Below are positions 1 to 24,000 of a stretch of 24,000 nucleotides of DNA, piece after piece (position 1 is the stretch's first letter; the number at the start of each line of letters is the position of its first letter). Source of the stretch: an uncultured Actinomycetes bacterium. Lineage in GTDB: Bacteria > Actinomycetota > Thermoleophilia > Gaiellales > Gaiellaceae. The position numbers were made by a program, and so were the translations under genes. The notes under the pieces were generated by a model, which saw nothing but the letters and a program-made list of their open reading frames with translations, was not told the DNA's origin and ran no database searches. Where the stretch lies: positions 1,176,522-1,200,521 of the forward strand of contig CAVRPZ010000002.1 of NCBI GenBank assembly GCA_963723345.1. Reading direction: 5' to 3'.

Positions 1-295
1 CTCGGCTGTCCGGACACTGTCGTCGCGCTGCGGCACGAGTGCCACGCCGCACACTATCGACCGCCCGATCGGCATCGCTTGCTCGGGAGAAGGGATACGG
101 CCGCGGGCTCACGGCACGGGGAGAACTCCTGAGGTGAAGGACAAGGAGCGGTCGACGCTGCGCGCGCTGGAAATCCTTCGAGCGTCTTCCCGATCGGCCG
201 CTCGCGACCGCTAAGGCCAGAGCTCCGTTTCCGGACGAGGTGGCTCGGGAAACCCCTCGAGCACTGACCACGCGATCGAGGAGGGACAGCGACCG

Positions 296-805
296 ATGGA
301 AGACTCGGACCGAATGAGCGACGATCACCAAGAGCTCTGGGAGAGGATCGAAGATGTCCGGGTGGCGATGATGACCACCGTCGACACGGACGGCTCGCTC
401 AGCAGCCGCCCGATGTGGACGCAGGGCGACGACTTCGACGGAAGCCTCTGGTTCTTCATCTCGAACCAGGCCTCGGCTGCCCGGGCGCTCGCCCGAGACC
501 CACGCGTCGGGCTGAGCTATGCGGCTCCGAACAAGGACCTCTACCTGTCTGTCGTGGGCCGCGGCGAACTCGTGGAGGACAAGGTGAAGGCCCGTGAGCT
601 GTGGAACACGTTCGCGGAGGCGTGGTTCCCCGGCGGCGTCGACGATCCGCATCTCGGGCTGCTGCGTGTGGACGTCGACGAGGCCGAGTACTGGGAGGAC
701 AAGAAGCCGAAAGTCCTCCAATTCGCGGAGATCGTTCTCGGGGCCGTCACAGGTAAGCCGCCGAAGAGCGGCGACAGGAAGGAGATCGACTTCGACGAGG
801 CGTGA
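296..805 (+). CDS. Pyridoxamine 5'-phosphate oxidase-like FMN-binding protein (general stress protein 26 family)
   Basis: 169-aa ORF with the typical GSP26/PNPOx-like layout (ELWERIEDVRVAMMTT...DGSL.SRPM...DG.LWFF...YLSV.G...V.D....ELW, C-terminal AEYWE). GAGGAGGG RBS about 9 nt upstream of the ATG. Confidence 0.85.
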   Translation: MEDSDRMSDDHQELWERIEDVRVAMMTTVDTDGSLSSRPMWTQGDDFDGSLWFFISNQASAARALARDPRVGLSYAAPNKDLYLSVVGRGELVEDKVKARELWNTFAEAWFPGGVDDPHLGLLRVDVDEAEYWEDKKPKVLQFAEIVLGAVTGKPPKSGDRKEIDFDEA

Positions 806-1035
806 GCGTCTGCAGCGCACGGGGCGGCGTCGTCGATAGGTCACTGGAAGGTCGAACAGCTCGCGGATGCGGTCATTCCGCGCTCCCGTCGGGTGCGCAA
901 GCCCTCGACGGGCAGCCGACTGATGCGCCGCGCGGACGGGGCGTGACAGGTGAAGGCACACGTCGCCTGCGGGTCGCTGCCCGCTGGACTCGGCTTCGTG
1001 CCCACGGCGACGTCGTCGCTCGCCGCCTTGGCGTA

Positions 1036-3107
1036 CTACGACGGATCGCGCTCGAGGACCGCGTGGTCGTCTCCCTGCCGCGCGGTGAGCCGCAGAGGCC
1101 TGCCTCTCGCCCAGACGCGGTCGACATGGAGCTCGGTCCAGCCCTTCGGCAACGTGACCGGACGCGCACACCAGCTCTCGGGCTCACCCGGCCCGATCCG
1201 GATACCGGGGAGTCCGTAGAGGCAACTCGTCAGGAAGCCGCCCAGGTTCGCCGTGAAGGGTCCTGCGACGGGCTGCTCGGGGAAAACTGCGGGCGCGTAC
1301 TCGGTCGTCAGCGCGAAAGGATCGATCACGAAGTCGGCGTAGCCCCGCTCGAAGAGCTCGAGCGCACGCTCCCGGTCCCCGAGGCGAGCTGCGTAGACAC
1401 CGAGCAGCGCGGAGAGCATGGGGGCGCCCACGTACTTGTCCGCGAGGCGCAGGTAGAAGTCGAGCGTCGCGCGCTCCACCTCTGCGCTGCACTCGAACGT
1501 GAGCGGGAAGAGCCCGGCGGCGGCCTCCGGCGTCTCGCCCTTCTCCTCGCTCGCCCGGTACAGGTCGTGGTTGCGGATGACGCCGTTCCGGTCGATCCGC
1601 AGGAAAATCGTGCGCGCGAGGTGCTCCCAGCGCGGGTCGGCCACGTGGCCGAGCGGTCGGGCGAGCGCGACGGCCTCTCGCAGCGCGACCGCTGCCGCCA
1701 TGTTCACGAAAGCGTTGTTGTTCGACGTTCTCCTCGCGCTCGGCAATGCCGTTTACGCCGTGGATCTCGAATCCTCGCTCCGTCTCGACTCCCCGACTCA
1801 CGATCCACGTGGCGACGTCTGCCAGAACGTCCCAGGCCCGCTTTCGGCCCCACTCCCAGTCGTGTGTGGCATGCAGGAACTGACTGAAGGCGAAGGCGAC
1901 GTCGAGGCTCACATGGTGCTCGTGGGCGCTCGCGGCGCCCTCCCCGGGCGCTGACTCCTCCCCGTATCGAGGGCTGCTCTCCCACGGGAACTGCGCTCCG
2001 CGGTAGCCCGACATCGAAGCGTTGTGGCGAGCCGCCGGCAGGCGCTCCGCCCGGAACTCGAGGAGCGATCGGGCCGCATCCGGGTTGGTCAGGACGAGCG
2101 GCGGAACGGCGAACATCTCGATGTCCCACATGACGTGACCGCGGTAGTAGTGGTAGTTCGGCCAGTAGGCGAGCCCGAACAGCGACGTGCTGGCGGGCGA
2201 CGAGGCGTGGACGGACGTCTGCAGGTAGAAGTACGCGGCGTCGAGCATCGCCTGCCAGCGCGCTGGCGCGTCGACCTGGACGCGCCCCCGCCAGATCTCG
2301 TCCCACGCAGCCGAGTTCTCGGCGCGTAAACGGTCGAAACCGCGCTCCGTGCCCGGCGAACACGAGCCGCACCGCTTGCAGATCGGGCTCATGGTGCATG
2401 GCGTCCGACACGATGGCCGCGATCTGGCGAAGCCGGTACCGCCTCCCCGAGCGCCCCCGGAACGAGTACCGGGTGGCGAGCGGAGCGACCTCGTTCTCGT
2501 CGACGGAACGCTCGGCCTCCGCGCCAGCGAACTCCGTGACGTATGCGACTCCGGCGAGGCCGACGCCGCCGTGGCTCTCCCAGCGGAGCGAGCCGTCGAC
2601 CGGCTGCTGTTCCGTGCCGCGGGTTCGGGTGGACCGCGCCTTCAGCGTGCCGGGCACCCCGCTGGTGTCCACGCCGGCGGTCAAGACGACATCGCACGCG
2701 CGAGACACGGAGACGCGCACCTCCTGCAGCACGAGCATGGGCATCGTCCTGCTACAGAACGTGAGCACCTCCAGCTCGGCCCCCACGCCCCCCGCGTCGA
2801 AATCGAAGACCGTTCGCAGCTCACCCGCTCCGAAGTCGTACGACTGCTCGCGAAGCTGCGCTCGCTCGGGTGCCGTCTTCAGCGAAACACGGTTCAGCTC
2901 GAGATCCCCGGCCAGGGGGTAGGGCACGCGCGCGAACCCCTCCGCCCCGCTGTCGCCGTCGATGCCGGCGAAGCCGTTGAGGATTGCCAGACCGTCGATC
3001 TGCGGGATTCGAGGCACGCGAAGCCCGACGACTCCGTTCGAGACGTACGCCGGAAGGAACTCCGGCCGATACTCGGTGACGACGGATGGGCTGATCGGCG
3101 TCGTCAC
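1036..3107 (-). pseudogene. Glycoside hydrolase family 65 (kojibiose/trehalose/maltose phosphorylase-like), disrupted by two frameshifts
   Basis: One continuous GH65-like protein is recovered only by joining three minus-strand frames. These are 3107 to ~2355 (N-terminal beta-sandwich), ~2353 to ~1724 (FDRLRAENSAAWDEIW..., FPWESSPRYGEE) and ~1722 to 1036 (NNNAFVNMAA..., C-terminal domain). After each junction the old frame degrades into Arg/Pro/Ala-rich junk. Confidence 0.75.
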
Positions 3108-3114
3108 GGAGCGT

Positions 3115-3261
3115 CTAGAGCAGCCGGATCAGGATGTTGACGAGAATCGTGAGGAGGACCGACACCGCGAGGGAGAGCAGCAGGCAGCCGGGCGAGCAGC
3201 CGTAGACGCGAACGCGACTGCCGGCCAACGTCTTCGGGCGAAGCGGATCATGCGGTTCCAC
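3115..3261 (-). CDS. Possible small hydrophobic protein (48 aa, GTG start), too short for the ORF track
   Basis: My own translation gives VEPHDPLRPKTLAGSRVRVYGCSPGCLLLSLAVSVLLTILVNILIRLL*. The C-terminal 25 residues form one clean TM helix. The RBS is weak, an alternative TTG start lies at 3228, and there is no homology evidence. Confidence 0.25.
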   Translation of the reverse strand: MEPHDPLRPKTLAGSRVRVYGCSPGCLLLSLAVSVLLTILVNILIRLL

Positions 3262-3282
3262 TGGACGGACTCACCCGACCCG

Positions 3283-3320
3283 ACCAACCTGCAAACGCCG
3301 CGTGGCGTTTGCAGGTTGGT
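3283..3320 (-). terminator. Intrinsic-terminator-like hairpin closing the minus-strand stress operon
   Basis: Perfect 17-bp inverted repeat accaacctgcaaacgcc / ggcgtttgcaggttggt with a 4-nt loop (gcgt), 58 nt downstream of the stop at 3378. No U-tract, as is common in high-GC actinobacteria. Confidence 0.6.
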
Positions 3321-3377
3321 TCCTTCGGCTTGCGCATCGTTGACTTCACGCCGGCTTGATGGTCGGCGACGTCGCGG

Positions 3378-4358
3378 TTACCGAGGGGTGGCCGAAGGCG
3401 CGGGGCCAGCAGTCGGCGTCTCTCTCGGCGCAACTTCGCGAGCCTTTTCCTGCAGGCTCTCGGACAACTCCTCACCCTCTTCGCGACCGCGTTCCTTCGC
3501 CGTCTCGATGGCTGTCGCGCCGGCCTCCTGCACGACATCTTTCCCGCGCTCGAAAGCTTCCCGTCCCGCGTCCGCCGCCGTCGCTTTCACATCGTCGGCC
3601 ATTGGCCCGATCCGCTCGTCTTCCATGCGAGTGGAGGGCGCGAGCAGGCCCGCGATGAAACCGACCGCTGCACCGCCGATCGCCAGTCCGACCGGGTTCC
3701 TTTCTGCCAGCCGCTTCATGCGATTCATGCTCTGACTGACCTCCGCACCGTCGGGCGTGATCTCGCCTGCCTTCGACGTGACCCCGCTCACCGTCGAGAC
3801 GACGGCGTCCTTCTTCTCCCCGATCCAGTCCTTTGTCCTGGTCGGCACGTCAGCCTTGTACGCGAGCGCGTCGGCGGTCTCGCTCAGCTGGTCGCGGGTC
3901 TGCTCGATCTCGCTCTTCAGCTCGGTCTGATGTGTGAGCCATGCCACATCCTCCTTCACCGATTCGATTGTCTTTTCGGGCACGGGCGTGCCCACGTCCT
4001 GGATCTTGTTGCGGCCGTACAGCGCCAGAGGCACCGCCACGAGCGCCCATAGCCCGGCAACACACAGCGCCGCCGCCCAATTGGGCATCACGCCATCGAG
4101 CGCGAGGATGAGGAACCCCGTGAACGTACCCAGAGCGAGAAGGCCGGCGACTCCCGCCGCGGTGAGTACTGCGACGCCCGCCCCGGCTTTCTTTCCCTTC
4201 TCGGCCAACTCGGCCTTCGCGAGCTCGAGGTTCTCGTTCAGCTCGACCTTCACGAGTTCGATCTCCTGGTGAACCAGGGTGGTCGCCTGATGCGTGAGAT
4301 CCTTGACCAGCTGGACGGTCGAGCGCTGACGGACGACGTCGCCGTCGATGATCGTCAT
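3378..4358 (-). CDS. Membrane protein: Holin-X (actinobacterial phage-holin family, superfamily III) N-terminal domain fused to a DUF3618-like domain
   Basis: 326 aa. The N-terminus (STVQLVKDLTHQATTLVHQEIELVKVEL...) is followed by two TM helices typical of Holin-X. The middle part (EIEQTRDQLSETADALAYKADV) and a third TM (NPVGLAIGGAAVGFIAGLLAP) are typical of DUF3618. The ATG at 4358 abuts the upstream stop at 4359-4361. Confidence 0.8.
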   Translation of the reverse strand: MTIIDGDVVRQRSTVQLVKDLTHQATTLVHQEIELVKVELNENLELAKAELAEKGKKAGAGVAVLTAAGVAGLLALGTFTGFLILALDGVMPNWAAALCVAGLWALVAVPLALYGRNKIQDVGTPVPEKTIESVKEDVAWLTHQTELKSEIEQTRDQLSETADALAYKADVPTRTKDWIGEKKDAVVSTVSGVTSKAGEITPDGAEVSQSMNRMKRLAERNPVGLAIGGAAVGFIAGLLAPSTRMEDERIGPMADDVKATAADAGREAFERGKDVVQEAGATAIETAKERGREEGEELSESLQEKAREVAPRETPTAGPAPSATPR

Positions 4359-4871
4359 CTACGCACCCCCGCTCGTCAGGCTCCGCATCGAAGGCGAGTA
4401 GCCGCTGCCGTTGCTGTGCGCACCCTCGTAGCGGCGGTTGCCCGAGGCCTTCACGAATCGTGAGGCCAGGAGTCCCGCGAGGGCGCCGACGCCCGCCGTG
4501 AGCCAGGGACGCCTTCGGGCGAATCCCTCGATGTCGCCGAGGATCCGGTCGGCCTCCGCGGACTGGAGGTAACCGCCTACATCGTCGGCGCGCCGAGCGA
4601 CCTCCTCGACGACCCTTGCCGGCACATCCTTGCCTTCACTGCGCAGCTGGTTGGCCCCGGACTGGAGGGTCTTTCCGATCGACTGCAGCTGTTCGCCCGC
4701 CTGGGTCGAGCGCTGGTCGAGCTGCTCACGGATCTGGAAGTTGGCCTCTCCGCCCAGCTCATGGGCCTTGGCCGTGATCTGCTCCTGGGCCGCGGAGACG
4801 AGCTCCTCGCCCTTGTCCTTCACTTCTGCTGCAGCCCCACTCGGGTGACTGCCACTCGTTTCAGTCGCCAT
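4359..4871 (-). CDS. Tail-anchored coiled-coil stress protein (ElaB/YqjD/DUF883-like architecture)
   Basis: Start chosen at ATG 4871 (MATETSG...), which has an AAGGAG RBS about 9 nt upstream. The 4964 start in the track adds an Arg-rich junk extension. Long polar helical region, then RRPWLTAGVGALAGLLASRF as a single TM. Confidence 0.7.
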   Translation of the reverse strand: MATETSGSHPSGAAAEVKDKGEELVSAAQEQITAKAHELGGEANFQIREQLDQRSTQAGEQLQSIGKTLQSGANQLRSEGKDVPARVVEEVARRADDVGGYLQSAEADRILGDIEGFARRRPWLTAGVGALAGLLASRFVKASGNRRYEGAHSNGSGYSPSMRSLTSGGA

Positions 4872-5018
4872 GCGCCCTGCTCCTTTCGTCTGAGGTCTTG
4901 GACACCGCTGTCGCGCCCACCGTTGCTTCGTCGCGCGGCGATTCGCCGCCGGCTTGTCGTGCAATGGGGCATGTGCTCGGGGCGAGGGCCCCGAGCACAG
5001 ACCGTGACTGGCGTGCGT

Positions 5019-5303
5019 CTAGCGGTTGTTGAGCGGGTCTTCGCCGCCGGCGTACTTGGTGCCCGACTTGGCGAGGCCGCGGCTGATCATGTAGCCGATC
5101 CCGACCGCGGCGACGAGCGTCCAGGCGCGGACATCGTCGAGTGAGTCGGAGATGGCCGAGGCAGCCAGGATGGCCACGATGAGGCCGGCCATCGCCCAGA
5201 ACTCGGTGGTCTTCAGCGAGTGCTTGGTCTCGTCGGTGGTGCGATCGCCGACGTAGGCCGGTGTCTTCGTGCGCGCCCGCTCAGTGGTTTCCATTGTTGC
5301 CAT
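5019..5303 (-). CDS. Small membrane protein (2 TM), hypothetical
   Basis: 94 aa with two hydrophobic helices (FWAMAGLIVAILAASAI, WTLVAAVGIGYMISRGL). Strong GAGGAGG RBS 7 nt upstream of ATG 5303. Confidence 0.75.
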   Translation of the reverse strand: MATMETTERARTKTPAYVGDRTTDETKHSLKTTEFWAMAGLIVAILAASAISDSLDDVRAWTLVAAVGIGYMISRGLAKSGTKYAGGEDPLNNR

Positions 5304-5808
5304 TGCTGTTCCTCCTCTTGAGGGTCGTATGAGGCGGAGGACTCAAACGAGTCCTCTCGCTACTTGCCGTGCATGGAGCGATGGTTCTTGGCTCGTCGTC
5401 CAGTCGCCTGATTGCGAGAAGACGATCGAAGCCCGTCGCCTCGAACGCAGTCATCGGCGTCTGCGGCCCGACGAGGACGAGCAGCTCGCCCCCGTGCGCC
5501 TGCTGGCGTCGGCTCGCGCCGAGGAGCAGGGCGAGCGTGGTCGCGTCGATGAAAGTGACCATGCGAAGGTCGACGGTCAGGTGGCGCACTTCTGCCAACG
5601 CGTCTTCGATCGCCGGGGCGCGGAAGAGGTCGAGCTCGCCAGCGAGGACGAGGACCGCTGATTCGCTCCCATACCGCTCGAGGGCCAGCGAAAAGTCGGC
5701 TTGCACGGTTCGGGCTTGCGGCAATTCGCTCTCGAGGGCCTCAGCTGGCCTCCAGCCCGCAGCACCTGCTTCGGGCGGAGCGGTGTTGATTTGTTCATGT
5801 CTCATCAC
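5281..5808 (-). CDS. STAS-domain protein (anti-sigma-factor antagonist, SpoIIAA/RsbV family)
   Basis: STAS core AVLVLAGELDLFRAPAIEDAL...LTVDLRMVTFIDATTLALLLG...GGELLVLVGPQTPMTAFEATGFDRLL. GTG 5808 or ATG 5805 start. The 3' end overlaps the next gene by 23 nt. Confidence 0.8.
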   Translation of the reverse strand: MMRHEQINTAPPEAGAAGWRPAEALESELPQARTVQADFSLALERYGSESAVLVLAGELDLFRAPAIEDALAEVRHLTVDLRMVTFIDATTLALLLGASRRQQAHGGELLVLVGPQTPMTAFEATGFDRLLAIRRLDDEPRTIAPCTASSERTRLSPPPHTTLKRRNSNGNNGNH

Positions 5809-5927
5809 GCTGCCACCGTAGCTCAGTTCTGATGAACTATGGCCGATCTGATGAGGTATTTGATGAGGTATTTGGCGAATTATGATGAGAAATATCCGCT
5901 GGCAGCTGGAAGTACTGATGAAGTAAG
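5809..5927. promoter_or_regulatory. AT-rich divergent intergenic region carrying five TGATGA(R) motifs, including an exact 12-bp tandem duplication
   Basis: TGATGA at 5829, 5848, 5860, 5882 and 5915. TGATGAGGTATT is repeated exactly at 5848-5859 and 5860-5871. A TATGAT -10-like hexamer lies at 5880-5885. The region is visibly far more AT-rich than its flanks. Confidence 0.45.
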
Positions 5928-6251
5928 ATGGTCGTCATGCAGCACGGCGAGCTCGCGATCTACAGCATTGGCGCCGTTGAGCGCATGCTCGACGTCCCGG
6001 CCGCGACGATCCGAAACTGGGAAGAGCGCTATGGGCTCGTGAAGCCCGAGCGCAGCAACGGCGGCCATCGGCTCTACACACGCGGACAGGTCGAGCAGCT
6101 CCGCTTCGTCAAGGAGGGACTCGATCGAGGGCTGCAGCCCGCCGAGGCCCATCGCCTGCTCGGCGAGCAGCTCGCGCGCCGCAGCGGCGTTCGCGTCAAC
6201 GGATGCGAGCGAGCAGGCGCCTCGCCTTCTGATCCTGCTCGCCGAGCGTGA
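5928..6251 (+). CDS. MerR-family HTH regulator (LitR/CarH-class DNA-binding domain); probably the N-terminal part of a frameshifted MerR-receiver fusion
   Basis: IYSIGAVERMLDVPAATIRNWEERYGLVKPERSNGGHRLYTRGQVEQLRFV is a MerR wHTH of the same subclass as the LitR at 13086-13967. After about residue 85 the frame yields a featureless tail, while the +1 frame continues into a receiver domain. Confidence 0.8.
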   Translation: MVVMQHGELAIYSIGAVERMLDVPAATIRNWEERYGLVKPERSNGGHRLYTRGQVEQLRFVKEGLDRGLQPAEAHRLLGEQLARRSGVRVNGCERAGASPSDPARRA

Positions 6252-6303
6252 TCCGTACGCGGCCGAGTTCGCCGAGTTCTTCCTCCAGACCGAGGGCTAC
6301 GAG

Positions 6304-6600
6304 GTGGCTCTCGCCCTCGATGCCGATGACGCAGCGCTCAAGCTCGAGCAACGCCTACCCCAGCTTGCGGTGATCGAGCTGCTCATCTCCGGCGGTACGG
6401 GCGCCGATCTGTGCCAGCGTCTGAAGGAAGCCGGAGTGCCTGCGTGCCTGGTGATCTCCACGCTCGACGCGCGCGACCAGGCGCTCGCAGCGGGCGCCGA
6501 CGCCTTTCTGCGGAAGCCACTCGATCCGCTGCAGTTCGTCTCGACCGTCAAGGACTTGCTCGGGAAGAGCGCTTTCCTGCAAGGCGCGACATCGCTATGA
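6304..6600 (+). CDS. Response-regulator receiver-like domain (atypical: Glu at the phospho-acceptor position)
   Basis: Receiver signatures LVISTLD (Thr) and FLRKPLDP (Lys). The first canonical start is GTG 6304, but receiver homology (RLLILLAERDPYAAEFAEFFLQTEGYEV) continues upstream in the same frame to about 6223. There is no ATG/GTG/TTG between 6043 and 6304. The stop TGA (6598-6600) overlaps the next ATG (6597-6599). Confidence 0.7.
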   Translation: MALALDADDAALKLEQRLPQLAVIELLISGGTGADLCQRLKEAGVPACLVISTLDARDQALAAGADAFLRKPLDPLQFVSTVKDLLGKSAFLQGATSL

Positions 6601-7988
6601 GCGAGCGTCTCCTGAGCGGCCATTCCCGCCTCGACGGCGTGCTCGGGGGCGGCCTCCCGGTGGACGCAATCAACATGCTCATCGGGCTTCCGGGAACCGG
6701 CAAGACGATCCTCGCTCAGCAATACCTGTTCGCGAACGCGACGATCGAGCGGCCCGGCTTGTACCTCGCCACGGTGTCGGAACCATTCGACAAGATCCTC
6801 CGCTACGGCCAGAGCCTCCGCTTCTTCGACCCTGGAGCGGTCGGCAACTCGGTCTTCTACGAGGACCTCGGCCCGGCTCTCAACGAGCGCGGCCTCGCCG
6901 GCGTCCTCGAGCAGGTGACCGCGCTGATCAAGGAGCGCCGCCCGGGAATCATCGTGATCGACAGCTTCAAGGCGCTCTCTGCCTACGCGGAGGCTGCCGA
7001 GTTTCGCCGCTTCCTCCACGATTTCGCCGGCCACCTGTCCGCCTTCCCGGCCTCGTCGTTTTGGATCGGCGAGTACGGCGAAGAGGAGATCGCCGTGGCA
7101 CCCGAATTCGCGGTCGCCGACGCCATCATCAGCCTCTCCACGACGCGAGCGTCCGAGCGCGAGACGCGCTCCCTCCGCGTCCTCAAGCTACGGGGAAGCG
7201 AATTCGCTCCCGGCCAGCACGCCTACCGCCTCTCGGCCAACGGGATCGACGTCTTCCCGCGGCTGGCCGACCAGATCGACATGACCAGCTACCCGCTCGA
7301 CGGAGCCAGGCACTCATCCGGGATCGCCGCCCTCGACGACATGCTCGCCGACGGTTACTGGCCCGGCGCCTCCACGCTCTGCGCTGGCCCCTCGGGCTGC
7401 GGCAAGACCCTGATGGGCCTGCACTTCATCTTCAACGGCGTCCGTCAGGGCGAACCCGGTGTGCTGGCGACGCTCCAGGAACACCCGACCCAGCTCGCGC
7501 GGATCGTCGAGGGGTTCGGGTGGTCGGTTGACGAGGAGGGCGTCGAGCTGATGTACCGCTCGCCTGTCGACATGTACATCGACGAGTGGGTCTATGACCT
7601 CCTCGAGACGGTGGAGCGCACCGGAGCACGCCGTGTCCTCATCGATAGCCTCACCGATCTCAAGCTCGCCTCGCCGGACGAGATCCGGTTCCGCGAATAC
7701 ATGTACTCGCTCGTCCAGCGCTTCTCCCGCCAGGGAGTCAGCGTGTTCATGACCTCGGAGCTACCAGACCTCTTCCACGTGAGGCGACTCTCCGAGTTCG
7801 GCGTCTCACACCTCTCCGACAACGTCGTGCTCCTCCAATACACCCGCGACCAAGCAACCGTTCGGCGCGCCCTCACCGTCTTGAAGACGCGCGCAAGCCG
7901 ACACGAACCGGAAACCCGCGAGTTCAGAATCACTCCCGAAGGGATCGTGCTCGGTGACCCGTTCATCCCTGCACAAAGGTTCGACTAG
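6597..7988 (+). CDS. KaiC-like double-domain RecA-superfamily ATPase
   Basis: 463 aa with two tandem KaiC/RecA-like domains. Walker A motifs are GLPGTGKT (6684-6707) and GPSGCGKT (7386-7409); Walker B-like motifs are GIIVIDSF and RRVLIDSL. The domain ends LKLRGSEF...Y.LS..GI.VFPR and LKTRASRHE...REF.ITPEGI are typical of KaiC-family proteins. The 6411 start in the track is an off-target extension through the receiver gene. Confidence 0.9.
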   Translation: MSERLLSGHSRLDGVLGGGLPVDAINMLIGLPGTGKTILAQQYLFANATIERPGLYLATVSEPFDKILRYGQSLRFFDPGAVGNSVFYEDLGPALNERGLAGVLEQVTALIKERRPGIIVIDSFKALSAYAEAAEFRRFLHDFAGHLSAFPASSFWIGEYGEEEIAVAPEFAVADAIISLSTTRASERETRSLRVLKLRGSEFAPGQHAYRLSANGIDVFPRLADQIDMTSYPLDGARHSSGIAALDDMLADGYWPGASTLCAGPSGCGKTLMGLHFIFNGVRQGEPGVLATLQEHPTQLARIVEGFGWSVDEEGVELMYRSPVDMYIDEWVYDLLETVERTGARRVLIDSLTDLKLASPDEIRFREYMYSLVQRFSRQGVSVFMTSELPDLFHVRRLSEFGVSHLSDNVVLLQYTRDQATVRRALTVLKTRASRHEPETREFRITPEGIVLGDPFIPAQRFD

Positions 7989-8025
7989 CACGAACCGCGC
8001 GACAGGTAGGCGGACGAGCGCGCAC

Positions 8026-9144
8026 GTGCACGTCACCGACCTGCTCCTGCTGGAGGAACTCCACGCCCAGTTGCCGGTCGGCTTGCTCGTCAACGACGCC
8101 GACACGCTCGAGATCCTCCACGCCAGCCCCCCACTTCCGGGTTTCGCCGGTCACGACCTGCCGCTCGATCAGCTGATCCAATCGCACAAGGACGAACGCC
8201 AGCCGCTCGGCCAAGCAGATGAACTGGCGGCACTCGTCGCAGACGTAGCCGCGACCGGAAGGCCGCGTCACCTACGCGAGTTCCGTCACGACTCCCCAGG
8301 GCAGGAGCCGAACTGGTGGAGCGCAACCCTCCGTCGCATCGACACCGACCGCTGGGGCCCAGTCGTAGTCACGCTCGCGGTCGACACGACCGACCAGGTT
8401 CGCGCCCGGCATCTCCTGGAGGAGCGCGAACGGCGGCACGTGGCCCTGCAGCAAGAGATCGCCGCCGTTCCCGGCCACAACCTCGTCTCCTCCCTCCAGC
8501 AGGTTGCCGATGCCCTCGTCCCCGCCCTACAGGCCGACGTAGCCACGATCCGACTGCTCGGCGCAGACGCCAAGCTCCACCTCGTCGCCGCTAGCGGCCT
8601 TCGCCCCGCCGAGACTCGACGCCTCGCCCTGGACCCGATCACCCTACGCCGGCTCGAGACGATGATCGAAAGCGGGCCGCCGACAGCCCTCGGATCGCTC
8701 GGCCTCCACTGGGTCGAGGTGCGGTGGCTCGAGGCCGGCGGCAAACGGATCGGGATTCTGACGATCGGTGCGCGCAGCAAGCGGCGTCCGCCCGAGGACG
8801 ACCTCACGCTGCTCAACGCCGCATCAGTGCAGCTCGGCCACGCCCTGGAGAACATCGAGCGGAGCCCGCAGTTCCTTCGAAGCCGTTCTCTCGAGGTGGC
8901 CCGCGTGAACACGGACGTAGGCGAGGCCGCGCAAGCCCGCAGCGCCGACCTCCGCCCACGCGAGCTCGCGATTCTCCGCCTCTACGGCGAAGGACTCCGA
9001 ACAGATCAAGTCGCCGAACTACTCGTTCTCTCCCCGCACACAGTCCGGACACACGTGAGGAACGCCCGCCGCCGCCTTGGCGTCAGCTCCCGAGCCGAGG
9101 CACTCGACCTTCTCAAAGCTGCCGAGGCCGATCCCTCTGTGTGA
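8026..9144 (+). CDS. PAS-GAF-LuxR (HTH) transcriptional regulator
   Basis: N-terminal PAS-like fold (LPVGLLVNDADTLEILHAS...WWSATLRRI...VVVTLAVDTTDQV). Central GAF (LQQVADALVPALQADVATIRLL...LHLVAASG...RIGILTIGAR...LLNAASVQLGHALEN). C-terminal LuxR HTH (LRPRELAILRLYGEGLRTDQVAELLVLSPHTVRTHVRNARRRLGV). Start is uncertain: GTG 8026 is preferred because ATG 7954 would overlap kaiC-like by 35 nt and add a low-complexity extension. Confidence 0.8.
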   Translation: MHVTDLLLLEELHAQLPVGLLVNDADTLEILHASPPLPGFAGHDLPLDQLIQSHKDERQPLGQADELAALVADVAATGRPRHLREFRHDSPGQEPNWWSATLRRIDTDRWGPVVVTLAVDTTDQVRARHLLEERERRHVALQQEIAAVPGHNLVSSLQQVADALVPALQADVATIRLLGADAKLHLVAASGLRPAETRRLALDPITLRRLETMIESGPPTALGSLGLHWVEVRWLEAGGKRIGILTIGARSKRRPPEDDLTLLNAASVQLGHALENIERSPQFLRSRSLEVARVNTDVGEAAQARSADLRPRELAILRLYGEGLRTDQVAELLVLSPHTVRTHVRNARRRLGVSSRAEALDLLKAAEADPSV

Positions 9145-9199
9145 CCGACGGAAGAGATCGCTGCTCCCTGACTCATCGGTAGGTTCTCCTGCAGAAGTC

Positions 9200-9940
9200 A
9201 TGACCCGTCTGCGCTCCGGCAACCTCGCCCTCGCCGCACTCCATGGCGGCCAGGCCGTCTTGATCGTCGTCCTCGGGGCGACGCTTGCGATACCGATCAC
9301 GGCGCAGTGGGCGGACGGCCCGCCGGGTTCCGCGCTCGGCCCGACGGAGACGCTCTTCGACCTCCCGGTGCGCTGGTGCGTGGCCGCGTTCCTGTTGCTG
9401 GCGGCGTTGGATCACCTGCTCGTCGCCTCGCCGGGAGTCGTGTCCTGGTACGAGCGGAACCTCCGCCGCGGGATCAACTACGCGCGCTGGATCGAGTACT
9501 CCTTCAGCGCCTCGCTGATGGTCGTCCTGATCGCTGCGTTCGCGGGCGTCACCGATCTCCGTGCGCTCGTGGCCGTCGCGGGTGTCAACGCCGCGATGAT
9601 CCTCTTCGGGCTCCTCATGGAGCGCACGAACGTGGGCCGCGATCGGCCCGACTGGCTGCCGTTCTGGTTCGGATGCATTGCCGGCGCGGTCCCGTGGATC
9701 GTCATCGGGATCTCGCTCGTCGGGGCGGAGATCGACGGGAGTGTGCCCGGCTTCGTGTGGGCGATCTTCGTCTCCCTGTTCCTGTTCTTCAACTGCTTCG
9801 CGGTCAACATGTGGCTGCAGTACCGCCGGATCGGCGCCTGGCGCAGCTACGTGTTCGGCGAGTGGGGCTACCTGGTTCTCAGCCTCACCGCGAAGAGCGC
9901 GCTCGCCTGGCAGATCTACGCCGGCGCGCTCGCGAGCTGA
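9200..9940 (+). CDS. Heliorhodopsin (retinal-binding, inverted-topology 7TM photoreceptor)
   Basis: 246 aa. Blocks match my recollection of the founding heliorhodopsin 48C12: GPPG; NYARWIEYSFSASLMVVLIA (counterion Glu, codon 9494-9496); LPFWFGCIAGAVPWI; VPGFVWAIFVSLFLFFNCFAV; LVLSLTAKSALAWQIYAG (Schiff-base Lys, codon 9893-9895). Both conserved His residues are present (AALHGGQ, ALDHLLV). ATG 9200 is chosen; the 9077 start overlaps the LuxR gene. Confidence 0.9.
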   Translation: MTRLRSGNLALAALHGGQAVLIVVLGATLAIPITAQWADGPPGSALGPTETLFDLPVRWCVAAFLLLAALDHLLVASPGVVSWYERNLRRGINYARWIEYSFSASLMVVLIAAFAGVTDLRALVAVAGVNAAMILFGLLMERTNVGRDRPDWLPFWFGCIAGAVPWIVIGISLVGAEIDGSVPGFVWAIFVSLFLFFNCFAVNMWLQYRRIGAWRSYVFGEWGYLVLSLTAKSALAWQIYAGALAS

Positions 9941-10178
9941 GTCGGCGACGTCGAGCTGGCGCCCGCGCCCGGTCGACACGGCAGTTCACGTGGCACTCGG
10001 TCGCTCGGTCGGGTTCTGCTGAGCTGGGCCGAACTCACGGCCCGCAGCGGCGAGCGCCAAGAGCCTCCTCGAGTCGGCTGGTACTGTGGTGGCGATCGCA
10101 GGAATCAGAGCGAGTACCGGTCTTGGCTTAACACGCCTTCCGCTGCACGTTCATGAAGCAGTCGAAGGAGGTGGAGAT

Positions 10179-10391
10179 ATGCCAACCGGAACCGTGAAGT
10201 GGTTCAACGACGACAAGGGCTACGGCTTCGTGTCGCCGGACGACGGGAGCAAGGACGTCTTTGTTCACCACAGCGCGATCGGCGGCGAGGGGTTCAAGAG
10301 CCTCGCCGAGGGCGCGAAGGTGGAGTACGAGGTCGAGCAGGGCCCGAAGGGCCCGCAGGCGCGCAGCGTCAGCGTCGTCGCGTCGGTCTGA
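10179..10391 (+). CDS. cspA: Cold-shock protein (CspA family)
   Basis: [34 protein letters not shown] carries the RNP1/RNP2 motifs. GAAGGAGGTGGA RBS directly upstream of ATG 10179. Confidence 0.95.
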
Positions 10392-10397
10392 GCTCGT

Positions 10398-10426
10398 GGG
10401 GCGCACCGCCGTAGGCGGTGCGCCCC
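10398..10426 (+). terminator. Intrinsic-terminator-like hairpin after csp
   Basis: Perfect 13-bp stem ggggcgcaccgcc / ggcggtgcgcccc with a 3-nt loop, starting 7 nt after the csp stop codon. No T-tract. Confidence 0.7.
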
Positions 10427-10534
10427 CGTCTCACTTCGAGCCAGGGCTCGAGCGAGCTGCACGGAAGGTCGACGTGGACGGCGCCGAAGTGCCCGCCACG
10501 CGGATCGAGCGGAAGGAGCTGTGCCATCGCCGAC

Positions 10535-11650
10535 ATGGGGCCGCTGGGGAGCGCCTCCCCGCCGAAGCTCTCGTTCGACAACGGCGGCGACTTCATCAAG
10601 CAGACGCGCCGCGAGGTCGAGGAGTATCTCTCTGCCCGGCGTACCCGGGTGCGCGGACGCGTCGAGCTGTATGCCAAAGGGATCGTCGCGTTCGTCGTCC
10701 TGTCCGCGTCGTGGCTGACGCTCGTGCTCGGCCAACCCGGCCCGTGGCTCGGTCTCGTCAGCTTCGGCGGGCTGATCCTCGGCACCTCGCTCATCGCGTT
10801 CTGCGTGATGCACGACGCCAATCACGGCGCCTATTTCCGGACACGCCGGCTGAACCACCTGATGGGCTGGACGGCCGATGTGCTACTCGGGCTCTCGAGC
10901 TACGCCTGGCGCGTGAAGCACAACGTCGCCCATCACACCTATACGAACGTCGACGGCTACGACGCCGACATCACGCAGGTGCCGTTCGCGCGACTGACGC
11001 CCGTGCAGGCACCCCGTCCCTGGTACCGGCTGCAGCACTACTACATCTGGGCGCTGTACTGCGTGATGGCGCTCCGCTGGCAGACCGTCGGCGACGTCGC
11101 CGCATTGGCCCGGGGAAGCATCGGGACGAGCGCGTTGCGCATGCCGCGCCGCTGGGATCTCGCCGGCCTCGTCGGTGGGAAGGTGATCTTCGTCGGGTGG
11201 GCGATCGTCGTGCCGATGCTCGTCTATCCGTGGTGGGCAGTCCTCTGCGGCTATCTCGTCTACTCGATGGTCGTGAGCCTGATCATGGCCGTGACCTTCC
11301 AGCTCGCACACTGCGTCGAGGAAGCCGACTTCGCCTCGGCCGAGGAGCTCGCCAGCGAGCGGCGGCTCTGGGCGGTGCACGAGGTCGAGACGACGGTCGA
11401 CTTCTGCCCGCGCAACCCGGTGCTCGGCTGGGTGGTCGGCGGCCTCAACTACCAGATCGAGCACCACCTGTTTCCTCGGGTGCCGCACACGCACTACGCG
11501 CACATCGCCACGATCGTCCAGCGGAACGCCGAGCGACACGGTGTCCGCTACGTCACCCAGCGCTCGCTGCGCTCGGCCCTCCGGTCGCACTTCCGGCACC
11601 TGCGCACGATGGGCAGGAGGGGCGTCCCGGTCGCACTCGAGATGGGCTGA
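10535..11650 (+). CDS. Membrane fatty-acid desaturase (Delta6/front-end-desaturase-like, no cytochrome b5 domain)
   Basis: Three histidine boxes, HDANHG, HNVAHH and QIEHH, with TM segments in the canonical arrangement. ATG 10535 (MGPLGSASPPKLSF...) is chosen; the upstream part of the 10418 ORF runs through the csp terminator. Confidence 0.9.
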   Translation: MGPLGSASPPKLSFDNGGDFIKQTRREVEEYLSARRTRVRGRVELYAKGIVAFVVLSASWLTLVLGQPGPWLGLVSFGGLILGTSLIAFCVMHDANHGAYFRTRRLNHLMGWTADVLLGLSSYAWRVKHNVAHHTYTNVDGYDADITQVPFARLTPVQAPRPWYRLQHYYIWALYCVMALRWQTVGDVAALARGSIGTSALRMPRRWDLAGLVGGKVIFVGWAIVVPMLVYPWWAVLCGYLVYSMVVSLIMAVTFQLAHCVEEADFASAEELASERRLWAVHEVETTVDFCPRNPVLGWVVGGLNYQIEHHLFPRVPHTHYAHIATIVQRNAERHGVRYVTQRSLRSALRSHFRHLRTMGRRGVPVALEMG

Positions 11651-11695
11651 GCTCCCGTCGGGAACCGGGCCGCTCGGGCGGGGCGACGGGATCGG

Positions 11696-12583
11696 TCAGC
11701 CGGCCATGGAGCCACTCGAGAGAGCAGCACGTGCGGCGTCCTCGAAAGAGGTGAGCGGGAACGGGAGCAGAGCGCGCAGACGATCGTCGCGTACGACCGT
11801 CGGGTTGCGAAGACCTTCGATCAACGGGCGCGCGACACCCGCCCTCACCGGCGTGACGAGGTGGAGCCAATACGAGGAGAGCCTGGGGCTCAGCACGGGC
11901 ACCTCGACGATGAGACGCCGCCGGCCGCGGATGTGCGCGATCCGCTCGATCATCTCCTTGTAGCTGAGCACGTCCGGACCGCCGACGTCGAAGCTCTGAC
12001 CCCGGGCCTCGGGCATGCGCGCGACCCCGACGAGGTAACGGACGACGTCCGCCAGGGCGATGGGCTGGGTGGGCGTCGACACCCATCTCGGCGCGATCAT
12101 CGCCGGCAGCCGGTCGACGAGCGAGACGATCGTCTCGAAGGCGGCGCTGCCACGGCCGATCACGACGGCCGCGCGCAGCGTCGTAAGCGGAACGGCGCCG
12201 GACGAGAGCGCAACGGCCGTCTCGAGCCTGCTTCGCAGGTGCGGCGACAGGTCGGGCCGGTCGTCGCCGAGGCCTCCGAGGTACACGAGCTGGGAGACAC
12301 CTGCGTGTTCGGCTTCGCGGGCGACCGTCTCGGCTGCTCGGCGATCGACCACCGCGTAGTCCGGAGTCCCCAGGGAGTGGACGAGGTAGTACGCCACCTC
12401 GACGCCCTCGAGCGACCGGCGGACCGATGTGGAGTCAGTGACGTCGGCAGCGATCGGCCGTACACCCTCGACCGGCGAGGCATCGGGTCTCCGCGAGACG
12501 GCGACCACCTCCTCGGAACGGGCGAGGGCCGAGACGAGGGCCGTGCCGACCACGCCCGACGCTCCCAGCACCGCGACCGTCAC
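11696..12583 (-). CDS. NAD(P)H-binding protein, NmrA-like/atypical SDR family
   Basis: N-terminal Rossmann motif VAVLGASGVVG, 295 aa, typical NmrA/YbjT-like length. The GTG start at 12583 overlaps the upstream stop (GTGA). Confidence 0.85.
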   Translation of the reverse strand: MTVAVLGASGVVGTALVSALARSEEVVAVSRRPDASPVEGVRPIAADVTDSTSVRRSLEGVEVAYYLVHSLGTPDYAVVDRRAAETVAREAEHAGVSQLVYLGGLGDDRPDLSPHLRSRLETAVALSSGAVPLTTLRAAVVIGRGSAAFETIVSLVDRLPAMIAPRWVSTPTQPIALADVVRYLVGVARMPEARGQSFDVGGPDVLSYKEMIERIAHIRGRRRLIVEVPVLSPRLSSYWLHLVTPVRAGVARPLIEGLRNPTVVRDDRLRALLPFPLTSFEDAARAALSSGSMAG

Positions 12584-13089
12584 GAATGTGCCTCGGCGAT
12601 GAGTCGGGCGAAGTAGCGCCGGCTGATCGCCGCATGGAGTCGCTGCTGCGCGAATCCGAGCGTCGCTCCCAGCCGTGGTACGAACTCGGTCACCTCCGCG
12701 CGCAGCTCGACGTCCACGGCGCCGACCTGCGACAGGGCCAGCGAGCCGCCCTCTCGGCGCGCGAGCACGCCACCGCGGATCGGGTAGGTGCAGCTCACCC
12801 GCTCGTCCCCGACGGACGTCTCGGCAGGCCCGAAGCTGAGGAGGGCCGGGCCTCGTCCCAGCAGGCGCAGCTCGACTCCCTCCGTCTCCTGGCGGCAGCG
12901 GACCAGTCCCCGGCTGGCGCGCACTGCTTCGCGCCAGTATCGCTGCCCGAGGGCTCTTGCCCCCGAATCCGATCGCTCGACGACGGGCCGGGCGGAGCTC
13001 GCGCGCTGGACGGACGCGTAGGTCCCGTCCTCGCTCCTCGTCTGCACGGAGCTCCAGGCTTCGAGGCGGCGGGGCACGCGAGGGCTCAC
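12580..13089 (-). CDS. Hypothetical protein (169 aa), translationally coupled between the litR-like and NmrA-like genes
   Basis: The C-terminal ~120 aa has protein-like composition (YWREAVRASRGLVRCRQETEGVELRLLGRGPALLSFG...YPIRGGVLARREGGSLAL...FAQQRLHAAISRRYFARLIAE). GTG 13089 overlaps the litR stop (GTGA) and the stop overlaps the next GTG (GTGA). I do not recognise the family. Alternative GTG starts lie 12 and ~39 nt downstream. Confidence 0.6.
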   Translation of the reverse strand: MSPRVPRRLEAWSSVQTRSEDGTYASVQRASSARPVVERSDSGARALGQRYWREAVRASRGLVRCRQETEGVELRLLGRGPALLSFGPAETSVGDERVSCTYPIRGGVLARREGGSLALSQVGAVDVELRAEVTEFVPRLGATLGFAQQRLHAAISRRYFARLIAEAHS

Positions 13090-13967
13090 TCCGAGTGGAG
13101 AAGAGCGGTCACCCGCTCCGCCTCCCGGACCGGATCGTCGGTCAGCGCGAGCGCATCGAGGCCCGTCGTTCGGAGGCCTTCGGCTCCGGCGCCGCCCACT
13201 GCGAGCCGCCGCTGGCGCGCGATCTGTCGGAGGTCCGCGGCGAGCTCTCCAACCCGCTCCGGCGTCACGGAGCTCACGACGACGAGATCGACGTCGAGGG
13301 ACTCGGCGACGCCCCGGATGGTGTCGAGGGGGGTGTCCGCTCCGAGGTACTCGACCCGCCACCCGTGCGTGCGCAGTGCGAGACCGAAGGCGAGGAGGCC
13401 GAGCTCGTGCTGCTCTCCCGGGGCGCAGGCAAGGAGCGCGCGGGGACCCAGTCCCCGTCCCCAGCCCCGGGCGATTCCGAGCAGACGACCGCGAACGATG
13501 TTGGATGCGAAGTGCTCCTGCGCCACCGTGACCTCGCCACGCTCCCACCGGGCTCCGAGGTCGCGCAGGTACGGCATGACGATCTCGGAGAGGAACACGT
13601 CGAGTGTGACCTCTGCGAGGAGTCGGTCGAAGATCGCGTGTGCACGAGGCTCGTCGAACCCCTCGAGCGCGGCCGCGAGCTGGCCGACGGCGGCCATCGA
13701 CGACGCACGAGCGGTGGCGACCTGTGTGCTCTCGCCGGGGCCGCGTACCGCCGCAGCGGCAGCCTCGGCGGCGGCCAGCCCGTCTGCCAGGTGCTGCTGC
13801 ATGACGCGGACGCGCTCGAGATCGGCCAGCGAATAGAGGCGGAGGCCTCCGGGCGAGCGGATGGGCTCGAGCAAGCCGTAGCGGCGTTCCCAGGCGCGAA
13901 GCAGCTCGGGGCTGACTCCCGAGCGTCGGCTCAGCTCGCCGATCCGCAGCTGCGCTGGCTCTGACAT
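13086..13967 (-). CDS. litR: CarH/LitR-type MerR-family regulator with B12-binding domain (adenosylcobalamin-dependent light sensor)
   Basis: 293 aa. MerR wHTH (LRIGELSRRSGVSPELLRAWERRYGLLEPIRSPGGLRLY). Four-helix-bundle motif W-x9-EH (WERGEVTVAQEH, nt 13512-13547). Cobalamin-binding E-x-H-x-x-G (GEQHELG, His codon 13407-13409), then VVSSV and VGGAG. The 14339 start in the track is a junk extension through the intergenic region. Confidence 0.9.
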   Translation of the reverse strand: MSEPAQLRIGELSRRSGVSPELLRAWERRYGLLEPIRSPGGLRLYSLADLERVRVMQQHLADGLAAAEAAAAAVRGPGESTQVATARASSMAAVGQLAAALEGFDEPRAHAIFDRLLAEVTLDVFLSEIVMPYLRDLGARWERGEVTVAQEHFASNIVRGRLLGIARGWGRGLGPRALLACAPGEQHELGLLAFGLALRTHGWRVEYLGADTPLDTIRGVAESLDVDLVVVSSVTPERVGELAADLRQIARQRRLAVGGAGAEGLRTTGLDALALTDDPVREAERVTALLHSE

Positions 13968-13971
13968 GCCC

Positions 13972-14004
13972 CAAATATACAGAATCTGTACGAAACCTTG
14001 ACAA
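13972..14004 (+). promoter_or_regulatory. Candidate CarH/LitR operator: three tandem 11-bp direct repeats matching nAnnTnnACAn
   Basis: DR1 13972-13982 cAaaTatACAg; DR2 13983-13993 aAtcTgtACGa; DR3 13994-14004 aAccTtgACAa. DR3 covers the TTGACA -35 of the plus-strand promoter. The array also spans a minus-strand TATATT (13974-13979) 6 nt upstream of the litR ATG and contains the palindrome TACAGAATCTGTA (13978-13990). Confidence 0.5.
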
Positions 14005-14027
14005 GAACATCCGGCCGGTGGTACTGT
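13998..14027 (+). promoter_or_regulatory. Sigma-70-like promoter for the DUF378/fasciclin genes
   Basis: TTGACA (13998-14003), 18-nt spacer, TACTGT (14022-14027) preceded by TGG. It lies about 40 nt upstream of ATG 14067, which has a GGAGGTG RBS. Confidence 0.45.
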
Positions 14028-14066
14028 GCCGCATCTGAACAAATCATTGACAGGAGGTGAACAGCA

Positions 14067-14315
14067 ATGAAGAAGATTGACCTGCTCGCTGCAGTGCTCG
14101 TCCTGGTCGGCGCCCTCAACTGGGGTCTCGTGGCGATCGCCGAGTTCGATCTCGTCGCGACGGTCTTCGGCATGGAGTTCGGCGAGACCAACGCCGCGAG
14201 CCGGATCGTCTACGGGCTCGTCGGCCTGGCCGGCGTCTACGGCGTCGTCTCGCTGGCGACTCGACGTTCGGCCGCCGCGACCCTCCCCGCAAGGACCTCG
14301 TCGGCCTCGCACTGA
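14067..14315 (+). CDS. DUF378 domain-containing membrane protein
   Basis: MKKIDLLAAVLVLVGALNWGLVAIAEFDLVATVFG...SRIVYGLVGLAGVY is the characteristic DUF378 two-helix signature. Confidence 0.9.
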   Translation: MKKIDLLAAVLVLVGALNWGLVAIAEFDLVATVFGMEFGETNAASRIVYGLVGLAGVYGVVSLATRRSAAATLPARTSSASH

Positions 14316-14356
14316 CGGAACACACCACCGCACACACACGAGAAAGGACTATCGAC

Positions 14357-14854
14357 ATGAGAAATGCACGCTTCATCCTCGCGCTGCTCGCCGTCGCGGC
14401 GGTTGCCGCTGCTGCGATGGGAGCGTCTGCTTCCGCGAACACCAGCAAGGAAGGGGACGTCGTCTCGACGGCCGCCGGCGCGGGCAACTTCACGACGCTC
14501 ACCTCGCTCCTGAAGAAGGCGGGCCTCGTCGGCGCGCTCCAGGCCAAGGGGCCGTTCACCGTCCTCGCCCCGACCGACGCGGCCTTCGCGAAGGTGCCCA
14601 AGTCGACTCTCGCAGCGCTCGGCGCCGATCGGGCGAAGCTCAGGTCGGTGCTCAAGTACCACGTGATCGCCGGCAAGGTTCCTGCGGCGAAAGTGGTCAA
14701 GCTGCGCTCGGCAAAGACGCTCAACGGGCAGGCTGTCCGGATCCGCGTCGTCGAAGGCAAGGTCTTCGTCGGTGGCGCACGGGTGGTGAAGACGGACATC
14801 GCTGCATCGAACGGCGTCATTCATGCCATCAACCAGGTGCTGATCCCTCGCTAG
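14357..14854 (+). CDS. Secreted fasciclin (FAS1) domain protein
   Basis: Signal peptide (MRNARFILALLAVAAVAAAAMGASASA) followed by a FAS1 domain (FTTLTSLLKKAGL...GPFTVLAPTDAAF...LKYHVIAGKV...ASNGVIHAINQVLIP). Confidence 0.9.
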   Translation: MRNARFILALLAVAAVAAAAMGASASANTSKEGDVVSTAAGAGNFTTLTSLLKKAGLVGALQAKGPFTVLAPTDAAFAKVPKSTLAALGADRAKLRSVLKYHVIAGKVPAAKVVKLRSAKTLNGQAVRIRVVEGKVFVGGARVVKTDIAASNGVIHAINQVLIPR

Positions 14855-14865
14855 GCGAGGGGTGC

Positions 14866-14901
14866 GCCGACCGCCCGGCGCTGACGCGCCGGGCGGTCGG
14901 C
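14866..14901 (+). terminator. Intrinsic-terminator-like hairpin after the fasciclin gene
   Basis: Perfect 16-bp stem gccgaccgcccggcgc / gcgccgggcggtcggc with loop tgac, beginning 12 nt after the stop codon. Confidence 0.7.
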
Positions 14902-15137
14902 TCGCGACGGCTCTGCATGAACGAGTTCTTGCGGGATGTCTCCTGGACACCTCCACGTTCTTTCTCGCGCTCGCGTGGGACTCCGTCCAGGATGGAGCGG
15001 TGCGAGCTCCACGCGATCGACGACGGAGAGCGACTGCTCGTATTCGATCCGCTGGCCCTGCCGAGCGAGCTCGAGGGGTCTAGGGCCAGCGCGCTGCTCG
15101 CGGGGGCCAAGAGGGCCACGCGCTTACGTCGAGATGT

Positions 15138-15350
15138 TCAGCGAAGCGCGCGCAGATGCCGAACGTGGCCGACATGTTTCGCAAGGCGCAGACGCTCGAC
15201 GCTCAGCGTCCTGAGCTCTCGCATGTCGGCCTTGTTCAGCGCCGGCCAATCACGGAAGAGACGCGTCATGCGCTCGTCGCGGCATTGCCTTGCCTGCCGA
15301 ATCTGCTCGTGGTCGAGCTCGGACAGGTTCTTGGGAAGGCCTTCGATCAT
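15138..15350 (-). CDS. Hypothetical protein (70 aa)
   Basis: MIEGLPKNLSELDHEQIRQARQCRDERMTRLFRDWPALNKADMRELRTLSVERLRLAKHVGHVRHLRALR. Strong GGGAGGAGG RBS 6 nt upstream of ATG 15350. Helical, charged, protein-like composition; no family recognised. Confidence 0.55.
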   Translation of the reverse strand: MIEGLPKNLSELDHEQIRQARQCRDERMTRLFRDWPALNKADMRELRTLSVERLRLAKHVGHVRHLRALR

Positions 15351-15372
15351 TGTTCGACCTCCTCCCGGGCGA

Positions 15373-15564
15373 CTACGACGCGCCGAAACCGCGTGGCACA
15401 CCCCTCGGGCGCCTGTCGAGTCCCAACCACTTCCGGATCTTTGCGGCCAAGCTGCGTGTGACCTGCATGAGAACCTCACCTGTTCCGCCGCTCGGCGCAA
15501 TGGCCGGAACGGTCAGAGCGGAGGAGAGGCTCGGGATCTCATCGTAGCCGCCCTGGCCCGGCAT
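15373..15564 (-). CDS. Possible hypothetical protein (63 aa from ATG 15564; 80 aa if GTG 15615)
   Basis: ORF directly upstream of, and co-directional with, the 15350 gene. GGAGA sits 3-4 nt upstream of ATG 15564. Composition is only moderately protein-like; no homology recognised. Confidence 0.3.
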   Translation of the reverse strand: MPGQGGYDEIPSLSSALTVPAIAPSGGTGEVLMQVTRSLAAKIRKWLGLDRRPRGVPRGFGAS

Positions 15565-15664
15565 CGTCTCCGTGACGCGTGAGCTGCCCTGCGCCAGGCA
15601 CAGCACCTCCTCCACGCCCTGATAGCGTCGGTGGTCGTCGGCGAACGAACGCGGAGGCTCCCCG

Positions 15665-15940
15665 GTGAACCCCGACCCGGACTTGACACAGCTCTATACA
15701 GCTGCTCGACGGGCAAGCGAAGAGTTGGTCAAGCGCCTGGAGGTCTACGAGGAGCTCGTGCCGGCGCGAGCGAACGAGGCGGCTGTGGCCGACGAGGTCG
15801 TGGAGTTCACGCGGTTCGCGGAACGACAGTTCAGGGGCTGGTACGAGCGCTGCCGCGATCTCCGCGAGATGCTCGAGGATCCCGCACTACGCGCACCTCC
15901 CGGTTCGCGCGCGCCTGACGCCGACCCTCGGGGCGAGTAG
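15665..15940 (+). CDS. Hypothetical protein (91 aa)
   Basis: GTG 15665 with GGAGG (15653-15657) 7 nt upstream. Helical, acidic sequence (LYTAARRASEELVKRLEVYEELV...FTRFAERQFRGWYERCRDLREMLEDP). No family recognised. Confidence 0.55.
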   Translation: MNPDPDLTQLYTAARRASEELVKRLEVYEELVPARANEAAVADEVVEFTRFAERQFRGWYERCRDLREMLEDPALRAPPGSRAPDADPRGE

Positions 15941-16142
15941 GGCTCTCCGGCGCAAACGGGCCGCGTTGCGCTCGTTTCGCGCGGAAGGCCACGCGCTCGT
16001 CGGCGGGCGCACGAGGACAGGCACCCCGACCAGGGCTCGACGACGTCCCTGATACCCTGGTTCGCACACAGCTCCCTCCTCCGCTGCTGCTCTCACTTCG
16101 AGTCGCGCCAGGTCTGAGCCTGACAGGGAGGAGAATTTCTTC

Positions 16143-16355
16143 GTGGCACGTTCTCTCACCGAAGCGCTCACCGAAACCGCACGAGCGCCGGTGGGGGTGC
16201 GTGATTGGGAGCGCGACCAGGAGGCATGGAACCTCCCGCGAGCCCGAGGAGGCTCGCTCGCTCGCGAGGCGGGCAAGGCAGGAGCCGAGCCAGGGGAGGG
16301 CGATCCTGGTGAGCGAGGGTCCGATCCCCCGGTAGCACCGGGCACGACGGAGTGA
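16143..16355 (+). CDS. Possible hypothetical protein (70 aa)
   Basis: GTG 16143 with GGGAGGAG (16125-16132) 10 nt upstream. The C-terminal half is low-complexity. The stop overlaps a downstream GTG (GTGA), which supports coupling. Confidence 0.35.
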   Translation: MARSLTEALTETARAPVGVRDWERDQEAWNLPRARGGSLAREAGKAGAEPGEGDPGERGSDPPVAPGTTE

Positions 16356-16456
16356 CCGGGATCGTCGTCTTCGCCGTGGGCTTCGCCGTGGGTCTCTGTG
16401 CCCTCGGAGCATGGACGTTCGCTCGTGTTCGGCGACGGGACTCGCGGCGCTGGTGA
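16352..16456 (+). CDS. Possible 34-aa single-TM micropeptide
   Basis: My own translation gives V/MTGIVVFAVGFAVGLCALGAWTFARVRRRDSRRW*. This is one clean TM helix followed by a positive cluster. GTG 16352 overlaps the upstream TGA (GTGA). Too short for the ORF track. Confidence 0.3.
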   Translation: MTGIVVFAVGFAVGLCALGAWTFARVRRRDSRRW

Positions 16457-16472
16457 CGGTGCGGGCGCCTCG

Positions 16473-16811
16473 ATGACGACCCAGGACGACCGTGCCGTGG
16501 ACGGCCAAATACGCCTCCTGCGCGGCCGGTTCGAGGCACAGTTCGACGACTTGGACGCCGCCAGGGCGGCGGCCCGCGACACGCGCGCGGTCGGGTTCGT
16601 CACCGACGTGCTGCAAGACATCCAGGGATGGCTCATCGTCGGCAGGCGCCAACTTCCCTTCCCGGCAGACGAGCGCGACCGCTACGCAAGTCGTCTGCAC
16701 GAGATCGCGAAACGACATGGCGGCGCCTACAAGCAGTTCGTTGCAGACCCGCCCGACACCCTGGCGACACCAGGGCAACGAGATCTGCGAGAGGAGACGG
16801 ATGAAGAGTAA
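16473..16811 (+). CDS. Hypothetical protein (112 aa)
   Basis: ATG 16473 (MTTQDDRAVDGQIRLLRGRFEAQFDDLDAARAAARDTRAVGFVTDVLQDIQGWLIVGRRQLPFPADERDRYASRLHEIAKRHGGAYKQF...). Protein-like composition; the 3' end overlaps the next ATG by 11 nt. No family recognised. Confidence 0.55.
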   Translation: MTTQDDRAVDGQIRLLRGRFEAQFDDLDAARAAARDTRAVGFVTDVLQDIQGWLIVGRRQLPFPADERDRYASRLHEIAKRHGGAYKQFVADPPDTLATPGQRDLREETDEE

Positions 16812-17040
16812 GCGACAGACGATGTCGAAGGTGGCGCGCGAGCGTGAGGTCAGAGTGCGTCGCGCGGCCAAGCTCGAGAAGAAGTATGCGGCGGCGGCCG
16901 AGCGCAAGGCCAAAGCGGAAGGTGCGACGTCTCCGACCAACGAGGAGGCCTATGGCGTTTCGTCCGTGACGAACACGGAGCCCGTCTCCGATTCAGCGAC
17001 TGGAGCGGCGGAGCCTCACGTGCCCCCGAGCCCGACGTAG
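16801..17040 (+). CDS. Hypothetical small basic protein (79 aa)
   Basis: ATG 16801 preceded by GAGAGGAGACGG. Lys/Arg-rich helical N-terminus (MKSKRQTMSKVAREREVRVRRAAKLEKKYAAAAERKAKAEG) and a disordered tail. The 3' end overlaps the convergent pobA by 25 nt. Confidence 0.45.
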   Translation: MKSKRQTMSKVAREREVRVRRAAKLEKKYAAAAERKAKAEGATSPTNEEAYGVSSVTNTEPVSDSATGAAEPHVPPSPT

Positions 17041-18194
17041 TTTTCCGCGAGCGACGCGGCAGCGGCATGTGACGTCGTCACGTAGCGCAGCTGCGACAGC
17101 TGGAGCTTCAGGTCGAATGCGTCCTCGTCCTCGGCGCGGTGGAGCATCCGGGTCATCCACCAGGAGAAGTGCTCCGCTCGCCAGACCCGGCGGAGGCACG
17201 CGGCCGAGTAGGCGTCGAGACCAGCCGTCTTCCCCGACCGGAACCACTCGACCAGCGCCTCCGCGAGCAGCCGCACGTCGTGCAGCGCGAGGTTGAGCCC
17301 CTTCGCGCCGGTGGGCGGAACGATGTGTGCGGCATCTCCTGCGAGGAACAGGCGCCCGTAGCGCATCGGCTCGCAGACGTAGCTGCGCATCCCGGTCACC
17401 CCCTTCTCGAGGATCGGCCCCTCTGCGAGCGCCCAGCCCTCGAGGCCGAGCCGCGCCTGCAGCTCCTCCCAGACGCGATCGTCGGGCCATTCGGCGAGGT
17501 TCTCGTCGGGTCGGCACTGGACGTAGAGACGGCTGAGCTCGGGAGAGCGGAGGCTGAGAAGCGCGAAGCCGCGCTCGTGGTGGGCGTAGACGAGCTCGTC
17601 GTTCGAAGGAGCGACAGCGGCGAGGATCCCGAGCCAGCCGAACGGGTACTCGCGCGAGAACTCGGACAGGACGCCGGCTGGAATGCTCGGTCGGCAGATC
17701 CCGTGGAACCCGTCGCAGCCGGCGATCGCGTCGCACTCGAGCTCCTCGTCGTGGCCTTCGTGCCGGTACCTGATCAGCGGGCGCTCGGTCTCGAGGTCGT
17801 GCACCGAGACGCCTGCCACGTCGAAGTGGAGCGGCAGACCCGTCTCGAGGCGAAGGCGGATGAGGTCCTTGACCACCTCCGTCTGGCCGTAGATCACGAT
17901 CGCCCGCCCGCCGGCGAGGTCGCTGAGCGGGATCCGGTGGCGCTCGCCCGCGAACTGCAGCTCGATGCCGCGGTGGACGAGGCCCTCGCGCTGGAGGCGC
18001 TCTCCCGCGCCCGCCTCGACGAGGAGGTCGACGATGCCCTGCTCGAGCACGCCCGCGCGGACGCGGGCCTCGACGTGGTCGCGGCTCCGGTCTTCGAGGA
18101 TCACCGTGTCGATGCCCTCGAGGTGCAAGAGCTGGCCGAGCGTGAGACCCGCCGGGCCGGCGCCGACGATGCCCACCTGCGTGCGCCGGCTCAC
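17016..18194 (-). CDS. pobA: 4-hydroxybenzoate 3-monooxygenase
   Basis: 392 aa from GTG 18194 (AAGAGGGTGG RBS). FAD motif QVGIVGAGPAGL, and the PobA-typical blocks LAGDAAHIVPPTGAKGLNLA and WWMTRMLH. Confidence 0.9.
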   Translation of the reverse strand: MSRRTQVGIVGAGPAGLTLGQLLHLEGIDTVILEDRSRDHVEARVRAGVLEQGIVDLLVEAGAGERLQREGLVHRGIELQFAGERHRIPLSDLAGGRAIVIYGQTEVVKDLIRLRLETGLPLHFDVAGVSVHDLETERPLIRYRHEGHDEELECDAIAGCDGFHGICRPSIPAGVLSEFSREYPFGWLGILAAVAPSNDELVYAHHERGFALLSLRSPELSRLYVQCRPDENLAEWPDDRVWEELQARLGLEGWALAEGPILEKGVTGMRSYVCEPMRYGRLFLAGDAAHIVPPTGAKGLNLALHDVRLLAEALVEWFRSGKTAGLDAYSAACLRRVWRAEHFSWWMTRMLHRAEDEDAFDLKLQLSQLRYVTTSHAAAASLAENYVGLGGT

Positions 18195-18324
18195 GGGCCA
18201 CCCTCTTTCGGCCCGTGAGCGGGGAGGGGTGCGGGGAACCGGGAGGTTCCCCACGCGCTCGAGAAGGGGGTACTTGGGGGAGGCATGGTCTCCTCCACGA
18301 CCGCGAGCCGGAGGCGAGCGATGC

Positions 18325-18696
18325 TCACCCCCGGTCGCTCTCCTCCTCCAGCACGCGTTGAGCGAGTGCGAATGCGCCGTTGGCCGCGGGAACGCCGCAG
18401 TAGACGGCGCACTGGAGGAGGACCTCCTTGATCTCGTCGGGGCCGAGCCCGTTGCGGAGCGCGGCGCGCACGTGCATGGCGAGCTCGTGCTCGCGGCCGG
18501 TCGCGACGAGCGCGGTGATCGCGATGCAGCTCCGCGTCCGGCGGTCGAGGCCCGGTCGCGACCAGATCTCGCCCCACGCGTAGCGGGTGACGAGATCCTG
18601 GAAGTCGGCCGTGAACTCCGTCGTGCTCTCGATCGCGCGGTCGACGTGCTCGTCTCCGAGGACCTCGCGCCTGGTCCGCATGCCCTGGTCGTTCAC
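18325..18696 (-). CDS. pcaC: 4-carboxymuconolactone decarboxylase
   Basis: CMD-family sequence (REVLGDEHVDRAI...YAWGEIWSRPGLDRRTRSCIAITALVATGR.HEL..HVRAALRNG....EIKEVLLQCAVYCGVPAAN). GTG 18696 overlaps the pcaD stop (GTGA). Confidence 0.9.
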   Translation of the reverse strand: MNDQGMRTRREVLGDEHVDRAIESTTEFTADFQDLVTRYAWGEIWSRPGLDRRTRSCIAITALVATGREHELAMHVRAALRNGLGPDEIKEVLLQCAVYCGVPAANGAFALAQRVLEEESDRG

Positions 18697-19463
18697 ACCG
18701 GCACCTCCTGTCCGAGATGTTCGAGCACGGCGCTCGTGAACTCCCCTGTGCGCTCGACGTTCGCCAGGTGGGCTGCGCCCTCGAGGACGTGAAGCCGCGC
18801 ACCCGGGACCCCCGAGGCGACGAGCTCGGCGTGCTCGATCGGCGTCGCCCGATCCTCGGCTCCGGCCACGACCAGCGTCGGGGCCGCGATCGCCGCGATC
18901 CGCTCTCGGGCATCCCACGCCGCGAGGGCCTCGCAGCACCTTGCGTAGCCTTCGGGCGGTGTCCTGGTGAGCATCGCGCGGAAGCGTGCGACGGTCTCCG
19001 GCTCGTCCTGCGCGAGCTGCGGCGTGAACCAGCGTCCGACGACAGCGTCCGCGATCGCCTCCAGCCCGTCGGCGCGGACGACCCTGGCACGTTCGTCCCA
19101 CGGCTCCGGCGCCCCGAGGTAGGCGGACGTGCAGGCGAGAACGAGCCGGTCGACGCGCTCGGGCGCCTCGAGCGCGAGCGTCATCGCGACCATCCCCCCG
19201 ATCGAGACGCCGCAGGCGGAAACCCGGTCGAGACCGAGCTCGTCGAGGAGCGCGATGAGAGCGCCTGCCAGCGCCTCGATCGTGCACGGCTGCTCGGGCA
19301 GCTCGGACGACCCGTGCCCGGGGTGGTCGTACGTGAGGACGCGGAAGCGCCGAGCCAGATCAGGGAGGTGCCGACCCCAGAGATCCTGCGTGGTGCCGAG
19401 AGAGTTGGAGAGCACGAGGACCGGCAGGTCTTCTGGACCGTGGAGGCGATGGTCGAGCGTCAC
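18693..19463 (-). CDS. pcaD: 3-oxoadipate enol-lactonase (alpha/beta hydrolase)
   Basis: 256 aa with the nucleophile elbow GVSIGG, HPGHGSS, and a C-terminal AAHLANVE. GTG 19463 overlaps the pcaB stop (GTGA). The remainder of the 670-aa track ORF is Arg/Gly/Pro junk in the pcaB antiframe. Confidence 0.9.
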   Translation of the reverse strand: MTLDHRLHGPEDLPVLVLSNSLGTTQDLWGRHLPDLARRFRVLTYDHPGHGSSELPEQPCTIEALAGALIALLDELGLDRVSACGVSIGGMVAMTLALEAPERVDRLVLACTSAYLGAPEPWDERARVVRADGLEAIADAVVGRWFTPQLAQDEPETVARFRAMLTRTPPEGYARCCEALAAWDARERIAAIAAPTLVVAGAEDRATPIEHAELVASGVPGARLHVLEGAAHLANVERTGEFTSAVLEHLGQEVPV

Positions 19464-20767
19464 GCCCGCGCCGCCTCGTACTCGCCGAGCGCCCGGTCGA
19501 CGAGCGCCTCGGCAGACCCCAGGTAGCCGGTCGGGTCGAGGAGCGCGTCCAGCTCGTCCGCCGAGAGACCCGTCCGCTCGTCGGCGAGGAGTGCCTCGCG
19601 GAACGAGCGCGCGCTCGCCGCCTCGGCGACGACGTCGTGTGCCTGGGCACGGCCCAGGCGTGGAGCGAGGGCGAACGTGATGCGCTCTGCGACGACGAGG
19701 CCGCCGCTCGCCTCGAGGTTCGCCCGCATCCGGCCGGCGTCGACCTCGAGGCCGGTGACGGCGTCGGCGGCGGCCGCCGCCGATCCTCCGGCGAACGCGA
19801 GCGCGCCGGAGAGCGCTTCCCACTCCGCGTGCCAGCCGCCCACCGCCCGCTCGTGCTCGTGGGCGTGCCCGCCGAGCAGGACACCCGCATGGGCGTGCGC
19901 GAGGCGTGCGCACGCGACCGCGAGCGTCGAGCGGACCGGATTGCGCTTCTGGGGCATCGTGGACGACCTTCCGTCCGACGCCTCGGCAAGCTCGCCCACC
20001 TCGCTCTGGGCGAGGAGGGCGAGGTCGCCAGCGACCTTCGCGGCCGCGCCCGCGACTCCGTCCAGCGCCGCGGCGAGCTCCGCGACGCGCTGGCGGTTCG
20101 TGTGCCAGGGGAGCAGGGGCTCCGCGAGCCCGAGCTCCTCTGCGTAGCGACGGACGACCTCGAACGCGTCGTCTCCGAGAGCGGCAAGCGTGCCCGCGGC
20201 GCCGCCCAGCTGCGCCGCGAGCCGCTCCGCCCGCACCGTCGCGAGCCTCCGACGCGCCTCGAGCGCCGACGCGAGCCAGCCTGCCGCCTTCAGCCCGAAG
20301 GTCGTGGGCACCGCCTGCTGGAGGAGCGTGCGCGCGGCCATCGGAGTCGAGCGATGAGCATCGGCGAGCGCGGCACAGCCGTCGGCGAGCCGATCGAGCT
20401 CCGCGAGCACGAGCCCGGTGGCACGACGGCAGACGAGCATCGCCGCCGTGTCCACGATGTCCTGGCTCGTCGCGCCCAGGTGGACGTAGCCGGCGGTCTC
20501 GTCCCCGACCGCGTCCCGGAGCTCGCGAACGAGCGGCTCCGCCGGGTTCCCGGCGGCGCGGCCGTCCTCCGCGAGGCGCGCGGGGTCGTAGCGCTCGGCG
20601 CGGCAGGCTTCTCCGATCCGGGTGGCGGCGTCCTCGGGGACGAGGCCGACCGCGGCGCCCGCCCTGGCAAGCGCGCGCTCGGCGTCGAGCATCCCTTGCA
20701 GCCACGCGTGATCCGAGACCGCTTCCCGCAGCTCCTGCCGCACGAAGATGGCCGAGAACGGCGTCAC
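19460..20767 (-). CDS. pcaB: 3-carboxy-cis,cis-muconate cycloisomerase (fumarate-lyase superfamily)
   Basis: 435 aa with the lyase signature GRSSTMPQKRNP and HLGATSQDIVDTA. GTG 20767 overlaps the pcaG stop (GTGA). Confidence 0.9.
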   Translation of the reverse strand: MTPFSAIFVRQELREAVSDHAWLQGMLDAERALARAGAAVGLVPEDAATRIGEACRAERYDPARLAEDGRAAGNPAEPLVRELRDAVGDETAGYVHLGATSQDIVDTAAMLVCRRATGLVLAELDRLADGCAALADAHRSTPMAARTLLQQAVPTTFGLKAAGWLASALEARRRLATVRAERLAAQLGGAAGTLAALGDDAFEVVRRYAEELGLAEPLLPWHTNRQRVAELAAALDGVAGAAAKVAGDLALLAQSEVGELAEASDGRSSTMPQKRNPVRSTLAVACARLAHAHAGVLLGGHAHEHERAVGGWHAEWEALSGALAFAGGSAAAAADAVTGLEVDAGRMRANLEASGGLVVAERITFALAPRLGRAQAHDVVAEAASARSFREALLADERTGLSADELDALLDPTGYLGSAEALVDRALGEYEAARA

Positions 20768-21327
20768 ACCGCGAAGAACGTCGTCTCGCCGGTGCCCTGG
20801 AGGACGATGTCGAAGCGAAGCCCGCCGTCCTGCGGGAGTGCGACGAGGGTCGCCCGCTCCTCCGGCTCCAGCGCGAAAAGGACCGGGTCCTCCGCGTTCG
20901 CCGCCTCCTCGTCGGGGAAGTACATGCGGGTCGCGACGCGCTTGAGGAGGCCGCGGGCGAACACCCCGACGAGCAGGTGCGGAGCCTGGAGCCGGCCGTC
21001 CACCCAGGGCACGCGTCCGGGCTTCACGGTGAGGAACTCGAACCGGCCGCCGTCCTCGGTGCCCGAGCGCCCGAAGCCCGTGAAGCCGCTCTCGAGCGCG
21101 ACCTCGTCGCGGTCGTCGGCCGGGTGCGCGTAGCGGCCGGCCGCGTTCGCCTGCCAGATCTCGATCAGGCCGTCCGGCACGGGCTCACCGGCCCCGTCGA
21201 GGAGGACGCCCGAGATGCGGAGCGCGCGTGGATCGGACTCGTGGACGAGGCTGCTGGAGATGGGGCCGCCGAGGAGCCCGATCGTCAGGTACGGCCCGGT
21301 GGTCTGCGACGGGGTGAGCTCAGTCAT
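20764..21327 (-). CDS. pcaG: Protocatechuate 3,4-dioxygenase alpha subunit
   Basis: 187 aa from ATG 21327 (MTELTPSQTTGPYLTIGL...IEIWQANAAGRYAHP...APHLLVGVFARGLL.R..TRMYFPDE). Overlaps the end of pcaH by 8 nt. Confidence 0.9.
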   Translation of the reverse strand: MTELTPSQTTGPYLTIGLLGGPISSSLVHESDPRALRISGVLLDGAGEPVPDGLIEIWQANAAGRYAHPADDRDEVALESGFTGFGRSGTEDGGRFEFLTVKPGRVPWVDGRLQAPHLLVGVFARGLLKRVATRMYFPDEEAANAEDPVLFALEPEERATLVALPQDGGLRFDIVLQGTGETTFFAV

Positions 21328-22051
21328 CGTGCGGCTCCTCGAGCGGCGTTGGAGCGCGGCCGCCGAGCACGATGTCGAAGTGGAACCCGAGCGCCCAGTC
21401 GGGCTGCGTGAGCTCCAGCTCGAACGTCGACACGAGCCGCTGTCGCGCGCGCTCGTCGCGGATCGAGTTGAAGATCGGGTCGAACGGGAAGAGAGGATCG
21501 CCCGGGAAGTACATCTGGGTGACGAGCCGCTCGGGGAACGCGCGCCCGAAGAGCGAGAAGTGGATGTGCTTCGGACGCCAGGCGTTCGGGTGGTTCTGCC
21601 ACGGATAGGCGCCGGGGAGCACCGTCGTGAATCGGTATCCACCGTTGTCGTCGGTCAGGCAACGCCCGCACCCCGTGAAGTTCGGGTCCAGCGGCGCGTC
21701 GTGCGTGTCGACCGAGTGTCGGTAGCGCCCGGCGGCGTTCGCCTGCCAGATCTCGACGAGCTGTCCGCGCAGCGGCCTCCCGTCGGAACCGAGGACACGA
21801 CCCGTGACGGTGATGCGCTCGCCGAGCGGCTCGCCGGCGTGCTGACGCGTGAGGTCGGCGTCGGTCTCGCCCAGAGCGCCGTTCTCGTACACGGGGCCGG
21901 TCAGCTCGGAAAGCGACGTGGGGAGGAGGACGAGTGGGTTCTTCGGCGCGCGGAGCCGCGTGCCGACGTAGTCGGGATAGTCGTTCGGCGGATCGGTCGC
22001 GGTCAGCGCGCTCTCCGGGATGCGGGGGAAGGCCGTTGTCTCAGGCTGCAC
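21320..22051 (-). CDS. pcaH: Protocatechuate 3,4-dioxygenase beta subunit
   Basis: 243 aa from GTG 22051 (GGAGGA 6 nt upstream). VEIWQANAAGRYRH, YPWQNHPNAWRPKHIHFSLFG and TQMYFPGDPL are typical PcaH blocks. Confidence 0.9.
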   Translation of the reverse strand: MQPETTAFPRIPESALTATDPPNDYPDYVGTRLRAPKNPLVLLPTSLSELTGPVYENGALGETDADLTRQHAGEPLGERITVTGRVLGSDGRPLRGQLVEIWQANAAGRYRHSVDTHDAPLDPNFTGCGRCLTDDNGGYRFTTVLPGAYPWQNHPNAWRPKHIHFSLFGRAFPERLVTQMYFPGDPLFPFDPIFNSIRDERARQRLVSTFELELTQPDWALGFHFDIVLGGRAPTPLEEPHDD

Positions 22052-22694
22052 GGCGATCCTCCAGGTCGACGTCGAAGGGAGCGCCGGTCGCGGCTTGGAC
22101 CCGCTCGACGGTGGCGTCGCCGAGCAGCTCGGTGAGGACGAGCGCTCCATTTCGGAGCCGGAAGACGGAGAGCTCGGTCACGACGACGTCGGCGGCGGCG
22201 CGCGCCGTCAGCGGATAGGTGCACTCGGAGACGACCTTCGGCTCCCCCGTCGACGACGTCGCGGTCATCGTCACGATCACGCGGCGCGCTCCGACCACGA
22301 GGTCCATGGCCCCACCGACGCCGAGCACGTCCTTCCCCGGGACGGCCCAGTTCGCGATGTCGCCGGAGACCGAGACCTGCAGGGCGCCGAGCACCGCGAC
22401 GTCGACGTGGCCGCCGCGGATCATGGCGAAGCTCTGAGCGCTGTCGAAGTACGCAGCGCCGACGAGGGCGGTGACGGGTTGCTTCGCCGCGTCGATGAGA
22501 TCCGGGTCGAGCTCGTCCTCGCCGGGCCGCGGCCCGACGCCGAGGAGCCCGTTCTCCGTGTGCAGGAAGACGTCGGTTCCCCCGAGCAGCCCGGGGATGA
22601 GGTTCGGGATGCCGATGCCGAGGTTGACGACCTCGCCCGGTCGCAGCTCCTGCGCGGCGCGGGCAGCGATCGAGATCCGGACGTCGTCCGTCAT
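22041..22694 (-). CDS. pcaJ: 3-oxoadipate CoA-transferase subunit B
   Basis: 217 aa class-I CoA-transferase beta subunit ([10 protein letters not shown]...[18 protein letters not shown]...LGALQV). ATG 22694 overlaps the pcaI stop (ATGA). The pcaJ name comes from operon context. Confidence 0.88.
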
Positions 22695-23353
22695 CGCGAG
22701 AGCACGAGCTCGTCGACGTACAGGTGCGGCGTGTGGATCGACTCCGGCTCGAGCACGCCTGCTGCCACGATCTCTCTCACCTCGGCGATTGTCACCCGTG
22801 CAGCCGTCGCCATCAACGGGTTGAAGTTGCGCGCGGTGCGCCGGTACCAGAGGTTGCCGAGCTCGTCGCCGCGGGCTGCGTAGACGAGCGCGACGTCAGC
22901 GCGGATCGGGCGCTCGAGCACGTGCGGCACACCGTCGACGACGTGCTCCTCCTTGCCCTCCGCGAGCACGGTGCCCGCGCCGACGGGCGTGAGGAAGCCG
23001 GCGATCCCGGCGCCGGCCGCGCGGATCGCCTCGGCGAACGTCCCCTGTGGCACGAGCGTGGCCTCGATCTCGCCGCCGTTCACCGCCGCGACCGCCTCGG
23101 GGTTCGACGTGAAGTACGACGAGATGCCGCGCTTGATCCTTCCCTGTCGCAGCAGCTTCCCGAGGCCGCGCCCCGGCTCGCCGATGTTGTTCGAGACGAT
23201 CGTCAGCTCGTCGGCGTCGGAGCTCTCGACGAGCGCGTCGATGAGAGTGAGCGGCGCGCCGACCAGTCCGAAGCCCCCGACCATGACCGTGTCGCCGGAG
23301 CGGATCGTCGACACCGCCTCCTCGGGCTCGATGGGGCCGCTCGCGATCGCCAT
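22691..23353 (-). CDS. pcaI: 3-oxoadipate CoA-transferase subunit A
   Basis: 220 aa class-I CoA-transferase alpha subunit (GDTVMVGGFGLVGAP..LI.AL, VSNN, LVPQGTFAE.IRAAGAGI.GF.TP.G.GT). First gene of the pca operon. Confidence 0.88.
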   Translation of the reverse strand: MAIASGPIEPEEAVSTIRSGDTVMVGGFGLVGAPLTLIDALVESSDADELTIVSNNIGEPGRGLGKLLRQGRIKRGISSYFTSNPEAVAAVNGGEIEATLVPQGTFAEAIRAAGAGIAGFLTPVGAGTVLAEGKEEHVVDGVPHVLERPIRADVALVYAARGDELGNLWYRRTARNFNPLMATAARVTIAEVREIVAAGVLEPESIHTPHLYVDELVLSR

Positions 23354-23398
23354 CCGTCACGTCCGTTTCGTCGGGAATCAGCGTGAGCCTACCGCGGT

Positions 23399-23470
23399 TG
23401 TATGCAAACACCGGAAACCTGGAGCCTGACGAAGCGCCGCTGGACGCTGGCACGGCGGGTGTTGTATACA
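23399..23470. promoter_or_regulatory. Two related TTGTAT-CA palindromic sites in the pcaI / substrate-binding-protein divergent region (candidate operator pair)
   Basis: TGTATGCAAACA (23399-23410; 5 of 6 palindromic pairs) and TGTATACA (23463-23470; perfect 8-bp palindrome). Both are preceded by T, giving TTGTAT(G/A)CA. The first lies in the spacer upstream of a minus-strand TAGGCT -10-like hexamer. Confidence 0.3.
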
Positions 23471-23673
23471 TGAGCCGATGTCCTCGGGACGCGCTCGCCG
23501 GGCCGCTGGGACTGTCCCACGGTCCGCGCAACCTCGGGAGCGGTGCGTCGCCAGTGGTACCGACCGAACGCGTGGTCGGTTCGGGGTGGTTTGACCAACC
23601 GGGGAGCCGGGGCGAGTGTGGCTCGTCGTCGGCAGGCCTGGTCGTCGGCAGGCAGGACGGAAGGAGGGTGGTC

Positions 23674-24000
23674 GTGAAGCGGTACAGGTTGATTGCGGCC
23701 GTGGGAGGCGTCGCGTTGTTCACCGCAGCGCTGAGCGGGGCGAGCGCGTACGGCGGGTCGAGTGGGCCCGCGCAGGCGCGGCCGATCAAGATCGGCGTGC
23801 TCACTCCGCTCAGTCCAGGTGCTTCGAACTTCGTCCCGTGGGGCGTCCAGGTGCGCGCCGGCGCGGCACTGGCGGTGAACGAGATCAACAGGTCGGGCGG
23901 CGTCAAGGGGCGCGGGCAGGGGCGAAAGCTGAACCTCGTCGTCGCGGACGACCAGTCCACGAGCACGACCGCGGCGATCGACGGCTTCAGGCGGCTGACC
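23674..24000 (+). CDS. ABC transporter substrate-binding protein, Leu/Ile/Val-binding (type I periplasmic binding protein) family; 5' partial, runs off the window
   Basis: My own translation from GTG 23674 (GGAAGGAGGG RBS) gives VKRYRLIAAVGGVALFTAALSGASAYGG...IKIGVLTPLSPGASNFVPWGVQVRAGAALAVNEINRSGGVKG...LNLVVADDQS. This is a signal peptide plus a canonical LivJ-like N-terminus. It is absent from the ORF track because there is no stop in the window. Confidence 0.8.
   Translation, partial: MKRYRLIAAVGGVALFTAALSGASAYGGSSGPAQARPIKIGVLTPLSPGASNFVPWGVQVRAGAALAVNEINRSGGVKGRGQGRKLNLVVADDQSTSTTAAIDGFRRLT

Follow-up and report, generated by a model that had tools for sequence, protein, structure and literature searches.

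The operators of CarH are tandem direct repeats. Receiver domains with a Glu at the phospho-acceptor position are found in Chlamydia ChxR and in the plant PRR/TOC1 proteins, and the cyanobacterial clock makes use of pseudo-receivers in the N-domain of KaiA and in the PsR of CikA. What roles KaiC homologues play outside cyanobacteria, and how they might signal there without KaiA, KaiB, SasA and RpaA, is a question in the field. Here we analyze a window of 24,000 nucleotides (the whole stretch of DNA under study, to which all positions refer) and show that 5928/5937-6600 is one regulator gene of about 220 aa, encoding a MerR domain, a short disordered linker and an atypical receiver, and that this gene belongs to a conserved pair with a KaiC-like gene.

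A single regulator gene interrupted in its linker

The features of the locus are the following:

5281..5808, minus strand: STAS-domain protein of the anti-sigma-factor-antagonist type (STAS_2, 4.9e-10), divergent
5830-5839 (1 mismatch), 5849-5858, 5861-5870 and 5916-5925, plus strand: candidate operator with four copies of TGATGARGTA, from motif count and position conservation
5928..6194, plus strand: regulator, 5' part in frame 0; CarH/LitR-type MerR winged-helix DNA-binding domain followed by a helix and the start of the linker (...LGEQLARRSGVR)
6193..6195, plus strand: site of the extra base, either G6195 (GTT CGC [G] TCA) or G6193 (GTT C[G]CG TCA), from DNA alignment with in-frame relatives
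6196..6600, plus strand: regulator, 3' part in the +1 frame; remaining linker (STDASEQAP), complete (beta-alpha)5 receiver and stop TGA 6598-6600
6244-6252, 6376-6378, 6457-6459 and 6514-6519, plus strand: key codons of the receiver, namely E-R-D (for D-D-x), Glu at the acceptor position, Ser and Lys-Pro
6597..7988, plus strand: KaiC-like double RecA-domain ATPase, 463 aa (Pfam KaiC PF06745, 8e-67, in two stretches)
7954..9144, plus strand: PAS-GAF-LuxR(GerE) transcription regulator (GerE 4.6e-12), overlapping the end of the KaiC-like gene

The initial annotation interpreted 5928-6600 as one MerR-receiver gene cut by a +1 shift in the linker, and the reading frames behave as it described. The MerR ORF (5928-6251) encodes 107 aa, of which residues 12-78 match Pfam MerR_1 (2.7e-18); its start codon is ATG 5928 or ATG 5937, the latter being matched by most orthologues (MQHG...). 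Past ...LGEQLARR, frame 0 loses its protein-like character and turns into junk (SGVRVNGCERAGASPSDPARRA*). In the +1 frame, which reads ...AAAFASTDASEQAPRLLILLAERDPY..., no stop codon interrupts the stretch from 6043 to the TGA at 6598-6600. Pfam Response_reg aligns to its translation along profile positions 1-110 (of 111; 3.3e-12, beginning at RLLILL), and the earliest ATG, GTG or TTG of this frame is GTG 6304, a start that would forfeit beta1 and alpha1. Removal of one base restores an intact ORF of 223 aa (220 aa when counted from ATG 5937). In the AF2 model, which was built from a shallow alignment and used for topology only, pLDDT reaches 74-94 across MerR residues 11-80, drops below 50 at residues 86-97 of the inter-domain linker (variable among relatives and predicted to be disordered), and is moderate (52-72) in the receiver, where five strands and five helices run from beta1 (98-103) through alpha5 (199-210). 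Foldseek superimposes this receiver on solved receivers with a TM of ~0.75.

In the orthologues, whose alignment had been suggested as a check, the gene is one uninterrupted ORF of about 220 aa. The conceptual fusion has more than 4,600 database relatives, the best 120 of which are each one ORF of 208-245 aa with 80-97% identity, and 119 of these 120 carry the MerR plus Response_reg pair in their precomputed Pfam annotation. A scan of species-representative genomes, with an alignment of seven closer sequences as the query, located relatives of the regulator at 373 loci; the gene is covered by one full-length tblastn segment at 79 of 80 loci, and the linker is in frame in all eight JGI metagenome contigs having the same flanks. 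Since a GC3 frame plot proved too strand-noisy on its own, frameshifts were located by comparison with orthologous DNA, and alignment with in-frame relatives narrowed the break, originally placed near 6170-6225, to one extra base at 6193-6195. The site reads GGCGTTCGCGTCAACGG in the window, GGCGTCCGTTCAACGG in locus L017 and GGCGTCCGCTCAACGG in L008, and the conserved flanks CTGCTCGGCGAGCAGCTCG and CCTCGCCTTCTGATCC are 45 nt apart in the window, where every in-frame copy has 44 or 41 nt.

An atypical receiver behind a CarH-type DNA-binding domain

The kinship of the MerR domain with the LitR protein of the same window, inferred at the outset from a common motif, extends to 42% identity over 62 aa (E=3e-12). 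The best curated and solved relatives are likewise CarH and LitR: the best NCBIfam match is CarH (1.2e-15, a hit that is confined to the domain and falls far short of the full-length cut-off), the PDB matches are 3whp and 5c8d (~3e-12), and CarH is also the best full-length Foldseek match of the regulator. The B12-binding module (PF02607 and PF02310) is absent, with Response_reg the sole C-terminal domain recognized by Pfam, and a B12 domain occurs in none of the 119 Pfam-annotated proteins among the best 120 homologues.

In the alignment with MtrA, GAG 6376-6378 (Glu) falls on the phospho-acceptor Asp, E-R (6244-6249) on the D-D pair and K-P (6514-6519) on K-P, just as these residues had been assigned before; the Ser lies at the end of beta4 in the AF2 model, the HMMER alignment to MtrA being one residue off at this point. 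A census of 82 family members found the post-beta1 motif to be nearly invariant (E in 80, R in 78 and D in 81), and the Ser and Lys-Pro, which the initial annotation had listed as retained Ser/Thr and Lys positions, to be present in 82/82. The acceptor position is Glu in 51 members and Asp in 31, so the Glu, whose conservation was to be examined among orthologues, is not family-wide. Because E-R-D hardly varies while 31 of the 82 keep the Asp, it is the acidic pocket, and not the Asp-to-Glu exchange, that defines the family. Of the hallmarks of canonical receivers, the window's protein possesses the (beta-alpha)5 fold, the Ser/Thr at the end of beta4 and the Lys after beta5, and lacks the acceptor Asp (Glu) and the Mg2+-binding acidic pair (E-R). 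With E-R in place of the Mg-binding D-D, and with Glu and Asp swapping freely at the acceptor position, this receiver is probably not a classical phospho-acceptor, although the Asp-bearing members (31/82) could still be phosphorylated. The invariance of Ser and Lys-Pro argues that part of the switch machinery has been retained. No histidine-kinase domain occurs in the gene lists around L002/L003.

The KaiC-like gene, its neighborhood and the upstream repeats

The ATGA overlap pointed out by the initial annotation is present: the ATG of the KaiC-like gene at 6597 overlaps the stop codon of the regulator. The KaiC-like gene is situated immediately downstream of the regulator in 81/81 loci, and this pairing is conserved with stop and start usually overlapping or closely abutting; a cultured carrier of the module is Solirubrobacter soli DSM 22325 (L049). 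The KaiC-like protein matches PDB KaiC 8zn5 at 8.4e-60 and contains two P-loops (GLPGTGKT and GPSGCGKT), and it stays below the cut-offs of the NCBIfam KaiC equivalogs NF006799 (212.7 bits vs 408) and TIGR02655 (138.2 vs 546). Its phosphosite region reads ...gVSHLSDNVVLLQY where KaiC has ...hISTITDTIILLRY, such that the Ser is kept and the Thr (T432-equivalent) is a His. In the catalytic EE pair, the leading Glu is replaced by Gln in the C-terminal domain according to the PDB alignment, and by Ser in the N-terminal domain as read from the translation. KaiA and KaiB families were not found among the neighborhood gene lists of L002/L003.

The PAS-GAF-LuxR gene, whose PAS_4 and GAF_3 matches (~1e-4) are slightly under the Pfam cut-offs, follows downstream at most of the loci L016-L031, is absent from this position in all of L032-L095, and is part of the module only in the Gaiellaceae clade. 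The STAS gene on the other side (NCBIfam ant_ant_sig 3.1e-11, below cut-off) shares the repeat-bearing intergenic region and is conserved upstream in Gaiellaceae-clade loci. A heliorhodopsin gene and LitR adjoin the regulator/KaiC-like module in this genome.

TGATGARGTA occurs six times in the window, compared to 0.47 matches expected by chance, and four of the six fall within the 96-bp stretch 5830..5925, where the middle two copies form a tandem 12-bp direct repeat (TGATGAGGTATT x2). In most of the Gaiellaceae-clade loci L016-L031 the copies, of which there are 3-5 per locus, are positioned at about -98, -78, -66 and -13 relative to the start codon, within intergenic DNA that is otherwise divergent. 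A scan of 5750-6650 for sigma-70-type promoters detected no promoter-like site.

Cause of the interruption

Mutation, assembly indel and recoding had all been entertained as causes of the break. That it could be an assembly indel is the part that holds, this being by far the likeliest of the three, and comparison with related assemblies argues strongly that a Nanopore-only consensus wrongly gained a single base at 6193-6195. The window is most closely related to Microflora Danica MAGs, i.e. Nanopore-only metaFlye assemblies with one round of Medaka polishing; from these, and from the 1.25-Mb length of its contig, we infer the sequencing technology of the window. Three other lone 1-nt insertions in the window, at 1724, 2351 and 3922, break or fuse otherwise intact conserved genes. 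The first two disrupt a GH65 gene (689 aa in orthologues) that becomes a stop-free ORF without them, with a pN/pS of 0.14 as compared to 0.17 for intact orthologue pairs; the insertion at 3922 fuses two genes. The coding indels unique to the window number four, and every one is a +1 insertion. Such errors appear to be unevenly spread, since comparison with L013 disclosed no coding frameshifts in 9155-14940 or 16345-19310. The receiver shows no signs of decay, and the source organism, a soil actinobacterium of the Gaiellaceae/Thermoleophilia, most likely makes the intact regulator.

The closest relative, L004 (ERZ25039504 contig_129142; 97% nt identity), alone among the close relatives shows this split, with a 45-nt linker and a division into 107 aa and 98 aa like the window. 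Its frameshift lies within 3 nt of ours, a coincidence of ~1% if errors were random, so that an error tied to the sequence context or a real mutation common to both has to be assumed. A common site in two related assemblies suggests the error to be context-specific rather than random; inspection by eye of the insertion sites in both the window and L004 revealed no consistent motif, for example a methylation motif. L004 harbors seven further unique 1-nt insertions within 5.7 kb. The additional broken copies, L028, L096 and L097, all come from long-read contigs, of which L096 and L097 are indel-dense.

The equal linker and split of L004 are also what a genuine mutation would predict, whether it goes back to a common ancestor of the window strain and L004 or arose twice. 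When compared with L002/L003, the window and L004 have in common small indels at 5001 and 5936 that look real, which makes them plausibly sister lineages, and the linker tolerates indels, as judged from its varying length (41 or 44 nt) among orthologues. The gene would then be a young pseudogene whose product, lacking a functional receiver, consists of a truncated MerR domain followed by 21 junk residues, and the KaiC-like gene would lose its translational coupling. However, at the site itself L004 reads CCGC and the window CGCG, three adjacent bases differing within an otherwise identical 16-mer, which is most simply explained if each acquired a different single-base insertion on the same background rather than inheriting one event. 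In addition, the receiver core has undergone four synonymous and no non-synonymous changes since the split from L004, a bias corresponding to about p=0.005-0.01 under neutrality in a test based on only four to six substitutions; lone +1 insertions are numerous elsewhere in the same assemblies, in genes without signs of decay; and the shift is seen in no short-read contig. A genuine mutation thus appears unlikely, and a real recurrent frameshift hotspot in the linker that turns the regulator off very much more so.

The apparent purifying selection on the receiver would equally suit programmed recoding, in which a +1 slip in the linker produces the full-length regulator and termination at 6249-6251 a product consisting of the DNA-binding domain only; the +1 frame being open from 6043, a shift anywhere within ~6180-6213 would yield a functional fusion. 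Yet the orthologues are in frame and hence display no conserved shift site, and the window and L004 differ at the shift site itself. The site is devoid of an in-frame stop and of a homopolymer run (frame 0 reaches its first stop 54 nt further on), the RNA beyond it is no more stably folded than shuffled controls (z = -1.15), and an Rfam scan returned no elements in the window. The conserved shift site, in-frame stop or slow codon and stimulatory elements that characterize prfB-type +1 frameshifting are not seen here, and we consider recoding exceedingly improbable. The gene callers, finally, annotated both the window's contig and L004 as two separate genes (107 aa and 98 aa), the first for a small MerR protein, the second for a receiver on its own with a non-canonical start. 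This arrangement is refuted by the comparison with orthologues, given that the examined relatives, a few frameshifted long-read copies excepted, encode one ORF. Furthermore, the 98-aa product from GTG 6304 is without beta1/alpha1, canonical start codons are absent between 6043 and 6304, and the tail of the 107-aa ORF is homologous only to the equally shifted L004 copy, which leaves two genes with virtually no credibility.

Discussion

With a Nanopore consensus error as the preferred explanation of the extra base, the frameshift is most likely an ordinary artefact without biological importance, and the conserved gene pair is the more useful result. The artefact carries a warning nonetheless: Nanopore-only MAGs hold lone insertions that split genes, and the open alternative frames of high-GC DNA lead gene callers to chimeric or truncated database proteins, P0121, P0123 and P0162 being examples.

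For the gene pair we tentatively envisage, from architecture and conservation, a mechanism in which the MerR-receiver might be the direct transcriptional output of the stand-alone KaiC-like ATPase; control by the KaiC-like protein, independence of phosphorylation and binding to the repeats all have this same basis. The receiver would more likely be a protein-interaction or oligomerization module, whose state would depend on which nucleotide the KaiC-like ATPase has bound or on whether it is phosphorylated. As a phosphorylation-independent pseudo-receiver, it could in turn govern the assembly of the CarH-type DNA-binding domains at the TGATGARGTA direct repeats of its own promoter region, in parallel to the B12 domain that steers CarH oligomerization on tandem repeats. 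Were this possibility to hold, KaiC output would have a two-protein route that needs neither KaiA, KaiB, SasA nor RpaA, and that would be widespread in non-phototrophic Actinomycetota (Thermoleophilia, Acidimicrobiia). A fused transcription-factor partner together with a recognizable candidate operator makes for a simple and testable output. Day/night or stress timing is a possible role, given that the module adjoins heliorhodopsin and LitR. No description of the MerR-receiver/KaiC-like module was found in the open-access literature. Taken together, we regard as likely the combined explanation of a single gene, a consensus error, a conserved KaiC-like pairing and a mechanism of the proposed kind.

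The insertions themselves resemble the indel errors of Nanopore-only metagenomes in being lone +1 events that split intact conserved genes, several per contig, and in being absent from short-read assemblies of close relatives; they differ from them in lying outside long homopolymers and in that the same site was struck in two related assemblies. The regulator, for its part, shares with CarH and LitR (Thermus thermophilus CarH 5c8d/5c8e/5c8f; LitR 3whp) the MerR subclass marked by W-E-x-R-Y-G...P-x-R...GG-x-R-L-Y, a C-terminal module of Rossmann/flavodoxin-like alpha/beta fold and, as a candidate operator, tandem direct repeats upstream of the gene. In contrast to these proteins, it has a CheY-like receiver after a short disordered linker in place of the B12-binding domain and helical-bundle subdomain, its repeats have a period of 12 bp, and its partner is a KaiC-like ATPase and not a chromophore.

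Among the atypical and pseudo-receivers of ChxR, PRR/TOC1, KaiA and CikA, the receiver finds company through its complete fold, the Glu at the acceptor position in this clade, its non-canonical Mg-binding pocket and its genetic association with a KaiC homologue; the analogy to the clock pseudo-receivers, raised by the initial annotation, is speculative. Its sequence has no particular affinity to KaiA or CikA and is matched best by ordinary OmpR/PhoB-type receivers such as MtrA. The order of domains is also different, with the DNA-binding domain first and the receiver last, the output domain is of the MerR and not the OmpR, NarL or CCT type, and the family departs from these receivers in keeping the Asp in 31/82 members and in its invariant Ser and Lys-Pro. 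As to KaiC systems, i.e. KaiABC with SasA/RpaA and the stand-alone homologues, the parallels consist of double RecA-like domains with a P-loop in each half, clear homology to solved KaiC hexamers and the placement of a KaiC-like gene in an operon with a transcription factor. The locus is set apart from them by a KaiC-like protein that scores under the NCBI equivalog cut-offs, by neighborhood lists of L002/L003 free of kaiA and kaiB, and by an output that would be a fused MerR-receiver instead of a histidine kinase acting with an OmpR-type regulator.

Results

The regulator is a single gene

The analysis concerns the following features of the window:

3107 to 1039, minus strand: GH65 glycoside hydrolase/phosphorylase gene (689 aa in orthologues)
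3378-4358, minus strand: fused ORF of 326 aa, Phage_holin_3_6 and DUF3618
5281-5808, minus strand: STAS gene
5928-6251, plus strand: MerR ORF of 107 aa, MerR_1 domain at residues 12-78 (Pfam 2.7e-18)
6597-7988, plus strand: KaiC-like ATPase gene
7954-9144, plus strand: PAS-GAF-LuxR gene
9077-9940, plus strand: heliorhodopsin (Pfam 9.3e-96)
about 10150-10360: cold-shock-domain gene, placed by collinearity with the relative L013
10418-11650, plus strand: fatty-acid desaturase
13086 to about 13970, minus strand: B12-dependent LitR/CarH regulator

The MerR ORF runs on after ...LGEQLARR into SGVRVNGCERAGASPSDPARRA and a stop. The +1 frame (translation ...AAAFASTDASEQAPRLLILLAERDPYAAEF...) has no stop from 6043 until TGA 6598-6600 and matches profile positions 1-110 of 111 of Response_reg, from RLLILL onward (Pfam 3.3e-12). 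Starting at its sole canonical start, GTG 6304, would remove beta1/alpha1, and its TGA overlaps ATG 6597 of the KaiC-like ORF (463 aa) as ATGA; the coordinates, frames, start-codon situation and overlap described in the initial annotation were all reproduced in the window. That annotation also read the two frames as a single MerR-receiver gene interrupted by a +1 shift, which the orthologues bear out. With the conceptual fusion of both frames as query, more than 4,600 relatives were obtained, the best 120 of which are single ORFs of 208-245 aa with 80-97% identity, both MerR and Response_reg being annotated in 119 of these. Likewise, scanning one representative genome for each species gave 373 loci with a relative of the regulator, and at 79 of the 80 best the full-length match is uninterrupted. 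The closest carriers are Gaiellaceae and other Thermoleophilia (76-96% identity); Solirubrobacterales, among them the cultured Solirubrobacter soli DSM 22325, and Acidimicrobiia also carry the gene, as do other Actinomycetota and one MAG each of Chloroflexia and Dormibacterota. The MerR and receiver parts are thus one gene, not two.

When the DNA is aligned with that of in-frame relatives, a single additional base is located at 6193-6195:

Local sequence at the break, and length between the conserved flanks
Window: GGCGTTCGCG/TCAACGG, 45 nt
L017 (96% identical, in frame): GGCGTCCGT/TCAACGG, 44 nt
L008: GGCGTCCGC/TCAACGG, 44 nt
L002: GCTGTTCTG/TCAACGG, 44 nt
L001: one codon shorter, 41 nt

Deletion of G6195 yields GGC GTT CGC TCA ACG (G-V-R-S-T), and the same point reads NGVRSTDASEQ in protein P0137 and SGVRSTDASEQ in L008. 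The repaired ORF encodes 223 residues if it starts at ATG 5928 and 220 if, like most orthologues, it starts at ATG 5937. It is the inter-domain linker that is interrupted; this segment varies in length among orthologues and is predicted to be disordered (AF2 pLDDT <50, residues 86-97).

Origin of the frameshift

The initial annotation left mutation, an assembly indel and recoding open as causes; the indel is now clearly favoured, and we consider the extra base most probably an assembly artefact. Further lone +1 insertions in conserved genes of the window speak against a genuine mutation. The GH65 gene is spread over three frames by one additional base each at 2351 (CCGT[G]CCC) and 1724 (GTTC[G]ACG); taking both out restores a stop-free ORF with a pN/pS of 0.14 against the otherwise collinear L013, compared with 0.17 between two intact orthologues. 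A GH65 pseudogene was rejected, two frameshifts without any other decay not being credible, and this split is almost certainly an assembly error. Similarly, an insertion at 3922 (CAGC[T]CGG), unique to the window, joins the holin_3_6 and DUF3618 genes inside their overlap; in three relatives (L002-L004) these are separate, overlapping genes in different frames. The nearest relatives of the window are Microflora Danica MAGs, from a project that was Nanopore-only and used metaFlye and one Medaka round without short-read polishing (PMC12313526). We infer a long-read origin for the window's own contig as well, with which its length of 1.25 Mb is consistent.

The main support for a genuine mutation, which we regard as unlikely, is that the closest relative, L004 (97% nucleotide identity), is frameshifted at the same spot, alone among close relatives in repeating the 107-aa plus 98-aa split. 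However, the two sequences differ at the site itself (GTTCCGC/TCA in L004, GTTCGCG/TCA in the window). A single inherited insertion would also require three adjacent substitutions, and the most parsimonious reading of the two sequences would be an identical underlying 16-mer into which a different base was inserted in each. Independent insertions in both copies, no more than 3 nt apart, suggest a consensus error tied to the local sequence context. L004 has seven more unique 1-nt insertions in 5.7 kb, which break its 171-aa, STAS and PAS-GAF-LuxR genes. A mutation is also hard to reconcile with the receiver core, where window and L004 differ by four synonymous and no non-synonymous changes, the only two non-synonymous ones affecting a linker residue and the final residue. 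Moreover, the window's receiver protein equals the intact L001 copy save one linker residue, despite 10 synonymous differences; judged by these substitutions, the receiver has not decayed. Programmed recoding is most improbable, given that orthologues are in frame and that window and L004 are not alike at the shift site, which has no stop, homopolymer or known slippery motif; downstream RNA folding is unremarkable (z = -1.15), and an Rfam scan of the window gave no match. The assembly artefact is further consistent with the other broken copies found in the databases (L028, L096 and L097) all coming from long-read contigs, L096 and L097 being indel-dense (26-40 gap openings per 2.3 kb), and with an intact reading frame in each of the eight JGI contigs that share the flanks.

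In the Microflora Danica MAG L028 (MFD05567.bin.2.25, match 233-897) the gene is broken elsewhere, near MerR residue 42. KaiC-like matches are only partial in L040, L047 and L077, where similar breaks may be present. At high GC, alternative frames of the regulator gene stay open over long stretches, so that public collections contain oddly started or chimeric "full-length" entries derived from frameshifted long-read contigs, P0162 (MerR domain translated in the +1 frame) being one example; this concerns the proteins P0162, P0238, P0124 and P0134 and the loci L096 and L097.

Domains, partner and upstream repeats

The receiver has a complete (beta-alpha)5 topology in the AF2 model and resembles ordinary OmpR/PhoB-type receivers by sequence and Foldseek comparison. 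Its active site was surveyed in 82 family members:

Active-site positions, canonical versus regulator family
After beta1: D-D; E 80/82, R 78/82, then D 81/82
Acceptor, end of beta3: Asp; Glu 51/82, Asp 31/82
End of beta4: Ser/Thr; Ser 82/82
After beta5: Lys; Lys-Pro 82/82

The receiver is thus atypical, as initially annotated, in its E-R pair, with the Ser/Thr and Lys positions kept, but the Glu acceptor is not family-wide: it occurs in all Gaiellaceae and most Solirubrobacterales, Asp mostly in Acidimicrobiia and others. Arg in place of a Mg2+ ligand and free Asp/Glu interchange at the acceptor would argue against classical phosphotransfer, and the pattern would fit an interaction or oligomerisation module retaining the Ser/Lys switch residues.

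By sequence, the DNA-binding domain belongs to the CarH/LitR subclass. CarH is its best NCBIfam match (1.2e-15), Thermus LitR 3whp and CarH 5c8d are its best solved relatives (~3e-12), Foldseek ranks full-length CarH first for the regulator's AF2 model, and identity to the window's own LitR is 42%. The CarH matches support the earlier idea that B12 module and receiver, both alpha/beta flavodoxin-like folds, were swapped C-terminal to a shared type of DNA-binding domain.

At 81 of 81 loci, with regulator identity as low as 41%, the gene directly 3' of the regulator is KaiC-like. Its product contains two P-loop-bearing KaiC domains and aligns well to solved KaiC (8.4e-60), scoring under NCBI's KaiC cut-offs. 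In the alignment, the S431 equivalent is Ser and the T432 equivalent His; the catalytic EE pair of the C-terminal domain is Gln-Glu, and the matching N-terminal position, read directly off the translation, is Ser-Glu. Neighbour gene lists of L002 and L003 contain no kaiA or kaiB near the regulator.

The sequence TGATGARGTA is present four times in a 96-bp stretch ahead of the regulator (0.47 expected by chance in the whole window), the middle two copies forming a tandem 12-bp pair. The positions (about -98, -78, -66 and -13) are kept in most Gaiellaceae-clade loci (L016-L031) as the rest of the spacer diverges, and Solirubrobacterales keep a related copy near -95. We propose these repeats as the regulator's candidate operator. 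For some orthologues (e.g. P0001 and P0008, 244 aa) the gene models begin 22 residues earlier, with MRYLRN.DEKY..., which is the translated repeat region; the corresponding stretch of the window, 5839-5927, is out of frame with the gene, which makes a gene-calling artefact the probable source of the extension.

Only in the Gaiellaceae clade is the pair flanked by the divergent STAS and downstream PAS-GAF-LuxR genes. The 5.7-kb block 3421-9154 (holin/DUF3618, small ORFs, STAS, MerR-receiver, KaiC-like, PAS-GAF-LuxR) is missing from L013, where GH65 adjoins heliorhodopsin, and stands in another context in L002-L004; judged by this distribution, it behaves like a movable cassette. The surrounding neighbourhood, with its heliorhodopsin, cold-shock-domain, fatty-acid desaturase and LitR/CarH genes, is related to light sensing, and these four genes are likewise linked in L013.

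Discussion

The frameshift itself is in all likelihood an ordinary long-read assembly artefact. Established are the single gene, its conserved operon with a KaiC-like ATPase, the atypical receiver pocket and the conserved upstream repeats. Conceivably, the receiver would sense the nucleotide or phosphorylation state of the KaiC-like hexamer and alter how the CarH-type DNA-binding domains oligomerise on the TGATGARGTA repeats, which would in turn change transcription of the operon and the divergent STAS gene. This direct output from ATPase through regulator to transcription is, in its full form, possible but rather doubtful. The MerR-receiver architecture is already in databases, unnamed (JGI label "DNA-binding transcriptional MerR regulator"), and our search of the open-access literature found no published account of the module with a KaiC-like partner. 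CarH binds tandem direct repeats, which the candidate operator would parallel. Taken together, the module is related to known kinds, namely atypical response regulators, CarH-type MerR regulators and KaiC-like signalling ATPases.

Follow-up and report, generated by a model that had tools for sequence, protein, structure and literature searches.

The open reading frame at 9200..9940 of the forward strand encodes an intact, typical bacterial heliorhodopsin (HeR), a correct but ordinary find. The window, that is, the whole stretch of DNA analyzed (24,000 nucleotides), comes from a Gaiellales-like soil actinobacterium. Very probably this is a standard heliorhodopsin that acts as a sensor or regulator rather than as a pump, is encoded by a free-standing gene with its own promoter, adjoins a LitR regulon without demonstrably being inside it, and obtains its retinal from elsewhere.

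Family, fold and chromophore residues

The gene encodes 246 amino acids followed by a stop codon and is translated without an internal stop, in agreement with an earlier reading of the window made from the sequence alone (hereafter, the sequence-only reading). Based on Pfam, the protein matches PF18761 with E = 5.3e-96 and 321 bits (cut-off 26.7), with profile positions 1–242 of 242 aligned. Based on NCBIfam, it matches the heliorhodopsin equivalog model NF038020 with 299 bits (cut-off 100). The profile-HMM search proposed in the sequence-only reading therefore returns the heliorhodopsin family, at full length and above the curated cut-offs. The four peptide blocks quoted in that reading are all found in the protein, and they pair with heliorhodopsin 48C12 as quoted (phmmer, PDB 6su3/6uh3, E~6e-63). 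Matches of this strength lie far outside what chance would give, and nothing found contradicts the assignment to the family.

The AF2 model of the protein (pLDDT 91) contains the long A–B beta-hairpin loop of heliorhodopsins, with strands at 30–35 and 50–56 between helices A and B. In Foldseek comparisons, the model aligns with the heliorhodopsin structures 6su3, 6is6 and 9ljj at TM-scores of 0.91–0.93 (rmsd 1.9–2.1 Å) and with the best type-1 rhodopsin structures at only 0.6–0.68, with 9–17% identity. Lysines and arginines total 11 in the loops on the N-terminal side and 0 in those on the other side. Helices for this count were taken from the AF2 model; segmentation by hydropathy alone had fused some helices and overlooked others. 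Based on the positive-inside rule, the N-terminus is predicted to be cytoplasmic, as had been expected, and the charge distribution indicates an inverted topology. A type-1 rhodopsin identity was rejected given the absence of a match to PF01036 (type-1 microbial rhodopsin) at E<=1, the low TM-scores and a charge bias in the reverse direction. The profile, fold and charge evidence thus agree with the earlier claim of a bona fide heliorhodopsin.

All of the residues expected around the chromophore were located by alignment with 48C12, on the forward strand. The Schiff-base lysine, K232 (48C12 K241), is encoded at 9893..9895 and is a lysine in all 115 relatives. The glutamate expected to serve as counterion in helix C, E99 (48C12 E107), lies within RWIEY at 9494..9496 and is also invariant in the relatives; the counterion role is assigned after PMC9385722. 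Both codons are where the sequence-only reading had put them, and the two conserved histidines that it had claimed are H15 (48C12 H23; 9242..9244), a histidine in 105 of 115 relatives, and H72 (48C12 H80; 9413..9415), a histidine in 114 of 115. R96, E141 and S228 align with R104, E149 and S237 of 48C12, so that the polar Schiff-base cavity set of H15, H72, R96, E141 and S228 is complete. Across the 115 relatives the functional residues are invariant or nearly so, and, judged by dN/dS against relatives (0.09–0.17), the gene is under purifying selection.

The residues that line the lateral fenestration (F155, C159, G162, F197, N198 and A201; 9662..9802, forward strand) are identical in six out of six positions to F162, C166, G169, F206, N207 and A210 of 48C12. 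The 48C12 residue list is from a preprint in which the fenestration is described as kept family-wide (10.1101/2025.11.27.691015). The correspondence is one of sequence residues rather than of an opening in the model; G162 was identified by visual inspection of the 48C12 alignment and the other five residues were obtained by residue mapping.

Overall, the protein is 47% identical to 48C12 over 237 residues and belongs to the same length class. The two have in common the R-W-x-E-Y motif, the helix-G lysine, the equivalents of H23/H80, R104/E149 and S237, and the six fenestration residues. They differ at the equivalent of S76, which is alanine (A68) here and across the whole clade of the window protein, and in A104 for S112 and M204 for Q213, which are likewise the norm in that clade. 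The hosts differ as well, in that 48C12 comes from a freshwater actinobacterial fosmid (PDB 6su3, 6su4, 6uh3, 9ljj) whereas the window is from a Gaiellales-type soil actinobacterium. TaHeR, from a Thermoplasmatales archaeon (PDB 6is6, 7u55), has the same fold (TM 0.92) and is recognizable in sequence (E = 2e-56), but it is archaeal and only ~43% identical.

By extension from 48C12, TaHeR and other studied heliorhodopsins, the window protein would be a seven-helix protein with a cytoplasmic N-terminus in which all-trans retinal is bound through K232 and E99 is the sole counterion. It would not transport ions, and most likely it would serve as a light-sensing or regulatory protein with a slow photocycle, modulating its partner proteins. 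Bacterial heliorhodopsins of the 48C12 type reportedly show no transport. The alternative is light-driven ion transport by the window protein, or a channel function, such as has been reported for some viral heliorhodopsins. Proton transport by some viral members is mentioned, with citations, in passages of PMC12873467 and PMC11109279. However, the 47% identity to 48C12, together with the Schiff-base cavity and fenestration residues common to both, argues against this, and the fenestration motif present here is missing from the transporting viral subfamily (10.1101/2025.11.27.691015). We consider transport by the window protein very improbable and favor a sensory or regulatory role.

A gene cassette in a mosaic region

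The closest sequences to the window heliorhodopsin are from Gaiellales and Gaiellaceae (Thermoleophilia) MAGs, which are monoderm Actinomycetota. Judged by these nearest relatives the host is monoderm, as expected for a heliorhodopsin; the GC content of the window is 63–75%. The exact sequence has no record in public assemblies (exact-sequence look-up), so that the window gene is a sequence variant not seen before. The protein is 97% identical to that of a metagenomic gene, and more than 3,800 relatives were found at E<=1e-10 among 8,000 candidates scored. Public data contain thousands of heliorhodopsins, and one more member matters little on its own. The nearest relatives include loci L084 (95.8% nucleotide identity over the gene), L004, L007 and L086, and for four of the five nearest the identity of the gene is 92–96%.

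What these close relatives conserve is confined to positions 9155..9972 (forward strand), which comprise the heliorhodopsin ORF, ~30–45 bp upstream and ~15–30 bp downstream. Based on blastn break-points and alignments, this is the only part common to the window and to L084, L086, L088, L004 and L007, and the flanks of the gene differ in each of the five. Heliorhodopsin in this lineage clearly behaves as a self-contained gene cassette, with flanks that are reshuffled between close relatives. Given that no neighbor of the gene is conserved, no partner protein can be named.

Within the conserved upstream stretch, the hexamer TAGGTT (9180..9185, forward strand), 14 nt upstream of the ATG, is a candidate -10 element. 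It is invariant in the alignment of the window and the five relatives despite their differing upstream genes and, on the basis of this conserved hexamer, we infer that it may be the gene's own promoter. A consensus scan of 5700–14500 for sigma-70 promoters and terminators yielded no promoter and a single terminator-like site, which does not exceed the chance level. Neither an Rfam family nor a tRNA was detected in scans of the window, and a repeat scan showed none at the borders of the inserted segment described below. The gene would stand on its own, with a short dedicated promoter, in very mosaic surroundings beside the regulon of a B12-dependent CarH/LitR protein.

Directly upstream lies a three-gene regulatory module (5928..9144, forward strand) composed of a MerR-HTH/REC gene (5928–6600, with a frame break near 6200–6230), a KaiC-like ATPase gene (6597–7988) and a PAS-GAF-LuxR gene (7954–9144). 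Based on this arrangement, heliorhodopsin could be viewed as the light input of the module, co-transcribed with it and signaling to it. All four genes are on the forward strand, only 55 bp separate the stop of the LuxR-type gene (9144) from the heliorhodopsin start, and the MerR-REC stop overlaps the KaiC start (ATGA, 6597–6600), which indicates an operon upstream. However, the module is missing from each of 163 related loci, and in none of them is a KaiC-like or LuxR-type homologue found within 10 kb of heliorhodopsin. In L084, despite the 95.8% identity of the gene, the module is absent and genes for a PNPOx protein and an aldo/keto reductase directly precede heliorhodopsin; therefore, positions 810–9155 of the window (8.3 kb) are a lineage-specific segment. 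The same conserved block is found upstream of heliorhodopsin whichever gene precedes it. The module falls inside the segment that L084 lacks and, because this segment is missing from the relatives examined, the module is probably unrelated to heliorhodopsin. We thus rejected the KaiC-like and PAS-GAF-LuxR proteins as partners, and a role of heliorhodopsin as the light input of the module is hardly credible. The cassette behavior of the free-standing gene warns against inferring function from one neighborhood, as with KaiC/LuxR here.

Retinal supply

The sequence-only reading had claimed that the 24 kb contain no crt or blh genes, and this holds. A Pfam scan of the ~50 ORFs that cover the window detected no phytoene synthase, phytoene desaturase, lycopene cyclase, polyprenyl synthase, Blh or RPE65-type oxygenase. 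The one gene with even a remote relationship to such enzymes is that of a membrane desaturase (FA_desaturase, 10418–11650). A role as carotenoid ketolase or hydroxylase was rejected for its product, which scores 31 bits against CrtR (cut-off 475) and 20 bits against CrtW (cut-off 350) and by these models is no carotenoid enzyme.

The significance that had been implied for the missing genes is not supported, however. A complete retinal pathway was found in only 1 of 381 genomes that encode heliorhodopsin as their only rhodopsin, so that absence is the rule in heliorhodopsin hosts (Bulzu et al. 2021). The lack of retinal-synthesis genes near heliorhodopsin is usual for the family, a published family-wide observation. 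The TaHeR host is also thought to be without retinal synthesis, and capture of exogenous retinal has been put forward as a function of the heliorhodopsin fenestration (PMC9385722). By analogy, a pigment would form in the window protein with retinal that is either made by genes elsewhere in the genome or taken up from the environment via the conserved lateral fenestration.

The CarH/LitR neighbor and possible light regulation

The nearby LitR-type regulator claimed in the sequence-only reading is real. It is a CarH/LitR-type, B12-dependent repressor of the MerR family (293 aa; 13086..13967, reverse strand), encoded 3.1 kb downstream of heliorhodopsin, with the Pfam domains MerR_1, B12-binding_2 and B12-binding. 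Its translation contains RAWERRY, Wx9EH and EQHELG, corresponding to the motifs defined for CarH/LitR proteins (RxWERRY, Wx9EH and D/ExHxxG; PMC9304148). The best NCBIfam match is to CarH, full-length at 156 bits and below the equivalog cut-off of 400. From these matches the regulator is CarH-like by architecture but not an equivalog by the NCBIfam model.

Two CarH-type operators were predicted on the forward strand, each composed of three tandem 11-bp repeats. Operator 1 (13973..14003; nAnnTnnACAn) has TTGACA in its third repeat and 1 mismatch in 15 specified positions, and the site is also recovered by a looser published consensus. Operator 2 (14033..14063) is just upstream of a DUF378 gene, an arrangement that is kept in L086 and L087. 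Such sites are expected by chance 0.01–0.14 times per window (0.01 with the strict pattern). Both are confined to the divergent promoter region of LitR itself, where they face litR and the DUF378 gene. The latter encodes a small membrane protein (14067..14315, forward strand; Pfam DUF378, 72 bits) that is a likely direct LitR target, and it is followed by a fasciclin gene (14357–14854, E = 2e-38). In the other direction, the apparent litR operon ends with a gene for an NAD(P)-binding epimerase/NmrA-like protein of the SDR superfamily (11696..12583, reverse strand; Pfam NAD_binding_10 and Epimerase). Homologues of this gene adjoin heliorhodopsin in L002, L005, L033, L037, L055, L104 and L132. 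Based on the sequence, the apparent LitR targets are litR, a 167-aa ORF, the NAD-binding protein, DUF378 and fasciclin, with no carotenoid genes. The system resembles CarH/LitR of Thermus thermophilus, Bacillus megaterium and Myxococcus xanthus in its MerR HTH motifs, its tandem 11-bp TnnACA operators overlapping TTGACA and its divergent promoter, but differs in the lack of carotenoid genes among the apparent targets and in its score relative to the CarH cut-off.

The sequence-only reading had raised the question of light induction through LitR. Of this, the presence of the regulator stands, but on induction the window answers mostly in the negative, as the canonical operators are only in LitR's own promoter region. 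With both the strict and the loose consensus, no CarH operator was detected upstream of heliorhodopsin, Csp or the MerR-KaiC module, and TGTACA palindromes are at chance level.

The strongest competing explanation is that heliorhodopsin is a member of the CarH/LitR light regulon, with AdoCbl-LitR repressing it in the dark, either directly or via a neighboring transcript, and light relieving the repression; LitR may also control an SDR that supplies or recycles retinal. Several comparisons point in this direction. Beyond the 3.1-kb distance in the window, 8 of the 163 related loci (Solirubrobacterales, Acidimicrobiia, Chloroflexota and others) have a CarH/LitR homologue 0.14–3.3 kb from heliorhodopsin. 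In L063, LitR and then heliorhodopsin are in tandem with operator-like sites on both sides, and in L104 LitR is divergent from an Epimerase/DUF1731–heliorhodopsin pair. Strict CarH operators are found 0.7–4 kb downstream of heliorhodopsin in the window, L004 and L086/L087, compared with ~0.2 hits over 2 Mb in shuffled controls. Genes for SDR/NmrA-like proteins are repeatedly found alongside LitR as well as heliorhodopsin, among them 7377–8468 of L063 and 1827–2708 of L104, and MerR-family and SDR genes are frequent neighbors in heliorhodopsin operons (Cho et al. 2024, PMC11109279).

Against this, the window operators are limited to 13973–14063, with none upstream of heliorhodopsin even by the looser consensus, and the conserved 40 bp upstream of the gene are without TnnACA repeats. 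No LitR is nearby in 155 of the 163 loci, and the estimated enrichment of LitR near heliorhodopsin rests on an assumed rather than a measured genomic background. We therefore regard membership of the window gene in the LitR regulon as unlikely, though less so than ion transport or a link to the KaiC module, and retain the reading of a free-standing gene beside the regulon.

Among the heliorhodopsin operon groups described by Cho et al. 2024 (PMC11109279) are those with glutamine synthetase, photolyase, an ABC transporter, a MerR-family regulator, SDR and TerC, among others. MerR-family (here CarH/LitR), SDR-like and TerC neighbors are found in the window and its relatives, but the window heliorhodopsin is in no operon with these, as LitR and the SDR-like gene are 1.8–3.1 kb away on the opposite strand. 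The terms "cobalamin" and "CarH" are absent from the main text of that study, where the MerR neighbors are not described as B12 photoreceptors, and its supplements contain no MerR or B12 text. Our literature search found no relevant work on heliorhodopsin in combination with LitR or CarH.

The analysis identifies MerR-family neighbors of heliorhodopsin as CarH/LitR proteins of the B12-photoreceptor type, with operators nearby, in at least 9 loci (8 related loci and the window). There is a small chance that heliorhodopsin regularly belongs to the AdoCbl-dependent CarH/LitR regulon of Thermoleophilia, Acidimicrobiia and some Chloroflexota, along with an SDR/NmrA-like oxidoreductase that possibly makes or recycles retinal; in the window, the link would then be indirect or via a non-canonical site. 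The co-location of LitR and heliorhodopsin suggests a concrete, testable idea for how heliorhodopsin expression might be linked to light. If regulon membership is true, a B12 photoreceptor would switch on a retinal photoreceptor together with its chromophore supply.

Identity, fold and relatives of the heliorhodopsin

The sequence-only reading took the open reading frame at 9200-9940 (+), 246 residues without an internal stop, for a bona fide heliorhodopsin (HeR), and this is borne out by both full-length profile matches and fold. In the profile-HMM search proposed as a check, the protein was assigned to the heliorhodopsin family, with PF18761 of Pfam covered from its first to its last position (E = 5.3e-96, 321 bits against a cut-off of 26.7) and the NCBIfam heliorhodopsin equivalog model scoring 299 bits (cut-off 100). 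No type-1 rhodopsin model matched in the Pfam and NCBIfam scans. Among sequences of solved structures, the top matches are entries of 48C12, the characterised freshwater actinobacterial heliorhodopsin (E ~6e-63), and the Thermoplasmatales heliorhodopsin was matched as well (E ~2e-56).

Overall identity to 48C12 is 47%. Based on alignment mapping, the Schiff-base position is K232 (codon 9893-9895; 48C12 K241) and the counterion position E99 (codon 9494-9496; E107), and H15, H72, R96, E141 and S228 are equivalent to H23, H80, R104, E149 and S237. The lysine, the glutamate and the two histidines of the sequence-only reading are thus confirmed, and the four peptide blocks given with them all occur in the printed alignment, the 48C12 side as quoted. 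The protein differs from 48C12 at A68, A104 and M204; most of the 115 closest database relatives have these residues too, which are therefore clade traits rather than oddities of this protein. The six 48C12 residues reported to build the lateral fenestration (F162, C166, G169, F206, N207 and A210; 2025 preprint, 10.1101/2025.11.27.691015) are all identical here.

AlphaFold2, run with an alignment of 33 sequences, gave a model (mean pLDDT 91, pTM 0.86) with seven long helices; its A-B loop forms a beta-hairpin, and its B-C loop contains a short helix. When it was compared with the PDB using Foldseek, the heliorhodopsin entries all ranked ahead of the rest (TM 0.89-0.93, rmsd ~2 A). A type-1 rhodopsin fold was rejected, the best such entries reaching only TM 0.6-0.68 at 9-17% identity. 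With helices taken from the model, the loops carry 11 Lys+Arg on the N-terminal side and 0 on the other, the signature of a cytoplasmic N-terminus and hence of the inverted topology that defines the family; the predicted orientation supports the expectation of an inside N-terminus. In every test applied, the protein thus grouped with heliorhodopsins and apart from type-1 rhodopsins; sequence and structure prediction could make the identification no firmer. The protein most likely works like 48C12: K232 would bind retinal with E99 as counterion, and the protein would photocycle slowly and signal to partners.

Purifying selection acts on the gene, as shown by pairwise dN/dS values of 0.09-0.17 in comparisons with eight relatives. 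Its closest proteins in a large protein collection are 85-89% identical, those named being from Gaiellaceae MAGs, and the nearest loci in representative genomes belong to Gaiellales, Gaiellaceae and Thermoleophilia MAGs. The HeR of L084, a soil-type metagenome contig, shows 95.8% DNA identity and 96.7% protein identity. More than 3,800 of 8,000 candidates scored are relatives at E<=1e-10, and an exact-sequence look-up in public assemblies returned no identical protein. The sequence is therefore new; its clade is well populated and its family well known.

Gene content of the window and the source of retinal

The window (G+C 63-75%) was mapped with Pfam and NCBIfam scans of ~50 ORFs. Among these we found no phytoene synthase, phytoene desaturase, lycopene cyclase, polyprenyl synthase, Blh or carotenoid oxygenase. 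The membrane fatty-acid-desaturase-family protein at 10418-11650 (+) was considered as CrtR or CrtW and rejected, with 31 and 20 bits against cut-offs of 475 and 350. The earlier statement that retinal-biosynthesis genes are lacking is thus correct. Such a lack of linked genes is expected for a heliorhodopsin. Of 381 HeR-only genomes, one had a complete retinal pathway, 55% a beta-carotene monooxygenase and 63% a retinol dehydrogenase candidate, and short-chain dehydrogenase/reductase (SDR) genes near HeRs were proposed as possible retinol dehydrogenases (Bulzu et al., bioRxiv 10.1101/2021.02.01.429150). The proposal that hosts without retinal synthesis capture external retinal via the fenestration is summarised in PMC9385722 and was extended to exogenous xanthophylls in the 2025 preprint. 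The chromophore-source question is therefore already published and family-wide, and not particular to this locus.

Upstream of HeR lie a PNPOx-like gene (296-805, +), a GH65 glycosidase of the maltose/trehalose phosphorylase type (~1036-3107, -), a Holin-X/DUF3618 gene (3378-4358, -) and a STAS gene (5281-5808, -). The GH65 gene is broken over three overlapping reading frames, its central catalytic domain being interrupted near 1710-1750, and is either a pseudogene or affected by assembly indel errors. A regulatory module follows at 5928-9144: a MerR HTH and then a receiver domain without its own start codon (MerR-REC, 5928-6600, +), a two-domain KaiC-like ATPase (6597-7988, +) whose ATG overlaps the MerR-REC stop (ATGA at 6597-6600), and a PAS-GAF-LuxR regulator (7954-9144, +). 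The MerR-REC frame break near 6200-6230 may reflect either an indel in the assembly or a true pseudogene.

Directly 3' of HeR is a cold-shock protein gene (Csp, 10179-10391, +) with a leader of ~95 nt, followed after 27 bp by the desaturase (segment 10093-11650); as a pair they seem linked to cold or membrane fluidity. Upstream of Csp lies a TACTGT hexamer that resembles one in the litR-DUF378 region. Further downstream, 14855-17015 (~2.1 kb) holds no recognisable gene: no ORF has a family match, and the codon-position GC signal is inconsistent. Its counterpart in L086, another relative's locus, is ~1.3 kb without detectable similarity. Next comes a complete-looking protocatechuate/beta-ketoadipate cluster (17016-23353, -) with a pobA-like hydroxylase, pcaC/D (CMD plus alpha/beta hydrolase), pcaB (Lyase_1), pcaG/H and pcaI/J, syntenic with L086 at 82-84% DNA identity.

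Gene neighbourhoods of related heliorhodopsins

We compared 163 loci around HeR relatives (L-numbers) with the window by blastn and tblastn. Similarity to the five nearest relatives starts 28-45 bp before the HeR ATG and stops 15-30 bp past the stop, with 92-96% nucleotide identity in the gene (four of the five measured), and outside these short margins their flanks vary. Within the upstream block common to relatives, TAGGTT is invariant 14 nt before the start codon and is a candidate for HeR's own -10 element.

L084 has the order PNPOx, aldo/keto reductase, HeR, Csp, desaturase, and lacks window 810-9155 (broken GH65 through LuxR-type gene). In place of this 8.3-kb segment between PNPOx and HeR it has 1.3 kb with the aldo/keto reductase (1327-2629); neither flanking repeats nor genes of mobile elements were seen at 810-9155. 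L084 shares the Csp-desaturase pair with the window, whereas L004 shares Csp only; in L004, DUF1295, HeR and two glycosyltransferases transcribed from a CarH-type operator precede Csp. L086 and L087 have HeR, a GYD protein, a CarH operator with DUF378, and pobA-pca, the Csp-to-LitR segment being missing; L003 has TerC and unrelated genes. HeR as input to the MerR-REC/KaiC/LuxR module is unsupported, because KaiC-like or LuxR-type homologues occur near HeR in none of the 163 loci.

In several Thermoleophilia relatives HeR lies directly 3' of an amine oxidase-DUF1365-cyclopropane-fatty-acid-synthase (CMAS)-DUF1295 cluster. It is upstream of HeR in L001, L002, L005 and L011 (~3900-9900), with further entries in L004 (172-939), L007 (9583-9900), L063 (4899-6896) and L021. 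In other bacteria these genes are part of photo-oxidative-stress regulons, which is another hint that HeR sits among light or stress genes.

The CarH/LitR regulator and its association with heliorhodopsins

The nearby LitR-type regulator (13086-13967, -) is genuine. It has MerR_1, B12-binding_2 and B12-binding domains, and its best NCBIfam match is CarH over the full length (156 bits, under the equivalog cut-off of 400). Its RAWERRY (recognition helix), W-x9-EH and EQHELG correspond to the RxWERRY, Wx9EH and ExHxxG-type signatures that mark AdoCbl-dependent CarH photoreceptors, whose operators are three or four tandem 11-bp repeats with TnnACA overlapping promoter elements (PMC9304148). A whole-window search for triple repeats found exactly two sites, 13973-14003 (containing TTGACA) and 14033-14063, with one mismatch each and a chance expectation of 0.01. 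Both lie within the 99-bp gap (13968-14066) between litR and the divergent DUF378 gene (14067-14315, +), and the looser published consensus again pointed to this region only. As the operators are confined to this gap, we read LitR as resembling a classical autoregulated repressor. Its apparent targets are its own operon (litR; a 167-aa ORF without family, 12583-13086, -; an NAD(P)-binding epimerase/NmrA-like gene, 11696-12583, -) and DUF378-fasciclin (fasciclin 14357-14854, +), without carotenoid genes. On the minus strand, TATATT lies just before the litR ATG, which suggests a leaderless transcript.

With either consensus, no CarH operator was found in the window upstream of HeR, Csp or the MerR-KaiC module. 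LitR thus appears directed at promoters other than HeR's, and with no operator preceding HeR the window gives no direct evidence for a HeR-LitR link.

Of the 163 loci, examined over 10 kb on each side, eight (L018, L037, L049, L055, L063, L064, L081, L104) have a CarH/LitR homologue close to HeR, always 0.14-3.3 kb away; hosts include Solirubrobacterales, Iamiaceae, Acidimicrobiaceae and a Chloroflexi MAG. We estimate this as several-fold above chance, for an assumed background of 1-2 CarH genes per genome and loci that were not de-replicated. L063 (8897-11188) has an SDR gene, an operator-like site, litR, HeR, a second operator-like site and fasciclin; in L104 (727-3524) litR is divergent from an epimerase/DUF1731 gene directly followed by HeR. 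Both arrangements are typical of LitR targets. Operator-like repeats are close by in L063 and L049, and in the window, L004 and L086/L087 strict triple repeats follow HeR at a distance of 0.7-4 kb, against 0-1 strict matches in block-shuffled controls of 2 Mb of loci.

Many of the loci compared also have an SDR-superfamily gene alongside LitR or HeR. The epimerase/NmrA-like gene of the window's litR operon is itself a recurrent HeR neighbour (L002/L005, ~2000-2860; L104, 1827-2708; L033, L037, L055, L132). This recurrence fits the possible retinol dehydrogenases proposed by Bulzu et al. 2021 and the SDR group of Cho et al. 2024 (PMC11109279), one of ten HeR operon neighbour groups that also include MerR-family regulators and TerC; the main text of PMC11109279 mentions neither cobalamin nor CarH. 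Our literature search found no paper combining heliorhodopsin with LitR or CarH, or calling MerR-family HeR neighbours B12 photoreceptors, and this association is the sole part that goes slightly beyond the literature found. A reading in which, across several actinobacterial classes, HeR and the SDR-type enzyme that accompanies it are members of a B12-CarH/LitR light regulon is unlikely.

Follow-up and report, generated by a model that had tools for sequence, protein, structure and literature searches.

Sequence comparison identifies the gene at positions 13086..13967 (- strand) of the analysed DNA (the window, 24,000 nucleotides in all) as a true, if unexceptional, member of the known CarH/LitR family of B12-dependent light-sensing repressors. 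The domain architecture, three published signatures, the fold, a CarH-type operator and a chromophore supply support the assignment to the adenosylcobalamin (AdoCbl) branch of this family that the original prediction had made. By analogy with characterised members, the product is likely a class-I CarH/LitR-type repressor with AdoCbl as its chromophore, which would act as a light switch at operators between carH and a DUF378 gene. The predicted regulon consists of two small neighbouring operons of putative envelope or lipid function, carH-START-like-NmrA-like and DUF378-fasciclin, with no pigment genes.

Architecture, motifs and fold of CarH

The open reading frame at 13086-13967 is stop-free and translates into 293 aa, comprising a MerR wHTH, a four-helix bundle and a Rossmann B12-binding domain. 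A longer reading of 417 aa from a GTG at 14339 was rejected: it would cross the operators and overlap the oppositely oriented DUF378 gene, and the extension occurs in no homologue. The start at 13967 is favoured since the homologues begin at the same MSE.../VSE... position, and the database relatives are 292-299 aa long. An HMM search placed MerR_1 at residues 8-69 (50 bits), B12-binding_2 at residues 96-161 and B12-binding at residues 176-267, all above the curated cut-offs, which confirms the predicted combination of a MerR wHTH with B12-binding domains.

The published signatures were then located by regular expression. RAWERRY (residues 24-30; 13878..13898, - strand) matches the RxWERRY motif of the DNA-recognition helix of CarH and CarA, as defined in PMC9304148, and is invariant in 36 relatives. 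The W-x9-E-H motif predicted for the four-helix bundle was found at W141, E151 and H152 (WERGEVTVAQEH, residues 141-152; 13512..13547, - strand), where it would cap the upper axial adenosyl group; it aligns to W131, E141 and H142 of Thermus thermophilus CarH (TtCarH) and is invariant in relatives. The predicted E-x-H-x-x-G motif is EQHELG, E185 to G190 (13398..13415, - strand), with H187 as the predicted lower axial Co ligand and Q186 replacing Arg176 of TtCarH. The SSV and GG elements that were to come after it are S232-S-V234 (13266..13274, - strand), the SxT/V element, 41 residues after G190, and G258-G259 (13191..13196, - strand), 23 residues after V234. Residues 185-259 of the Rossmann module thus fit the published CarH B12 motif, D/ExHx2G/P-x41-SxT/V-x22-27-GG (PMC9304148), perfectly and with exact spacing.

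The best PDB sequence matches are to TtCarH/LitR (E 3e-35, residues 8-271). The AF2 model of the protein has a pLDDT of 86, every top Foldseek PDB match is TtCarH, and the modelled B12-binding domain superimposes on that of TtCarH with a target-normalised TM of 0.83-0.86 and an rmsd of about 2.5 A. TtCarH (= LitR; PDB 5C8A/5C8D/5C8E/5C8F, 3WHP) has the same three-part architecture and is 32-36 % identical along its full length (Foldseek). The two proteins share RxWERRY, Wx9EH, ExHxxG..SxV..GG, the interface glycines and D201; the TtCarH residues kept in the alignment are W131, E141, H142, H177, G160, G192 and D201.

The NCBIfam equivalog model for repressor CarH, NF052513, aligned over positions 7-264 of its 274 positions with 156 bits (E 1e-45), below its curated cut-off of 400. 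Given this shortfall, we regard the protein as a family member by homology and not as a close orthologue or equivalog of the characterised proteins. Public annotators name its close relatives 'light-induced transcriptional regulator'. The CarH/LitR family has thousands of members and its mechanism is solved, so as a further homologue the protein adds little.

Operators and predicted regulon

In the carH/DUF378 intergenic region, 99 bp long, TnnACA repeats of 11 bp stand in two arrays, each with three in tandem; the CarH operator consensus is nnnnTnnACAn in tandem 11-bp direct repeats (PMC9304148). Site 1 (13972..14004, + strand) reads cAaaTatACAg aAtcTgtACGa aAccTtgACAa and covers the putative carH -10 (TATATT, 13979-13974, - strand) and the putative -35 of the DUF378 promoter (TTGACA, 13998-14003). 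Site 2 (14032..14064, + strand) reads catcTgaACAa atcaTtgACAg gaggTgaACAg; it runs from about the predicted start (+1) of DUF378 transcription across the Shine-Dalgarno and ends 2 nt before the ATG. The two arrays are out of phase by 5 bp. The putative carH -10 lies 6 nt from the start codon, a conserved distance that would be expected of a leaderless mRNA. A generic sigma-70 and terminator scan of 11600-15100 found no promoter or terminator, and the promoter and leaderless assignments are therefore read from conserved hexamers only.

Triple-repeat arrays occur nowhere else in the 2.94 Mb of the genome on either strand, and shuffled genomes gave 0-1. Both arrays are kept in relatives with CarH identity down to about 52 %, and in 80 further loci (about 1 Mb) such arrays lie almost exclusively just upstream of carH. 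Thirteen extra matches at 11 of the 12 fixed positions were set aside as noise, being GC-rich strings ending in ACG outside any AT-rich context. A two-repeat match was also seen at 15691-15712, inside a small ORF.

The TtCarH operator likewise consists of three tandem 11-bp TnnACA repeats and lies over the promoter of two divergent genes, one of which encodes the regulator itself; unlike there, a second three-repeat array follows here 28 bp downstream of site 1. The CarH proteins of Bacillus megaterium and Cystobacter bind, in an AdoCbl-dependent manner, more than three 11-bp repeats, some of which overlap -10/-35 elements (PMC9304148), and operator size and oligomeric state thus vary within the family. 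At their carotenoid promoters, each operator is one array of 4-5 repeats, whereas two separate arrays of three are present here.

Behind carH on the - strand lie two further genes of its operon. The second gene (12580..13089) encodes 169 aa, or 165 aa should translation begin at the second GTG, and the carH stop overlaps with its GTG start codon (GTGA). No family was found for its product in Pfam (up to E = 10) or NCBIfam; the protein gave a confident model, and fold search placed it weakly as START/Bet v 1 (helix-grip; TM 0.45-0.52). The start of the third gene (11696..12583), which encodes an NmrA/SDR-like NAD(P)-binding protein of 295 aa, overlaps the stop of the 169-aa gene in the same manner (GTGA). 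The divergent operon on the + strand begins with a DUF378 small membrane protein (14067..14315), followed by a fasciclin (FAS1) domain protein (14357..14854) with an N-terminal signal-peptide-like segment. This five-gene module, with DUF378-fasciclin and carH-unk169-NmrA diverging from the operators, is syntenic in most genus relatives, and in relatives of 87-88 % identity the module (11673-14947, 3.3 kb) is the only DNA in common.

The predicted targets differ from those of Thermus CarH, which controls crtB and other carotenoid genes. Neither phytoene synthase nor photolyase was found in the genome, and for this assembly we rejected a regulon of carotenoid or photolyase genes. Given that the assembly is 87.5 % complete, the missing crt and photolyase genes, and likewise cobS, count as not found rather than absent. 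A literature search for DUF378 with light returned no paper describing a link. The operators thus define a predicted light regulon that is clean and minimal: in this soil lineage, which is non-pigmented, only four function-unassigned genes apparently come under the light switch.

Proposed light switch and its alternatives

A PduO-type adenosyltransferase is present in the genome, a cobalamin riboswitch precedes a BtuF-like binding-protein gene, and CobS was not found in this 87.5 %-complete assembly; cobalamin is probably imported and adenosylated rather than made de novo.

By analogy with the CarH proteins of Thermus, Bacillus and Myxococcus, we propose the following mechanism, in which everything from AdoCbl binding, photochemistry and oligomeric state to repression and promoter positions is predicted. 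In the dark, AdoCbl would be bound with His187 as the lower axial ligand, and Trp141, Glu151 and His152 would pack on the adenosyl group. AdoCbl binding would cause oligomerisation, probably to a tetramer, and the dark oligomer would sit on the tandem repeats. At site 1 it would cover the core promoter of carH, whose transcript appears to be leaderless, together with the -35 of the divergent promoter, and at site 2 the DUF378 transcript start and ribosome-binding region. Since promoter or start regions would be covered in both cases, the carH-START-like-NmrA-like and DUF378-fasciclin operons are both expected to be off in the dark. In the light, the Co-C bond would be cleaved, the adenosyl group would leave, the oligomer would lose its affinity for DNA, and both operons would be derepressed. 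With Glu142 in place of the His on which the bis-His state of TtCarH depends, the predicted light state is aquo/hydroxo-cobalamin or cofactor loss, and not bis-His.

That substitution also qualifies the earlier statement that every diagnostic motif is intact: all published signatures are present, but His132 of TtCarH is Glu142 here and Arg176 is Gln186. Neither residue is family-defining, though a His at the former position is described as frequent in the family. No His directly after the Trp of Wx9EH was found among the 21 genus and order relatives in the alignment, and it occurs in 8 of 72 loci from a sample drawn with biased search patterns. In TtCarH, H132 serves as upper ligand when the bis-His light state forms, and most of the H132A protein remained tetrameric in light (PMC10442372), so light-driven disassembly cannot be assumed with Glu142. 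Of the R176-D201 salt bridge of the TtCarH dimer, D211 keeps the Asp and Gln186 loses the Arg partner, and no compensating pair was identified. It is therefore possible, but doubtful, that this CarH-family light sensor works in a manner materially unlike TtCarH: as a dimer or dimer of dimers, like Cystobacter CarH, or else through cofactor loss or conformational change instead of tetramer-to-monomer disassembly. Two oligomers would then bind cooperatively to the two triple-repeat sites. The two substitutions point that way, as do the six repeats in two arrays whose phases lie 5 bp apart and the documented CarH homologues with other oligomeric states and 4-5 repeats (PMC9304148). The equivalents of the dimer-dimer interface glycines G160 and G192 of TtCarH, G170 and G202, are conserved together with D211, however; each array has exactly three repeats, as in the TtCarH operator; and sequence comparison finds a residue other than His after the Trp in the majority of a diverse sample that includes Deinococcus and Peribacillus loci. 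A clade without the light-state His of TtCarH offers a natural test of the generality of the bis-His/disassembly model.

A reading without light sensing, in which the protein is a B12-binding MerR regulator reporting cobalamin availability or redox, or a CarA-like B12-independent repressor in need of an antirepressor, is highly improbable. The combination of MerR and B12-binding domains is by itself no proof of light sensing, and Myxococcus xanthus CarA, which likewise has a MerR domain with RxWERRY and retains the B12-binding motif, yet works without B12 (PMC9304148). CarA lacks the Trp of Wx9EH, however, whereas Trp141 and the whole motif, whose loss separates CarA from CarH, are present here and invariant in relatives; the protein is therefore not CarA-like. 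In addition, the predicted CarH targets have no link to B12 metabolism, and the riboswitch on the uptake gene serves B12 homeostasis. Among light-dependent regulators, the class-I LitR of Streptomyces is likewise an actinobacterial MerR protein with AdoB12 (PMC11519972); it acts through a partner ECF sigma factor, LitS, that turns on crt genes, whereas the module described here contains no sigma factor gene.

Heliorhodopsin in the neighbourhood of CarH

The original prediction had further placed a heliorhodopsin (HeR) about 3 kb from carH. The gene is real (9200..9940, + strand; Pfam 320 bits, NCBIfam HeR 299 bits) and ends at 9940, 3.1 kb from the carH 3' end. Of the genes between the two, said to be cold-response genes, one is indeed a cold-shock (CSD) gene and one encodes a fatty-acid desaturase; the second and third genes of the carH operon lie there too. 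HeR stands outside the CarH-controlled units, and no operator array was found before HeR, the csp gene or the desaturase gene. CarH is accordingly predicted from these operator positions to control its neighbouring operons and not HeR. No paper linking heliorhodopsin to LitR, CarH or fasciclin turned up in a literature search, whose lone 'LitR' match was the word 'litre'.

Pure coincidence as the explanation for the adjacency was softened by a class-wide comparison, in which HeR lies less than 5 kb from a CarH gene in at least 6 of the 18 HeR-bearing Gaiellaceae genomes, from six genera and three CarH subclades, against a chance expectation of about 0.1 genome. Calling CarH an independent photoreceptor is thus probably right for this locus, yet the pairing is a family-level trend. 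The idea of two light sensors in one locus draws little from the window, where HeR has no operator, and gains from the recurrence of HeR-CarH proximity in the family.

We regard it as very unlikely that the two photoreceptors of this locus, HeR and CarH, work as a single functional unit, for instance with CarH controlling HeR, or with HeR acting on products of the CarH regulon and the csp and desaturase genes in the same response. The family-level excess speaks for such a unit, as do the HeR..fasciclin order preserved in a 95 %-identical relative, the only one to keep this adjacency, and PMC11109279, which counts both 'MerR family regulator' and 'SDR' in its ten frequent neighbours of HeR in operons. 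Against it, besides the lack of repeat arrays before HeR, csp and desaturase, HeR points at the 3' end of the carH operon and is not read from a promoter under CarH control; beside the module, the 87-88 % relatives have no HeR, csp or desaturase; HeR was found in 5 of 61 near relatives, as against 35 of 61 for CarH; and a 95 %-identical HeR of the same genus is located elsewhere, without these neighbours.

At the level of the family, CarH and HeR might belong to one light-response gene set whose conserved core would be little-studied envelope and lipid proteins (DUF378, a secreted fasciclin, a START-like protein and an NmrA-like reductase), in which CarH would gate HeR directly in several genera through a CarH|fasciclin-HeR operon, and the HeR described here would be a rearranged remnant still functionally tied to it. 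We consider this unlikely; if true, it would provide a testable handle on the role of heliorhodopsin in soil actinobacteria. In four of the at least six genomes with HeR near CarH, the order is CarH|fasciclin-HeR, with HeR last, directly after the operator-facing fasciclin genes under predicted CarH control, which also counts in favour of a two-photoreceptor unit, and this recurrent linkage in sister genera offers a route to when and why heliorhodopsins are expressed.

CarH family membership and light-state residues

The carH gene (13086-13967, minus strand) is an uninterrupted frame of 293 codons. A longer ORF of 417 aa was rejected as a high-GC artefact, because the homologues of relatives have their start at this MSE/VSE position too, and its relatives in the databases measure 292-299 aa. 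The MerR winged helix and the two B12-binding modules of the original prediction were borne out by an HMM search, in which MerR_1 (residues 8-69), the B12-binding_2 helical bundle (residues 96-161) and the B12-binding Rossmann module (residues 176-267) all scored well over the curated Pfam cut-offs. The Murcia group defines CarH by the signatures Wx9EH, D/ExHx2G/P-x41-SxT/V-x22-27-GG and RxWERRY, which also tell it from its B12-independent paralogue CarA (PMC9304148). Pattern checks located the predicted Wx9EH (WERGEVTVAQEH, residues 141-152), ExHxxG (EQHELG, residues 185-190), SSV (S232-S-V234, exactly 41 residues past EQHELG) and GG (G258-G259, 23 residues further) at the published spacing, and RAWERRY at residues 24-30.

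The top solved-structure sequence matches were Thermus thermophilus CarH/LitR (TtCarH; E ~3e-35, aligned residues 8-271). TtCarH was also every top Foldseek match of the AlphaFold model (pLDDT 86, alignment of 36 relatives), and the cobalamin-binding domain (CBD) of the model superposed on it with a TM of 0.83-0.86 and an rmsd of 2.5 Å. In the sequence alignment, TtCarH W131, E141, H142, H177 and D201 and the interface glycines G160 and G192 were all kept. Motifs, domains, fold and a CarH-type predicted operator thus agree with the CarH/LitR assignment, which was right. The statement that every diagnostic motif is intact holds for the signature motifs but is slightly overstated, since TtCarH His132, the upper Co ligand after photolysis, is replaced by Glu142, and Arg176, half of the dimer salt bridge, by Gln186.

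Poddar et al. report that most of H132A TtCarH, full-length or CBD-only, is still tetrameric in the light (PMC10442372), and His132 is described as present in 'many' CarH homologues (PMC9304148). A His after the Trp of Wx9EH was found in none of 21 genus and order relatives and in only 8 of 72 motif-bearing proteins from 80 more distant loci, a sample drawn with patterns including EQHE, which biases it at the position preceding the axial His and leaves the position following the Trp unbiased. On these counts, His132 does not define the family. Given that His132 is absent here, the light-state chemistry of TtCarH cannot be assumed to carry over unchanged.

The score against the NCBIfam CarH equivalog was 156 bits, below the cut-off of 400, and the protein is a family member and not a close orthologue of characterised CarH proteins. 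The family itself is already known: proteins matching at E ≤ 1e-10 number at least 7,946 in the database, soil MAGs labelled Gaiellaceae, Thermoleophilia or Actinomycetes are the closest named records, and close relatives have been named by JGI 'MerR family transcriptional regulator, light-induced transcriptional regulator'. Of some value are a clean predicted four-gene light regulon that contains no pigment genes, the predicted operator with its two three-repeat arrays, the Glu replacing the light-state His, and a family-level linkage of CarH, fasciclin and heliorhodopsin (HeR).

Predicted operators and regulon

The published CarH operator is a tandem of nnnnTnnACAn; TtCarH uses three repeats and Bacillus megaterium CarH four (PMC9304148). 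The 99-bp spacer that separates the start of carH (13967) from that of the divergent DUF378 gene (14067) holds two arrays, each made of three adjoining 11-bp repeats, site 1 (13972-14004, plus strand; cAaaTatACAg aAtcTgtACGa aAccTtgACAa) and site 2 (14032-14064, plus strand; catcTgaACAa atcaTtgACAg gaggTgaACAg), which differ in phase by 5 bp. Three tandem nnnnTnnAC[AG]n units occurred genome-wide (2.94 Mb, both strands) only at these two sites; five shuffled-genome controls gave 0, 0, 0, 0 and 1 matches, and allowing one mismatch added solely GC-rich ...ACG strings. Relatives with a CarH of just 52-63% identity retain every repeat of both arrays, and in ~1 Mb from 80 further loci nearly all three-repeat arrays lie within 100 bp upstream of a carH homologue. 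Site 2 is kept in most relatives and displaced by exactly one repeat in two of them.

Because a generic promoter scan called no promoter in the operator region, we infer the promoter positions. Site 1 overlaps a conserved TATATT/TATAGT hexamer whose end is always 6 nt upstream of the start codon of carH, a constant distance expected of a leaderless carH mRNA, and also a perfectly conserved TTGACA directed toward DUF378. Site 2 extends from around the predicted DUF378 transcription start (+1) through the Shine-Dalgarno; its last repeat falls between the Shine-Dalgarno and the ATG.

carH and a 169-aa gene (12580-13089, minus strand) overlap end to start at GTGA, as do the 169-aa gene and the NmrA/SDR-like gene after it. 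The 169-aa protein matched no family in Pfam or NCBIfam and has at least 256 homologues, all named hypothetical; its confident model (pLDDT 93) bears a weak likeness to START/Bet v 1 helix-grip binders of lipid or ligand (TM 0.45-0.52), and it could correspond to SDR-SRPBCC fusion proteins in split form. In this family an NmrA-like NAD(P)-binding gene is always next. The divergent unit carries two genes, for a DUF378 membrane protein and a secreted-looking fasciclin-domain protein. Among 20 relatives compared over ±9 kb, the arrangement that recurs is fasciclin<-DUF378|carH->169-aa->NmrA, and the only DNA common to the window and the 87-88% relatives is 11673-14947, exactly this CarH module. 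DUF378 and/or fasciclin genes also adjoin CarH homologues just 34-39% identical in other lineages, some with 11-bp-phased ACA repeats, and could be a CarH target that is widespread and so far undescribed. Such loci (L079, L094, L095, L103, L113 and L115) come from uncultured bacteria, an Acidobacteriota MAG and Candidatus Fervidifonticultor; in L094 and L103 the 11-bp-spaced ACA repeats lie beside the fasciclin start.

The genome has one CarH copy, and neither phytoene synthase nor photolyase was detected in it (assembly 87.5% complete). The best-supported picture is classic CarH dark repression and light derepression, with a regulon in this organism of two small operons, not carotenoid genes. 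In the dark, CarH would repress the carH-169-aa-NmrA and DUF378-fasciclin operons, and light would derepress both; we consider it likely that the protein is an adenosylcobalamin-dependent, light-responsive repressor of this divergent pair. A PduO-type adenosyltransferase (contig C3, 415869), together with a cobalamin riboswitch, the only one found genome-wide (C3, 1228148-1228330, locus L057), which precedes a Peripla_BP_2 (BtuF-like) gene, and CobS not found in the 87.5% complete assembly, suggest a host that is auxotrophic for B12 and relies on salvage and adenosylation of cobalamin.

Heliorhodopsin beside carH

The HeR gene (9200-9940, plus strand), the CSD cold-shock gene and the fatty-acid desaturase gene are real, as is their reported proximity to carH; the proposed two-sensor locus is not a conserved unit here. 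Transcription of the HeR, cold-shock and desaturase genes runs toward the carH operon from its 3' side, and no operator repeat array was found in the window upstream of any of them. Among 61 near relatives, 35 carry CarH and 5 HeR, adjacent in none, and a 95%-identical HeR of the same genus lies elsewhere with none of these neighbours. The order fasciclin-DUF378-carH-169aa-NmrA-desaturase-csp-HeR is kept only in one 95%-identical relative (1.15-Mb ENA contig). In the close relative L061, 2.9 kb of unrelated DNA separates the KaiC/LuxR block (7042-9155) from a CarH module in inverted orientation. Considering the synteny breakpoints in the 87-88% relatives, the 95% relative and L061, HeR-csp-desaturase behaves as a separate 2.5-kb unit. 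The breakpoints delimit 9155-11675 on the HeR side and 11673-14947 for the CarH module. The 95% relative shares 9155-14940 and beyond HeR continues with DNA matching 990-3420, without 3420-9155. Upstream of the KaiC-like gene lies a second MerR-type HTH (5955-6152), without a B12 domain and 42% identical to the CarH N-terminus.

Coincidence was the initial reading of the HeR-CarH adjacency. It was weakened by a comparison of distances in 401 genomes of the class: carH lies within 5 kb of HeR in at least 6 of 18 HeR-bearing genomes of the family, from six genera, against a chance expectation of ~0.1 genome, and none of the other families compared showed this proximity. With the window evidence against a link and the 401-genome comparison for one, the two sensors probably act independently in this genome, and the family Gaiellaceae has a real tendency to link CarH and HeR.

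Four of these HeR-linked genomes, from four other genera, share the arrangement carH <- CarH-type repeats -> fasciclin (1-3 copies) -> HeR, with fasciclin and HeR co-directional and separated by short gaps. Three-repeat arrays occur in L144 (1953-4658), L146 (8021-11614) and L147 (8008-10178), the last with carH broken by stop codons, and L145 (8091-11242) has a two-repeat match only. In these four loci HeR may be light-induced via CarH. Among ten frequent HeR operon neighbours are 'MerR family transcriptional regulator' and 'SDR' (PMC11109279). In the CarH tree, the HeR-linked genes are spread over three well-supported subclades, and the window CarH belongs to a clade of 14 (98/99 support) whose other members are HeR-free.
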